From assembly GCA_977017575.1 (NCBI GenBank), contig CDRNVI010000069.1:372001-436000 (forward strand): a DNA stretch of 64,000 nt. Direction: 5' to 3'. The notes below the pieces were generated by a model. That model was not told the DNA's origin, searched no databases, and saw nothing but the letters and a program-made list of their open reading frames with translations. The position numbers and the translations under genes were made by a program. Positions within the stretch are counted from its first letter, which is position 1. Every line of letters begins with the position of its first letter. The DNA comes from Paramoeba atlantica. Taxonomy: Eukaryota; Protista; Discosea. This document shows, piece after piece, positions 1 to 64,000 of the stretch.

Positions 1-1500
1 TCCTTTAAAGGAGTGACTTGGGAAAATTGGGTCATTTTTGGGGAGCTGATGTAAATAGATAAGAAAAGAGAGGTAACATACGAGACACTGAGAAGCATCG
101 TTGGAGATAGTGTCTTAGAAGGATTGTTATTAGATTGATAGGGTTTAGTGACTTTCAAAATCCAGAAATCCTACGAAAGCTGTGCAACATTTGTATCAAA
201 ATTGAATCAGGATCGAAAAATTTGTTTTGTGTAAACCCTCGAACGAAAACCCTGCTGAAACCGTTTAGGACAATTTCTCCACATGTGGTCAGGGGAACGA
301 CAACCATAACACAATAAAGGAGCTCGCTGTTGAGGCACAAAATTCTGGCGCGCATTTCCTTGAAAACTTGCCTTTGAGTGGAAGACCCCTGATCCGGAAA
401 ATCCCACTTGGCGGGCATACTGCTTCTGGCGATCAACTAATTGCTCACTGACAAGATGGTAGAACTTATCATTCGGACGGACGTCTTTTTGCAATTTTTG
501 ATGCACGAGATCCACGTCAATGCGCCGGGCTCGCCAATATGCATCGCGCATCGTCTGAATGATTGCTTCCCATTTCCAAGTAAACTCCCTGATCCCAACC
601 TTGAGTCATCCGCGCAAAAAGAATCCACTTGCAAAAAACATTTTCAAAAAATCGTTCTTGTTGCTTCAGAAAAGTCCGGTCGGTGAAAAACTGGTTCACG
701 CGAAGTCCAAATTCTGGTGCTTCTCGCAGTTCTCGCATCAAATCCCGTACGCGAAATCCCCCGTCATCAAAGGCGTTAATCCATGGGGTGAACGTAATCG
801 GCTCGTAAGGATCCAGGCCGTTAGGGTCCAAATTGGCACTCGGTCCGAAAGGAATTCCAGTTTCCACAGTATCAGCGTTAACAATAGCCTCGTTTGTCCC
901 CCCACCATCCGGGAAATTCTGACTAGTACGTAATCCATTGGCGGTCGACCCTTGTTCTAGCCCCGTAGTCGCCGGAGGATCATCTATGATCGAAATGTCG
1001 TAATAGTACAAGTCGGCGTGCGGAAATGGACACTCTTTTGAGGGTTCATTATCCCAGACACCCCATAATTCAATCCCTTCTTTTCGAATCTTACCTTGCA
1101 CAACTTGCATTGCCTCAGAAGAAGAGTCCTTGCGTCGAAATTTGGCCCTAACATTGACCGCCACCCTATTCAACAGTTTTTCTCGGGCAACAGTGCACAC
1201 CAAACTCAGCTCCTGCTGCGACAACGGCTCGGTAGGCTCGGGCCGTTGCACTGCAGGAGACGAACTGCGCGATGACCGTAAATTTCGGGTAGAGTGAAGT
1301 TCGAGTTGTGTCATCGCAACTTTCCTTTTGCGAGTGGAAAAAGATTATAAGTCACTAGAGTAAAATAATGTATAGTATAGTATGCTAAAATTATAATTAC
1401 ATGATTCCCCCCGGAGGGGGCAAAATCAGGTACATATATGTATATGTGCCCCGTAGGGCCACGGTCAAAGAATAAATATTTTATTCAAGCAATTCTTTCC
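1..1500 (-). mobile_element. YR retrotransposon YR0, 5' part only (runs off the left window edge)
   Basis: Gag is paralogous to YR2 Gag (PTEPLSQQELSLVCTVAREKLL; FPHADLYYY; LREAPEFGLRVNQF). The upstream region carries the GC hairpin tatgtgccccgtagggcc (1443-1460), 17/18 identical to the YR1 terminal-repeat hairpin. The outer boundary is approximate. Confidence 0.75.
207..1314 (-). pseudogene. Gag-like ORF of YR0 with a frameshift near 565; C-terminal CCHC knuckle CYGCRSPDHMWRNC
   Basis: ORFs 517-1314 and 207-551 join into a homologue of 17890-19110. ATG GGA AGCA ATC ATT CAG has 4 nt where the intact paralogue has 6 (EMGRGIVQ). This could also be a sequencing error. Confidence 0.8.
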
Positions 1501-1956
1501 GTAAACTCTAAACATATAATTTCATTTTAAATTCATAATTCCTCTCCGGGTATGCTCTCTGCTATTTTATCTCCACATTTGTAAGAAGAAAGACGTAAAG
1601 TTTCTATGCTATATGAATTGAGTAAATGCTACTACATATTCGTTCTTTGATGAAAGGTATGTTGTTTACGCTAACTTTGAAGAGAAAATTATTTATTACT
1701 TGAAATCTAGTTGACTTACGAGTGGGTGTTTACCATTGACGCGAACAAAACTACCCACCTAGAAGGAAAAAGAATAGAAAAATATTCTGTAAAAAAATAA
1801 TATGCTATTTTGTAATTCGTCACTACGAAGGTAATAAAGACAACATACTAAACAAATTTTTAACCACTCCGATGAATTACTTTCGTAAACTTTCAATAAT
1901 TTTTTGTTTTTTTGTCTGAATTCTGACTTTCCGTTTTCTTTCACATTTTGGCTTGG

Positions 1957-1990
1957 GGGTACGTTCGTTGATTTCTCAACGAACGTACCC
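1957..1990. repeat. Perfect 15-bp inverted repeat with a 4-nt loop
   Basis: gggtacgttcgttga-tttc-tcaacgaacgtaccc. Confidence 0.9.
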
Positions 1991-2029
1991 TGTGACCGTA
2001 AAAAATCTGCAGGACCTTAGAGGGAGGAG

Positions 2030-2440
2030 GAAGAAAGGCCCAACTGATAACTACTTGATAATCTTGACCAACTACCTTGATAACAATTTTTAGTACCCAT
2101 TCGTGGGAAGCAATTTGCGAAGCCCAACTACCTTGATAACAAATTTTAGTACCCATTTTGGCCGCGCGGGGGCCCCCGCGTGAGCGGGGGTGCGCGCGGC
2201 CGCGAAACGGCGAGGGCCCGCGTGAGCGGGCCTGAGCCGTACCCCGCGTAGGGTTCCCCTGTGCGTCGTTAGTGGGAAGCAATTTGCGAAGCTCACTGAA
2301 TTTCGTAGTTTTCGCTACGCAGGCGTTGTCAACGTATATAGCGAAGTGTAGGATACTGAACGCACGGAAAATGAAAATCAAAAAAAATTCTTGGATGTTC
2401 CACAAAAGTCCTTGACTTATGCAAAAGTCCTTGATTTCCA
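2030..2440. repeat. Scrambled cluster of short direct repeats at a junction
   Basis: caactaccttgataacaa..tttagtacccatt x2 plus a partial copy; gggaagcaatttgcgaagc x2; cccgcgtgagcggg x2; aaaagtccttga x2. Confidence 0.8.
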
Positions 2441-2459
2441 CCGTGAATTTCCGTTCGTT

Positions 2460-3300
2460 GAGTACTATCATATCATCGGAAAGTTTTGTCGGGCACGTCT
2501 GCTGATCAAGAACTTTTGTTGCTTTCGTTGTGCACCCTTCAAGCATAAGGCGCGTCGCCTTTTTAATAGCTCGCGCATCGATCGATTCCTCACTCATTTG
2601 ATCCTCGTGTTCCATGTTTTCATTGAAAGGACGCCGCCGTCTGCGCTTAAGACTCGCTTCTCGAACCGCTGTCAACGAGAACTTCATAGCCGACAGGACT
2701 TTGTGCCAGATAATCCGTCGATACTCGTAGGTGCTGTCTGAGTATTCTCTCATTATGTCACGGTAAATCGCGACCGCGCAGGGGGCGAATTCTGGTTCTA
2801 TCGTTTTGGCTGTAGGAAGCGGTTCGTAGTCCAAGTCGTCAGCGGTATGAGAGCTTTGCGGTATGTTTGCCCCCGGTGTTGGGGGAATGTCATTTATGAT
2901 CCCAGACTGCGGTATACCGGATACTTTGTATATTCTGACATTTAACTGTGGCGGCATAGTTCCCTCAAAAAGTTCATTTTCTTTGTGTCCTTCCAGACCT
3001 CGATACGAAACACGAAATTTCTTTTTCTTCCCCCGCCCTATTGAGGCTAACACACTTCCGACTGAGATATTAAGACTGATTTGTCTATCGAAACACCAAG
3101 CTAATACAAATCTGCTGCCAACTTTCAATTGTTTAGTTTGTTGCGCCAAAGACTCCATGGACAGTGGAAAGTCAGTTTCTGGGTGGATGCATTTTTTAAT
3201 CTCCTCGATTGTTTCGTCGTCTTGACTTTTTTCGTCGCGTGAGTTGTGGTTTCCGCCTGCATCTGCTGGCGGTGGCGACTGACAATCGCCGCTCGAATAA
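2460..3300 (-). pseudogene. Group I non-LTR fragment I-h (beta-barrel module plus pre-RT region), truncated at both ends
   Basis: VLAWCFDRQISLNISVG...MPPQLNVRIYKV; DYEPLPT; WHKVLSAMKFSL; RAIKKATRLMLEGCTTKATKVLDQ are colinear with 44731-48534. Confidence 0.85.
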
Positions 3301-4716
3301 TTTTTTTTTTTTTTTGGTGTCTTACAAAGGGAATCGACTCGTTCCTTCTCCTCATTTTTCCTTCCCCCCTTCTCTCGCTTCTTTGAGAGAAAACTACAAC
3401 CGCACATCTCTAACTATATATTAAAAAACGAGTGTAAGAAATCCATTCTAAAGAAATTAAAGCTAAATCTAGAAGCCATAAGTATCCTCCTCTGTACGGG
3501 GCTCCAAGAACCGACGCAACTGGCAGTTTAACACTGCCCCATTCAATTCTTGCAAATGCAGCGCAAAGTCTCGTTCCACCGCCTGCGGATTCATGGACGA
3601 TTTCTCGGCCAAAATGTGTAGTAGCTCTCTTGTGTTGGCGTGAAGTGATCCGCTTGCAAGGATGGGTAAGCACCGAAAGTTGTCCTCTCTTAATATTTTG
3701 GTCGCCACGTACTTGGTGCGTTTCCTCGTGATCGCGTCTTGGAGTGCTTTTGCTGGCTTGGTACCGAGAATGGAAGGAGCGAGCTCGTGTACGACTGTAA
3801 GGTCATAAAAGATCTCCCCTGTGGCCCAATATACTACCAAATCGGGGCCCGATCGATGCAACGCGCTGCCTTTGCACGCTGTTGCATGCTCCCTCTTTCG
3901 CTCTTCGGAAATTACCTCCGAGCACCCGAGGCACGTGTACGATGAAAACTGACGGGGCTCCCGCTCGCATGGGATACCGGCCTTCATGCAAAGGTCGTAG
4001 ATGTAACGAATCAGACAATTGTGCTTCGTAGTCGAATTCGTTCCGGTGCACCTGACGCATCCCGGCACGTGGGTGAGAGCGGTCTCGCCGTTGATTTCCG
4101 TTTTGCAGCCCGGGCAGAGAAAGGATGAAGGGAGCTCCGGGTGACAGATACCGAGCCTCGGCATCACTGCTAGGGTGTATTGTCGCGTCGGTATAAATCG
4201 TTCGGTCGCGTGCAGCCACGAGTAGCTTCCTTTCCGAGTAGTTGCCTGCATTATCTGCGCAGTTTTCTTGGTTTCACACAGACGCGTTTTTATCGCCTTG
4301 TGTACTGCTTTCTCCGCAGACTCTTCTTCCGGTACAGCGGCCACTGTTGAGGCATCGCACGTCGCGACTTGAGCTGAAAACTTTTTTTGCTGCTCTAAAG
4401 CTGCGTGTTGCGAAGCCTCATATGCGGCCACTCGGATAGAGTCCGTTGAAGACAGGCCCAAACCACCCATCGACAGCGGCAAACGAGCCCACTCGACTTG
4501 ATCGGATGTCAAAGGACCAAGCCATGCTTTCAGAACGTCTTCTACCTCTGAGTCAAATTCCTTCGCCATCTCTCCAGATGCCTCCGGCGCGTGCGTTCGA
4601 ATCTGGTATCTTTGTCTCACATTGACGCATTTCGACAGGATGAGGCACGAGACATTATTTGCTCCCATTCTCCGCAATCTTCTAAAAATTGTTTTATGCT
4701 TACGAAGATTCCTTAA
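3301..4716 (-). mobile_element. Non-LTR element I-a, 3' half (thumb, Zn knuckle, RLE, 3' UTR, A-run); coding part 3469-4716
   Basis: LRNLRKHKTIFRRL...LPLSMGGLGL...CPGC..H..GC..C...HRSGPDLVVYWATGEIFYDLTVVH; T-run at 3301-3315; joins in frame to 31858-34032. Confidence 0.9.
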
Positions 4717-5353
4717 AGAAATCCACGCCGAGGGGCTCCCTGGAAACATATACACTGATAACATATATGAATAAATGAACAACTATGAATAGCTCAATCG
4801 TAATTCAAAATGACACAACATATCATTCATTCATTTCACACGCACAAAGATGGAAAAGAAACAAGCCTGCATAAAACAACACAATCAATGTCACTCTGTT
4901 AACGGGGTTCCCCCCCACCGGAACCCTCGGCCAAATGGCTGGGGGCTCGGTGGGTGGGCACAAAACTTTAAACGTAACAAAATAACAACCTAACAAGAAT
5001 ATAACAAACGAGTAAACACCCCCCTCCATGCAATTAGAGAATACTACATCATAATTTGAGAAAATTATGTGCCCCGAAGGGCCAGCAGGCAAATATATAG
5101 CCGCCCCTCGGCTAAATTTCAAAACGTGAACTATTAGAAATCCACGCCGAGGGGCTCCCTGGAAACATATACACTGATAACATATATGAATAAATGAACA
5201 ACTATGAATAGCTCAATCGTAATTCAAAATGACACAACATATCATTCATTCATTTCACACGCACAAAGATGGAAAAGAAACAAGCCTGCATAAAACAACA
5301 CAATCAATGTCACTCTGTTAACGGGGTTCCCCCCCACCGGAACCCTCGGCCAA
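4717..5353 (-). repeat. YR1 right terminus B1-A2-linker-B2
   Basis: 4717-4934 = 5136-5353 (218 bp); 4960-5050 = 10197-10287; 5043-5135 = 31765-31857. Confidence 0.92.
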
Positions 5354-5898
5354 CCTGCCCACACACACGTCACAATAAACGCAAAATGCCCAATCACGTA
5401 GTCAAATATTAATAGATAGAACATATCAAAATATGCAGAGCTCACAAAAGGATAACGATAGCAATAGATGACCAGTCCATTACCACGCCCTTTACAAGCT
5501 CACACGAGCTACACAGGTTACGCTTTCAACCTCTGCCCATATACCAACTTGGGACCTAGAAGTGTGGAGCAACTAGGCGTGGTGTACGGCCGTGTCAACA
5601 ATGACGCGGTTAAAAACATTAAGGCGCTAATCGCAGAGTAAAGAAAACTTTACTCACCTTTATCTCACATTGGGGAACCTTGTTTTTTTCGAAAACCAAG
5701 GCGTGAGGATAAAGTTTGTCAACCGATTAACATCCATAACCTTCCAAAATTATAGGGACAACCTCCAAACCCCAGGACCCCGTCCGCTCTCTTTTTTTTT
5801 TTTTTTTTTTTTCTTTTTTTCTTGTCTTTGTTTTTTTTCTTTTTTTCTTGTCTTGTTTTTTTTTTTTTTTTTTTTTTTGTATTTGGTGATCCTGTCCC

Positions 5899-8800
5899 CT
5901 AGGGTTTTCCTTCAATATGACTGTCTAGCTTACCAATATGATGATGCTGATTATCGCTGTATTTGTCGATGTTGCCTTTATATTTCTCAACCTTCTCTCT
6001 CTCAATCTCCTTCCCGCGACTGACAGCATCCGCCGGGTTCTCATCCGTGGATATGTACGCTGCCTTGACACAAATACCTTTGTCCTCTGTCAGTCGCAGG
6101 ACTTCGCGCAATTCCATTGAAACCCCCTCTGACTTGGAGATCCTCCTGTTCAGTGCAGCCTGACAGGAGGTGTTGTCAACAAAAACATCCAAGCAGGTTC
6201 CACGGGGGCAATGCGCGGAAAACTTCTCGAGGGCTAAGCGGACTGCTGCAGCTTCCGCACGGTTCACCTCATACGAGGATGACTCAGGCCACGCCTCTCC
6301 CGTAATCAAAACCTCTCCGCTGTCTAAATACATAATCGCTCCCCACCCTTTCACCGAGGCATCGGTGTAGAGACGATGCTTGTGTGGAACAACATCGGGG
6401 TGGGGAGGTGGAGACCGTGGAACATTCTCCAACAACTCGTTTCTCCACTCTGCTAGCATGGAGCGAGTGACGACAGGGAGTGCGACCGGACGGTCACATA
6501 ACTTCGGGCAACGGTTCAACAAGTTGATACGCCGTTGCGCCACCTTCAAAGCGAAATAAAATCGCGGCATATTGAGCCGGAGAACTGCGGAGCCATAAAT
6601 GAGGCGCCCCACCACCGCCTCTAGGTCAACAAAGGAAATGTTGAAGAAAGAGTCGGCTCGCAGTTTCCTGATCACTCGCGGTCCCAGGCAGACCGTATGC
6701 GCGTTATGGTCGAACGCCACCCCATTGAACACGTACTGTGCTACAGGGGGCTGACCCCGATCTTTGAAAAGACCGTTCGCCTTGTCGCAACGCTCGTCAA
6801 TGAACTGAGCGTACGTGGTGGCCTCGGAGTGGGTTCCTGCAAACCGAACTCCGTCAACATAAACGTCGATAGCGCCTCGGTGAAACGAGTAGCGCTGAGA
6901 ACAAATCGACGCCTCGCCAGCAATCGCGGCGGTAACCGTGTGCATAACCTCCGGTGCACACCTATGGCCCATCGGGAGGACGTTCATCTCAAACACGTCT
7001 CCACTGTTCGTTCTAAGGCGGAATTTGGGCCGCGCCCTCTTCGGGATACCAATCTGGTAAAACCCGCATGTGAAGTCCCGCTTCACAGCCATCGGCTCGT
7101 GTGCCTTATGAAGGTACTTGGAGGGATGATATAAAGGGACCTGTGGTTCATATCCTTTAAGTCTATCATTATCGTCCCGTGTCCACGAAATAAACCTTCT
7201 GCGCTGATTGCCCTGATCATCGGTCTCCACAACCGTGAAGGGAATCATGAACTGCATCGATGGGCGCTTTCTCAACTCCTGCGCCGGGACCTTAGAGATT
7301 ATGCCTGCGTCCTCCAACAATCGGACGTCCGCCTCAGGCAATGAACCTTTCACACTAGGTTCGGGGTACGGGGCTTTAGGTACCCATAATAATTCATCCA
7401 CTACCTTGCGAAAACGAGTGGCAGCTGACATACTCATCCACTCCTTAACCTGATCCAAATGGATAACAGGTATCGACTTCTTAACGTGCAAAGGTAGGTG
7501 TGCGTCGTGTGCCTTGGCTAGCCGTGAAGAGCGGCGTGCACAAACAACGGAGTGCCTGCGAAGGTAAGGCACTTCCTCGAAGCACTTTGCCACGTGCTCC
7601 GAGGTTACAGCACTGGGAGACGTGCTGAGACTCTCTGCGTCCCTAGAGCCCTTGCCGTTGTAATACTGCTTGCGTTGTAGCGCAACAGTGATTCGACGTT
7701 GAGGTGTTTCGTGAGGTTCTGGACGTCCTCCATCCTGAGATTCCCGAGGGAGATCTCGTGGAATAGGTAAGTAATTGCACCTCTTTTTATGGAATGTGTT
7801 CCATACCCCGGACCGAGAAGTTGATTCATCCTGTGGTCCATCTCCCGGACCGTCGTGTAACACAGGCGCTGGCCTGGTCTCAAACTTCCCACAAACTGAG
7901 CCAGTTCGGGTGTCCCCGGTCCAGTCACTATCGCGTAGAGGTACGGCCGGTAAGGATTCAGACGGGTTGTCTTGGTCCCCCTGCCCCAATAAATGATTAC
8001 CTCGTGACTGGCCACACTCACGAACTGCTCCCGCCTCAGGTCGGCGGTCTCGGTCCATCTCGCAGCGGCTTTCCAACACAGGAGGCAACACATGCTCTCC
8101 TTTACGTCGAGCTGACGTCTCAGCTTCTTTAGAAGAAGTGGCGTGATTGGTAGCATCTGCCGCGTGGGTTCTAGCCCCCCCTGCGCTTGCAGGGCCTTTA
8201 CGTAGAGACTCAATGGGGTACCTTCGATTCCCATGAGCTCGAACAGAGTCCTCAATGCCCCTGCGTACCCCATGCGCGTCGAGGTAGCGAGAGGCAGAGT
8301 CTCCAGGAAGAGCACCGCGTTTGCAGGATTCGCGGTGATTCCCTTCGCCTGGCAATACTCGCGCAGGCGGAACCACAGTCGCTCCCTTGTGGCCCACGTG
8401 GCCGTTGCCCACATGGGCTGGAGCGCCTCGCCCAATTGAGTGGCGCGCGGGTCCTCGGGGGGCATTCGAAGAATCGCCCTCAGCAGCTCCTGGCGGCGTC
8501 CTCCTGGAGGCTGCGCGGCGTCGGCGGTTACGACGGCAGCGGTTTTGGCGGCGGCGGTCTTGGCGGCGGTGTAAACGGGAACGGGAAGCCGGGGTAGAGG
8601 ACGGATTGGGAGGGAGACGCTTCTGCGCCTTAGACGTAACGGGGAGAGAGGGCGGGGAGGAGGAGTAGTGCCACGCACGCGTGGCCGTCTTTCGCGCTGG
8701 CGGAGAGACGGGGAGGAAACAGGGGTAAGAATATCCACCCGTCGTCGCCTGGGACGACGGGCACGAGCAGTAATTGGGGTGGGGGGCATTTCCTAGTGGA

Positions 8801-8955
8801 AAGCCCGTGTTGCGCCGTAACGGTTGGCGCCGCCCACCACCCCGCCGCGAAAATCCTGTTGCGGGGTGCGTGTGGTACGGAACTGCCCCCCCTGCTGTTG
8901 GGACGCTTGGGGGCAGTTCGATCGGAGGTGGCCTGGCTGATGACAGCCAAAACAA
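5899..8955 (-). CDS. YR1 reverse transcriptase/RNase H (DIRS-superfamily type); the N-terminal extension overlaps the YR ORF
   Basis: KRDFTCGFYQI, LPMGHRCAP, DVYVDGVRF (RT); LYTDASVKGWG, NRAEAAAV, FVDNTS, NPADAVSR (RNase H). Confidence 0.92.
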   Translation of the reverse strand: MFWLSSARPPPIELPPSVPTAGGAVPYHTHPATGFSRRGGGRRQPLRRNTGFPLGNAPHPNYCSCPSSQATTGGYSYPCFLPVSPPARKTATRAWHYSSSPPSLPVTSKAQKRLPPNPSSTPASRSRLHRRQDRRRQNRCRRNRRRRAASRRTPPGAAEGDSSNAPRGPARHSIGRGAPAHVGNGHVGHKGATVVPPARVLPGEGNHRESCKRGALPGDSASRYLDAHGVRRGIEDSVRAHGNRRYPIESLRKGPASAGGARTHAADATNHATSSKEAETSARRKGEHVLPPVLESRCEMDRDRRPEAGAVRECGQSRGNHLLGQGDQDNPSESLPAVPLRDSDWTGDTRTGSVCGKFETRPAPVLHDGPGDGPQDESTSRSGVWNTFHKKRCNYLPIPRDLPRESQDGGRPEPHETPQRRITVALQRKQYYNGKGSRDAESLSTSPSAVTSEHVAKCFEEVPYLRRHSVVCARRSSRLAKAHDAHLPLHVKKSIPVIHLDQVKEWMSMSAATRFRKVVDELLWVPKAPYPEPSVKGSLPEADVRLLEDAGIISKVPAQELRKRPSMQFMIPFTVVETDDQGNQRRRFISWTRDDNDRLKGYEPQVPLYHPSKYLHKAHEPMAVKRDFTCGFYQIGIPKRARPKFRLRTNSGDVFEMNVLPMGHRCAPEVMHTVTAAIAGEASICSQRYSFHRGAIDVYVDGVRFAGTHSEATTYAQFIDERCDKANGLFKDRGQPPVAQYVFNGVAFDHNAHTVCLGPRVIRKLRADSFFNISFVDLEAVVGRLIYGSAVLRLNMPRFYFALKVAQRRINLLNRCPKLCDRPVALPVVTRSMLAEWRNELLENVPRSPPPHPDVVPHKHRLYTDASVKGWGAIMYLDSGEVLITGEAWPESSSYEVNRAEAAAVRLALEKFSAHCPRGTCLDVFVDNTSCQAALNRRISKSEGVSMELREVLRLTEDKGICVKAAYISTDENPADAVSRGKEIEREKVEKYKGNIDKYSDNQHHHIGKLDSHIEGKP
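7605..8789 (-). CDS. YR1 tyrosine recombinase
   Basis: CWKAAARWTE (R), GTHSIKRGA (HSxKR), LTKH, SLLRY (catalytic Y); homologous to 19174-20205. Confidence 0.9.
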   Translation of the reverse strand: MPPTPITARARRPRRRRVDILTPVSSPSLRQRERRPRVRGTTPPPRPLSPLRLRRRSVSLPIRPLPRLPVPVYTAAKTAAAKTAAVVTADAAQPPGGRRQELLRAILRMPPEDPRATQLGEALQPMWATATWATRERLWFRLREYCQAKGITANPANAVLFLETLPLATSTRMGYAGALRTLFELMGIEGTPLSLYVKALQAQGGLEPTRQMLPITPLLLKKLRRQLDVKESMCCLLCWKAAARWTETADLRREQFVSVASHEVIIYWGRGTKTTRLNPYRPYLYAIVTGPGTPELAQFVGSLRPGQRLCYTTVREMDHRMNQLLGPGYGTHSIKRGAITYLFHEISLGNLRMEDVQNLTKHLNVESLLRYNASSITTARALGTQRVSARLPVL

Positions 8956-10217
8956 AAAGGTCCTTGGCTGCGTCGACGAGGAGCACGCTGCGCAGTCCGG
9001 CCCCTCAGTTGCTCGTCAACCACAAGCTGACCGTAGCGGTCCTGAGGGTCGTCGTCACGGTGCAACCGCTGTTGCACACGCTCGACAGCAACGCCCGCCG
9101 CAGCCCAATAATGGTTGCGAAGCTCTTCGATGATGAGAAGGGCTACGGCGAGGTTGTGCTTCTCTAGCCATCCCTCCGTATTGCACGCAGCGTACACCCA
9201 TTCAGTCAACATTTTGAACAGGCGCTCACGCTGCGGCGGAGGGTTGAAGCGTACCCCAAGCTGCGGAGCTTCGCGCAGCTCACGGATGAGTTCACGTGGC
9301 TTGAACAAATCATCCGTGTCGATCCACGGTTGCCAAGTAACCGGATCGTAGGGGGAGAAGCCTTTCGGGTCCGTAATACGGACGCGTTCAAACGTGGGGA
9401 TCAGATCTTCAACTGGTTTCCCACCCGGCATCTGCGCCCGAACATGGGCCAGTTCCAAAGAGTGGTAGTTGATCTCGGGATGGGGAAAACGGTAGGCAGT
9501 GTTCTTGTCCCCATCCCACTCGGCGAACAACTCAGTTGAGTTAGGGTCCTTTGGATGCGTCATATGCACCAACCCTATAACCGTCTGCCGTAGGCCATCC
9601 CGGGGAAGAGACCATACAGCTTCAACGGTGACCTCATAGTCTTTGCGCAGAAGCTCAATCACTTTCGTGATGAATTCTTCTTTGCTAGATTGCGTCATGA
9701 TCCCACGCGCATCACAGCGTGAACGCTGAGGCATCCCGACGTGGTCAAGGTCGAGGGCCTCGTAACGGCGCGGCGAGCGAGAAGCCTCAACCTGGTCGGG
9801 GTTAAGGGTTCCTCTTCGTCGCATATGGGGCTCGGGAGCCTCCAGCGGAAAAGGGTACGGGCTAGGGAGGGAGCTCGCAGGCAAACTGGGAAGGTTGGAA
9901 GGGAGAGGGCTAGGCGGTTCGCGGGCGGGGCTGAGTGCTCTTCCTGAAGGGCGTACCTTTCGGCGCGCTGGGACAGGAGTAGGGGGAATAGGAGGAGGTC
10001 GCGCGGATACCTGCGGAGCCGGCTGCGTGGGGAGAGGGGGGAGAGGGGGGCGCACGGGAGGGCACGAAAGGGACTGACGCTTAGAATGGTCTTGGACGGA
10101 GGAGGTCTGAATGGGTGTCGGCGCCCTATTCCGCTTCGGTGATCTATCGCGCTCCTGGCGTGGCTCCGACGGAGCCCGTAAACGTTGGGATCTCATACAA
10201 AACTTTAAACGTAACAA
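8793..10217 (-). CDS. YR1 Gag-like protein (probable ATG near 10196); Pro-rich region, beta-barrel-like module, CCHC knuckle CFGCHQPGHLRSNC
   Basis: 474-aa ORF; shares PY.P.T..PWI and RELIRELREAPQLG blocks with YR0 and YR2 Gag. Confidence 0.88.
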   Translation of the reverse strand: MLRLKFCMRSQRLRAPSEPRQERDRSPKRNRAPTPIQTSSVQDHSKRQSLSCPPVRPPLPPLPTQPAPQVSARPPPIPPTPVPARRKVRPSGRALSPAREPPSPLPSNLPSLPASSLPSPYPFPLEAPEPHMRRRGTLNPDQVEASRSPRRYEALDLDHVGMPQRSRCDARGIMTQSSKEEFITKVIELLRKDYEVTVEAVWSLPRDGLRQTVIGLVHMTHPKDPNSTELFAEWDGDKNTAYRFPHPEINYHSLELAHVRAQMPGGKPVEDLIPTFERVRITDPKGFSPYDPVTWQPWIDTDDLFKPRELIRELREAPQLGVRFNPPPQRERLFKMLTEWVYAACNTEGWLEKHNLAVALLIIEELRNHYWAAAGVAVERVQQRLHRDDDPQDRYGQLVVDEQLRGRTAQRAPRRRSQGPFCFGCHQPGHLRSNCPQASQQQGGQFRTTRTPQQDFRGGVVGGANRYGATRAFH

Positions 10218-10339
10218 AATAACAACCTAACAAGAATATAACAAACGAGTAAACACCCCCCTCCATGCAATTAGAGAATACTACATCAATGGTTTTCCAC
10301 CAACTCCTCAATAATCTAACGTAAATTGAAGGTATTTTT

Positions 10340-13300
10340 TTTTTCATATGAATACGATCTCCATGCGAAGCGATCGAAACATGTTAGAACCCAATAAGTA
10401 AAACCTATAAATTTACGATTTTGTATGTTGGAGATAATACCTCCTTACACTAAATGGTAAGATTTTCTTGACAAAGAAACTCGCGAAATGCAAAAGTTTT
10501 TGTTGAATTATAACGTTATAACGCTTTAGAACGTTGTTGTTTCTGAATTTAAAAGAGATACCTATTTACATTCAGAAATATTTAAATTCGTAAACAGGTA
10601 CATTCATCAAATTTAGCATTTCAGAAACACCAACAAAACAAAATCGTTGATTTTTTACATATAAAAAATCCTTTTATGAATAAAATATCTTTTTCATATG
10701 AATACGATCTCCATGCGAAGCGATCGAAACATGTTAGAACCCAATAAGTAAAACCTATAAATTTACGATTTTGTATGTTGGAGATAATACCTCCTTACAC
10801 TAAATGGTAAGATTTTCTTGACAAAGAAACTCGCGAAATGCAAAAGTTTTTGTTGAATTATAACGTTATAACGCTTTAGAACGTTGTTGTTTCTGAATTT
10901 AAAAGAGATACATGGCCATGCCTGTCGCTCTCGTTCCCATGGCGTGAGGGTTCATCTGCTATGTTTTTCTCGGAGCAAATCCAACGGACCTCCTTGAGAT
11001 AACCAGGTAGGAAAAACACCTGGTATAACCGGCGTAGCCACTCCATAATTAGCGGGGGTCCTGCCTTCCATTTGGACAGCCATGCCACAACGTTCTTATT
11101 ATCTGATATCAGTGTACAAGCCTTGATTTTTCTTTCCTTTACCAGTTTTAAGCCCATCTCTGCTGCGAATAGCTCCTTATATGCAATAGGCTTATCTCTG
11201 AGCCAGGCCGCAAAATTTCCAGAGCGATACTGAAGACTGCCGCCCTGCAGCCATGCTAGTCCCCACCCCTTCTCGGAAGCATCACAATACAATTCAAAGG
11301 CACTGGTTTCTCCCCTCTCCAATTTTCTAGGGGTGTTTGCCTCCACTCTATCGATTAGCGCAATAAGGCTCGAGATGAATTTCTGGGACATCTGGCATGG
11401 TAAATCCCATAAGACTGGCTTAGCTGCCAATCTGCGTGCTCTCCCCTTCAGCCAATACATCACAGTTGGAAATTCGCATTGAGTAATACCTAACACTCTA
11501 GTTGCCCAGAACAGAGTCCCCAACACTTTCCAGATTAGACGGTGCGTCGGCAAGCGATGCTGTTGCGCTAGTAACTTGAATGCCTCGCGTAAGTGTTTTA
11601 ATTTATCAATAAACTGAACCGGCAGTGAGAGTTTCTTTTCCTCTAGATTTACCTCAATGCCTAATACCGTGCCCTTACTGGTGGGCTTCGTGGTGACCGC
11701 AATTTCGGCGCCAACCTGCTTCGCACGTTGCAAAGTTTGGCTCAGGTCATCCTCTACACCCTCCTGGCTGGTTCCAAAGCGGTAACAATTGTCGATAAAA
11801 GTCAGTGGATGTGAATTACTAACCGGAAGGTTGTGGATCAAGCTTGTAGCCGCATGACCAATTTTTACCGAAGAATGCCATCCCATGGGCAATGTGGCCC
11901 AACCATATGTCCTTCCCTTAATGCGAACGGCCAAGTAGGGCAGAACATCTTCTGGAAGCCCAAACTGATGGTACCAATTTCTTCCATCCGTCTCCCCGAA
12001 GAATTTGTTTTCCAGGACCGCCTTTTCAATATCCTGCAAGCTCGCTAACGTTAAAGGGCCTGGGACTATAGATTGTATCTCGTTGAGAGGAATCGCATTC
12101 AAGATCACACGCATGGTTTTCTTCTTCGGCTTGGGAATCAAAAATGCTGTCATCCATATTTTTGCGGTTCTCCGTGGGATTCTCTTTATTACCCCGGACC
12201 TCACCATCTCCTCCACGAAAGGTTCCAGCCTCTTCGATTCACCGCGATAACGAGGATCGTAATCCTTCCTCAACAAGCCCTTAAACTTATTCGCGTCCTG
12301 CACGAAACCGAATATTTTCTTTTCTTCTCTCACATCGCTTCCAGTTTTCAGTAGAAGTAGTTCTTCTACATTTACCCGTTTTACATCAATCGGATCGATT
12401 GGCCAGTTCTCTTTTCTGGGATGGTTTCTCTCTCCAAAATACGTCCTGCGCATAAAACTCGTATAGGTATAGGATACAAAATCACAGAGTATCCTCCAAG
12501 GAGAGGTGCCGGCACCGACAGGTGCGGCGACGCCAGCTCGCCCGTGGTGCTGAGCCGCGTTTAATGAGGACTCTTCCTGAGCCCTATTCCCATACCCGCG
12601 TGGCATGAGTAATCGCCCGGGTTCCTTCCCGGCGCCCTGAATCATGTCGTCCGATTTACCTTGTTTGGTATCCTCCATGTGGGACTTTTTCTTCCCCACA
12701 ATATTTCTGCGTCTCAGGGGTCTTTTCTTCCCTTCTTTTGTCGCTTCCACGCCTATTCTCGTGCGATGGGAAACATTCTCACCTAAACTCTTAAATTTCT
12801 TGGGAAAATCATCCTTACCTGGGTAAATAGATAGACTGGTCTCATCATGTCCTTTACCAGTACAATCTCCCGGAAATGTTTCACTAGGTGATTTTCCAGA
12901 ATCGTCTCGAACAGAAACTCTAATAAGGCCCGTTCCATAATTTCCTTGGCTCGGTATGTGTCGAGAACGCCTACCTTGAATCCCTTTCCTACTGGAGCTG
13001 TTTCCTTTTGAGGGCTGAGTCTTACGCGAAAGCGGAGGCCGGACTTTAAGGTTATGCGACCCCGGTACGGTTTCTCTTTCCGAGGCGAGCTTCGTGCATT
13101 TTCTTTCGTAGAAAAGGGCCCGCGGGAGAGTTTGATCTTTCTCGAGGCGCCTTAATTCCATGTTTCCCCTTTTATACCCCCTTGGACGTGGATTTTCCTT
13201 CGCATATCTCCTTCGCACTCGAGCGCGCCGGCGGTTCTTCCCATCTCTCCTCGCGATGACGTTAGCTTCGTGAAACCTCATCATTTCACGCTGAGCCTGA

Positions 13301-14008
13301 AGATATTTCCCCTCGAGGGTATCAGCTCTAAGAGCCTCCTTCCAGTAGTCGCCAAATTTCCGACCCATTCTGTGTTTTATTCGCAAATAATGTATCACCT
13401 CCATAGATGGTTCAATCGAACGCATCGTGATAAACAAACCCGCCCTCGCACGAGAACAGCAATCAGCTAGGTGAGCTGCAATGGTATCAAGCGCCAGATC
13501 TAGACTTACGATATCTCTCGATACTGATGAGGGATCTGCAGAGTGCCCGAAACACTTTCGCACCTCGTGCCTAAGCTTTCCAATAAGATTTTTCCTATAA
13601 AGATCACTGCAAAAATGTTCGAACTTCCAATCTTGCGGCTTGAGGAGGATATCGGTCGACAGGTCGTGACAACTAGGGTCATAACTTCCGAATAATTTTT
13701 TCGGTGAGCTCACCCTTGAAACTCGCAATCCAACTCCTGAGATTTCTCCTTCACCATTAGTGTAGCACGCCATGGGCACGGGGGCTGACCCTCGGACGGT
13801 TCGATGAAAAGACGGTACTCTAGGAGTTTCGAGAACAGGACGATGTGTTGTTGTTTCTGAATTTAAAAGAGATACCTATTTACATTCAGAAATATTTAAA
13901 TTCGTAAACAGGTACATTCATCAAATTTAGCATTTCAGAAACACCAACAAAACAAAATCGTTGATTTTTTACATATAAAAAATCCTTTTATGAATAAAAT
14001 ATCTTTTT
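10340..14008 (-). mobile_element. YR-superfamily retrotransposon YR3 (about 3.66 kb), inserted in the 3' A-run of I-b
   Basis: Split direct repeats A1 13847-14007 = A2 10533-10693 and B1 10695-10911 = B2 10345-10561. Both ends lie in a T-run that is uninterrupted in the sibling copy at 34737-34751. Confidence 0.88.
10876..13779 (-). CDS. YR3 single ORF: Gag-like N-terminus, basic linker, RT, RNase H
   Basis: FLIPKPKKKTMRVILN, ETDGRNWYHQF, LPMGWHSS, LTFIDN; LYCDASEKGWG, IAYKELFA, ISDNKNV, NIADEPSR. Confidence 0.88.
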   Translation of the reverse strand: MPMACYTNGEGEISGVGLRVSRVSSPKKLFGSYDPSCHDLSTDILLKPQDWKFEHFCSDLYRKNLIGKLRHEVRKCFGHSADPSSVSRDIVSLDLALDTIAAHLADCCSRARAGLFITMRSIEPSMEVIHYLRIKHRMGRKFGDYWKEALRADTLEGKYLQAQREMMRFHEANVIARRDGKNRRRARVRRRYAKENPRPRGYKRGNMELRRLEKDQTLPRALFYERKCTKLASERETVPGSHNLKVRPPLSRKTQPSKGNSSSRKGIQGRRSRHIPSQGNYGTGLIRVSVRDDSGKSPSETFPGDCTGKGHDETSLSIYPGKDDFPKKFKSLGENVSHRTRIGVEATKEGKKRPLRRRNIVGKKKSHMEDTKQGKSDDMIQGAGKEPGRLLMPRGYGNRAQEESSLNAAQHHGRAGVAAPVGAGTSPWRILCDFVSYTYTSFMRRTYFGERNHPRKENWPIDPIDVKRVNVEELLLLKTGSDVREEKKIFGFVQDANKFKGLLRKDYDPRYRGESKRLEPFVEEMVRSGVIKRIPRRTAKIWMTAFLIPKPKKKTMRVILNAIPLNEIQSIVPGPLTLASLQDIEKAVLENKFFGETDGRNWYHQFGLPEDVLPYLAVRIKGRTYGWATLPMGWHSSVKIGHAATSLIHNLPVSNSHPLTFIDNCYRFGTSQEGVEDDLSQTLQRAKQVGAEIAVTTKPTSKGTVLGIEVNLEEKKLSLPVQFIDKLKHLREAFKLLAQQHRLPTHRLIWKVLGTLFWATRVLGITQCEFPTVMYWLKGRARRLAAKPVLWDLPCQMSQKFISSLIALIDRVEANTPRKLERGETSAFELYCDASEKGWGLAWLQGGSLQYRSGNFAAWLRDKPIAYKELFAAEMGLKLVKERKIKACTLISDNKNVVAWLSKWKAGPPLIMEWLRRLYQVFFLPGYLKEVRWICSEKNIADEPSRHGNESDRHGHVSLLNSETTTF

Positions 14009-14015
14009 TTTTTTT

Positions 14016-17000
14016 ATTCTATTAGAATTTCCCTGAGTTGGTGATCTCAGGCTACTATTGAAAAGGGAATGTTATGGTCTTTCGGTTTTATATAACAATA
14101 TCTTCATATAGTCGAACGTGTACGAGCTGCCGTCATATGTTAAGAATTTGGGTTTTCTCAAATACCCGTAAATTTAGATTACAAATTTTACTTTAAAGAG
14201 ACTTTAAATATATCTTATAGGCGCAATTCACTCATCCACTTCTCTGCTGGAATGTAGTCTCGGAGCTGCGACACTACCGTGTACGCTGACATTTTTTCGA
14301 TTTCGAGCTGGAAAGCATTGCGCACGCTTTCATATTTAAGTTTCGCTCTTTGTGAGAGAGCCTTCAACAAAGCCTTAGTATCGTCATGTAGAAGGCCGCA
14401 ATCTGTTGCAGCCAGACACTTAAACGAATCGCTATCGACACCCTTCTCAGTAACGTATTTCTTATATTTTCTGTCGGAGACCTGCTGCATAAGGGCAGAG
14501 CTGGTGTGTTTTGCGTAGCTTGAGCAGCACGTATGTACTATTGTGAAGTCGTAGAGTACCTCACCCATGTGAGGCCACATGATGGCCAGATCTGGACCTG
14601 AACGAATACGGCGTGCTTTGCAAGGATGTTGCGCGGCGACATCTGCTGAGATAGTGCACTTACATTTAGTGCAATGATACGAGGAGTAGATGCGGGGTTC
14701 GATCACGCTAGGAAGGCCTGCTTTTGAGCACAACTCTGAGAGATACCGGACGATATGTGAATGTTTGCGTGTGGAGTTCATCCCGGAGCATCGGGAGCAT
14801 CCAGCAACGTGGGGAATAATGGTGGAGGGTGATTCTTGATTAGAACAGCCGGGGCATGTTACTTTGGCCGGTGCCTTAGGCAAGCCAATTCCTAAGCGCA
14901 TCATGAGCGTATATCGGAATAGGTATGGGTTAACGTAGTTGCTGGTGTTTTCGAGGTGGATATTAGCCTCTTTAGTGCGTTTTATGATGTTCGCTGCGGT
15001 GGAGTCTTTCTGTATTTCTGTCAATTGTTTTTCGTGAGCTTGACTCATGATCTTCTTAAGCGATTTGCGGGCCTTTTCTGCGCGGCTCTGAATTTTAGCT
15101 TTGCTCTTGTCATTGCCTTGCGAATCTACCGGAGCTTTATTGGGTTCCAAGTGCTCTTCAATAGATTCTCGGGCTGCTGCGAAGTAGTGCTGCTGTTTCA
15201 GAGTGCAAGAAGTCAGTCCTAATCCACCTAATTTTTGCGGGAGAGCTGCGAGCTTAAGTGCCTGGGCGTCCGCGCCGCACCATTTCTGCAAGACTTCGTG
15301 TACGTGGCTTTCAAAAGAATGTGCCAGACGCCGAGTGGCCTCCGGGCGGTGAACTCTCAGATGATAGTCTTGACGTGGAATTGTACATCGGCGAAGAATC
15401 GCGAGAGAAAGGTTACTGGGGCCCATGAGAAGTAAACGGCGGAAAAGGCATTTATGCTTACTGAGTTTGCGCAGGAGAAGATCCTCTACCACATTATCTT
15501 TCCCGATATAGGCTCCCAGAATCTTGATCGAATCAGTGCAAAGCTTGACGCCTAGATTATGCAAAGAGAACGGTTCGTATGTGGTATTTTTCTGGAAAAA
15601 TTCGCATTTCTGAAAGTTGACGCGTAGATTGAGCTCGCCTGTGATTTCACGTAAGTGCAGGAACGCAGCTTCGAGTGACGGTACGTTTGTAGAGCTGAGA
15701 GTCACATCGTCTTGATATGCTCGTATTTTGACGTCGGGGTATAAGCTTGCGATCTCGCGAATGGGACCGTGTAAAAGTGCACAGAAGTACATGGAGGATA
15801 ATGATGAGCCTTGTCGAATTCCTGACGAACTTTCGATGGTCGCGAAAAGAGCGTTGTGTGCGAAAAACAAAAGTTCGGATGAGAGGCCGTATTCAAGGTA
15901 AAACAGTCGCATAAAAGGTTTGAACACAGGATTCTCTAGTAGTGCTTGTGTTATGGCGTCGCGTCGTGGAGTGTTGTATGCGTTCGTGAAATCTACCGTA
16001 ATCAATGCGCATCCATCCTCGTATTCTTGTAGTAGCTCATGCACTATTGATTCACATGCGCTCTTGTGGAGAACACCCCGCTGCATAGGCGAAAAGTATT
16101 TTCGTAGTGCACATTCATGTCGCTCGAGTAAAATGGATCCGCAGATTTTTAGGATCGTCTCCCCCATGGCGACTGGCCGTATACCGTTTTGTGGCTTCGG
16201 AAGAGCAATAATTCGGCAACGAGTGAGACGCTTCCGCACGCTTACAGGCACGTCGCCATTGATAACGTCGCGAATCATATGGCATAATGAAAGGCATGCT
16301 TCTTCATCTTCAACAAGCAAACGCATCATGCTCTCACTAAGCCCGCTTGGTCCCGGAGATGCCCCTCGCGCAAGTTTTTCGACTGCAAGGCGGAGTTCTG
16401 ATTTATCTACAACGCCGATCCGTGGAAAGTCAGCTTCCGGAATTTCAATACTAGGCCCCTCGGGATGCAAATCGCGAAGTTTCTGTAATTTTTCATGCGC
16501 TGTAAGATTGGAGACCTTGTAAACGTTGTCGAGAATTCGAGTGGCTTTCCCGATGTTTCCAGCTCGAGCGGTCGTTAAAGCATTCTTGATCGAGCGACGG
16601 TCGACGCCAAGTTCTTCCCTTTGTTCTATGCTGAGTGTTTCGTTTTTCGATGGATCCGCTTGTTTGTTTATGTGTCCGACTCGTTGATTTTGCCGAGAAA
16701 GTTGACGAATAGTAGCGAGCGAGTCTCTTGGTGCGTTCAAAAATTTATCCCAGATAGCTGTTTTCTCAGAGTCAAGTTCTACCGATGGATACCCACGAAG
16801 TATGGCTCGGAAGATGGCGACTACATGGATTGAAAAAGATGAATCAATGGGTACCATCGTGGGCAGCGGCTCGAGATCACTTTGACCATTTTCATCGCTA
16901 GACACGTTGTCGGCGTGTTCTTCTAAATTCCGCGTAATTGTTTCGACTTTGATCAGTTTCGTGGCTCGTATCGAACAGATTCTGATCCTGTTTGTGTGTG

Positions 17001-17780
17001 GAAGATAAAGAAAGCCACTGGGACCTTTGCTGCCTTGAGCTGGATTGTAAGAGATTTTGACTTTGACCATTCCTTTTCGTGAGGTCCTACCTACGACGAT
17101 GCCTTTCGACGTGTAATTTACCGTGTCTTGTCGGAAGCCCCACTCGATAACACATTCCGTGCCTTTGCCCCACTTTGCTACCATGTTGTGCACATGATCC
17201 GGTGCTTTGGAAAGAGCACTTCTGTTTGCCAGATCTGCTATGACCTCGTTATCGCTGTCAAGAGACATATCTTCGCTCTCGTCTTCGTAATGTTCCTCAT
17301 CCGAGTCAATATCCGGTGTTGTCTCTTGTTGTGGTTCTTGACGTGGCTGTTCGTCGAAAGATGTCAATCGAAAGGTCTTAGGCGTGATTTTGATTTTGAT
17401 TTTGTCGCTGTGCGCACTGTTCTGTTCGCCGTGATCAGCCCAGTCTTTTGGCAGAGGTGTAGATCCGACGATTCGAATTCTTGGGGTTTTCTTTGGTTTG
17501 GACAGTTCATGCGTAATTCGGCCATCTCCTGTGGTGAGATCGGGTAAGTCTGACGCCGTGTGATTTCCGGAGCGTTCCTTCATTCCCTCTTTCCGCGAAA
17601 CTTGTAGAATCTTGATCATTGAGCCGTCTGAGGAAACCGTTGTTGTGCTCTTCTTTTCTTTGCCACGCTTTCCTTTTTCACGTGATTTCTCTGTTGTACG
17701 ACTTGTCTTCAGGTCTGAATTTTTGCTCACGACTGAGCGGGAAGGGCGTGTCATAACGATTGAGATAATAAGAAAATAAA
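14016..17780 (-). mobile_element. Non-LTR RLE element I-b (CRE/SLACS-like); its SL cap lies at 31748-31764 and its 3' tail at 10288-10334
   Basis: The whole unit 10288-31764 is flanked by the 8-bp duplication ACTACATC (10280-10287, 31765-31772). Confidence 0.88.
14215..17754 (-). CDS. I-b polyprotein, 1179 aa, intact: beta-barrel module, RT, Zn knuckle, RLE
   Basis: GASPGPSG, RPVAMGE, TVDFTNAYN, GIRQGSSLSSMYFC, AYQDD, LPQKLGGLGL, CPGC...H..GC..C, RSGPDLAIMW...YDFTIVH. Confidence 0.92.
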   Translation of the reverse strand: MTRPSRSVVSKNSDLKTSRTTEKSREKGKRGKEKKSTTTVSSDGSMIKILQVSRKEGMKERSGNHTASDLPDLTTGDGRITHELSKPKKTPRIRIVGSTPLPKDWADHGEQNSAHSDKIKIKITPKTFRLTSFDEQPRQEPQQETTPDIDSDEEHYEDESEDMSLDSDNEVIADLANRSALSKAPDHVHNMVAKWGKGTECVIEWGFRQDTVNYTSKGIVVGRTSRKGMVKVKISYNPAQGSKGPSGFLYLPHTNRIRICSIRATKLIKVETITRNLEEHADNVSSDENGQSDLEPLPTMVPIDSSFSIHVVAIFRAILRGYPSVELDSEKTAIWDKFLNAPRDSLATIRQLSRQNQRVGHINKQADPSKNETLSIEQREELGVDRRSIKNALTTARAGNIGKATRILDNVYKVSNLTAHEKLQKLRDLHPEGPSIEIPEADFPRIGVVDKSELRLAVEKLARGASPGPSGLSESMMRLLVEDEEACLSLCHMIRDVINGDVPVSVRKRLTRCRIIALPKPQNGIRPVAMGETILKICGSILLERHECALRKYFSPMQRGVLHKSACESIVHELLQEYEDGCALITVDFTNAYNTPRRDAITQALLENPVFKPFMRLFYLEYGLSSELLFFAHNALFATIESSSGIRQGSSLSSMYFCALLHGPIREIASLYPDVKIRAYQDDVTLSSTNVPSLEAAFLHLREITGELNLRVNFQKCEFFQKNTTYEPFSLHNLGVKLCTDSIKILGAYIGKDNVVEDLLLRKLSKHKCLFRRLLLMGPSNLSLAILRRCTIPRQDYHLRVHRPEATRRLAHSFESHVHEVLQKWCGADAQALKLAALPQKLGGLGLTSCTLKQQHYFAAARESIEEHLEPNKAPVDSQGNDKSKAKIQSRAEKARKSLKKIMSQAHEKQLTEIQKDSTAANIIKRTKEANIHLENTSNYVNPYLFRYTLMMRLGIGLPKAPAKVTCPGCSNQESPSTIIPHVAGCSRCSGMNSTRKHSHIVRYLSELCSKAGLPSVIEPRIYSSYHCTKCKCTISADVAAQHPCKARRIRSGPDLAIMWPHMGEVLYDFTIVHTCCSSYAKHTSSALMQQVSDRKYKKYVTEKGVDSDSFKCLAATDCGLLHDDTKALLKALSQRAKLKYESVRNAFQLEIEKMSAYTVVSQLRDYIPAEKWMSELRL

Positions 17781-17889
17781 TCTTGAAGTTTACGGATAGA
17801 ATTTGACGAGAAATATATTTTCGAAGTGATATGGATAGGATGCCCCGCCGGGGGGCATTGTACCTGTTTTTGTTTTAAACAATAAAATT

Positions 17890-19110
17890 GTGTTAATACT
17901 GATATACAAATATCCCGTAGTACGATATTCGAATATTTATAATTCAATTACTCAGGTTTACTGTTCTCGACAAAAGTTTCTCGACAAAATGACCGTAATC
18001 GACATTCCTTTGACAGCCCGACGGTCATCACGCAGTGCTTCTCCGGCCTCTGAGCCGCTCGTGCCTACCGAGCCGCTTAGTCAGCAGGAGTTAAGTTTGG
18101 TTTGTACAGTGGCAAGGGAGAAATTGTTGTTCAAAAAATCGGTACAAGTGCGTGCGATCTTTCGACGGAAAGATGATTTAAATGGTGGTCGACAGACTGT
18201 GATGGGAAAGTTGCGAAAGGATGGCCTGGATTTATGGGCGGTGTGGGAGGACAAACCGTCCAAGGAGTACCAGTTTCCTCATCCGGATTTGGATTATTAT
18301 GAGCTCAACATTATCGAAGATCGAGAACTACCACCCGCTCTTATTGAGAACTCTTCGCAATTACTCACCGATGAAACGCATCAGCTGGGCTCACGTAATG
18401 AGGCTGCCGGCATGCAAGAGGTAATTGGGGGGAGAACTGGTGCCGCACCAATTTCAGAGGCTTTACGGGAAGGCAGATTACTCGACCCGAATGCATTGAA
18501 CGCCTACGAACCTTTGACTTACGAGCCTTGGATTAATGCGGCGGATGACGATGGTTTTCGCACTAGGGACCTGATTCGCGAGCTTCGGGATGCGCCTGAG
18601 TTTGGTTTACGCGTTAATCAGTTTTATCATGATCGCACGTTTATTAAGCAGCAAGAGCGTTTGTTTAATTCTGTATTTTGCAAGTGGATTATTTTTGCGC
18701 GTTTGATACCCAACTGGAATGAAGGTGTGTACCTCGAAATGGGACGTGGGATTGTGCAGACACTTCGTGACGCGTACTGGCGAGCACGCCGCATAGATGT
18801 GGACTTGGTCCATCAAAAAATGGAGAAGGATATCCGTCCGGACGGCAAGTTTTATCATCACGTGAATGATCAATTGGTTGAGCGACAGAAGCAATATGCA
18901 CGTGTTCAGTCTTTCTCTGCTCCACCATCTATGCAAGTTTCGCGTCCCAATCAGTTCCCACCGCGACATGATGCATATCCTCCACGACGAAATTTATTAT
19001 GCTTTGGATGTCGGTCGCCTGATCACATTTGGCGAAACTGCCCGAAGCGATTCCAGCAGGATTTTCGAGGACGGGTGGCTGGCCCTGCCCACAGCAGCAA
19101 GAGTTTCTGA
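17890..19110 (+). CDS. YR2 Gag-like protein, copy 1 (probable ATG 17989), CCHC knuckle CFGCRSPDHIWRNC
   Basis: Homology to YR0 and YR1 Gag; knuckle motif. Confidence 0.88.
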   Translation: MLILIYKYPVVRYSNIYNSITQVYCSRQKFLDKMTVIDIPLTARRSSRSASPASEPLVPTEPLSQQELSLVCTVAREKLLFKKSVQVRAIFRRKDDLNGGRQTVMGKLRKDGLDLWAVWEDKPSKEYQFPHPDLDYYELNIIEDRELPPALIENSSQLLTDETHQLGSRNEAAGMQEVIGGRTGAAPISEALREGRLLDPNALNAYEPLTYEPWINAADDDGFRTRDLIRELRDAPEFGLRVNQFYHDRTFIKQQERLFNSVFCKWIIFARLIPNWNEGVYLEMGRGIVQTLRDAYWRARRIDVDLVHQKMEKDIRPDGKFYHHVNDQLVERQKQYARVQSFSAPPSMQVSRPNQFPPRHDAYPPRRNLLCFGCRSPDHIWRNCPKRFQQDFRGRVAGPAHSSKSF

Positions 19111-21812
19111 CAAAACCACACCCTAACGGCCAGTTCTATAGTAACATTCAAACGAAACAGAACGACACTTTTAATGCAAGTTCCCAAAAGGAGAAGAGTG
19201 GAAGAGAACATTGTACCAGTGGATGTTCGCAATGTGCAGAATTTATCAGGGAGATACGTGAGATGCGAGAATTTTTACGGCGGAACTTTGAGTTTGCAAG
19301 TAGCGGATACGGCGCGCGGAAATCTAGTGAAATTACTAATGGGGGTCACAGCAATGACCCCGGAAATCAGGCAGGCATTGGATGCGATGGGAAATATGTG
19401 GAGCGCATCGACTTGGCAGGCGAGGGCAAGGTTGTGGGAAAGGTTAACGGCCTTTTGTCATTGGAAACAAATCGAAATCACCCCAATTCATGCAGTAACT
19501 TTCATCGCAAGTTTACCAATCAAAATCCAAGGAAAGTTGTCATACGCCCGAAGTTTGGCGTCCCTACTCAACTTAGCCGGCAAGGGAACGAACCCGCTAC
19601 GTTTTTACATCAAGTCACTCATGGCGGAGGGTGCGACGGAGCCGCACCGTCAAATGGCGCCACTAACGCCGGAGTTACTGAAACAATTGTGGAACCACCT
19701 TCCTCACAGCGAAAGACATACGTTGCTGCTTTGTTGGAAGGCGGCAAGCCGGTGGTCCGAGACAGCGATGCTCACACGCGACAGATTCCACGAAGTGTCT
19801 TCGACAAGAATCGTGATATGGTGGGGCAGACAGACCAAAGCATCGCGGTACAACCCGTATCGAGCGTCAATGTATACGGTTGTGGAAGGGCCGGGCACGG
19901 ATCGTCTAGCGGATTACATAACAAAGCTGGGGCAGTTGCAGCCGATGTCAAGAACATCGGTATCCGAAGTGGATGCGAAGATACGCCGAATTCTGGGGAC
20001 AGGTTTCGGCTCACACTCAGCGAAACGAGGAGCAATAACACAGCTGTTTGCGGAAGTAGTGAAGGGCAATACGCGCCTCGAGGAAGTACAACGATTAGCA
20101 AAGCATCAGTCCCTCGATTCGCTTCTTCGATACAACGCCGACCCGGTTACCACCGCGTTGGTGTTGGGCACGCAGAAAGCAACCAGCAAGTTACGGATCA
20201 TGTAGAGGCAAGTGAAATTTTTCGTAAGTTCTTGGATGACATACCACAGGAAAAGGTGCGTCACACTATTACCAGAACGCGAAGGACGTCAAAGGTCGCG
20301 TTACCGAAGGATTATTCTATTCCATTGCATATCAAGCAGGGTATTCCCCGGATGTCGGTTAAGAAGTTGAGAGAAATGATGAATGAGGCGACTGGTGATC
20401 GATTCGATGAGACATTGGAGACTTTATTACGTTTACCGGAACAGGCATCCACCATTCCGCTATATAAGTCGTTTTTGCCGCACAATGACATAAAGGAATT
20501 AGCAGCGGCGGGTTTCATTTCCAGAGTATCAGACGAAGAAGCTAAGGTGCGGCCGTCTTTGGATTGGGTGATACCTTTCACAGTTGTGGAACCTGGTGAA
20601 CATGAACATTCCGAACGTCGTCGTTTTATAGCGTGGACGCAGGCAGATAATGATCGCATTAAGGAAATATATGAACCGTATGTCCCCGTTAGACATGCAG
20701 CGTATTATCTGCACCGCGCCAAAGAAGAAAGTGCCGTCAAACGGGATTTGGCGTGTGGGTTTTGGCAGGTCGCAATACCAGAGGAAAGTCGTCAAAAGTT
20801 TCGCTTTAAAGACGCAAAAGGGGATCTATACGAATTGACTGTAATGCCCATGGGGCATCGGTGCGCTCCCGAGTTAATGCACACCTTGACAGCAACTCTA
20901 GCAGGTGACAGAAATTACTGTACCGAAAAGCACGCGTTCTTTTATTCCGGACTGGACGTTTATATTGATGGTATCCGTTTTGCCGCGCGGGATGAGATAG
21001 CAAATAAGTACGCTCGTTTTGTGGATGATAGAGCAGACAGATTAAATGCCTTGTTTAAAGATCGTGGAGAGCCGCCCGCACAGATTTACACATTCAATGG
21101 AATCAAGTATTTTCATAGACAAGGGAAAGTGGCTTTAGGAGACAAAATTTCGCGGCGATTGCGACAGGATGACTTTGCTGCAGCCACTTATGCATCTTTG
21201 GAATCGGGGGTAGGCCGCCTTATTTTCGCCTCCGCTGTAATGGGTGTTCACCTTCCTCACTATCACTTGGAAATGAAAATTGTTCGTCGTCGGATTAATA
21301 ATCTAAATCGCGACCCTACTTTGCTGGATAAGCCCGTTTCCTTACCGACACCGGTGCGAATCGCACTTTCGGAGTGGCGAGATAAGCTGTTGTATAAAAC
21401 TCCCGTCGATCCACCTCCACACCCAGACACGGTGCCGCATAACCATATTTTGTGTACAGACGCATCCTCTACCGGATGGGGTGCGGTCCTGTATTTGGAT
21501 TACGGGCAAGTCGTTTGTGCTGGGTCGCGGTGGCCACCTGATTTTGAGTATGAAGTCAATCGCGCAGAGGCACGCGCCGTTCGCCTCGCCTTTGAAAAAT
21601 TTGGCCATCACTTTGGTAGGGATACGTGTGTAGATGTCTTCGTTGATAACACTTCCTGCGTCGCGGCATTAAATCGTAAGATGTCTAATTCGGATGGTAT
21701 TACGTCGGAGCTTCGCCGTTTGTTGGATTATTTAAAGCGTAAAGGGTTGGTCGTTAAAGCCCAGTATATTTGCTCGAAGGAAAATCCTGCCGATCCGTAC
21801 AGCCGCATGTAG
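19029..21812 (+). CDS. YR2 RT/RNase H, copy 1
   Basis: KRDLACGFWQV, MPMGHRCAP, DVYIDGIRF; LCTDASSTGWG, NRAEARAV, FVDNTS, NPADPYSR. Confidence 0.92.
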   Translation: MAKLPEAIPAGFSRTGGWPCPQQQEFLTKPHPNGQFYSNIQTKQNDTFNASSQKEKSGREHCTSGCSQCAEFIREIREMREFLRRNFEFASSGYGARKSSEITNGGHSNDPGNQAGIGCDGKYVERIDLAGEGKVVGKVNGLLSLETNRNHPNSCSNFHRKFTNQNPRKVVIRPKFGVPTQLSRQGNEPATFLHQVTHGGGCDGAAPSNGATNAGVTETIVEPPSSQRKTYVAALLEGGKPVVRDSDAHTRQIPRSVFDKNRDMVGQTDQSIAVQPVSSVNVYGCGRAGHGSSSGLHNKAGAVAADVKNIGIRSGCEDTPNSGDRFRLTLSETRSNNTAVCGSSEGQYAPRGSTTISKASVPRFASSIQRRPGYHRVGVGHAESNQQVTDHVEASEIFRKFLDDIPQEKVRHTITRTRRTSKVALPKDYSIPLHIKQGIPRMSVKKLREMMNEATGDRFDETLETLLRLPEQASTIPLYKSFLPHNDIKELAAAGFISRVSDEEAKVRPSLDWVIPFTVVEPGEHEHSERRRFIAWTQADNDRIKEIYEPYVPVRHAAYYLHRAKEESAVKRDLACGFWQVAIPEESRQKFRFKDAKGDLYELTVMPMGHRCAPELMHTLTATLAGDRNYCTEKHAFFYSGLDVYIDGIRFAARDEIANKYARFVDDRADRLNALFKDRGEPPAQIYTFNGIKYFHRQGKVALGDKISRRLRQDDFAAATYASLESGVGRLIFASAVMGVHLPHYHLEMKIVRRRINNLNRDPTLLDKPVSLPTPVRIALSEWRDKLLYKTPVDPPPHPDTVPHNHILCTDASSTGWGAVLYLDYGQVVCAGSRWPPDFEYEVNRAEARAVRLAFEKFGHHFGRDTCVDVFVDNTSCVAALNRKMSNSDGITSELRRLLDYLKRKGLVVKAQYICSKENPADPYSRM
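19174..20205 (+). CDS. YR2 tyrosine recombinase, copy 1 (+1 frame inside the RT ORF)
   Basis: CWKAASRWSE, GSHSAKRGA, LAKH, SLLRY. Confidence 0.9.
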   Translation: MQVPKRRRVEENIVPVDVRNVQNLSGRYVRCENFYGGTLSLQVADTARGNLVKLLMGVTAMTPEIRQALDAMGNMWSASTWQARARLWERLTAFCHWKQIEITPIHAVTFIASLPIKIQGKLSYARSLASLLNLAGKGTNPLRFYIKSLMAEGATEPHRQMAPLTPELLKQLWNHLPHSERHTLLLCWKAASRWSETAMLTRDRFHEVSSTRIVIWWGRQTKASRYNPYRASMYTVVEGPGTDRLADYITKLGQLQPMSRTSVSEVDAKIRRILGTGFGSHSAKRGAITQLFAEVVKGNTRLEEVQRLAKHQSLDSLLRYNADPVTTALVLGTQKATSKLRIM

Positions 21813-22394
21813 TCAAAATGAATTGAAAGTTCATCTAATTCAAAATATAGGTAGTTCCAAAAATATAGTATAACTTATTTATAACTTATTTATAACTTAT
21901 TTGGTATATAGAATCATCAAAAAAAAAAAAAAAAAAAAAAAAAACAGGTTATTAAGTGTGTGGGATAAGGCAGACCGTTTTCTTGTATCTGGAGTAGGCG
22001 CCACATACGAGTAGCAGTACCTGCGAGTGGGTATGTGTTGGACTGGCGAATGGGTGGTCCCCGCGTTGGACCCGTTCGCAAGCTCGTTGAAAGGGAGAGG
22101 TAAGTGTATGTTATTGTCATGGGATATTTATGTTTTGTCTTTTGCGCAGCTGTGACATTGTTTCATCTTTTTTGACATAGGAGATAACTTGGAATCATGT
22201 ATAGGTTTGTATATGAGTTAATCGAATGTCTTTGCGAACAATATGAAATTTGTTTTCCTTTTCTAAATATATTATGATGTAAAATTCTTGAAGTTTACGG
22301 ATAGAATTTGACGAGAAATATATTTTCGAAGTGATATGGATAGGATGCCCCGCCGGGGGGCATTGTACCTGTTTTTGTTTTAAACAATAAAATT

Positions 22395-23615
22395 GTGTTA
22401 ATACTGATATACAAATATCCCGTAGTACGATATTCGAATATTTATAATTCAATTACTCAGGTTTACTGTTCTCGACAAAAGTTTCTCGACAAAATGACCG
22501 TAATCGACATTCCTTTGACAGCCCGACGGTCATCACGCAGTGCTTCTCCGGCCTCTGAGCCGCTCGTGCCTACCGAGCCGCTTAGTCAGCAGGAGTTAAG
22601 TTTGGTTTGTACAGTGGCAAGGGAGAAATTGTTGTTCAAAAAATCGGTACAAGTGCGTGCGATCTTTCGACGGAAAGATGATTTAAATGGTGGTCGACAG
22701 ACTGTGATGGGAAAGTTGCGAAAGGATGGCCTGGATTTATGGGCGGTGTGGGAGGACAAACCGTCCAAGGAGTACCAGTTTCCTCATCCGGATTTGGATT
22801 ATTATGAGCTCAACATTATCGAAGATCGAGAACTACCACCCGCTCTTATTGAGAACTCTTCGCAATTACTCACCGATGAAACGCATCAGCTGGGCTCACG
22901 TAATGAGGCTGCCGGCATGCAAGAGGTAATTGGGGGGAGAACTGGTGCCGCACCAATTTCAGAGGCTTTACGGGAAGGCAGATTACTCGACCCGAATGCA
23001 TTGAACGCCTACGAACCTTTGACTTACGAGCCTTGGATTAATGCGGCGGATGACGATGGTTTTCGCACTAGGGACCTGATTCGCGAGCTTCGGGATGCGC
23101 CTGAGTTTGGTTTACGCGTTAATCAGTTTTATCATGATCGCACGTTTATTAAGCAGCAAGAGCGTTTGTTTAATTCTGTATTTTGCAAGTGGATTATTTT
23201 TGCGCGTTTGATACCCAACTGGAATGAAGGTGTGTACCTCGAAATGGGACGTGGGATTGTGCAGACACTTCGTGACGCGTACTGGCGAGCACGCCGCATA
23301 GATGTGGACTTGGTCCATCAAAAAATGGAGAAGGATATCCGTCCGGACGGCAAGTTTTATCATCACGTGAATGATCAATTGGTTGAGCGACAGAAGCAAT
23401 ATGCACGTGTTCAGTCTTTCTCTGCTCCACCATCTATGCAAGTTTCGCGTCCCAATCAGTTCCCACCGCGACATGATGCATATCCTCCACGACGAAATTT
23501 ATTATGCTTTGGATGTCGGTCGCCTGATCACATTTGGCGAAACTGCCCGAAGCGATTCCAGCAGGATTTTCGAGGACGGGTGGCTGGCCCTGCCCACAGC
23601 AGCAAGAGTTTCTGA
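22395..23615 (+). CDS. YR2 Gag-like protein, copy 2
   Basis: Same translation as copy 1. Confidence 0.88.
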   Translation: MLILIYKYPVVRYSNIYNSITQVYCSRQKFLDKMTVIDIPLTARRSSRSASPASEPLVPTEPLSQQELSLVCTVAREKLLFKKSVQVRAIFRRKDDLNGGRQTVMGKLRKDGLDLWAVWEDKPSKEYQFPHPDLDYYELNIIEDRELPPALIENSSQLLTDETHQLGSRNEAAGMQEVIGGRTGAAPISEALREGRLLDPNALNAYEPLTYEPWINAADDDGFRTRDLIRELRDAPEFGLRVNQFYHDRTFIKQQERLFNSVFCKWIIFARLIPNWNEGVYLEMGRGIVQTLRDAYWRARRIDVDLVHQKMEKDIRPDGKFYHHVNDQLVERQKQYARVQSFSAPPSMQVSRPNQFPPRHDAYPPRRNLLCFGCRSPDHIWRNCPKRFQQDFRGRVAGPAHSSKSF

Positions 23616-26317
23616 CAAAACCACACCCTAACGGCCAGTTCTATAGTAACATTCAAACGAAACAGAACGACACTTTTAATGCAAGTTCCCAAAAGGAGAA
23701 GAGTGGAAGAGAACATTGTACCAGTGGATGTTCGCAATGTGCAGAATTTATCAGGGAGATACGTGAGATGCGAGAATTTTTACGGCGGAACTTTGAGTTT
23801 GCAAGTAGCGGATACGGCGCGCGGAAATCTAGTGAAATTACTAATGGGGGTCACAGCAATGACCCCGGAAATCAGGCAGGCATTGGATGCGATGGGAAAT
23901 ATGTGGAGCGCATCGACTTGGCAGGCGAGGGCAAGGTTGTGGGAAAGGTTAACGGCCTTTTGTCATTGGAAACAAATCGAAATCACCCCAATTCATGCAG
24001 TAACTTTCATCGCAAGTTTACCAATCAAAATCCAAGGAAAGTTGTCATACGCCCGAAGTTTGGCGTCCCTACTCAACTTAGCCGGCAAGGGAACGAACCC
24101 GCTACGTTTTTACATCAAGTCACTCATGGCGGAGGGTGCGACGGAGCCGCACCGTCAAATGGCGCCACTAACGCCGGAGTTACTGAAACAATTGTGGAAC
24201 CACCTTCCTCACAGCGAAAGACATACGTTGCTGCTTTGTTGGAAGGCGGCAAGCCGGTGGTCCGAGACAGCGATGCTCACACGCGACAGATTCCACGAAG
24301 TGTCTTCGACAAGAATCGTGATATGGTGGGGCAGACAGACCAAAGCATCGCGGTACAACCCGTATCGAGCGTCAATGTATACGGTTGTGGAAGGGCCGGG
24401 CACGGATCGTCTAGCGGATTACATAACAAAGCTGGGGCAGTTGCAGCCGATGTCAAGAACATCGGTATCCGAAGTGGATGCGAAGATACGCCGAATTCTG
24501 GGGACAGGTTTCGGCTCACACTCAGCGAAACGAGGAGCAATAACACAGCTGTTTGCGGAAGTAGTGAAGGGCAATACGCGCCTCGAGGAAGTACAACGAT
24601 TAGCAAAGCATCAGTCCCTCGATTCGCTTCTTCGATACAACGCCGACCCGGTTACCACCGCGTTGGTGTTGGGCACGCAGAAAGCAACCAGCAAGTTACG
24701 GATCATGTAGAGGCAAGTGAAATTTTTCGTAAGTTCTTGGATGACATACCACAGGAAAAGGTGCGTCACACTATTACCAGAACGCGAAGGACGTCAAAGG
24801 TCGCGTTACCGAAGGATTATTCTATTCCATTGCATATCAAGCAGGGTATTCCCCGGATGTCGGTTAAGAAGTTGAGAGAAATGATGAATGAGGCGACTGG
24901 TGATCGATTCGATGAGACATTGGAGACTTTATTACGTTTACCGGAACAGGCATCCACCATTCCGCTATATAAGTCGTTTTTGCCGCACAATGACATAAAG
25001 GAATTAGCAGCGGCGGGTTTCATTTCCAGAGTATCAGACGAAGAAGCTAAGGTGCGGCCGTCTTTGGATTGGGTGATACCTTTCACAGTTGTGGAACCTG
25101 GTGAACATGAACATTCCGAACGTCGTCGTTTTATAGCGTGGACGCAGGCAGATAATGATCGCATTAAGGAAATATATGAACCGTATGTCCCCGTTAGACA
25201 TGCAGCGTATTATCTGCACCGCGCCAAAGAAGAAAGTGCCGTCAAACGGGATTTGGCGTGTGGGTTTTGGCAGGTCGCAATACCAGAGGAAAGTCGTCAA
25301 AAGTTTCGCTTTAAAGACGCAAAAGGGGATCTATACGAATTGACTGTAATGCCCATGGGGCATCGGTGCGCTCCCGAGTTAATGCACACCTTGACAGCAA
25401 CTCTAGCAGGTGACAGAAATTACTGTACCGAAAAGCACGCGTTCTTTTATTCCGGACTGGACGTTTATATTGATGGTATCCGTTTTGCCGCGCGGGATGA
25501 GATAGCAAATAAGTACGCTCGTTTTGTGGATGATAGAGCAGACAGATTAAATGCCTTGTTTAAGGATCGTGGAGAGCCGCCCGCACAGATTTACACATTC
25601 AATGGAATCAAGTATTTTCATAGACAAGGGAAAGTGGCTTTAGGAGACAAAATTTCGCGGCGATTGCGACAGGATGACTTTGCTGCAGCCACTTATGCAT
25701 CTTTGGAATCGGGGGTAGGCCGCCTTATTTTCGCCTCCGCTGTAATGGGTGTTCACCTTCCTCACTATCACTTGGAAATGAAAATTGTTCGTCGTCGGAT
25801 TAATAATCTAAATCGCGACCCTACTTTGCTGGATAAGCCCGTTTCCTTACCGACACCGGTGCGAATCGCACTTTCGGAGTGGCGAGATAAGCTGTTGTAT
25901 AAAACTCCCGTCGATCCACCTCCACACCCAGACACGGTGCCGCATAACCATATTTTGTGTACAGACGCATCCTCTACCGGATGGGGTGCGGTCCTGTATT
26001 TGGATTACGGGCAAGTCGTTTGTGCTGGGTCGCGGTGGCCACCTGATTTTGAGTATGAAGTCAATCGCGCAGAGGCACGCGCCGTTCGCCTCGCCTTTGA
26101 AAAATTTGGCCATCACTTTGGTAGGGATACGTGTGTAGATGTCTTCGTTGATAACACTTCCTGCGTCGCGGCATTAAATCGTAAGATGTCTAATTCGGAT
26201 GGTATTACGTCGGAGCTTCGCCGTTTGTTGGATTATTTAAAGCGTAAAGGGTTGGTCGTTAAAGCCCAGTATATTTGCTCGAAGGAAAATCCTGCCGATC
26301 CGTACAGCCGCATGTAG
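23534..26317 (+). CDS. YR2 RT/RNase H, copy 2
   Basis: Same translation as copy 1. Confidence 0.92.
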   Translation: MAKLPEAIPAGFSRTGGWPCPQQQEFLTKPHPNGQFYSNIQTKQNDTFNASSQKEKSGREHCTSGCSQCAEFIREIREMREFLRRNFEFASSGYGARKSSEITNGGHSNDPGNQAGIGCDGKYVERIDLAGEGKVVGKVNGLLSLETNRNHPNSCSNFHRKFTNQNPRKVVIRPKFGVPTQLSRQGNEPATFLHQVTHGGGCDGAAPSNGATNAGVTETIVEPPSSQRKTYVAALLEGGKPVVRDSDAHTRQIPRSVFDKNRDMVGQTDQSIAVQPVSSVNVYGCGRAGHGSSSGLHNKAGAVAADVKNIGIRSGCEDTPNSGDRFRLTLSETRSNNTAVCGSSEGQYAPRGSTTISKASVPRFASSIQRRPGYHRVGVGHAESNQQVTDHVEASEIFRKFLDDIPQEKVRHTITRTRRTSKVALPKDYSIPLHIKQGIPRMSVKKLREMMNEATGDRFDETLETLLRLPEQASTIPLYKSFLPHNDIKELAAAGFISRVSDEEAKVRPSLDWVIPFTVVEPGEHEHSERRRFIAWTQADNDRIKEIYEPYVPVRHAAYYLHRAKEESAVKRDLACGFWQVAIPEESRQKFRFKDAKGDLYELTVMPMGHRCAPELMHTLTATLAGDRNYCTEKHAFFYSGLDVYIDGIRFAARDEIANKYARFVDDRADRLNALFKDRGEPPAQIYTFNGIKYFHRQGKVALGDKISRRLRQDDFAAATYASLESGVGRLIFASAVMGVHLPHYHLEMKIVRRRINNLNRDPTLLDKPVSLPTPVRIALSEWRDKLLYKTPVDPPPHPDTVPHNHILCTDASSTGWGAVLYLDYGQVVCAGSRWPPDFEYEVNRAEARAVRLAFEKFGHHFGRDTCVDVFVDNTSCVAALNRKMSNSDGITSELRRLLDYLKRKGLVVKAQYICSKENPADPYSRM
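23679..24710 (+). CDS. YR2 tyrosine recombinase, copy 2
   Basis: Same translation as copy 1. Confidence 0.9.
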   Translation: MQVPKRRRVEENIVPVDVRNVQNLSGRYVRCENFYGGTLSLQVADTARGNLVKLLMGVTAMTPEIRQALDAMGNMWSASTWQARARLWERLTAFCHWKQIEITPIHAVTFIASLPIKIQGKLSYARSLASLLNLAGKGTNPLRFYIKSLMAEGATEPHRQMAPLTPELLKQLWNHLPHSERHTLLLCWKAASRWSETAMLTRDRFHEVSSTRIVIWWGRQTKASRYNPYRASMYTVVEGPGTDRLADYITKLGQLQPMSRTSVSEVDAKIRRILGTGFGSHSAKRGAITQLFAEVVKGNTRLEEVQRLAKHQSLDSLLRYNADPVTTALVLGTQKATSKLRIM

Positions 26318-26898
26318 TCAAAATGAATTGAAAGTTCATCTAATTCAAAATATAGGTAGTTCCAAAAATATAGTATAACTTATTTATAACTTATTTATAA
26401 CTTATTTGGTATATAGAATCATCAAAAAAAAAAAAAAAAAAAAAAAAACAGGTTATTAAGTGTGTGGGATAAGGCAGACCGTTTTCTTGTATCTGGAGTA
26501 GGCGCCACATACGAGTAGCAGTACCTGCGAGTGGGTATGTGTTGGACTGGCGAATGGGTGGTCCCCGCGTTGGACCCGTTCGCAAGCTCGTTGAAAGGGA
26601 GAGGTAAGTGTATGTTATTGTCATGGGATATTTATGTTTTGTCTTTTGCGCAGCTGTGACATTGTTTCATCTTTTTTGACATAGGAGATAACTTGGAATC
26701 ATGTATAGGTTTGTATATGAGTTAATCGAATGTCTTTGCGAACAATATGAAATTTGTTTTCCTTTTCTAAATATATTATGATGTAAAATTCTTGAAGTTT
26801 ACGGATAGAATTTGACGAGAAATATATTTTCGAAGTGATATGGATAGGATGCCCCGCCGGGGGGCATTGTACCTGTTTTTGTTTTAAACAATAAAATT

Positions 26899-28119
26899 GT
26901 GTTAATACTGATATACAAATATCCCGTAGTACGATATTCGAATATTTATAATTCAATTACTCAGGTTTACTGTTCTCGACAAAAGTTTCTCGACAAAATG
27001 ACCGTAATCGACATTCCTTTGACAGCCCGACGGTCATCACGCAGTGCTTCTCCGGCCTCTGAGCCGCTCGTGCCTACCGAGCCGCTTAGTCAGCAGGAGT
27101 TAAGTTTGGTTTGTACAGTGGCAAGGGAGAAATTGTTGTTCAAAAAATCGGTACAAGTGCGTGCGATCTTTCGACGGAAAGATGATTTAAATGGTGGTCG
27201 ACAGACTGTGATGGGAAAGTTGCGAAAGGATGGCCTGGATTTATGGGCGGTGTGGGAGGACAAACCGTCCAAGGAGTACCAGTTTCCTCATCCGGATTTG
27301 GATTATTATGAGCTCAACATTATCGAAGATCGAGAACTACCACCCGCTCTTATTGAGAACTCTTCGCAATTACTCACCGATGAAACGCATCAGCTGGGCT
27401 CACGTAATGAGGCTGCCGGCATGCAAGAGGTAATTGGGGGGAGAACTGGTGCCGCACCAATTTCAGAGGCTTTACGGGAAGGCAGATTACTCGACCCGAA
27501 TGCATTGAACGCCTACGAACCTTTGACTTACGAGCCTTGGATTAATGCGGCGGATGACGATGGTTTTCGCACTAGGGACCTGATTCGCGAGCTTCGGGAT
27601 GCGCCTGAGTTTGGTTTACGCGTTAATCAGTTTTATCATGATCGCACGTTTATTAAGCAGCAAGAGCGTTTGTTTAATTCTGTATTTTGCAAGTGGATTA
27701 TTTTTGCGCGTTTGATACCCAACTGGAATGAAGGTGTGTACCTCGAAATGGGACGTGGGATTGTGCAGACACTTCGTGACGCGTACTGGCGAGCACGCCG
27801 CATAGATGTGGACTTGGTCCATCAAAAAATGGAGAAGGATATCCGTCCGGACGGCAAGTTTTATCATCACGTGAATGATCAATTGGTTGAGCGACAGAAG
27901 CAATATGCACGTGTTCAGTCTTTCTCTGCTCCACCATCTATGCAAGTTTCGCGTCCCAATCAGTTCCCACCGCGACATGATGCATATCCTCCACGACGAA
28001 ATTTATTATGCTTTGGATGTCGGTCGCCTGATCACATTTGGCGAAACTGCCCGAAGCGATTCCAGCAGGATTTTCGAGGACGGGTGGCTGGCCCTGCCCA
28101 CAGCAGCAAGAGTTTCTGA
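26899..28119 (+). CDS. YR2 Gag-like protein, copy 3
   Basis: Same translation as copy 1. Confidence 0.88.
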   Translation: MLILIYKYPVVRYSNIYNSITQVYCSRQKFLDKMTVIDIPLTARRSSRSASPASEPLVPTEPLSQQELSLVCTVAREKLLFKKSVQVRAIFRRKDDLNGGRQTVMGKLRKDGLDLWAVWEDKPSKEYQFPHPDLDYYELNIIEDRELPPALIENSSQLLTDETHQLGSRNEAAGMQEVIGGRTGAAPISEALREGRLLDPNALNAYEPLTYEPWINAADDDGFRTRDLIRELRDAPEFGLRVNQFYHDRTFIKQQERLFNSVFCKWIIFARLIPNWNEGVYLEMGRGIVQTLRDAYWRARRIDVDLVHQKMEKDIRPDGKFYHHVNDQLVERQKQYARVQSFSAPPSMQVSRPNQFPPRHDAYPPRRNLLCFGCRSPDHIWRNCPKRFQQDFRGRVAGPAHSSKSF

Positions 28120-30821
28120 CAAAACCACACCCTAACGGCCAGTTCTATAGTAACATTCAAACGAAACAGAACGACACTTTTAATGCAAGTTCCCAAAAGG
28201 AGAAGAGTGGAAGAGAACATTGTACCAGTGGATGTTCGCAATGTGCAGAATTTATCAGGGAGATACGTGAGATGCGAGAATTTTTACGGCGGAACTTTGA
28301 GTTTGCAAGTAGCGGATACGGCGCGCGGAAATCTAGTGAAATTACTAATGGGGGTCACAGCAATGACCCCGGAAATCAGGCAGGCATTGGATGCGATGGG
28401 AAATATGTGGAGCGCATCGACTTGGCAGGCGAGGGCAAGGTTGTGGGAAAGGTTAACGGCCTTTTGTCATTGGAAACAAATCGAAATCACCCCAATTCAT
28501 GCAGTAACTTTCATCGCAAGTTTACCAATCAAAATCCAAGGAAAGTTGTCATACGCCCGAAGTTTGGCGTCCCTACTCAACTTAGCCGGCAAGGGAACGA
28601 ACCCGCTACGTTTTTACATCAAGTCACTCATGGCGGAGGGTGCGACGGAGCCGCACCGTCAAATGGCGCCACTAACGCCGGAGTTACTGAAACAATTGTG
28701 GAACCACCTTCCTCACAGCGAAAGACATACGTTGCTGCTTTGTTGGAAGGCGGCAAGCCGGTGGTCCGAGACAGCGATGCTCACACGCGACAGATTCCAC
28801 GAAGTGTCTTCGACAAGAATCGTGATATGGTGGGGCAGACAGACCAAAGCATCGCGGTACAACCCGTATCGAGCGTCAATGTATACGGTTGTGGAAGGGC
28901 CGGGCACGGATCGTCTAGCGGATTACATAACAAAGCTGGGGCAGTTGCAGCCGATGTCAAGAACATCGGTATCCGAAGTGGATGCGAAGATACGCCGAAT
29001 TCTGGGGACAGGTTTCGGCTCACACTCAGCGAAACGAGGAGCAATAACACAGCTGTTTGCGGAAGTAGTGAAGGGCAATACGCGCCTCGAGGAAGTACAA
29101 CGATTAGCAAAGCATCAGTCCCTCGATTCGCTTCTTCGATACAACGCCGACCCGGTTACCACCGCGTTGGTGTTGGGCACGCAGAAAGCAACCAGCAAGT
29201 TACGGATCATGTAGAGGCAAGTGAAATTTTTCGTAAGTTCTTGGATGACATACCACAGGAAAAGGTGCGTCACACTATTACCAGAACGCGAAGGACGTCA
29301 AAGGTCGCGTTACCGAAGGATTATTCTATTCCATTGCATATCAAGCAGGGTATTCCCCGGATGTCGGTTAAGAAGTTGAGAGAAATGATGAATGAGGCGA
29401 CTGGTGATCGATTCGATGAGACATTGGAGACTTTATTACGTTTACCGGAACAGGCATCCACCATTCCGCTATATAAGTCGTTTTTGCCGCACAATGACAT
29501 AAAGGAATTAGCAGCGGCGGGTTTCATTTCCAGAGTATCAGACGAAGAAGCTAAGGTGCGGCCGTCTTTGGATTGGGTGATACCTTTCACAGTTGTGGAA
29601 CCTGGTGAACATGAACATTCCGAACGTCGTCGTTTTATAGCGTGGACGCAGGCAGATAATGATCACATTAAGGAAATATATGAACCGTATGTCCCCGTTA
29701 GACATGCAGCGTATTATCTGCACCGCGCCAAAGAAGAAAGTGCCGTCAAACGGGATTTGGCGTGTGGGTTTTGGCAGGTCGCAATACCAGAGGAAAGTCG
29801 TCAAAAGTTTCGCTTTAAAGACGCAAAAGGGGATCTATACGAATTGACTGTAATGCCCATGGGGCATCGGTGCGCTCCCGAGTTAATGCACACCTTGACA
29901 GCAACTCTAGCAGGTGACAGAAATTACTGTACCGAAAAGCACGCGTTCTTTTATTCCGGACTGGACGTTTATATTGATGGTATCCGTTTTGCCGCGCGGG
30001 ATGAGATAGCAAATAAGTACGCTCGTTTTGTGGATGATAGAGCAGACAGATTAAATGCCTTGTTTAAAGATCGTGGAGAGCCGCCCGCACAGATTTACAC
30101 ATTCAATGGAATCAAGTATTTTCATAGACAAGGGAAAGTGGCTTTAGGAGACAAAATTTCGCGGCGATTGCGACAGGATGACTTTGCTGCAGCCACTTAT
30201 GCATCTTTGGAATCGGGGGTAGGCCGCCTTATTTTCGCCTCCGCTGTAATGGGTGTTCACCTTCCTCACTATCACTTGGAAATGAAAATTGTTCGTCGTC
30301 GGATTAATAATCTAAATCGCGACCCTACTTTGCTGGATAAGCCCGTTTCCTTACCGACACCGGTGCGAATCGCACTTTCGGAGTGGCGAGATAAGCTGTT
30401 GTATAAAACTCCCGTCGATCCACCTCCACACCCAGACACGGTGCCGCATAACCATATTTTGTGTACAGACGCATCCTCTACCGGATGGGGTGCGGTCCTG
30501 TATTTGGATTACGGGCAAGTCGTTTGTGCTGGGTCGCGGTGGCCACCTGATTTTGAGTATGAAGTCAATCGCGCAGAGGCACGCGCCGTTCGCCTCGCCT
30601 TTGAAAAATTTGGCCATCACTTTGGTAGGGATACGTGTGTAGATGTCTTCGTTGATAACACTTCCTGCGTCGCGGCATTAAATCGTAAGATGTCTAATTC
30701 GGATGGTATTACGTCGGAGCTTCGCCGTTTGTTGGATTATTTAAAGCGTAAAGGGTTGGTCGTTAAAGCCCAGTATATTTGCTCGAAGGAAAATCCTGCC
30801 GATCCGTACAGCCGCATGTAG
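28038..30821 (+). CDS. YR2 RT/RNase H, copy 3
   Basis: As copy 1 except ADNDRIKE to ADNDHIKE. Confidence 0.92.
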   Translation: MAKLPEAIPAGFSRTGGWPCPQQQEFLTKPHPNGQFYSNIQTKQNDTFNASSQKEKSGREHCTSGCSQCAEFIREIREMREFLRRNFEFASSGYGARKSSEITNGGHSNDPGNQAGIGCDGKYVERIDLAGEGKVVGKVNGLLSLETNRNHPNSCSNFHRKFTNQNPRKVVIRPKFGVPTQLSRQGNEPATFLHQVTHGGGCDGAAPSNGATNAGVTETIVEPPSSQRKTYVAALLEGGKPVVRDSDAHTRQIPRSVFDKNRDMVGQTDQSIAVQPVSSVNVYGCGRAGHGSSSGLHNKAGAVAADVKNIGIRSGCEDTPNSGDRFRLTLSETRSNNTAVCGSSEGQYAPRGSTTISKASVPRFASSIQRRPGYHRVGVGHAESNQQVTDHVEASEIFRKFLDDIPQEKVRHTITRTRRTSKVALPKDYSIPLHIKQGIPRMSVKKLREMMNEATGDRFDETLETLLRLPEQASTIPLYKSFLPHNDIKELAAAGFISRVSDEEAKVRPSLDWVIPFTVVEPGEHEHSERRRFIAWTQADNDHIKEIYEPYVPVRHAAYYLHRAKEESAVKRDLACGFWQVAIPEESRQKFRFKDAKGDLYELTVMPMGHRCAPELMHTLTATLAGDRNYCTEKHAFFYSGLDVYIDGIRFAARDEIANKYARFVDDRADRLNALFKDRGEPPAQIYTFNGIKYFHRQGKVALGDKISRRLRQDDFAAATYASLESGVGRLIFASAVMGVHLPHYHLEMKIVRRRINNLNRDPTLLDKPVSLPTPVRIALSEWRDKLLYKTPVDPPPHPDTVPHNHILCTDASSTGWGAVLYLDYGQVVCAGSRWPPDFEYEVNRAEARAVRLAFEKFGHHFGRDTCVDVFVDNTSCVAALNRKMSNSDGITSELRRLLDYLKRKGLVVKAQYICSKENPADPYSRM
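28183..29214 (+). CDS. YR2 tyrosine recombinase, copy 3
   Basis: Same translation as copy 1. Confidence 0.9.
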   Translation: MQVPKRRRVEENIVPVDVRNVQNLSGRYVRCENFYGGTLSLQVADTARGNLVKLLMGVTAMTPEIRQALDAMGNMWSASTWQARARLWERLTAFCHWKQIEITPIHAVTFIASLPIKIQGKLSYARSLASLLNLAGKGTNPLRFYIKSLMAEGATEPHRQMAPLTPELLKQLWNHLPHSERHTLLLCWKAASRWSETAMLTRDRFHEVSSTRIVIWWGRQTKASRYNPYRASMYTVVEGPGTDRLADYITKLGQLQPMSRTSVSEVDAKIRRILGTGFGSHSAKRGAITQLFAEVVKGNTRLEEVQRLAKHQSLDSLLRYNADPVTTALVLGTQKATSKLRIM

Positions 30822-31747
30822 TCAAAATGAATTGAAAGTTCATCTAATTCAAAATATAGGTAGTTCCAAAAATATAGTATAACTTATTTATAACTTATTT
30901 ATAACTTATTTGGTATATAGAATCATCAAAAAAAAAAAAAAAAAAAAAAAAAACAGGTTATTAAGTGTGTGGGATAAGGCAGACCGTTTTCTTGTATCTG
31001 GAGTAGGCGCCACATACGAGTAGCAGTACCTGCGAGTGGGTATGTGTTGGACTGGCGAATGGGTGGTCCCCGCGTTGGACCCGTTCGCAAGCTCGTTGAA
31101 AGGGAGAGGTAAGTGTATGTTATTGTCATGGGATATTTATGTTTTGTCTTTTGCGCAGCTGTGACATTGTTTCATCTTTTTTGACATAGGAGATAACTTG
31201 GAATCATGTATAGGTTTGTATATGAGTTAATCGAATGTCTTTGCGAACAATATGAAATTTGTTTTCCTTTTCTAAATATATTATGATGTAAAATTCTTGA
31301 AGTTTACGGATAGAATTTGACGAGAAATATATTTTCGAAGTGATATGGATAGGATGCCCCGCCGGGGGGCATTGTACCTGTTTTTGTTTTAAACAATAAA
31401 ATTGTGTTAATACTGATATACAAATATCCCGTAGTACGATATTCGAATATTTATAATTCAATTACTCAGGTTTACTGTTCTCGACAAAAGTTTCCCCTCC
31501 CACCAGCCCCCAAACCACTCCCCGCGTTGGACCCGTTCGCAAGCTCGTTGAAAGGGAGAGGTAAGTGTATGTTATTGTCATGGGATATTTATGTTTTGTC
31601 TTTTGCGCAGCTGTGACATTGTTTCATCTTTTTTGACATAGGAGATAACTTGGAATCATGTATAGGTTTGTATATGAGTTAATCGAATGTCTTTGCGAAC
31701 AATATGAAATTTGTTTTCCTTTTCTAAATATATTATGATGTAAAATT

Positions 31748-31764
31748 CAACAAGGTACAGAAAC
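31748..31764 (-). other. SL exon relic (3' 17 nt), the 5' end of I-b
   Basis: gtttctgtaccttgttg; removing YR2 gives ...ttgttg|atttattttcttatt...ATG (17754). Confidence 0.85.
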
Positions 31765-31858
31765 ACTACATCATAATTTGAGAAAATTATGTGCCCCGAA
31801 GGGCCAGCAGGCAAATATATAGCCGCCCCTCGGCTAAATTTCAAAACGTGAACTATTA
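31765..31858 (-). repeat. Displaced outer part of the YR1 A1 repeat
   Basis: Identical to 5043-5135. Confidence 0.92.
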
Positions 31859-34032
31859 AGAAGATTGCTGACCCGTTCATTTTCTCCGATGTATGCCCCT
31901 AGTGCTTTCAGGGCATCTGACTCAGAATTCACCCCGGCCATCTTTAGAGTCTCTGGAATTTCTCTACCTTCTCTCCCGCCAAACCACACACATTTTCTGT
32001 TAGCGAGTTGTACATCTCTCTCGCCCAAAAGGTCCCACAGTCTATAGAACGCTTTCGTCAAAAGATCCGCGTCGTCGGACACCAGATTTATGTCATCGAT
32101 ATAGGCAAAAATTTTCAGCGTTGGGTATTCAAGAGCCAATGTTGCGAGCATTGGCTGCATGAAGGTGCAGAAAAGAAAGCTGGAAAGCGGCGACCCCTGC
32201 CGCACACCTCGAGAACTACTAACCGTGCCGTGTAGCGTACCATCTTTCCCGTAGAACAACAGTTCAGATGGTTTAGAATATTGCGCATGGAAGAGACGTT
32301 GGAAAGGACGAAGCGTAGCATAAGAGTACAGAGAGTCGGCGATGTGATCGCGATACGGTGAATTGAATGCATTGCACAGATCAATCGACAGAATTTTTTC
32401 ACCCTTCATGTAGCTCTCCTGAAGTTGATGCACGATGGACTCGCATCCTGATTTTTGCGATACCCCGTATTGCCAAGGAGCAAACAAAGTGCCAAGGGAT
32501 CGTTCGTATTTCTGTAGCATAACCACTTCCGCTAGCTTCAGAAACATTTCCCCAACCGCGACAGGGCGAATACCTCCGTCGGCTTTCGGAATAGCAACCA
32601 GCCGCGCTCTTTTAAGTCTTGTCATCACCTCGTCCGCTACCTTCCCGTTGATCACATCCAAGAGCATGTGACATAGGGCAGAGCAACATACTTCGTCATC
32701 CAGAAGTATGCGAACGATTCCATCCGTGGTTCCAGAAGGGCCAGGAGCTGCTCCCTTAGCAAGACGTCGTCCAGCCTCTCGAAGTTCTTGTGTCGATAAA
32801 ATCGCCAAAGCTGGAGCATCTGCTGGAAGGTGGAATGTGCGTTCGGAATATGGATGAAGCGTTTTCAATTTCGCGATCGTCTCCTCGTCAGACAGCTTGC
32901 GCTCGATTACCTCCTGGTCCAACACTTTTGTGGCCTTAGATGCACATCCCTCAACGACCAACCGAATCGCTTTTTTGATCGCTCGGGCGTCCGAGGCTTC
33001 CTCATCCTCCATCGCATTCTCTGCCTTTTGGAGCTCGCGTTTCGATTTCATTGGCCTTCTGCGACGTCTACGCGTGTAGGCCTCACGAACAGCAGCTAAA
33101 GAGAACTTCATCGCCGACATCAGTCTATGCCAGATTTTGTTTCTCTGATCGTACCCACAGTCCGCATAGTCCCTGATCAATTCCCGGTAAACCGCTATGA
33201 CGCACGGGACGAATTCCGATCCTATCGATTTGACAGTGGGAATTGGCTCCAAATCCAAATCACATTCCGTATTGGTCACGCTTGGAATTAATGGATCACT
33301 TTGATTTGTAGTGGGTGAGTCGCCAGGATTTCCTTGGGCTTCCGGTCCGACTTGTCCATCCATCCACACTATTCTGTATATCCTAACATTCGGTTGCGGT
33401 GGTAAGGTCCCCACGAAAGCTTCTTGTACTTGATGACCCTTAATCCCCTGATAGTCGATAGCTATTTTGCGAATGCCCGCTCTTGTTTTAACTGAATCCA
33501 CCACTCCAATCGAGATATTCAACAAGGGCTGTCGATCAAAACTCCATGCAACTACGCATTCATTCCCTAGCCGAGCGTCTTTAGTCTGCTGCGCTATTCG
33601 TTCTGGGCTCAGGGGCAAGTCAACACCAATCCGCACCGTAGCGTAAAGCGCTCGAACTATCCGGGTGACCGCATTTACATTTCCTGATGTATCTGTGATT
33701 CGCAAATCTTCCTTTTCGAATCTCTGCTGCTCATGTGCTGTCGGCGGGCTATCGCAATCCAGAAATTCATTTAACACCTCATCAGGTGACATGATACCGG
33801 GTGTCAAGGGTCTAGGGGTGGCCTCTGTTACCAGAAAGGGTGGTGGAGAAGAATATTGTGGAGACATGAGTTCTGCAACGGAAATATTCGTAACCGGTAG
33901 CGGAGACGGCAACTTCTGAAATGGGGACGACGGATCTGTTGCCGTATTTTCCGTGGCTTGAGTACGATTCTGCGAAATGCAGATTGATGTTTTTTTGGTT
34001 CCGTCATAGTCAGATGACGAAGTAAAAAACAA
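31858..34032 (-). pseudogene. Non-LTR element I-a, 5' half (beta-barrel module plus RT), interrupted by YR1
   Basis: GAAPGPSG, RPVAVGE, GVRQGSPLSSFLFC, AYIDD, ending LGAYIGENERVSNLL; continues at 4716. Confidence 0.9.
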
Positions 34033-34444
34033 TGTATTTTGCTCGTTCTAATACTTCCCGGAGATCACATAACCGTATATATGCATTTGGGGATTTAATC
34101 CTTTTGTTTATACCTATTCATTTCAAAAGTGGTCTTAAGCATAATTTTATCTTTGCAGAAATTTATCGCAGCATAATTTTATCTTTTCAGAATTTTTATC
34201 GCAGTAGAATTTCATCGCAACGAAATTTATCTCAGCAAAACTAGAAAAAGTTAGCATAAATAATGATCGCAGGCACCGCAGACCTGAATATCAAGAACAC
34301 CATATGCAGTGTTGTATTTTGATTTTTGAGGTGACATGCATCACGCAAGAGACGTGCACTCCTCAGCAGGAAGAAGGAAACTTCCTGTCTCTTCAGTTTG
34401 TCGGAGCGTAAATGGGTTATCCGTTTTTTTTTTTTTTTTTTTTT

Positions 34445-34577
34445 TTTGCGTCGGTTCTTGGAGCCCCGTACAGAGGAGGATACTTATGGCTTCTAGATTT
34501 AGCTTTAATTTCTTTAGAATGGATTTCTTACACTCGTTTTTTAATATATAGTTAGAGATGTGCGGTTGTAGTTTTCA
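34445..34577 (+). mobile_element. Short inverted copy of the I-a C-terminus and 3' UTR
   Basis: Reverse complement of about 3388-3515 (cgtcggttcttggagccccgtacagagg...gtagttttc). Confidence 0.85.
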
Positions 34578-34698
34578 TACATAGATTATGATTATCACAC
34601 TAAACACTTAATTCTTGCACCTTCCTGTCGGCCAGGTGACTACGAAGCTGCGCATACACTTCGAGCACTCCTGAAAATAAGCGTTCCAGGAAATGAAA

Positions 34699-35529
34699 CC
34701 ACCAACTCCTCAATAATCTAACGTAAATTGAAGGTATTTTTTTTTTTTTTTATTCTATTAGAATTTCCCTGAGTTGGTGATCTCAGGCTACTATTGAAAA
34801 GGGAATGTTATGGTCTTTCGGTTTTATATAACAATATCTTCATATAGTCGAACGTGTACGAGCTGCCGTCATATGTTAAGAATTTGGGTTTTCTCAAATA
34901 CCCGTAAATTTAGATTACAAATTTTACTTTAAAGAGACTTTAAATATATCTTATAGGCGCAATTCACTCATCCACTTCTCTGCTGGAATGTAGTCTCGGA
35001 GCTGCGACACTACCGTGTACGCTGACATTTTTTCGATTTCGAGCTGGAAAGCATTGCGCACGCTTTCATATTTAAGTTTCGCTCTTTGTGAGAGAGCCTT
35101 CAGCAACGCCTTAGTATCGTCATGTAGAAGGCCGCAATCTGTTGCAGCCAGACACTTAAACGAATCGCTATCGACACCCTTCTCAGTAACGTATTTCTTA
35201 TATTTTCTGTCGGAGACCTGCTGCATAAGGGCAGAGCTGGTGTGTTTTGCGTAGCTTGAGCAGCACGTATGTACTATTGTGAAGTCGTAGAGTACCTCAC
35301 CCATGTGAGGCCACATGATGGCCAGATCTGGACCTGAACGAATACGGCGTGCTTTGCAAGGATGTTGCGCGGCGACATCTGCTGAGATAGTGCACTTACA
35401 TTTAGTGCAATGATACGAGGAGTAGATGCGGGGTTCGATCACGCTAGGAAGGCCTGCTTTTGAGCACAACTCTGAGAGATACCGGACGATATGTGAATGT
35501 TTGCGTGTGGAGTTCATCCCGGAGCATCG
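34699..35529 (-). mobile_element. 5'-truncated near-identical copy of I-b (Zn knuckle/RLE, 3' UTR, A-run, tail)
   Basis: ORF 34951-35517 matches the last 188 aa of 14215-17754; UTR matches 14016-14214; tail matches 10297-10334. Confidence 0.92.
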
Positions 35530-35890
35530 TTATCCGTGCTCATCAACAAACCTCCGAGACAAGAAGTCTCACTTTCCTCTGCTTCAGAGTACACAATCTC
35601 ATCACTTACCCATTGAAAGCATTCCGCAACACTCTCCATCTTTCCAGTTTGCCGGAGCGTAAGTGGGTTTTCCGTGCTCATCAACAAACCTTCAAAATGA
35701 AGAGTGTCTCGTCCTGCTTTCAACGAGCACATGATCTTTTTGCATGCGCATGCCACACTCAGTGCCTTTTTCACCTTTCCAGTGTCGTTTGCTTCGGAGC
35801 GCGGGCGAAAGCGAGGGTCCTCCGACGATGTGACATTTGAAAGGATCATAAAAGGAATAAAAATCAACAAGGTACAACAAGGTACAGAAA
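35530..35890 (-). other. Two SL relics (35875-35890, 35865-35874) followed by an unassigned 335-bp sequence
   Basis: tttctgtaccttgttg|taccttgttg|atttttattccttttATG...; no match to any retroelement ORF in the window. Confidence 0.7.
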
Positions 35891-35959
35891 TTTTTCTGTG
35901 GCCACAGAAATTTTTCTGTGTACAGAAAATTTCTGCGTGGCCGCCACCGGTCTCTGAGT

Positions 35960-36850
35960 GGCCGCCACCGGGCTTTGCGTAGTTCTTTCTTGTGCCTGTG
36001 GGGATACCGCTCGGGCGTAAGAAATTTGTTTCTGGCTCACGGTGTTGGGCGACGTGTCAATGTCCCCCCCAATAATTCGTATTCGCGGGCGGTTCCCGTT
36101 CTTCGCCTCTTTTGGTCCATCACAGTTCATGAGATTCAGCCTCTTGCCAAGGCGACGAAATATATTGGACGGCAGGTGTGCAGTTTTAATTTTAACCGTG
36201 GACCCGTTTCCTTCTGTCATGCCACTGTTTTGCTGGTTCCCACGTTTGGGGTGTGCCTTCGGAGACGGAGGTGTTATTGAATTTGGAAGCGGAGGTGGCG
36301 GAGAGAGCGGCTCCCGAGGCAGGGGTAGGGTCGACTGCTGGGGCGGTTGCGGAGGCGACTGCGGAAGTGGTGACTGCGTAGGTCGCGATTGCGGGGGTTG
36401 AGGGGGGGGAGGGGCCTGCGGTGGAGGAGCGTTCGGCGATGAGTTCTGTGGGGGCGTGTCGCTCGGCGGCTTGTCGGGAAATTTCTTCTGTGATGACAAA
36501 GGCGGCAATTGCGTCGCTGGCGCGGCTCGAGGAGGTGGGGAATTCTGTGCGGGTGGAGCGCCACGTGGGGGAGAGTTCGGAGCGACCGGCGCCGATTTCT
36601 TTCTGCGGCGGGCTGGGGCTAGAGGCAAAATCTCGGGAGCTACTCCTGATTCTTTCGCCTTGGAGCGAGTTACCACTCCCATTGAAGAGTAAACGATTAG
36701 AAAATAATCAACAAGACAATCGAAGAACGCGTTCTGGAAGTTTAATGAATTTCTCCTCTCCATGCTTGCCTCAATTCTCGTAGCAGATTCCGATGCTGAC
36801 TCGAGATTGTTGTTTCCGTTCTCTCGCGTATGATTCTCCGATGACAATGG
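35960..36850 (-). pseudogene. Group I N-terminal fragment I-i (MGVVTRSKAKESGVAP, Pro-rich)
   Basis: Same start motif as 43421, 50123 and 57560. Confidence 0.8.
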
Positions 36851-36854
36851 TGCC

Positions 36855-37741
36855 GTTCCGGATGCAAAGCTATACTCAATAGCAAGACTGCACTAACACA
36901 CATACCGGGATGCGTACGCTGTCCGGGATTCAACGCCACAGCAAAGCACAACGCCCTAGTTCAATTTGTGTACAAATTGTGTCAAAAAGCCGGTTTACCG
37001 AGTGAAAAGGAACCAAGAGCACTCAGCACCTGGAGTTGTTACACGTGTCATCGAACAGTCGACTTCGAAGCCAGAATACTTCATGAAAAAACTTGCACTG
37101 GCAGACGATATCATCGCTCAGGACCGGATATAGTAATATATTGGAACACTGGTGAAGTTTTTTATGATCTCACAGTTATCCACAATCTCGCACCATCCAA
37201 TATTCACCGTACGTCCAAGCAACTATTTGCCGATGCAATTCAACGCAAACGAGGCACATACGTGGCGACAGGTCTAATCCCAGAAGAAAACTTCATGTGC
37301 ATTCCCGTACTAGCCTCTGGGTCTTTACATAGCAACACCAGACTACTGCTACATGCGATTGCCGACGCTACCCTTGCGGTGCGACAGGACACGGAAATGG
37401 AATTCAAGTTGCTTGTTCAAGAACTGGCGGGTACTCAGGTATACTCACAGCTACGTCAGCACCTGAGTCACACAAACAAAGAGTGCGAAAGTTTGTATTA
37501 AGTATCGCAGAAGGACCCAACTTTACAACTAGAATATAACAAAGCTTGCATAGTCGCGTAAGCTTCAAACATAACACCCCCACTATTGGGGGGTAGCGCC
37601 ATTAACAGGTTAGCTTATTTATCTATTTATCTATTTATCTATTTATTTGTAAGTCCTGTTCTAGTTGTTATTTTGTTACGTTTTGGTACCTTGATAATTC
37701 GTCAGATAGATATAGTTTATTGGAAACTAAAAAAAAAAAAA
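36855..37741 (+). mobile_element. Group I 3' fragment I-j (Zn knuckle, RLE, UTR, A-run); coding to 37501
   Basis: ALTHIPGCVRCPGFNATAKHN, HRSGPDIVIYWNTGEVFYDLTVIH; A-run about 37729-37741. Confidence 0.88.
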
Positions 37742-37890
37742 TTCGACAGGGAAACTGAGAGGGTGGCTGAAACGTACGGCAAGCCCTTCAGCTCGAAATC
37801 GAAAAGATGACGGCATACACGGTTGTTTCGCAACTTCGTCATTACATCCCGAAGGAGAACTGGATCAAAAAAAAAAAAAAAAAAAAAAAA
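37742..37890 (+). mobile_element. About 125-nt I-b-like C-terminal fragment with poly(A) attached inside the coding sequence
   Basis: Reads LQLEIEKMTAYTVVSQLRHYIPKENWI, then A24 (37867-37890). Confidence 0.8.
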
Positions 37891-37936
37891 CGATAAAGAT
37901 ACAGTTTCTGTACCTTGTTGTTTCTGTACCTTGTTG
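37891..37936 (+). other. SL exon (30 nt) plus nested SL relic (16 nt)
   Basis: cgataaagatacagtttctgtaccttgttg|tttctgtaccttgttg. Confidence 0.88.
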
Positions 37937-37969
37937 ATTTCTTTTCCCTTTATATCATCCTTACGCCCT

Positions 37970-38820
37970 ATGGTGACAACCCGGTCCAAAGCTAAGCAGG
38001 GTACCGACTTCCAGCACGAAGCTAGCGCGCACAAACTTGGATCTTGGGATCAATTTGAAGCCAATAAAGATCTAGTCGAAGGGGTGAGTACATTCGAGGA
38101 GAGTCTTTATACCACGCCACTTCCACCTGATCCCTCATCTGAATTATTGGAGCGCGCTGACAAGATTGCCTGCGACATTAAGAACTCTACAGAAGGCGAA
38201 ACGCCAGACACAGGACACCAGAATGCTACCACCGAAGAAGAACTGTTCTCCAGTGTCCGCCCGACGGAAAGCCTCGAGTTCCAATTCGAAGGAGCCAATT
38301 CCTCTTCACTCAGCCAATTAAAGTCCTCTAGCAAGGCTGTGAAGGAGAAGTACGAGCGCCATAACCGCAGGGTAGGCTGTGCCGAATATGACTATGCTGA
38401 TAACAGGCTAGTTTTTCCTGATCTCACGCCTCCTGATCTTCGCTTCTCAGTAAAGGGTAGCAGTAAAGGCCGTAAACAGAAGAAACGCCCGAAGGGCATC
38501 AATCTTTCTCAGCTGGATGCAGTGTCCGGGGCCGACAGCGAGGAACGCGACAATATAGAGTCCAGCGCGAATTCACCCGGGCCACGCACTCATGCCACCG
38601 GAGTCATGAAAAGCCCGTCTATCAAATTGTCCCAAAAGGAACAGAACACTAACACCCCCACGGGTAAGCGTAAACGTCACGTGCAGGTGTCGAAACCAGG
38701 GCCACGCGATTCCTCAGATACCGAAAGGCTCAATCAACCCCCCAATACCACTCCAGAAAAGCCACCTACAGTCAATGGAAACACGCGGAAATGTCCTTCT
38801 CAGGGATGTGCATGGCAAGG
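37970..38820 (+). pseudogene. II-a N-terminal coding segment (TRSKAK motif, LsmAD-like motif, first half of a C2H2 finger)
   Basis: MVTTRSKAK...SWDQFEANKDLVEGVSTFEESLYTTPL...ERADKIACDI...CPSQGCAW; colinear with the II-b N-terminus. Confidence 0.85.
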
Positions 38821-39317
38821 GTTATGATCATACGCTCGTGGCGCAGAGATACGTCTCTCTGTGTGACGGCCGATACCATCGGCGCATGACCCGCATACGA
38901 CGGGTGTCACACAGAGAGTGGAGTGCGAAGTAGGAGACGAGACGCCCATCGGTCATGCTACAGCACGTATAGCCATGGTTCATGCTGCAACACGGTCAAG
39001 CCGTGGGTTCATGCTGTCAGATGGTCTATCGTGGATCATGATGCATCATGGGGAGGTCCGTTACCGCCGCACTCGCTACAGCATGTAGGGAGAGAGGGGT
39101 GCAAGTTCGCATCCCCTATACACGCATACAACGTGTCCTCCCGCTGTAGCACGCCCAGTGGTCCTCAAGGGAGGCCACCATGGCGCATAGCTCCCGGGAG
39201 AAGAAAGCACGAGAAGGAGAGAGCCGGGGAGGGAAGAAAGCTCACTCGAAGAGAGCGAGCCGGGGAGGGGTGAAGAGTGCGAAGTGCGTCCCCTACTTCC
39301 GCGACAAAGAGGGACAG

Positions 39318-39431
39318 TTTCAGCTAGCCGGCAGCCGGAAACGGGCATTTAAAAGTAAGAATACGCCCGTTTCCGGGAAAAGAAAGGAAGGGCTAGCAAA
39401 ATGTACCAACAAGGTACAGAAACTGTATCTT
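39318..39431 (-). ncRNA. Probable spliced-leader RNA gene fragment (3' 25 nt of exon, GT donor, structured intron); 3' boundary approximate
   Basis: AAGATACAGTTTCTGTACCTTGTTG|GTACATTTT; TGTACC-ttgtt-GGTACA stem across the donor; nested stems GCTAGCC/GGCTAGC (7 bp) and CCGGAAACGGGC/GCCCGTTTCCGG (12 bp). Exon resembles the kinetoplastid/diplonemid SL core ACAGTTTCTGTAC..TTG. Confidence 0.72.
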
Positions 39432-42400
39432 GTTGTGCCTCACGGGGGCCAATGGCAATCCTTTTATAACCACGTATCCCACAGACACGGGGACGAGGTG
39501 CCTGATACCTGGTGCCTGATACCAAGGAGGGACGTTTCCGATGCAGGGATTGCAACAGGCACTACAACCTAAGCAAACAGGTCACCCATGCCGAAAACTG
39601 CGCTTTCCGCTGCTCTTCTCCCCCACCTATCTCCGAACCTACACAGACAGGGGGCGACCCGAGGGACAACCCTGCATTTTTTGCCGCACAAGCCGTCGCC
39701 GAACCCCTTCCCTCCCTGGCGTCAATCTGTTCGACACCTCTCAACACATGCAAAGACATTCCCAACAGCTGTCGCCAGGGGTGGGCGAAAGTCTTCTGTG
39801 AGTGTCTCTCTTCCGCTGTACGAGACAATACAGTTGAGGCCTGGACTCTTCTCGCCATGCTACCGAAATGCGTACTACCGGCACCTCATCGTGGGGGGAG
39901 CAGGGCAAAACTATCGTACGCCTCGCACGTTCGGAAGTGTCTCGCCCGGTGGTCACGGAAAGAATTTCTCCCCCTTTGGAACGAAACAATTGCGAGCCTA
40001 CAACACAAAAAACGCGTCGCACAAGCACAGAGTCCGGAGGACGAGATAACCAAATCTGCTATGCGAGCTGAAAGACTCGTTCGCGACTCGGAACTATCTC
40101 GAGCTATGGCTGCCCTAACCTCTGAACCAGTAGCCCCGTATGACGATGATACTTACACTAAACTCCAAGCTAAGCATCCATCCCGACTCGCTACGTCGGT
40201 GAAACCCCTCAGTTCTTCGACGGAAATGGGACCAAAACCACTTCGAGCCACAGAGGAAGACGTAACGCAGGCTCTTGCAACTTTTCACCGGGGGTCATCG
40301 GGTGGCGCTTTTGGGCTACGCCCTGAACACGTACAAGTGGCACTAGAGTACCACCATGACGGCCGTACGGATCCATTGGGTACACTGACCGACTTTACGA
40401 ACCACATGCTCGCGGGGCAAGTGCCGCTCGAAGTTCAGTGCTATTTCGCTGGAGGCCGCTTATGCGCGTTAAAGAAAGGGGAGCGCGACGTGCGGCCAAT
40501 AGCGGCCGGAGAGACGCTCCGTCGCCTGGTGAGCAAAGTCGCCTGTCTCTCCGCCAAAACAACAGCTCGTAAGCTCTTCAAAGGACACCAATACGGTGTG
40601 GCCACTCCAGCAGGGTCTGAGCGCGTCATCCATCGATGCAGACAGACATTCGATTCTCACGTTGATGACAATGACTTCATTCTATGCAAAATTGACCTGA
40701 AAAACGCATTTAACCATGTCTCACGGGACTGGATCATTGCCCTTACTCGCGAACACTTTCCCGCTCTCAGTCACTACGTAGATTGGTGTTACTCTTCGGA
40801 CAGCCTACTTACTTTCGGAACACGCACCATTCCGTCTTCTGAAGGAGTGCAACAAGGCGACCCCTTAGGTCCTCTCCTTTTTTCCCTGGTTCTGAGAGAA
40901 GTAGCGGCGGAAATTCACGCAGTAGCCCCAATGCTCGATTTGAATCTGTGGTATCTGGACGACGGGGTGCTGGCTGGATCATCTGCTGATGTGCGGCACG
41001 CATTCGACGTGCTGGAAATCAAAGGACCACAACGGGGACTCCATATCAACGCCGCTAAATGTGAACTCGCCTTACACCCCTCATCATCTCCTCGCGCCTC
41101 CGTTTTCCCTGACATCCCTGGCCCGAATAAAAATTTCGAGGGTAATTTCAACATTTTAGGTAGCCCAGTCGGATCCACTGAATACTGTCATAAATTCCAT
41201 TTGGACAATGCCTTCGAACTGGCCCAAGATTCCCTAACCGCTATAACTTTGCTCGAGGATCCCCAGATCGCTCTCTCCCTCATCCGGCATTGTACAGGCT
41301 TCTGCAAGATGGTCTACTCTCTCCGTACCACCCCGACATCTGCACTGCAAGATATTTGTCGACGCCTGGACGACACTGTTCAGTCCACTCTCGAAAACTT
41401 TTTCCACCCACTTGGCGATGACGCCCGGCGACAGACACAACGAGACAAGCGCTTCGGAGGGCTAGGGCTCCGTTCAGCAGAGGAACATTCCTCTTCTGCT
41501 TACGTGGCCTCCGTGGCATTCGCATCAAGGAAGGATGGCTGGGCCCCCACCGAAGCGAAAGGTTTCGAAGAAGCAGTGAGCGATGTCAACAATCGCGCTG
41601 GACTAAATCTGGTAGACGGCGAAAATGGCACAATACCCAAGAGCATGGTTGTGTCAGATCGTTCCCTCTTTAGTACTATCGAAGCGAGCGAATCTAGAAA
41701 TGAAGCGGTAGTTCCCAGACAACGGGATCTCAGTCACTCGATCTCTTCCCAGGAATACAACAACGCGCTTAATACCGCTGACCCGCGGACGAGGGCCCGA
41801 TGGATCTCTGAAACGGGGGAAGGAGCGTCGGAGTGGGCATTTGTTTTGCCTTCCAAGAAGAACGGTCACGCATATACCCCGACAGAGTTCCGGATGCTGG
41901 TACGCTGGTGGCTTGGGGAGAACATATACCCCGGCACCCGACCTTGCCCCATGGACAAATGCACGCAGCCGCTTGGTCCAGAGGGGGATCACGCGATGTC
42001 GTGCAAAAGCGGGCATGGTATCATTTCCCGACACAATGCTCTGGCAACACAGTTTGCGGCGGAGTGTTCCAAGGCCGGGCTCGCCCCCAAACGAGAGGTC
42101 AGCCTGGGAAACAAGGGTCCGGGGGGCACCCTCACTAGGCCTGCAGATGTCTTTATAGACAGCCACCTCGGTCGGTCCCTTGTACTCGACTTCGCTGTCA
42201 CCCATGTCCAGCAACAAAAGTATACGGACACAGTCCGTGACGCTAACTGGGTGACGGCGGGGTCGTTCGCGGAACAATATGCCACCGTAAACAAGAGCAT
42301 GCAACGCGCAGAGGCGACTGCAGCACACTTTAAGTTCGGAGCTATGGTCGTAGAATCCTACGGCTCGTGGTGTCCCAGCGCAATGTCTGTTCTCCGAGAG

Positions 42401-42577
42401 GTCGCAGTAGCTAGGGCGGCTAAATCGGGCAGTGACATATCGAAGGGGGCGGCCTTACATCAGATTCTCACAGCTCTGAATGTAACACTGATGAGGTCGC
42501 AGGCCCGAATGCTAGTCTTGCGATTACCCGCAACGGGCCCCGACCTGGCTCTCCTGGGGTACGGGAAGGAAGAGTAG
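39432..42577 (+). pseudogene. II-a remainder: Zn fingers, RT, CCHC knuckle, RLE (ORF 39512-42577 open)
   Basis: RPIAAGETLRRLVSK, KIDLKNAFN, GVQQGDPLGPLLFSL, WYLDDG, CPMDKC..GDHAMSC, RPADVF..LDFAVTH. Confidence 0.9.
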
Positions 42578-43182
42578 CAAGCGGCCAAGAGGTGGAAAAC
42601 CTCGTGGGCAAGGGTGGGGCGGTAAGTGTCGTGGCTGCTTTGCTTGGTTCCTGGTTCTGCAGGGGGGTTGTGGCCAGCGTCGGACGGTCCTGCGGGCAAT
42701 AAGGTCCGGGGTAGTGAGAGAGGTGGCAGGTTGAGGTTTGCTCGTTTCGGGTTTGCTTGGGCATAGATTGCTTGTTTTTATTGTTATTGTTTTTATTGTT
42801 CTTATACTTACGGGAGATCGAATTGCTAGTTTTGGGCTCCAAAATATGAAATTGCTAATTTGATTGCTTGTTAAAAAAAAATCTTATATAAAATTGATAG
42901 ATAAAAAATTTTTATTATTTTATTATATTTTTATATTATGCTTTTGAAATAGTTTGCGCGCTATATACATCCGGATAAAAAAAAAAAAAAAAAAAAATTT
43001 TTTTTTTGCGCATCTTAGGGGGAGAAGCCTTTCGGGTCCGTAATACGGACGCGTTGGAAGGCTTCTTTCACGACTTTAACGTCTTGTTGTAGTATACAAT
43101 GGAAGTATACAATGCTGCTGTATACTCAAAATAATAGTTTCACGTGTTTTCCGTTCCTTTATTTATTCACATGTTACTCAAA

Positions 43183-43340
43183 AAAGCAAAACAGTAATAG
43201 CCGAATGCTGAAAGCAGCGAAAAAGTGACGACCCAAAGCAGCGAAACGGTGATAACCCAAAGCAGCGAAACAGTAACAACCAAGAGCTGAAAGCTGCGGA
43301 ACAATAATCACCAAGCAGCAAAACAAAAATAACCAAAGGA
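43183..43340. repeat. Degenerate 24-bp tandem repeat
   Basis: ccaaagcagcgaaacggtgataac / ccaaagcagcgaaacagtaacaac and looser flanking copies. Confidence 0.7.
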
Positions 43341-43360
43341 CTTTTTATAAAGGAACATCA

Positions 43361-44600
43361 TTAACGATAAAGATACAGTTTCTGTACCTTGTTGTTTTAT
43401 TACTTTTATTACTACACTTGATGGGCGTGTTTACGCGCGCCAAGGCGAAAGAAACAGGTGTAGCACCTGACATTTTGCCTCTCCCGGTTAACAAGCGCAA
43501 GAAGAAACCAGCGACTCCCCCCTCTGCGCCCCCCTCTGCGTCCCCCGTTGCGCCCCCAGCTGAGAAACTATCCGAGGAACCACTACCAACACCGCCGCCG
43601 CCACCGCAGTTTCCATCGCAGGTGCCGCCGACAGCGCCACCATCGTCGACACTTCACGAGTCATCGTCGCAACCAATGCGATCTGCATTGCCACCCTCCC
43701 CTCCACTCGCCCCCCCGGCACCCACCATGTTGCGACCGCCGTCGCCTGACATACTGCCCTCTTCGTCGCTGGCCACTCGGCCGAGCATGCATTCTCTCTC
43801 GCGAAGAGCGCGAACGAGGGCGTTGCCCTTACCACCCACACCCCTACCGACAAAGCCGTCACCACAATCGCCGCCATCTGTGACGAAGCCACGTTCTTTA
43901 CCGCCGCCACAGACCCCGCCAGCATCTGTGCTGCCGACTCTGCCTTCATATATGCGTTCACCATCGCTTTCGCCGCTGCCTGTTGCTCCACCTTCTCTGC
44001 CACAACCCCGTTCACAATGTCACAAGCCCATGTCACACATTCAAAGCACGACAAAAACGCGCCCTAAGATTAAAGTTGTATTTCGCAAATCGCCTCCCCG
44101 AATCCAAACATTCGAAGGACGCCTATCGCAAAACCATGTGGAAGACTCAATAAGTTACCTCTCAAAGGCACAATCTGGGGATACGACTGCAAGGGTGCAA
44201 GGAAAGGAACTACCCTCCTGCGTGGACGAGCTGCCTGCCATTCAAAAGGACAAAGGTCTCCCCACAGAGCTGCAAGAACCGCCGCCACCATACAATGTGC
44301 ACACATACACAATCTTTGAAAACGACCCGCCGTATGAGGAGTCCCGCGACATGACTAGAAACTACGTTCCAGCGTGCCCGAAGCGGCGGAATAGACTATT
44401 AATCCCAGAAAGGCCACAAACTACCGGCACGATGGGCCTTCGTCCAGAGCACCTCCAGGCAGCCATCTTGGAACATGTGGACAAGGATGTGAATCCTCTC
44501 TCGGCCCTCACGCGGCTGAACCAACGGGCCACTACCACCAAAGGGAGTTACGACTGGCTTATGTTGACAGCCTTAATAAACACATCCTGTCAAAATTTTT
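43361..44600 (+). mobile_element. SL-capped chimeric non-LTR fragment I-k (group I N-terminus, group II RT piece, group I thumb piece)
   Basis: SL 43361-43394; ATG 43421 MGVFTRAKAKETGVAP; about 44422-44522 GTMGLRPEHLQAAILEHVDKDVNPLSALTRL (II-b-like); then TTKGSYDWL (group I). Confidence 0.8.
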
Positions 44601-44730
44601 TTTTTTACAGAATTTTTTTTTTTTTAAACGTTGTCTTAATAATTGTATGATATAAACTGCGAATCCTCTTCAAACAATTCTTTTCGTAAACTATGAGACT
44701 TCCTACCACGGATTCTCACTGCATATTCCA

Positions 44731-47700
44731 TCAAAAAGCGCAAATATCGTCCCCATGGCTTTGGCTCAGGTACTTTCTGAGCTGGCCTAGGAGAATGTTT
44801 CCATTCATCTCCTGCAAGAGAAGTATGAAATCGTTTTCCACCTTGCTGGGCTCAATAGAAATCTTTTCCGCCAGAAGCCGTAGCAGCTCCCGAGTTCGGG
44901 CGTGCAACGAGCCACTTGACAGCACCGGTAAACAGGCGAATTGCTCCTCGGCGAACATATTCGATGAGACGTATTTGGTGTTTTTCCGCGCGATCGCATC
45001 TTTGATTGCCTTCGCCGGTGTTGTTCCCGCAAGAGATGGTGCCAGATCGTGTACGACGGTGAGATCATAGAAGATTTCACCTGTCGCCCAATAAATAACC
45101 AAATCGGGCCCTGAACGGTGTAGCGTGCTGCCTTTGCATGTCGCAATGTGCTCTCGCCGACGTTCTTCTCGGATCACCTCGGAGCATGATGTGCACACAT
45201 ATGTGGAGAATTGCCGTGGCTCTAACTCACAAGGAATACCCGCACGCAGACACATATTATGAATATAGCGTACTAGTGCGTTGTGCTTTACCGTTGTATT
45301 CATTCCCGCACATCGGACGCAACCCGGAATATGTGTAAGGGCAGTGGCACTGTTTAGAAGAACTCTGCATCCGGGGCAGGTGAGAGATTCGGGAAGACGT
45401 GGATGGCCCATTCCCAGGCGGGGCATTACTGCTAAGGTGAATTTCCGCGACGGCACGAGTCGCTCGTTTGCTTGTATCCATGTATAACTACCCTTCTTCG
45501 TTGTAGCGTCCATGATTCTTGCAAATTTCTTGTTCTTCCGAAGGCGCTCCTTCACTTCTTTGTGCATCTTGACTTCGACTGCCGTCATCTCAGCGACAGG
45601 TGCAGTGTCCGACTCGCTAGGCGTGACTTGAGCTGAAAGGAATTTTGGCTGCTCAAAAGCCACACTGCGCGACGCCTGGTACGCGGCCGCTCGGAGTGCA
45701 TCAGTAGAAGGCAGGCCCAGCCCACCCATACGAAGGGGAAGCCTTGCCCAGTCCAGTTGATCTTGCGTCATTGGTCCGAACCATGTCTTCAGAACTTTAT
45801 CAACTTCGCCGTCAAACTCCTTTGCCATCGCTTCAGAGGAGTTCGGTGTGTGTGTGCGAATATGAAAACGATGACGAATGTTAACACATTTAGAGAGCAG
45901 GATAGTAGATACGTTGCTCGCTCCCATCTGACTTAACCGACGGAAAATTGTTTTATGTTTCTGTAGCTTTTCTAGTAGTAGGGGATCTACCTTTTCGTCT
46001 TCTCCCACGTAAGCGCCGAGAACCTTGATTGCGTCCTTCTCTACGTTGACTTGCGCCATTCGCAGAACTTCCGGAATTTCCGTGCCCTTCGTTCCTCCGA
46101 ACCACACACATTTATGATTTGCCATTTGCATGTTTCTTTCATTCAACAAATCCCACACTCTATAAAATGCCTTCGTTAGGAGTGCAGGATCATCCGAAGC
46201 AAAGTTTATGTCGTCTATGTATGCGAATATTTTGATCGAGGGAAATTCTAAGGCAAGCGTTGCGAGGATGGGTTGCATCATTGTACAGAAAAGAAGCGTA
46301 GAAAGGGGAGACCCCTGTCGAACTCCTGCTGTGCTGAAAACTTTGTCGTGTAACTTTCCGTCTGATCCAAAATACAGCAGCTCCGACGGCTCGGCATATT
46401 GATCGTGAAAAAGCCTCCAGAACGGTCGCAAACTAGAGAACGCGAAGAGTGCGTTCGCGATGTCTTGCCTCCAAGGAGTGTTGAATGCATTGCTGATGTC
46501 CATTGTTAGGATTGATTGTCCTTCCTGATAGAGTTTATGTAGGCGGTGTACTACTGTTTCACATCCTGATTTAGTTGCCACTCCGAATTGCCACGGAGCA
46601 AAAATCGGCGGCAGACAATGTTCATATTTTTGCAACAAGACGATCTCTGCTAATTTTAGAAAAATCTCCCCAACAGCAACCGGGCGCACGTCCCTTCCAT
46701 TTGCTTTCGGTATGGCGACTAACCTTGCCCTCTTCAACCTGTCCATCACGTCTTTCGAGATCGCTCCATTTACAACATCCAGTAACATGTGACACAGAGC
46801 TGTGCAACAGATTTGATCGTCGAGCAACAGTCTGACTATACCGTCCGTTGTCCCAGATGGACCGGGTGCCGCGCCCTTGGCCAATCGACGACCTGCCTCG
46901 CGGAGTTCTTCCGTTGTTATGATCGCTGTCTGTGTCGCGTCTGCTGGTAATTCGAAAACGCAAGGAGCCGCAGGGTGCAGTTTTTGGAGTTTGGCAAATG
47001 TTTCTTTGTCAGATAATTTGTTGATTACCGTGACCTGATCCAGAACTTTTGCCGCTTTTGAGATCGACCCCTCGAGCACAAGGCGTGTGGCTTTTTTTAT
47101 CGCTCTGCGATCAGCGAATTGCCCTTCATCCGCGTCCTTCTCTCTTTCTTGAAGCTCGGATTGCGTAAGCACTGGGCGACGTCGTCGACTGCGCGCTGAC
47201 TGCTCTCTTAATTCTGCCAGCGAATATTTCATCGCGGAGAGCACCCTGTGCCATATCCGACAGCGGTGAGCATAATCACAATCTGCATAATCCCTCATAA
47301 GATCGCGGTAAACCGACACCACGCACGGTATAAATTCAGCGCTTACGTTTCTGACTGTAGGAATAGGTTCGTAATCCAAATCTTCGACTGTTTGCTTCAC
47401 AGACGGTATATCTTTTGCAGACGCGACTTGCTCGTCTTGAGCGCCTCTATTCAAAACGTTAATCCATACAATTTTATAGATGCGCACACTTTCCTGAGCA
47501 GGAATCGATCCCGCGAAGCTTCGTTCCTTGCAGTGTCCTTGTAGGCCGTCGTATTTTACAGTCAGTCTGCGTACACCTGCCCTTGATCTCGCCGTTTGAA
47601 CTGTGCCAGCAGAGATGTTTAACAATACTTGTTGGTCGAAACACCACGCTACCACGCATTCGTCGCCTTTCCGAGCATTTCTGGTATGTGACTCCACTTC

Positions 47701-48534
47701 TTGCGGCGTCAATGGGAACTCAGTCTCAGGTTTCACGTTTGCGCGCATGTCGTCCACAATTTGCGTTAGTCGGTCTGCATTGTTCGTCGAATCTACATTC
47801 ACTTCATCAAGCGGCAGGGGCGAGGGTATGCGGCCTGGGCTGGGTGATTGTCCTTTCTCCTCTGACGCGGGTGAGCTGCAGTCGTAGAACTCTTCTGGCT
47901 GAATTTCAGGTTGCGCAACTGGTTTGGACTTGGAGGCTGTTGTTTGCGCATCCGGCGCAGGGTCCGCCAATTGGGCTAAAGAAGGCAGTGTATTTGATAT
48001 CAAGGTTGCAATTGGTTTCATGGTCTGAATCACGGTGCTAGCTGTAGGAAACGTGAATCGCGAGCCGGTCGGTCGACGAATGCGAATGTGTGAATTGGTT
48101 TGTTTCGATGCTTCAATGGCTTTTTTATCTTTCGCTTCTTTCCGTTCCTCAGCTCGTCCTTCGTTCCGTTCGTTCAGAGGATGCGACGGAGATTGCGATC
48201 CAGGTGAAATGCAAGATTCTGATGAGGGTGGCGGCGTCGACGATGTCGGGGATTTCGAAGATGGGGAATTCCGTGGTGGCGGCAAAGGAGTCTTTTGTGG
48301 AGGGAAAACGAAAGCCCTCTTTTTCTGCAGGGTGGCTCGCAACCGCTCGGAGTGCTGTGTGTTTGTCGGTTGCGGTAGCGGTAACGGGACCGGTAGCTCT
48401 TGCGACGAAGATGCTTGGGGCGGAAACGGTCGCGGTTGCGGCGGAGATGGTTGCGGCGTAGACGGGGACGGTTGTGGCGTAGACGGTCGCGGCGAGGACG
48501 GTTGAGGTAGTAGTAGTAGTAGTAGGCAGGTTGG
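44731..48534 (-). CDS. Non-LTR element I-c polyprotein; frame open to about 48534, native start missing (slightly 5'-truncated)
   Basis: Beta-barrel module, GAAPGPSG, GVRQGSPLSTLLFC, AYIDD, LPLRMGGLGL, Zn knuckle, HRSGPDLVIYW..YDLTVVH; T-run about 44614-44625. Confidence 0.88.
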   Translation of the reverse strand, partial: PTCLLLLLLPQPSSPRPSTPQPSPSTPQPSPPQPRPFPPQASSSQELPVPLPLPQPTNTQHSERLRATLQKKRAFVFPPQKTPLPPPRNSPSSKSPTSSTPPPSSESCISPGSQSPSHPLNERNEGRAEERKEAKDKKAIEASKQTNSHIRIRRPTGSRFTFPTASTVIQTMKPIATLISNTLPSLAQLADPAPDAQTTASKSKPVAQPEIQPEEFYDCSSPASEEKGQSPSPGRIPSPLPLDEVNVDSTNNADRLTQIVDDMRANVKPETEFPLTPQEVESHTRNARKGDECVVAWCFDQQVLLNISAGTVQTARSRAGVRRLTVKYDGLQGHCKERSFAGSIPAQESVRIYKIVWINVLNRGAQDEQVASAKDIPSVKQTVEDLDYEPIPTVRNVSAEFIPCVVSVYRDLMRDYADCDYAHRCRIWHRVLSAMKYSLAELREQSARSRRRRPVLTQSELQEREKDADEGQFADRRAIKKATRLVLEGSISKAAKVLDQVTVINKLSDKETFAKLQKLHPAAPCVFELPADATQTAIITTEELREAGRRLAKGAAPGPSGTTDGIVRLLLDDQICCTALCHMLLDVVNGAISKDVMDRLKRARLVAIPKANGRDVRPVAVGEIFLKLAEIVLLQKYEHCLPPIFAPWQFGVATKSGCETVVHRLHKLYQEGQSILTMDISNAFNTPWRQDIANALFAFSSLRPFWRLFHDQYAEPSELLYFGSDGKLHDKVFSTAGVRQGSPLSTLLFCTMMQPILATLALEFPSIKIFAYIDDINFASDDPALLTKAFYRVWDLLNERNMQMANHKCVWFGGTKGTEIPEVLRMAQVNVEKDAIKVLGAYVGEDEKVDPLLLEKLQKHKTIFRRLSQMGASNVSTILLSKCVNIRHRFHIRTHTPNSSEAMAKEFDGEVDKVLKTWFGPMTQDQLDWARLPLRMGGLGLPSTDALRAAAYQASRSVAFEQPKFLSAQVTPSESDTAPVAEMTAVEVKMHKEVKERLRKNKKFARIMDATTKKGSYTWIQANERLVPSRKFTLAVMPRLGMGHPRLPESLTCPGCRVLLNSATALTHIPGCVRCAGMNTTVKHNALVRYIHNMCLRAGIPCELEPRQFSTYVCTSCSEVIREERRREHIATCKGSTLHRSGPDLVIYWATGEIFYDLTVVHDLAPSLAGTTPAKAIKDAIARKNTKYVSSNMFAEEQFACLPVLSSGSLHARTRELLRLLAEKISIEPSKVENDFILLLQEMNGNILLGQLRKYLSQSHGDDICAF

Positions 48535-48650
48535 TCATAAAACGAGCAAAATACATTTTTTTTTTACTTCGTCATCTGACTATGAGGGAACCAAAATTAC
48601 TCTTTCAAGTTTACATCAATCAATCAATCAAAACTTTCAGCTGTGTAGGT

Positions 48651-50123
48651 CTACGAATTGATAGAACCTAGCCATGCGGCCTTTGGTAGGCTGTCGCGTA
48701 ATTGCGTGACAATCGTGTACGCATTCAGCTTTTCAATCTCTAGTTGAAAAGCCTCTACTACTTCTTTCACATTCAGATTTGCTCTCTTCGCTAAAGCTGT
48801 TATTAATTTTCGTGTATGTTCATGAAGAAAACCACTCTCAGTCATTGGAATGCATTTAAAATAATCATCTTCTATTCCGCCAGAGTAAACATACTTTTTC
48901 TTTTTCCTTTCAATAGCATTTTGCAGCAGTTGTGCTTCTGTCATTTTTAGGTAACTTGGGCTTCCGGTGTGGACGACTGTAATGTCATACAGCACTTCAC
49001 CTATGTGAGGCCACATGATTCCTAGATCGGGGCCTGATCTGATTCTGCGGGCACGGCAGGGATGTTTTTCTATCTCTCCCTCGGAAACGTGAGCTTTACA
49101 TTTGGTACAGTAGAAGGAAGAATGTGAGCGCGGTTCTACTACACAGGGGACACCAGCTTTCGAGCAGAGGGACGCAAGGAACCTGACGAGATATGAGTGT
49201 TTCTTGGTTGCGTTCATTCCGTTACATTTAGTACAGCCGACAATGTGTTGGAATATGTGAGCAGAGCTAACCTCGGCGGCACATCCAGGGCAATCGATCT
49301 TGTCATTTAAGGTTGGAGGCTTGATCCCAAGTCTAGTCATAATTACGTATCGAAAGAGGTACGGATTAATGTAACCAGAAGAAGACTGTAGATGACTAAA
49401 GGATGATGTTGTCCGTTTTAATATGGAGTCGAGTCGCGGATCTTTGCGAATCTCTTCTGACAGTTTCTTTTGCTCAAATTTTATGGACTTCAACGCTTGT
49501 TTTCGGGCCTTTTGCTGCTTGAGTAAAGGGAGTGCGACGTGCCGTTCCTGAGTGGAAGTCTTCGACTTGCGCGCGTCTACCGGAGCTTTTGTGGTTTGAA
49601 TTTGCTCATCAATAGATTTGGAGGCAGTGTCGAAGAAGTAGCGATGTTTCAAAACGGAGGGAGTTAAACCGAGTCCTCCTAGGTGAGGACCTCCTAGGTT
49701 AAACCGAGTCCTCCTAGGTTGAGGTTGCCGCTGCGGAGGCGGTTGCGATCGCTTCGCAGGACTTTGCGACGGGGGCGATCGCGGCGGTGCTGGCGATTCC
49801 GACGTTTGCGCTTGCGGTGCTGTCGGAGACGATCGCGGTTGCGACGGAGACTTTTGCGACGGAGGCAATAGTTGTGATCGCGGCAATGTTGTCGCAGACG
49901 GACCCTCAGGAGATTTCTTGTGTCGATCGCTCGGCAGCGACTGCGGTGACGGCGGCGGCGGCGCCGAAAGTTCAAGCGGCGGCGGTCCAGTTGCTCGCGA
50001 TTCAGACGGTGCCGGCCGAGGCCGTTCCTCCGTAGGTTTCTTCCTGCGGCGGGTCGTTGGCAGAGGCTGGACAACTGGAGCTACTCCAGTATCTTTCGCT
50101 CGGCTCCGAGTGAACATGCCCAT
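48651..50123 (-). CDS. Internally deleted group I derivative I-d: N-terminus fused in frame to thumb end, Zn knuckle and RLE; no RT
   Basis: MGMFTRSRAKDTGVAP...QPRRTRFNLGGPHLGGLGLT...RSGPDLGIMW; repeated 21-mers at the junction; A-run about 48556-48567. Confidence 0.85.
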   Translation of the reverse strand: MGMFTRSRAKDTGVAPVVQPLPTTRRRKKPTEERPRPAPSESRATGPPPLELSAPPPPSPQSLPSDRHKKSPEGPSATTLPRSQLLPPSQKSPSQPRSSPTAPQAQTSESPAPPRSPPSQSPAKRSQPPPQRQPQPRRTRFNLGGPHLGGLGLTPSVLKHRYFFDTASKSIDEQIQTTKAPVDARKSKTSTQERHVALPLLKQQKARKQALKSIKFEQKKLSEEIRKDPRLDSILKRTTSSFSHLQSSSGYINPYLFRYVIMTRLGIKPPTLNDKIDCPGCAAEVSSAHIFQHIVGCTKCNGMNATKKHSYLVRFLASLCSKAGVPCVVEPRSHSSFYCTKCKAHVSEGEIEKHPCRARRIRSGPDLGIMWPHIGEVLYDITVVHTGSPSYLKMTEAQLLQNAIERKKKKYVYSGGIEDDYFKCIPMTESGFLHEHTRKLITALAKRANLNVKEVVEAFQLEIEKLNAYTIVTQLRDSLPKAAWLGSINS

Positions 50124-52145
50124 CACAAAAAGAGTAAGAGTACAAAAAATAAAACAACTACCTCGAATGCCGGCGAGATCAGACGATCTCTCATACTGGA
50201 AACGCCACTCGGGAATCGTCAAAGCAAAACCACGCTGACAATTGGTCATGGAAATCACTCAGAATCCGACGCTGTAACCTCCGGCACTCAAATCAACGCT
50301 GCACCGTCACCTATCGATCGAATGGACACAGACGACCCATTCAAGGATTGTGAGTCTCCACTGGCAGAGGCGACTCATCATGCGTCCAATTTGGAAAACG
50401 CAACTTCGGCGAAAGACGGTATTCTCAACCCAGAAGAAGCGAATCGTTCGTCTAATGATCGTTCAGGCGAGGACTTTTCTGGGAGTCAAACCGACTCAAA
50501 TGCAGATCTCATACGCTGCCTCGTTAATTCCATCAATCCCGCCACGCACTTCCCACTGGCAATCGATGAACTCATTGCACGCTCGATCAACGTCAAATCA
50601 GGAGATAAATGCGTCATTGCTTGGTCGTTTGATTGTACCCCACACTTGAACGTTTCGCGAGGCGTCGTCAAAAGCAACAGAATAAGATCCGGAGCAACGA
50701 AAATCACTTTAGAGTACGAGGGGCTATATGGCCACAAGGTAGGATATAGGTTTGTAGGTAGCATCCCTCCACATCCTAACGTTCGAATCTTCAGGGTGGC
50801 ATGGGAGAGTGGAAACGTTGATACGGTGACCAATTCCTTACTCCCTTTCAGCAGCCAGCACACCGATGCCGATCTCGATCTAGAACCCATGCCAACCTTA
50901 CGGACCGTGGCAAAAGAATTCGTACCCTGTGTAATTGCTATCTATCGCGACATACTTCGCAACTACGCCGATAGCACATACACAGAAAGAAACAGGATCT
51001 GGCACCGGATTCTTTCAGCAATGAAATTCTCTCTTGCCACAATTCGCAATGCGAGCAACAAAAGACGCCGCCGTCGCCCCATCTCATCCGATGGACAGGA
51101 ACCGAGTGGAAATTCCGATTTACTTCTCAAAGACAAAAGAGCCATTAAAAAAGCGACTAGCTTGGCGTTAGATGGATGCATTAGAAAAGCCTGCCGAACT
51201 ATGGATCAAGAAATCAGACCTCAAGAGCTCAGTGACAGCGAGACAATTGGAAAGCTTGAGAGTTTACACCCCAAACTAGAAACAACTTTCCAGTTTCCAA
51301 GTGACGCGCCAATCACAGCTTGTGTGGCTCCAAACGAATTGCGTGAAGCGGGCAGAAGAATCGCTAAAGGTGCGTCGCCCGGTCCGACGGGCACAACAGA
51401 TTCCATTCTGCGAATGTTGCTGGACGATGAGATATGCTGCCTCTGCCTCTGCCATATGATGACTGATCTCATCAACGGTGTGCTCAATAAGGAGGTCATG
51501 ACGAGGCTGAAACGGGCCCGCCTTGTTGCCATCCCCAAGCCTTCCGGTGCTGTGCGTCCGATTGCAGTCGGTGAGGTGTGGCTGAAACTAGCTGAAATCA
51601 TTCTTCTGCAACGTCACGATAAAAAGTTGGTGCCGCTCTTCGCCCCTCTTCAGTTCGGCGTTATGATCAAATCGGGTTGTGAACGAGTAGTGCATGAGCT
51701 AAACGAGCGTTACCAGGAGGGATGCGCAATCCTTTCTATCGACATTCGAAATGCCTTTAATTCACCATCTCGCGATGAAATCGCAAAAGCAGTTTTCGCG
51801 TTTCAAACCCTTCGGCCCTTTTACAGGTTGTTCACCGCTGAATACTGCGATCCATCGGAGCTTTTATTCTACGGAAAGGACGGCCAGTTACAAAAGATTC
51901 TTCACAGCACAGCAGGGGTTCGTCAAGGCTCGCCGCTGTCAACAGTTTTTTTCTGCGCCTTTATGCAGCCCATCCTTGAGACACTCGCGCAGGAATTTCC
52001 CAAACTCCGGATATACGCGTTTATTGATGATGTGAACCTGGCGTCAAACGATCCTCAAGAACTCGCTAATGCATACGAAAGACTCAAACAGTTACTCACA
52101 GAAAAACGGATTGAGCTCGCGCCGCAAAAATGCGTTTTCTTTGAA

Positions 52146-53365
52146 AACGCTTGGTTGATCTTGTTGATTTATCTACTCAGTTTTACGTTTCATGATACGA
52201 CGGGGCAACTGCCCCATCAGGCGGAGACACGTCCAGGTTTTGCGGGGAGTGACGGAAAGGTTGCCTTCTAAAAGCGAAGTTCTCCCGTTCCGTGCCCGCA
52301 CCACGTACCAGCAGCAGTGTCTCTCTTGGAAATCGTTTCGTCCGATTCATATTGAGCAAGCGCTTAGTCTCGAGCGCCCTAAAACCCTTTTCAGCTCGGC
52401 TTTCGTTTGCCACAACATGGAACAGATGAATAACATTACTGAGGCGAGACAAGGAAGAAGCCAGACGACTGCCCACACTGAGAGTGAAGTACTCCCGTGG
52501 AGTGCCCGCGCCACGTACCAGCAGCAGTGTCTCTCTTGGAAATCGTTTCGTCCGATTCATGTTGAGCAAGAGCTTAGTCTCGAGCGCCCTAAAACCCTTT
52601 TCAGCTCGGCTTTCGTTTGCCACAACATGGAACAGATGAATAACATTACTGAGGCGAGACAAGGAAGAAGCCAGACGACTGCCCACACTGAGAGTGAAGT
52701 ACTCCCGTGGAGTGCCCGCGCCACGTACCAGCAGCAGTGTCTCTCTTGGAAATCGTTTCGTCCGATTCATGTTGAGCAAGAGCTTAGTCTCGAGCGCCCT
52801 AAAACCCTTTTCAGCTCGGCTTTCGTTTGCCACAACATGGAACAGATGAATAACATTACTGAGGCGAGACAAGGAAGAAGCCAGACGACTGCCCACACTG
52901 AGAGTGAAGTACTCCCGTGGAGTGCCCGCGCCACGTACCAGCAGCAGTGTCTCTCTTGGAAATCGTTTCGTCCGATTCATGTTGAGCAAGAGCTTAGTCT
53001 CGAGCGCCCTAAAACCCTTTTCAGCTCGGCTTTCGTTTGCCACAACATGGAACAGATGAATAACATCACTGAGGCGAGACAAGGAATGAGATTTTCGGCG
53101 AAAATAGTACGAGAGAGAAACACGCAGCACGGTGGAATGGAAGAAAAGAAATCGCAGTAAGATGCGCAACAAAGGTGAAGGAGGCTGCAAAAACAGTCTC
53201 TAGTTTTTGTAGGGAACGTGAGTTCTGAATTATATATATTTCTTATATTAATTATAAGATATTTCTTTGTAAAAAAAAAAAATGAAGAAAATGAGAACAT
53301 AACGTTCTGTAAGGTGGATCTTAGGAACGCCTTTAATAACGTGAGCCGACCCGTCTTCATCTTCC
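52146..53365. mobile_element. 1.22-kb composite insertion with 8-bp target duplication TCTTTGAA (52138-52145, 53366-53373)
   Basis: Contains the 210-bp array, an A-run (about 53271-53283) and a group II RT snippet (FCKVDLRNAFNNVSRPVF). Confidence 0.75.
52270..53086. repeat. 210-bp tandem repeat, about 3.9 units
   Basis: agtgcccgcgccacgtacc at 52501, 52711 and 52921; the first unit is more diverged. Confidence 0.93.
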
Positions 53366-53970
53366 TCTTTGAAGGCATGAACTGTATTGCTATGCCAAGG
53401 CAACTGAAGCAGGACGGTATCATTCGGGAGTCTCACACCACCAAAGTCTTGGGCGCTTACATCGGAGAGGACGAGAAGGTCAGCCAAAAACTTATCCAGA
53501 AGCTCGAGAAGCATCAAACGATGTTCCGTCGACTTAAGACCATGGGGGCCAACAACATCTCTCTTTTGCTTTTATCCAAATGTGTTAACGTTCGACATCG
53601 TTTTTTTTTTTTTTGCAAAAAAAAAAAAAAGAAAATCAATACCAGGATTATTTTTTTTTACCCAGTGAATATTGTTATTGTTATTTTTTTTTCTTAATAA
53701 AAACACAGGTCTTAATGAAAACAAAGGTCTTAACAAAAACAAAGATCATCTAATCCATCCGGTTTTAGGTTGTAGTTTGTTTGCTCGTTGCTTTTTTTTT
53801 GAGGTATTATTTACAGATTTTTAGGGAATAATTTACCGCATGATTGTTTTGGACTTTAGGCGTTGTTGTTGCTGTTGGAATTGACGTGGATTTGCGCATA
53901 TATATATACCATATGTATATTGCATAAAAACGAATCTCTCACTATTATTATTTTGCGGTATGTTCTTTTA

Positions 53971-54149
53971 GTTGCAACTTTACGCAGAGAAAATAAGCGG
54001 TCTTGACACGGGTTCCTTTTGCGAACTTTATTTTTCAATGGCTGAGGCCTCCTATGTTCTTTTAGTTGCCACTTTACGCAGAGGAAAATAAGCGGTCTTG
54101 ACAAGGGTTCTTTTTGCGAACTTTATTTTTCAATGGCTGAGGCCTCCTA
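53971..54149. repeat. About 94-bp tandem duplication covering the stop codon and 3' UTR of I-f
   Basis: gttgc.actttacgcagag...caatggctgaggcctccta twice. Confidence 0.85.
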
Positions 54150-55745
54150 GCCATTGTTCTGCTGAGATGTATTGTCGTAATTGTGATACGACAGTGTAAG
54201 CTGCAAATTTCTCGATTTCTAGTTGAAAGGAATCTCGCGTGTTTTGGAAATCAAGCTCAGCCCTTTTCGCCAGGGTTTTGATTAGGTTCTTCGTTTCTTC
54301 ATGCATTAACCCACAGTCTGTTACCGCTATACATCGAAAATATTCTGGTTCCAGACCTTTTTCCACTATATATTTCCGATGTTTTCGTTCCACTGCACTT
54401 TGTAAAAGAGCTCTGCTGCTTTGTTTACGATATCCACTGCAACATGTATGGATCACTGTCACGTCGTATAAAACTTCCCCTACGTCAGGCCACATTATTG
54501 CTAGATCCGGGCCTGATCTAATTCTTCTAGCGCGACATGGGTGTCTTTCTGCGGCTTCGGGTGAGATTGAACATTTGCACTTTGTACAGAAAAAGGATGA
54601 ATAAAGACTAGGCTCAATGGCGCATGGCAGCCCTGCTTTGGCACACAAGTTAGATAAATACCGTACGATGTGTGAGTGTTTCCTTGTGCTATTCATTCCT
54701 GCACATCGCGAACAGCCGGCCACATGTGGAATAATATTGCTCGGTGATTCAATGGTTCCACATCCTGGGCACGAAACGGTTTCTGGGGCATTCTCCAGTC
54801 TTATCGCTAGACGCATCGTGAGGGTTTGTTTAAATAGGTAAGGATTCACATAGTTGCTGGTCGAGAATAGATGGTAATTTGACTCTTGCGATCTTTTCAT
54901 GATGTTCCCGAATCGAGGATTCCCGCTCAGCTCTGCGGCTACTTTTTCATGTTCACTTTTCATCATTTTTTTCATGCTGGTGCGCGCTCCCTGCGACCCT
55001 GAGTTCTTGTTAGCTTTTCGTTTTTCCTCTGATTCTACCGGAGCTTCAATGGTTTTGACATGCTCATCAATAGAATTGCGAGAAAGGTCGAAAAGGAAAC
55101 GATGTTTCAGGATCGTGGAAGTTATGCCTAATCCCCCCATTTTGCAAGGGAGCGAAGCTAATGACAAAGCGTCGTCGTCCGCCCCACACCATCTCTTTAA
55201 AACACCTCGAATCTCTTTATCGAATTCTTGCGCCAACGAGAGCGATGCGCCTGGTTTATGCACTCGCAAGTGGTAATCGTGGCGCGGCAACGTGCACCGC
55301 TTGAGAATAGCAAGTGACAAATTGCTTGGCCCCATGCAACCGAGTCTTCGGAATAAACAATTGTGTTTTTCTAATTTTTCCAGGAGCTTCCGTTCGACTG
55401 CTTTATTGCTGCCTATGTAGCCTCCAAGCACTTTGATCGTATCCACGCAATCCTGAACTCCCAGTTCTCGAAGTGCTGAAACTTTACAGTGTTGTGCTTT
55501 TGATCCTTGAAAGATTTCACACTTGTGGAAGTTTATTTCCAGGTTCAGGTCCTTTGTAAGCTCTTGAAAATGTTTGAAAGCTACTTCTAGAGAGGCTTCA
55601 TTTTTGGAACTCATTGTGACGTCATCCTGATAAGCTCGTAAGGTGACTTCTGGATACGCATCCGCGACTTCCTTCAAAGCTCCTTGTAGCAAAGTGCAAA
55701 AATACAGAGATGATAATGCTGATCCTTGCCGAACTCCAGATGAAC
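54130..55745 (-). pseudogene. 5'-truncated group I copy I-f (I-b-like; from RT motif 4 to the end)
   Basis: SGVRQGSALSSLYFC (about 55745), AYQDD, LPCKMGGLGI, RSGPDLAIMW. Confidence 0.88.
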
Positions 55746-57214
55746 ATCGTTACCACATGCGAGTTCATAATCCGGATAGCTCCTTGCAGCTTACACGCAA
55801 TTTTGACAAGGAAGTAGACAATGTTCTACGATCGTGGCTCGACACTGAACTGTCGGAAGAAAAACTGGAATGGTTACGCCTTCCCCCCAAAAAGGGCGGG
55901 ATCGGTCTTACGCCTTCGGAACCAATACGCGAGGTTCAGTTTTCAAAGTCGAAACAAGCTGCGCTGGAGCGCTCCAAACATCTTTCAGCTTCAACCAGCA
56001 TTTTGACTTTGACAAGTGGATCTCAGGGGTCCCAGAGAACTTCCATTGATGAGTCCGTATCCGAAGAGCTGCATCATAACTTAGACAAACATTCTCGGAG
56101 GCATTTCTCCTGTGAAATCCTATAAGCTCCCTACAGCAGGAAGCCACGTAGGAAAATGAGAAATGTGCTCCTTCCCCCCTTCTCTCAATTTTCGAAGAGA
56201 AACTATCTCCGTATAAAATAGAAAATATATAATATTTAGATGTCAACGGATAACTTAGTATGCGACAACCTGATGAAATGCAAAGACAACGCTGTCATCA
56301 TCAAGGCAGCCAGCGAAAAAGGAAACTCCTGTTGGCTAAACTCCTCTGCTAGGCAAATCTCCTCTCAGCACTTCACTCTCGCTTTAATGCCACGCCTAGG
56401 CATAGCCCACCCATCATTACCGACGAATCTGAAATGCCCTGGGTGTCAGATACTGTTGTCTGCTCAGGACGCGATTGCACACGTCACAGGTTGCGTCAAG
56501 TGTGCGGGTAACAATGCGTCAACAAAACACAACTGCATGGTACGCAGGATTTACGACTTATGCATAAAAGCTGGAATTCCGTGCGAAATGGAGCCTAGAC
56601 CATTCTCTAGTTATCGCTGCCTGAAATGCAACGAGGTGGTGGAAGGAGAGAGGAAGTCAGAGCATCAACGCACATGCGGTTCTCCCTCCTTCCACCGTTC
56701 CGGACCGGATTTGGCGATATACTGGGCAACGGGAATTATCTATTACGACTTCACAATCCTGCATGAATTTGCCCCATCGAATGCCGGCAGAAGCGGGGCG
56801 CAGTTAATGCGAGATGCAATTAAAAAGAAACACGCCACGTACGTCAAAACAGGTTTGATACCGTTTGAGCAATTTAAATGCATCCCCATGCTTTCTGGAG
56901 GAGCGCTTCATAGCGGCACTAAGATTCTCCTTAACTCGCTTGCTGATGTGTGCGGCTTATCACGAGAGTTCGTAATACATGATCTCGCCTTGCGCTTGCA
57001 AGAGTTGAACGGGTCGATCGCGCTTTCTCAGCTTCGGAGATTCATTGACCCTCGCAGCGACGAAGAGTCTGCCTTTTGAAAAAGTTCTTTTTAGAACGTA
57101 GTTAATAAATGAAAAAGTGGAAATATTAACCCCTTTTTGATCTAATCTCACATGTAAACCTGGGTGTGTTATTAACTGAAGAGACAGGAAGTTTCCTTAA
57201 AAAAAAAAAAAAAA
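55746..57214 (+). pseudogene. 5'-truncated group I copy I-g (thumb, Zn knuckle, RLE, UTR, A-run), interrupted by a 165-bp insert
   Basis: HRYHMRVH..LPPKKGGIGL..ELHHNL|VCDNLMKC..HRSGPDLAIYW; stop 57079; A-run about 57199-57214. Confidence 0.87.
56085..56249. mobile_element. 165-bp unidentified insertion with 9-bp target duplication ATAACTTAG
   Basis: Duplication at 56076-56084 and 56250-56258; removal restores the I-g frame. Confidence 0.8.
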
Positions 57215-57227
57215 TTGGGCTACAACA

Positions 57228-57333
57228 TGTGAAATTGCTAATTTGATTGCTTGTTTACAAATCATATACCCCCCCAATGGACCTTCATGGTTCATGTATT
57301 GGGTAATATAGAGGCAATGCCGCGTTTCATACT
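57228..57333 (+). mobile_element. Diverged fragment of the group II 3' UTR end
   Basis: aattgctaatttgattgcttgttt..atcatataccccc..aatggacc..aatatagaggcaatgccgcg matches the reverse complement of 57855-57965. Confidence 0.8.
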
Positions 57334-57344
57334 AGGAGATATAC

Positions 57345-57560
57345 CTAGCCGCATTTGCGGTGCATCTGAACCGTTGGCGAAGGTACCGGTGGCGATGGTG
57401 TCAGCGTCGCTGGCGGCGGAGGTTCGGGCGGCGATGGCGTCGATTCGGGTGTCGGCGGCCGCTCATCAGGGGTTTTCTTCCTTCGACGCGTTGGTGGCAG
57501 CGGTTGGATCACCGGAGCTACTCCAGTGTCCTTCGCCCGACTGCGGGTGAACATGCCCAT
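57345..57560 (-). pseudogene. Short I-d-like N-terminal fragment (MGMFTRSRAKDTGVAPVIQPLP)
   Basis: Near-identical to the start of 48651-50123. Confidence 0.82.
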
Positions 57561-57818
57561 AAGGGGGGGAAGTAAGAATGTAAAAAAAAAGAATCAACTC
57601 TAAAAAAAAAGAATCGCTCGGTGGCATCTTGGGGAATGATTCATCGAACTCGTATGATTTTTAGCAGAATTTAGTGGATCATGGAGGTCTGGAGGTGATA
57701 ACGGTGTCAGAGGTGGCAGCGACGGCGGTGGCAACGGCGGTGGCAAATCTGGCGATTCTGGGCTCGGGCGTGTAGTTTGCGTGGTGATGATTGCTGAAAG
57801 TTGATGGCTCTCAGTTTG

Positions 57819-60800
57819 TTTTTTTTTTTTTTTTGCAATTAATAAGGGGGGGAGAAGTATGAATCGCGGCATTGCCTCTATATTTTGACCCAGTAGACGA
57901 ACCAAGTACATAGTAGGTCCATTAGGGGGGTATATGAATTTAAAACAAGCAATCAAATTAGCAATTCTTTTTATTTCCACAGGAGTATATTTTGTTTTTC
58001 TTTTTTCTCAGCCCAAAACTAGCAATTCAATCTCCCCTAAGTATATACTACAAACAAGAAACAGTAAAAATTAAAACAAGCAATCCATGCCCAATCCATT
58101 CGCGCGTTCCGGACCGGGTCTTTCGACCTCTCCACGGCCTGACTTGTGGACCCTTCCCTTGTTATACGGGAGGGCGCAGGCGCGGGCCTGTGTCGACAGC
58201 GACACGGTCGCGAAACAGGATGCTGGCCGACGGGGAGGAGATTCACTACCCGTGTACTACCTCACTTGGGGTACCTAGCCCTGACGGACTAGGCGTGAGC
58301 ATAGACTCTGTCGACTCGACCAGCATCCGGGCCAGAGGTATGTGGCCCTGCGCATGGCGTCTTCGCCATGCCCCTAAGCGCCTTCAAGGGGGGGCGTTAG
58401 GGTCACTGACAACTATCCTGGAGACCATCATCCGAGCCTGGGAACGCATCAACGTGACATTAAGCTCTTTCAAAAGGATGTTTCGTGCCTGAGTGTCTGT
58501 TAAAAGACCGTTCGACGCGTTGGCACGTAACGCTCCCACCTTCCACAGGACCGTCAAGGCACTTCTGCTCCATGAGCCGAAGGACTCAACAATCATCGCT
58601 GTGAACAGTAACTGAGCTGCTTCCGCTTCCTGGCGCTGCTTCCCTTTCGTTTCAGAGAAGTGTTCAGCAAAAGACCCCGCAGCCACCCAGCTAGCATTAC
58701 GGACTGAGTCCAAATACTTCAATTGCTGTGCGTGGGTGACTGCGAAGTCTAGAACCATGCCACTTCCCAGTTCATAGTTGGGAAGAAAAACATCGCCTGG
58801 TCTGGTGAGACCTCCTCCAGGTCCCCGATTTCCGAGACTTTTTTCCCTTTGCGGAGCCATATTGGCCTTGCTGCAGAAGGAGGTGAACTGTTGGCAGACC
58901 GCATTGTGGCGGGTGATGAGGCCGTGCCCGTTCTTACACATCAGAGCGTATTCCCCATTTTTTAGGAGTGGTAAGTCACATCCTTTTGCTGGACAAGGTC
59001 GATCCTCTGGATAGACATCCATGCCCAACCACCAGCGGGATAAGGTACGGAACTCTGTGGGAGTGAAAGCGTATCCCTTGGTCCGCGACGGAGTCACGAA
59101 AGCCCAGCTCCCGGCACCTTTTCCGGACTCTGATATCCATCTTGCACGTGTGCGGGGGTCAGCCTTCTCGTATGCAGTGTTAAATTCTTGCTGGGAAATG
59201 ACTTGGCTGAGCTGTTGCTGTCTAGGGATAATCATCTCCGGTTCGGCCGTCTTCTCTGATCCCTTTTTATTCTGCGTCCGCCGAGGGCGTTTTGTTTGCG
59301 AGGACAAGCTATGACGCAGATCAGAATCTGTGCGAGGATTGTTTTGTTTGGGAGTGCGTCCTGTGCATGGGTCCACAAGCGCTGCGCCTGCTTTATCGTT
59401 TACGTCTTGCACGGAGGTAGTAAATCCTTGAGCTTCCAAGGGGTCCCAGTCGTCCATGTCGGCGGCATGAGCGACAGATGAAACGTATGCCGCCGTTGCG
59501 TGCAGTGTCGACGATCTGAGACCGAAGCCTCCGTGGCGCTTCCTGCGCAGTATTTGATCACGTGCGGGGGGGTCCAGGGGAAAAAGTGCCCACTCTACAG
59601 CCGTCATGACAGAGTCGTCTAGTAAAAAGCAAAGATGGGTAAGGGCCTGTGGGGGTGTAGTTCGGAGGGCGTATACCATCTGACAGAACCCCGTGCATTG
59701 ACGGATTAGAGCACTGGCCACTTGGGGGTCTCCTATTAAACCTATGGCGGCTAGGGTCTCACGTGCTGGGTCGATGGCGTGCTGCATCAGGAACTCCGCG
59801 CAGTGCTCGTCCGACCCGATCGGGCTCCCAAGGATATCGAAGTTCCCGTCGTGCCGGATTTTCGCCTTTGGGATCTCGGGAAAAAGCGTTGTGAGATGAG
59901 CCGAGGCAGGTGGCGTTATGATTTCACTTTTCGCAGGATTCAAGAAAAGTCCGCACCGGGGGCCAACTTCCGAAAAAACGTCCACCGCCTTTCTGACCTC
60001 CACAGCCTCTCCCATAAGAACCCCATCGTCGAGGTACCACAGTTGCGAGTCAAGGTTTGATCGGGATGCTATCTCTTCCGTCACCTCAGAAAGCACTAGA
60101 GAGAATAAAAGTGGGCCTAAAGGATCACCTTGTTGCACGCCTTCGGCTGAAGGGATGAAATTGTTTCCATACGTGAGGCAACTCGGACTTGAGTAGCACC
60201 ATTCTACCCAGGGCGAAAGTTCCGGAAAATGTAGGCGCGTGAGAAGAGCGAAGACGGGTCTGCTGACGTTGTTAAAAGCGTTTCGCAGATCAACCTTGCA
60301 GAAAACCAGCTTGTCGCTCCCCATGTTGTTGAGCATAGTTTTCCGACAGAGATGAATCACTCGTTCGGACCCCGCAGATGCGGCAACACCGTATTGGCGT
60401 CCACGGAATAACGTTCCCGCCTTCTCCTTTACGGCGAGGCATGCTGCCTTGCTTACTAGGCGCCTTAGGGTTTCGCCCGCCGCAATGGGCCGTACGTCGT
60501 CTTCGCCTTTCTCCAGAGCGCAAAGTCTAGCTCCTGCATAGGACTGCTGAACTTCAGGCGGCGCCTTTCCCTCGAGTAAGTGGTTCACGAGGCGTGTGAG
60601 AGCTGAGAGAGGACTTACGTTTTTGTCCTCGTGTTCCAAAATAGCCGACTGGAGATGCTCAGGACGGAGGCCCATTGTACCGGCGGAAGACCCCCTGTGA
60701 AAGCTTTGAACCGCATTCCTGACCTCTGCTTCTTGCAACTGTAGAGGGGCACCCTTAATCGGCGGTAGATCTTCCTCGAGGGGATTTTCGTGGGGCTCTG

Positions 60801-62062
60801 GGTGTTTTTCCAACAGCTTGGCAAGGGTCTCCTCGTTGTCCGGGGCCATGGGAGCTGCAGATAGGGCGGCCATTCCTCTAGAGAATTCCCCCTGACGCAC
60901 CAAGAGCTCTGCTCTTATTGCCGCTCTATCTTCGTCACTTTCTGGGTTCCTGGACTTCGAGCGTTTTCTCTCGCCATCCTTCAGGGCTTGGTCCCAGAGG
61001 AGAAGGTAGTCTCCACCGAGCCAGAGCTCCATGCGTTTTTCCACGTATGTGGAGTACGATGTGTGCCCTTTACGACCGCCACGGTAAGGGGCCGGGAGAA
61101 CGCACTTCGGAAGCATCGCGAGGAGGGTCCAGGCCTGCACTGTGTTTTCTTTGACAGCGGATGTTAATGCTTCACTCAAAATTCTGGCCCACAAGAATCT
61201 GCAGCAATGGGGGACGTCCTTACAGGTGCTTAAAGGAAGTGAACAAACTGAGCTAAGAAGTGGAAGTGGATCAGCTGGATGCTCTTCATTTATTTTCTCC
61301 GAAAAAGACGTCGGCATGGGCGGCGTTAGTGATCGAACGGGTTGGTTTCGTCCTTTACAGTGCTTAAGGTGAGAGATCTGTTTGCTTTTGTCGTAATGTC
61401 GGATGCAATCCTTGCAAAGGAATCTACCTTCCTTTTCCCACCAATCAGTCGAAATATTTTTACCATGTCGGTGAGCTACATGATTGTAGAACGCTTGCCA
61501 TTGCCCTCCGTGTGGGGGAGTCTTCCAGGTGCAACCTGCCGCTGGGCATTCACGTTGTATGGTGTATTGTGGAGTGGAATTCGGTGTTTTGCGTTTCGGA
61601 GTCTTGGTTGCAGGTGAAGCGTTGGTGTCAGGATTCGCTTGAGGCTGTGTCATGTTTGTTCGTATGACGAGGGAGTGATTTGTCTCCTCATTGTCTGTTA
61701 CCTTCCCCGTGTCTGGCGTGGGTTTCTCTCCGTCTATCATGATAGCTCGTCTTGTCCAGTATTCGGGCACATTCTCGGGAATAGGGGTGGTGTAAAGGAG
61801 TTCATTATACGTGCTTCTGCCAGAAATCAAGTGCGCGTTCCCGGCGAATTGATCCCAGTCTCCAGCGTTATGAGATTTCTCTTCCTGGGCAAAGGAGTCA
61901 TCTTCCATGGGTAGCGCTTCTTCATCGAAACGTTCGTCGTATGACAACGCGAGACCCAGGTTTTTCTGGCTGGTCATAGAAGGAACCGCGTACCTGGAGA
62001 AAAGTGAAATAAGGAAAATAATTCAACAAGGTACAGAAACTGCATCTTTATCGTTAAAGAGT
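57819..62062 (-). mobile_element. Group II element II-b, full length: 39-nt SL, 5' UTR, ORF, about 550-nt 3' UTR, poly(A)
   Basis: SL (a)ctctttaacgataaagatgcagtttctgtaccttgttg at 62062-62024; T-run 57819-57834. Confidence 0.92.
58384..61977 (-). CDS. II-b polyprotein, 1197 aa: LsmAD-like motif, C2H2 and C2HC fingers, RT, knuckle, RLE
   Basis: DWDQFAGN..STYNELLYTTP; CPAAGC..HVAHRH; CKDC..HLKHC; GVQQGDPLGPLLFSL; WYLDDG; RPGDVF..LDFAVTH. Confidence 0.92.
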   Translation of the reverse strand: MTSQKNLGLALSYDERFDEEALPMEDDSFAQEEKSHNAGDWDQFAGNAHLISGRSTYNELLYTTPIPENVPEYWTRRAIMIDGEKPTPDTGKVTDNEETNHSLVIRTNMTQPQANPDTNASPATKTPKRKTPNSTPQYTIQRECPAAGCTWKTPPHGGQWQAFYNHVAHRHGKNISTDWWEKEGRFLCKDCIRHYDKSKQISHLKHCKGRNQPVRSLTPPMPTSFSEKINEEHPADPLPLLSSVCSLPLSTCKDVPHCCRFLWARILSEALTSAVKENTVQAWTLLAMLPKCVLPAPYRGGRKGHTSYSTYVEKRMELWLGGDYLLLWDQALKDGERKRSKSRNPESDEDRAAIRAELLVRQGEFSRGMAALSAAPMAPDNEETLAKLLEKHPEPHENPLEEDLPPIKGAPLQLQEAEVRNAVQSFHRGSSAGTMGLRPEHLQSAILEHEDKNVSPLSALTRLVNHLLEGKAPPEVQQSYAGARLCALEKGEDDVRPIAAGETLRRLVSKAACLAVKEKAGTLFRGRQYGVAASAGSERVIHLCRKTMLNNMGSDKLVFCKVDLRNAFNNVSRPVFALLTRLHFPELSPWVEWCYSSPSCLTYGNNFIPSAEGVQQGDPLGPLLFSLVLSEVTEEIASRSNLDSQLWYLDDGVLMGEAVEVRKAVDVFSEVGPRCGLFLNPAKSEIITPPASAHLTTLFPEIPKAKIRHDGNFDILGSPIGSDEHCAEFLMQHAIDPARETLAAIGLIGDPQVASALIRQCTGFCQMVYALRTTPPQALTHLCFLLDDSVMTAVEWALFPLDPPARDQILRRKRHGGFGLRSSTLHATAAYVSSVAHAADMDDWDPLEAQGFTTSVQDVNDKAGAALVDPCTGRTPKQNNPRTDSDLRHSLSSQTKRPRRTQNKKGSEKTAEPEMIIPRQQQLSQVISQQEFNTAYEKADPRTRARWISESGKGAGSWAFVTPSRTKGYAFTPTEFRTLSRWWLGMDVYPEDRPCPAKGCDLPLLKNGEYALMCKNGHGLITRHNAVCQQFTSFCSKANMAPQREKSLGNRGPGGGLTRPGDVFLPNYELGSGMVLDFAVTHAQQLKYLDSVRNASWVAAGSFAEHFSETKGKQRQEAEAAQLLFTAMIVESFGSWSRSALTVLWKVGALRANASNGLLTDTQARNILLKELNVTLMRSQARMMVSRIVVSDPNAPP

Positions 62063-63510
62063 TTTTTTTTTTTTTTTTTTTTTTTTTGCGATTAATAAGG
62101 GGGGAGAAGTATGAATCGCGGCATTGCCTCTATATTTTGACCCAGTAGACGAACCAAGTACATAGTAGGTCCATTAGGGGGGTATATGAATTTAAAACAA
62201 GCAATCAAATTAGCAATTCTTTTTATTTCCACAGAAGTATATTTTCTTTTTCTTTTTTCTCAGCCCAAAACTAGCAATTCAATCTCCCCTAAGTATATAC
62301 GACAAACAAGACACAGTAAAAATAAAAACAAGCAATCCAGACCCAATCCATTCGCGCGTTCCGGACCGGGTCTTTCGACCTCTCCACGGCCTGACTTGTG
62401 AACCATTCCCTTGTTATGTGGGAGGGCGCTCCCATCTTCCTCATGCATGTTCCGAACCGGGTCTTTCGACCACTCCCAGCTTGCCTTGTTAACCCTTCTC
62501 TTGTTGTACGAGAGGGCGCAAGCAATGGGCCTGTGCCGACAGCGGCACGGTCGCGGAGCATGATGCTGGCCGACGGGGAGGAACAAAGTTCCCTACCCTT
62601 GTCCTACCTCACTTGGGGTACCTAGCCCTGACGGACTAGGCGTGAGCATAGACCCTGTCGGCACCGACCAGCATCCGGACCAGCGGTTTATGTCCCAGTG
62701 GGTATTCCCGAGATCCCTTAGGCCCCTTCCAGGGGAGCGTCAGGGTCACTGACGACTATCCTAGAGACCATCATCCGGGCCTGGGAGCGCATGAGAGCCA
62801 CGTTCAGCTCTTTGAGAAGGTCATTTCGGGCTTGAGTGTCTGTGAGTAGACCGTTTGACGCGTTTGCGCGTAACGCCCCCACCTTCCACAAAACAGCCAT
62901 CGCGCTTTTACTCCACGAGCCAAAGGATTCAACTACCATGGCCGTAAAAAGTAATTTCGCTTCCTCCGCTTCCTGGCGTTGTTTATCCTTCGTTGCTGAG
63001 TAGTGTTCAGCGAAAGATCCCGCAGCCACCCAGCTAGCATTCCGGACAGAGTCCAAATACTTTAGTTGCTGTGCGTGGGTGACTGCGAAGTCTAACACCA
63101 TACCACTTCCCAGGGTGTAATTCGGGAGAAACACGTCAGCAGGTCTGGTGAGACCCCCTCTTGGACCACGATTTCCCAGGCTTTTCTCCCTTTGCGGAGC
63201 TATGTCGGCTTTTCTGCAGAATGCTGTGAATTGCTCACAGACCGCGTTGTGACGGGTGATGAGGCCATGTCCGTTCTTACATAACAATGCATGTTCCCCA
63301 TTTTTCTGCAGAGGTAATATGCATCCCTTCGCTGGGCAAGGGCGATCTTCTTGATATATGTCGGATCCCAGCCACCAGCGGGACAGCGTGCGGAACTCTG
63401 TTGGTGTGAAGGCGTATCCTTTGCTCCTAGAGGGCGTCACGAAAGACCAGCTACCTGCTCCCTTACCCGACTCTGAAACCCACAGTGCGCGAGTGCGAGG
63501 GTCAGCCTGC
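62062..63510 (-). mobile_element. 5'-truncated group II copy II-c (RLE end, coding 62718 to about 63510, 3' UTR, poly(A))
   Basis: 240-aa ORF closely matching the II-b C-terminus; T-run 62062-62087. Confidence 0.9.
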
Positions 63511-64000
63511 CTTTTTTTTTTTTTTTTTTGCAGATAATAGGGGGGGAAGAGTACGAGTTCTAACTTTATATATGTATGTACGGTATGACTTTCTCACTTA
63601 CTTTCCTACTTGCTCAACTTCTTTCCCTCACTTCCCCCCATTTTAAAAACGAGCAAAATATATAACTAGCAAATACATGCTTTCCCATCTTACCCACTTC
63701 CCCTTACCAATCTTACCAGCTTTCCAGGGAGGGTAAGGTCTCCCTCGGCTAGGAGGGGCAGACTTTCCCCGAACCATTCGCGCGTTCCGGACCGGGTCTT
63801 TCGACCTCTCCCAGCTTGCCTTGGTAACCCTTCTCTTGTTGTACGAGAGGGCGCAAGCAATGGGCCTGTGCCGACAGCGGCACGGTCGCGGAGCATGATG
63901 CTGGCCGACGGGGAGGAACAAAGTTCCCTACCCATGTCCTACCTCACTTGGAGTACCTAGCCCTGGCGGACTAGGCGTGAGCATAGACCCTGCCGGCATC
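63511..64000 (-). mobile_element. 3' UTR and poly(A) of a further group II copy II-d (runs off the right edge)
   Basis: T-run about 63512-63529; UTR blocks (ccattcgcgcgttccggaccgggtc, cctcacttgg.gtacctagccctg) shared with II-b and II-c. Confidence 0.85.

Follow-up and report, generated by a model that had tools for sequence, protein, structure and literature searches.

Several groups of retrotransposons come close to the elements described here. Those of the CRE clade (CRE1/CRE2, SLACS and CZAR), spliced-leader-specific elements of trypanosomatids, are RLE-type (restriction-enzyme-like endonuclease) non-LTR elements of spliced-leader (SL) organisms and are joined to SL sequence; we know of no CRE1/CRE2, SLACS or CZAR element for which an LsmAD domain has been described. 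R2 elements (R2Bm 8gh6, R2Tg 9dou, 9nl3), which target 28S rDNA, combine in a single ORF N-terminal zinc fingers, a reverse transcriptase (RT), a CCHC motif and a PD-(D/E)XK endonuclease. In mammalian LINE-1, RNA is bound by a distinct ORF1 protein, and the recruitment of PABP (PABPC1) is indirect.

On the host side, PABP binds PAM2, and the PAM2 motif is the ligand of the MLLE domain. LsmAD is regarded as the signature by which the Ataxin-2 family is recognised (PMC12898128). What it does and which partner it binds are unknown, and NMR and SAXS data indicate that in isolation it folds poorly and fails to bind RNA (PMC11898529). The Ataxin-2-family partners that have been mapped are LSM12, PABP and Mkt1, and none of them has been mapped to LsmAD: LSM12 binds the Lsm domain (PMC11166328) and yeast Mkt1 binds Pbp1 residues 491-549 (PMC12345631). 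Tethered members of the trypanosome PBP1 complex raise both the level of an mRNA and its expression (bioRxiv 10.1101/2020.03.02.973057). Chimeras of the Ataxin-2 family were surveyed in 2026 without mention of reverse transcriptase or transposons (PMC12898128), and our literature searches found no paper describing a fusion of LsmAD with a retrotransposon and none on MLLE in non-LTR elements.

Here, we analyse a window (the whole stretch of DNA under study, 64,000 nucleotides) in which two elements, II-a and II-b, encode an LsmAD at the N-terminus of an RT protein. They are like R2 in having a single ORF with N-terminal zinc fingers, RT, CCHC motif and PD-(D/E)XK endonuclease. Sequence identity in the endonuclease region is only ~16%, R2 lacks LsmAD and the elements are SL-associated. 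The SL association, seen in II-a, II-b and all fetched copies, is shared with the CRE clade, although membership of that clade by RT phylogeny is not established. The elements and LINE-1 face the same problem, the coupling of their proteins to their own polyadenylated RNA and to the priming poly(A) tail; LINE-1 has its separate ORF1 protein for this, whereas the present elements have joined a host scaffold domain to their RT protein.

Results

The window contains two LsmAD blocks only, one in each of II-a and II-b (Table 1). Elements are arranged head to tail, the poly(A) of the preceding element directly abutting the SL-derived sequence of II-a, and A-runs are found at 57818-57834 for II-b and from ~42873 for II-a. 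The translation of II-a (37970-38824, +) contains ...GSWDQFEANKDLVEGVSTFEESLYTTPLPPDPSSELLERADKIACDI..., in which W26 lies at 38045 and the codon of I70 ends at 38179. That of II-b (58384-61977, -) contains ...GDWDQFAGNAHLISGRSTYNELLYTTPIPENVPEYWTRRAIMI..., where W41 lies at 61857 and the last base of I81 is 61735; the positions given for both blocks in the initial annotation are thus correct to within one codon or a few bases. The block had further been described as lying in frame with RT in II-b, which is the case, II-b being a single 1197-aa ORF. In II-a a 615-bp insertion cuts the frame. This insertion separates the linker from the first zinc finger and contains an antisense SL-like sequence near 39400-39440, as read from the letters. 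The intact copy L036, which is 99.4-99.7% identical to II-a, has one unbroken 1348-aa frame with LsmAD and RVT_1. Searching the window against Rfam at gathering threshold gave no match.

Table 1. Positions of element features in the window.
Feature	Position	Strand	Basis or remark
II-a 5' SL-derived sequence	37891..37936	+	...CGATAAAGATACAGTTTCTGTACCTTGTTG, then nested partial repeat TTTCTGTACCTTGTTG; read directly
II-a 5' segment (5' UTR and N-terminal coding part)	37920..38818	+	99.4% identity to intact copy L036
II-a N-terminal ORF segment	37970..38827	+	285 aa, from ATG to the stop arising at the insertion
II-a LsmAD block, residues 17-97	38018..38260	+	Pfam, host PBP1 BLASTP, alignment
II-a PF06741 match, residues 40-97	38087-38260	+	Pfam profile search
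Insertion in II-a, 615 bp	38819..39433	.	Gap in blastn alignment to L036
II-a 3' segment (zinc fingers, RT, putative endonuclease, 3' UTR to A-run)	39434..42881	+	99.7% identity to L036
II-a 3' ORF	39512-42577	+	ORF
II-a RT core (RVT_1)	40472..41074	+	PF00078, 63.6 bits
II-a C-terminal CCHC and PD-(D/E)XK-type motifs	41939..42370	+	Motif positions of RPCPMDKC...H, TRPADVF, VLDFAVTH, ESYGSW
II-b complete element (SL copy, 5' UTR, single ORF, 3' UTR, poly(A))	57818..62061	-	
II-b 5' SL exon copy	62024..62061	-	CTCTTTAACGATAAAGATGCAGTTTCTGTACCTTGTTG, read directly; immediately after poly(A) of upstream element
II-b ORF	58384..61977	-	1197 aa, no interruption
II-b LsmAD block, residues 32-104	61666..61884	-	Host PBP1 homology; Pfam below cut-off
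II-b two zinc-finger-like motifs	61357..61548	-	CPAAGC...HVAHRH, FLCKDC...HLKHC, read from translation
II-b RT core (RVT_1)	59893..60510	-	PF00078, 57.6 bits; best sequence matches among solved structures are R2 proteins 8gh6, 9nl3
II-b C-terminal 273 aa (linker helices, CCHC motif, putative restriction-enzyme-like endonuclease)	58387..59205	-	AlphaFold2 and Foldseek

The domain order in the single ORF is LsmAD, linker, two zinc fingers, RT and R2-like endonuclease. By their RT, the CCHC motif and endonuclease 3' of it, the 3' poly(A) and the lack of long terminal repeats, II-a and II-b are RLE-type (R2-like) non-LTR retrotransposons, with the endonuclease assigned from the fold match of a predicted structure. 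In that AlphaFold2 model of the II-b C-terminus (pLDDT 86.5, pTM 0.86), the top seven Foldseek matches are R2 proteins, six of them at E 3e-6 to 5e-4 and the seventh at 2.5e-3; 9dou is the best (E 3e-6, TM 0.61), then come 9nl3 and 8gh6, and next in the list are PD-(D/E)XK endonucleases at non-significant E values of 0.2-1.3. The C, H, P-D and D columns are invariant in the endonuclease region, and the C-terminal motifs of II-a lie in a region homologous to the one that matches R2 in the II-b model. No Pfam family could be assigned to the zinc-finger-like motifs of II-b.

The initial annotation had proposed, from a sequence signature, that the N-terminus of the retrotransposon protein carries an LsmAD. 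Pfam, homology to host PBP1, a language-model search and other intact copies all agree with this proposal. With the Pfam profile (PF06741, gathering cut-off 25 bits), II-a scores 32 bits (E 1.7e-7), the intact 1348-aa II-a-type copy 33.2 bits and another copy, L038, 27.1 bits, whereas II-b remains below the cut-off (13.9 bits over its full length, 20.8 bits when only the N-terminal 126 aa are searched). For II-b, Pfam alone is therefore not sufficient and LsmAD is assigned from homology, both to the host domain and to the remaining elements; against a profile built from element and host LsmADs its block reaches 127.7 bits. A language-model look-alike search (Atlas) returned LsmAD clusters at 0.91. 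Absence of the motif from other intact genomic copies would have refuted the assignment; the motif is present in them.

Across 12 subfamilies the block stands out as a conserved island of the N-terminus, with a mean column conservation of 0.63-0.71 compared to 0.34-0.56 in the gappy linker, and an alignment of 18 element sequences with the host has 13 invariant columns. The stretches first quoted (38045-38190 in II-a, 61734-61857 in II-b) lie within a longer homologous block, which includes a second conserved part, TPDTG...EE..(F/H)S.V; it starts within 17-110 residues of the N-terminus of the element proteins. With the LsmAD of Ataxin-2, Pbp1 and trypanosomatid PBP1 the elements share the signatures WDQF..N, STY.E.LYTT and EE..(F/H)S.V, but their second half is shortened, the element-specific TPDTG motif standing where the host has a longer segment. 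Furthermore, unlike in Ataxin-2/Pbp1, LsmAD is alone at the N-terminus of the RT protein, without a long Q/P-rich tail, without SM-ATX (Lsm), for which Pfam gave no match in any element protein searched, and without PAM2, of which a pattern scan found none in the 12 subfamily representatives. MKT1-binding HNPY motifs were also looked for in the element proteins and none were found.

A sequence search of the PDB found no LsmAD structure. The AlphaFold2 model of the element LsmAD is mostly of low confidence (pLDDT 64.5, pTM 0.24) with one confident helix, residues 57-72. A mostly flexible prediction of this kind is compatible with what has been reported for human LsmAD, though it is no proof of structural likeness. 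It also fits the published NMR and SAXS data (PMC11898529), in line with our reading of the domain as an interaction module.

LsmAD occurs in at least 148 genomic copies, which belong to at least 12 subfamilies (48-82% identical). Genome-wide there are 151 Pfam LsmAD matches, most of them in open frames of 1190-1480 aa, and ~90 exceed the Pfam cut-off. On the RT tree all LsmAD elements form one clade (support 100/99), in which the domain may not be universal, given that four families (1287/1316, 1341 and 1505 aa, and C55 with 1171-1183 aa) are represented by the zinc-finger part only among the matches listed. The dN/dS ratio is 0.05-0.14 in LsmAD, 0.13-0.36 in the linker and 0.05-0.11 in RT. 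Synonymous sites are heavily diverged (saturated) across the subfamilies, so that the conservation of LsmAD cannot stem from a constraint at the level of DNA or RNA. The linker leading from LsmAD to the zinc fingers is poorly conserved and variable in length (~30-190 aa); the zinc fingers themselves have a conservation of 0.74-0.76.

The host gene for PBP1 (contig C44) has the canonical Lsm-LsmAD-PAM2 order, with SM-ATX at 31.5 bits, LsmAD at 49-53 bits and a PAM2-like motif, FLNPNARAFTP, at residue 297. By BLASTP, II-a is 40% identical to host PBP1 over 82 aa (E 1e-11), and II-b is 54% identical to the LsmAD of host PBP1 over 59 aa (E 7e-17). Elements and host have in common an upstream E..SH..G extension and HL(V/I) where ELFG would be canonical. 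When the host LsmAD was used as a query against 5.8 billion proteins at E up to 10, in a search restricted to proteins of ~450-1440 aa sharing short words with it, the sole return was a fragment of an element protein with 63% identity. In public protein searches, residues 1-270 of host PBP1 gave nothing at E 0.001 or better and the II-b N-terminus returned only itself. The initial annotation had inferred capture from the host, and this inference is supported in that the host gene is the nearest LsmAD anywhere searched; for this reason LsmAD was likely captured from host PBP1, as far as sequence comparison can tell. In the sequences compared, the captured piece excludes the host Lsm domain and PAM2 motif. 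Contig C163 carries a canonical, intron-split LsmAD gene, which was rejected as donor as it probably belongs to another organism in the assembly, judging from its GC content (33.6%, compared to 45-48% elsewhere).

In every LsmAD element locus fetched, CAGTTTCTGTAC is found just upstream of the ORF, and the DNA copies of the elements have the SL exon at their start and poly(A) at their end. The SL exon sits at the 5' end of the element itself, as though a trans-spliced mRNA had been copied; site-specific insertion into SL genes, as in CRE/SLACS, may also account for the association. Of the runs recorded as RNA, none contains II-b; the contigs of X5, the sole possible RNA run, touch only the SL-like part of II-b at 62002-62050.

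The closest RT relatives outside the clade, P0007 and P0009 from a metagenome (JGI 3300050212), share ~42% identity with it and form its sister group (support 94/93). Both proteins are without LsmAD and carry at their C-terminal end an MLLE domain, at 49 and 47 bits, whose best match among solved structures is PABP (E 2.9e-12). They come from a different organism, which has a canonical ...TCTGTACTTTATTG leader. The evidence for MLLE consists of two cluster representatives in one sample from an organism other than the LsmAD host.

Discussion

We are confident that the elements make up a clade of single-ORF, SL-started, R2-like retrotransposons whose ancestor took an LsmAD of 80-90 residues from host PBP1, and that the domain is under purifying selection in active lineages. 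That LsmAD docks the element protein onto the host PBP1/PABP mRNP is a function inferred only, and the case for it stands close to evenly poised without quite tipping in its favor. Routing of the element RNP to granules or recruitment of Ataxin-2 partners, as suggested in the initial annotation, is likewise inference. Taking captured LsmAD and docking onto the host mRNP together as one explanation, we lean slightly towards accepting it as the best available.

According to the proposed mechanism, LsmAD would be a flexible interaction segment that folds upon binding, not an RNA binder. Placed at the N-terminus, it would mimic PBP1 and engage the host factor that is normally bound by the PBP1 LsmAD in the poly(A)-tail mRNP, the kinetoplastid counterpart of which is the PBP1-MKT1-LSM12-XAC1-PABP activator complex. 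New element protein might thereby remain associated with the SL-capped, polyadenylated mRNA that encodes it, as part of an mRNP that is stable and translated, and be kept near the poly(A) tail, at which target-primed reverse transcription would begin. Such a role would be equivalent to that of the ORF1 protein and PABP association in L1-type elements. The sister clade may reach the same complex through binding of its MLLE to PAM2, and host PBP1 here has a PAM2-like motif; this argument from MLLE is, however, an analogy drawn from a different organism. To say that the element imitates PBP1 names no concrete target, because to our knowledge no LsmAD partner is known in any organism and LSM12, PABP and Mkt1 bind elsewhere. 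Complex prediction for II-a LsmAD (residues 12-100) with the Lsm domain of host PBP1 (residues 1-110) gave 0.01 against a mark of 0.34, which is no verdict either way.

The domain could instead work within the element protein itself, helping its zinc-finger/RNA-binding region to fold or to bind RNA without any host partner. LsmAD is reported to assist Lsm folding and RNA binding in cis (PMC11898529), and the diverged second half, in which TPDTG replaces a longer host segment, suggests a changed function. Yet the long, variable linker (~30-190 aa) to the zinc fingers argues against a fixed intramolecular contact and the invariant residues are those common to the host domain, which leaves an internal role rather unlikely. 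PBP1 origin and purifying selection, which support docking, would equally be seen if the element LsmAD were a decoy that recruits no activator but competes with PBP1 for the LsmAD partner, disabling a PBP1-dependent restraint such as stress-granule sequestration of the element RNP or mRNA repression. The missing Lsm and PAM2 parts are what one expects of a dominant-negative fragment, and at least 148 copies make substantial expression possible. However, a decoy could act without cis fusion to the RT protein, the MLLE of the sister clade resembles a recruiting module more than a blocker, and a search for expression data found none; we consider such antagonism improbable.

Doubts about the domain itself or about the direction of transfer find less room. 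A chance resemblance, or a neutral passenger without function, might be suspected from II-b alone, which scores below the Pfam cut-off, and from the short domain with little predicted structure, but this is practically ruled out by E values of 1e-11 and 7e-17 to the host domain, by the many copies above the Pfam cut-off and by a dN/dS of ~0.1 with saturated synonymous change between subfamilies that are 48-82% identical. It is also very hard to credit that the host LsmAD was derived from, or overwritten by, an element copy through gene conversion, although this would account for their close similarity: the pan-eukaryotic Pfam model scores the host at 49-53 bits and the elements at no more than 37, and the host keeps both the canonical second half and the canonical Lsm-LsmAD-PAM2 order, even though the genome offers many potential donors (at least 148 LsmAD copies) and the word-indexed search with the host LsmAD returned only the element protein and no other Ataxin-2.

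Capture from PBP1 with subsequent docking, the reading that we prefer, bears on LsmAD in general. In these elements the domain has been cut from Lsm and PAM2, fused to a selfish enzyme and kept under purifying selection in at least 148 copies, and we argue that a separate LsmAD under such selection has a function of its own. The element LsmAD can serve as bait for finding the partner of the domain. If it indeed is a docking module, the elements represent a natural 'LsmAD-only' construct, which may reveal the partner and the function of LsmAD in Ataxin-2. They also indicate that an R2-like single-ORF element is able to acquire parts of a host mRNP scaffold.

Taken with the MLLE-bearing sister lineage, this suggests that the poly(A)-tail complex is targeted by such captures recurrently, and the lineage seems to draw on the host poly(A)-tail machinery for parts, LsmAD here and MLLE in the sister clade. 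We put forward only tentatively, with doubt prevailing, that LsmAD is an autonomous, portable docking module and that an SL-associated lineage repeatedly took parts of the PABP-PBP1 complex, gaining a link of its own to polyadenylated mRNPs. New here is the MLLE domain of PABP type, without LsmAD, in a sister clade from another SL organism. One sister-element contig also starts with the SL 3' end, and P0009, P0010, P0011 and P0019 carry an N-terminal Prim-Pol-like domain.

Two LsmAD-bearing elements

The window is densely filled with retroelements, and a six-frame scan with a profile made from the element domains finds exactly two LsmAD blocks in it, one in II-a (...AHKLGSWDQFEANKDLVEGVSTFEESLYTTPLPPDPSSELLERADKIACDI...) and one in II-b (...KSHNAGDWDQFAGNAHLISGRSTYNELLYTTPIPENVPEYWTRRAIMI...). 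The initial annotation had proposed an Ataxin-2/Pbp1 LsmAD at the N-terminus of these non-LTR retrotransposons, and our translations place both blocks where it had put them, to within one codon. With respect to domain identity, II-a matches Pfam LsmAD (PF06741; cut-off 25 bits) with 32 bits (E 1.7e-7; residues 40-97, profile positions 5-71 of 72), and LsmAD clusters were the top returns (0.91) of a language-model look-alike search with its residues 12-110. Pfam alone does not support the proposal for II-b, which stays below the cut-off (13.9 bits for the whole protein, 20.8 bits for the N-terminal 126 aa). Yet, II-b aligns to the host's own PBP1 (54% identity over 59 aa, E 7e-17; II-a: 40% over 82 aa, E 1e-11) and is thus an LsmAD by homology.

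II-b is complete, running from an SL (spliced leader) exon copy through a 46-nt leader, the ORF and a 3' UTR of ~550 nt to poly(A). II-a is of the same type but split by an insertion; another contig contains a copy that matches its two halves at 99.4% and 99.7% identity and whose single open 1348-aa frame carries LsmAD (33.2 bits) and RVT_1. In each element the SL copy directly follows the poly(A) of the upstream element, hence they form head-to-tail chains. The AlphaFold2 model of the II-b C-terminal domain (pLDDT 86.5) finds its best fold match in R2 retrotransposon protein 9dou (E 3e-6, TM 0.61), followed by the R2 proteins 9nl3 and then 8gh6, while PD-(D/E)XK endonucleases rank after these and are non-significant (E 0.2-1.3). 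Since R2 proteins match the model best, the LsmAD elements are, on this predicted structure, R2-like non-LTR retrotransposons of the restriction-enzyme-like endonuclease (RLE) type; membership of the named CRE clade is not implied.

We also observed a nested partial SL repeat in II-a and, near 39400-39440 inside its insertion, an antisense SL-like sequence with GTA directly behind it, resembling the exon-intron boundary of an SL RNA gene. The leader of these elements ends with ...CAGTTTCTGTACCTTGTTG, a string not found in the literature searched.

Coordinates of the features (window nucleotides with strand, or protein residues, aa)
Feature	Location	Remark
II-a, SL exon copy	37891-37936 (+)
II-a, LsmAD frame	from ATG at 37970 (+)	285 aa; W26 at 38045
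II-a, insertion	38819-39433	615 bp
II-b, element	57818-62061 (-)
II-b, SL exon copy	62024-62061 (-)
II-b, ORF	61977 down to 58384 (-)	1197 aa
II-b, LsmAD	residues 32-104	W41 at 61857
II-b, linker	between LsmAD and zinc-finger-like motifs	poorly conserved
II-b, two zinc-finger-like motifs	residues 144-207
II-b, RVT_1	residues 490-695
II-b, C-terminal domain	after RVT_1
Group I ORF	14218-17754 (-)	1179 aa; RVT_1 only
Group I ORF	44734-48342 (-)	1203 aa; RVT_1 only
P0007 (L056), MLLE	aa 1079-1143	C-terminal of endonuclease; Pfam 49 bits
P0009 (L055), MLLE	aa 1557-1620	C-terminal of endonuclease; Pfam 47 bits
P0009, Prim-Pol-like (PF09250)	aa 120-264	N-terminal, upstream of RT
P0010, Prim-Pol-like (PF09250)	aa 17-136	N-terminal, upstream of RT
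P0011, Prim-Pol-like (PF09250)	aa 3-103	N-terminal, upstream of RT
P0019, Prim-Pol-like (PF09250)	aa 358-479	N-terminal, upstream of RT

Distribution and conservation

Across the 45.7-Mb genome there are 151 Pfam LsmAD matches, of which ~90 exceed the cut-off; the majority of the 151 are located in open frames of 1190-1480 aa. With a profile derived from the element domains, 321 candidates are obtained; none of the 150 that were scored falls below 113 bits, and elements account for 148 of them. Absence of the motif from other group II copies would have refuted the initial annotation, but the block is present in all 20 full-length copies fetched, with YDQF replacing WDQF in one. These represent 11 subfamilies (12 including II-b), whose overall identity is only 48-82%. 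As they had been selected by their LsmAD match, a second search started from the endonuclease end and positions were cross-referenced: intact frames of the 1195-1215, 1271, 1281, 1291, 1302-1361 and 1402 aa families again have an LsmAD match upstream at the expected distance. Four families (1287/1316, 1341 and 1505 aa, and 1171-1183 aa on contig C55) are represented among the matches listed by their zinc-finger part only. No LsmAD was found in the window's group I non-LTR elements, which the RT tree separates widely from the LsmAD clade. One endonuclease match (G000:C43:729594-730403, minus strand) lies in a 2186-aa open frame that far exceeds all other copies of the clade and might represent two elements that are fused or read through.

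Conservation by region (columns over 12 subfamilies)
Region	Column conservation	dN/dS
LsmAD block	0.63-0.71	0.05-0.14
Linker	0.34-0.56, many gaps	0.13-0.36
Zinc fingers	~0.75	0.06-0.13
RT	0.7-0.88	0.05-0.11

In the least saturated pair (loci L035 and L041), the linker has a dN/dS of 0.33, as compared with 0.11-0.14 in LsmAD and 0.11 in RT. Synonymous sites have almost reached saturation, so that it is the protein that is constrained and not the DNA or RNA. That the resemblance to LsmAD is due to chance is contradicted by the homology, this selection and the distribution of the domain.

Origin of the domain

Contig C44 carries a canonical Ataxin-2/PBP1 gene, of which C66 has a second copy; the product combines SM-ATX (31.5 bits) and LsmAD (49 bits) with a PAM2-like motif, FLNPNARAFTP. 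Upstream of the Lsm domain, the open frame of this gene continues for ~139 codons of low-complexity, proline- and F-rich sequence (L031:3848-4264); the true start is probably the ATG at MERILF (L031:4265).

All LsmAD-bearing elements form one clade (support 100/99; RT tree of 49 sequences), which fits a single acquisition. In all element LsmADs the second half is shortened and contains a TPDTG motif absent from the host; an upstream E..SH..G extension, and HL(V/I) at the position of ELFG in the canonical form, are common to elements and host. Against 5.8 billion proteins, the host LsmAD region returned solely an element protein (63% identity), in a search limited to proteins of ~450-1440 aa having short words in common with the query. 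Transfer in the reverse direction, from element to host, is contradicted by the pan-eukaryotic Pfam model, which the host domain fits better than every element copy; capture from the host is hence the economical reading of these sequence comparisons.

The ELFG form itself occurs in an AT-rich gene on C163 (WDQFSANKELFGVETSF...; L032:4016-4642, minus strand), a canonical Ataxin-2-type LsmAD split by short introns. With 33.6% GC, versus 45-48% elsewhere, C163 probably stems from another organism that is also present in the assembly.

While the RLE-type non-LTR retrotransposon is known, the putatively host-derived accessory domain is novel: a retrotransposon with LsmAD is described in no paper that we found, and neither reverse transcriptase nor transposons are mentioned in a 2026 survey of Ataxin-2 family chimeras, for which LsmAD is the family's characteristic feature (PMC12898128).

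Possible role

On its own, LsmAD folds poorly and lacks RNA binding, but it aids the adjacent Lsm domain (PMC11898529); similarly, the element LsmAD model is mostly of low confidence, with a single firm helix. The Lsm domain is bound by LSM12 and PAM2 by PABP (PMC11166328), residues 491-549 of Pbp1 are the binding region of yeast Mkt1 (PMC12345631), and deletion of LsmAD only reduces Atx2 target association (PMC7946432). Trypanosome PBP1 is part of an MKT1-LSM12-XAC1-PABP2 complex, which XAC1 enters by an unresolved route, and its tethering raises expression (bioRxiv 10.1101/2020.03.02.973057).

The best reading, inferred without RNA evidence, is that the element LsmAD docks in the host poly(A)-tail mRNP. 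As a docking segment coupled to binding, it would attach the element's protein to this mRNP, which could favour stable translation of the SL-capped, polyadenylated element mRNA and hold the protein close to the poly(A) tail used for priming. The domain might instead be a decoy titrating PBP1's partner, or have a purely internal, structural role; a single complex prediction, which paired the element LsmAD with the Lsm domain of the host, yielded no verdict.

Relatives outside the genome

An exhaustive HMMER search returned 15,815 RT relatives of II-b. Among the best 150, LsmAD occurs only in those at least 50% identical, all from one ENA assembly that is probably of the same organism. The next relatives (~42% identical) are a sister group on the RT tree (94/93) without LsmAD. 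Two cluster representatives from metagenome JGI 3300050212, P0007 and P0009, have an MLLE domain instead (Pfam cut-off 27 bits), which among solved structures is closest to 1nmr, the C-terminal domain of a poly(A)-binding protein (E 2.9e-12). In the literature searched, MLLE is nowhere reported together with non-LTR elements. PABP uses MLLE to bind PAM2 motifs like that of PBP1; two sister lineages thus took different parts of one host complex.

P0009 and three further relatives from this RT clade (P0010, P0011 and P0019) have a Prim-Pol-like domain (24-27 bits, cut-off 22.8); fusion of a primase-polymerase with a non-LTR RT is unusual. The P0009 contig opens with TCTGTACTTTATTG (L055:1-14), which is the 3' end of the canonical euglenozoan (kinetoplastid/diplonemid-type) spliced leader; hence this element is also SL-headed and comes from another euglenozoan.
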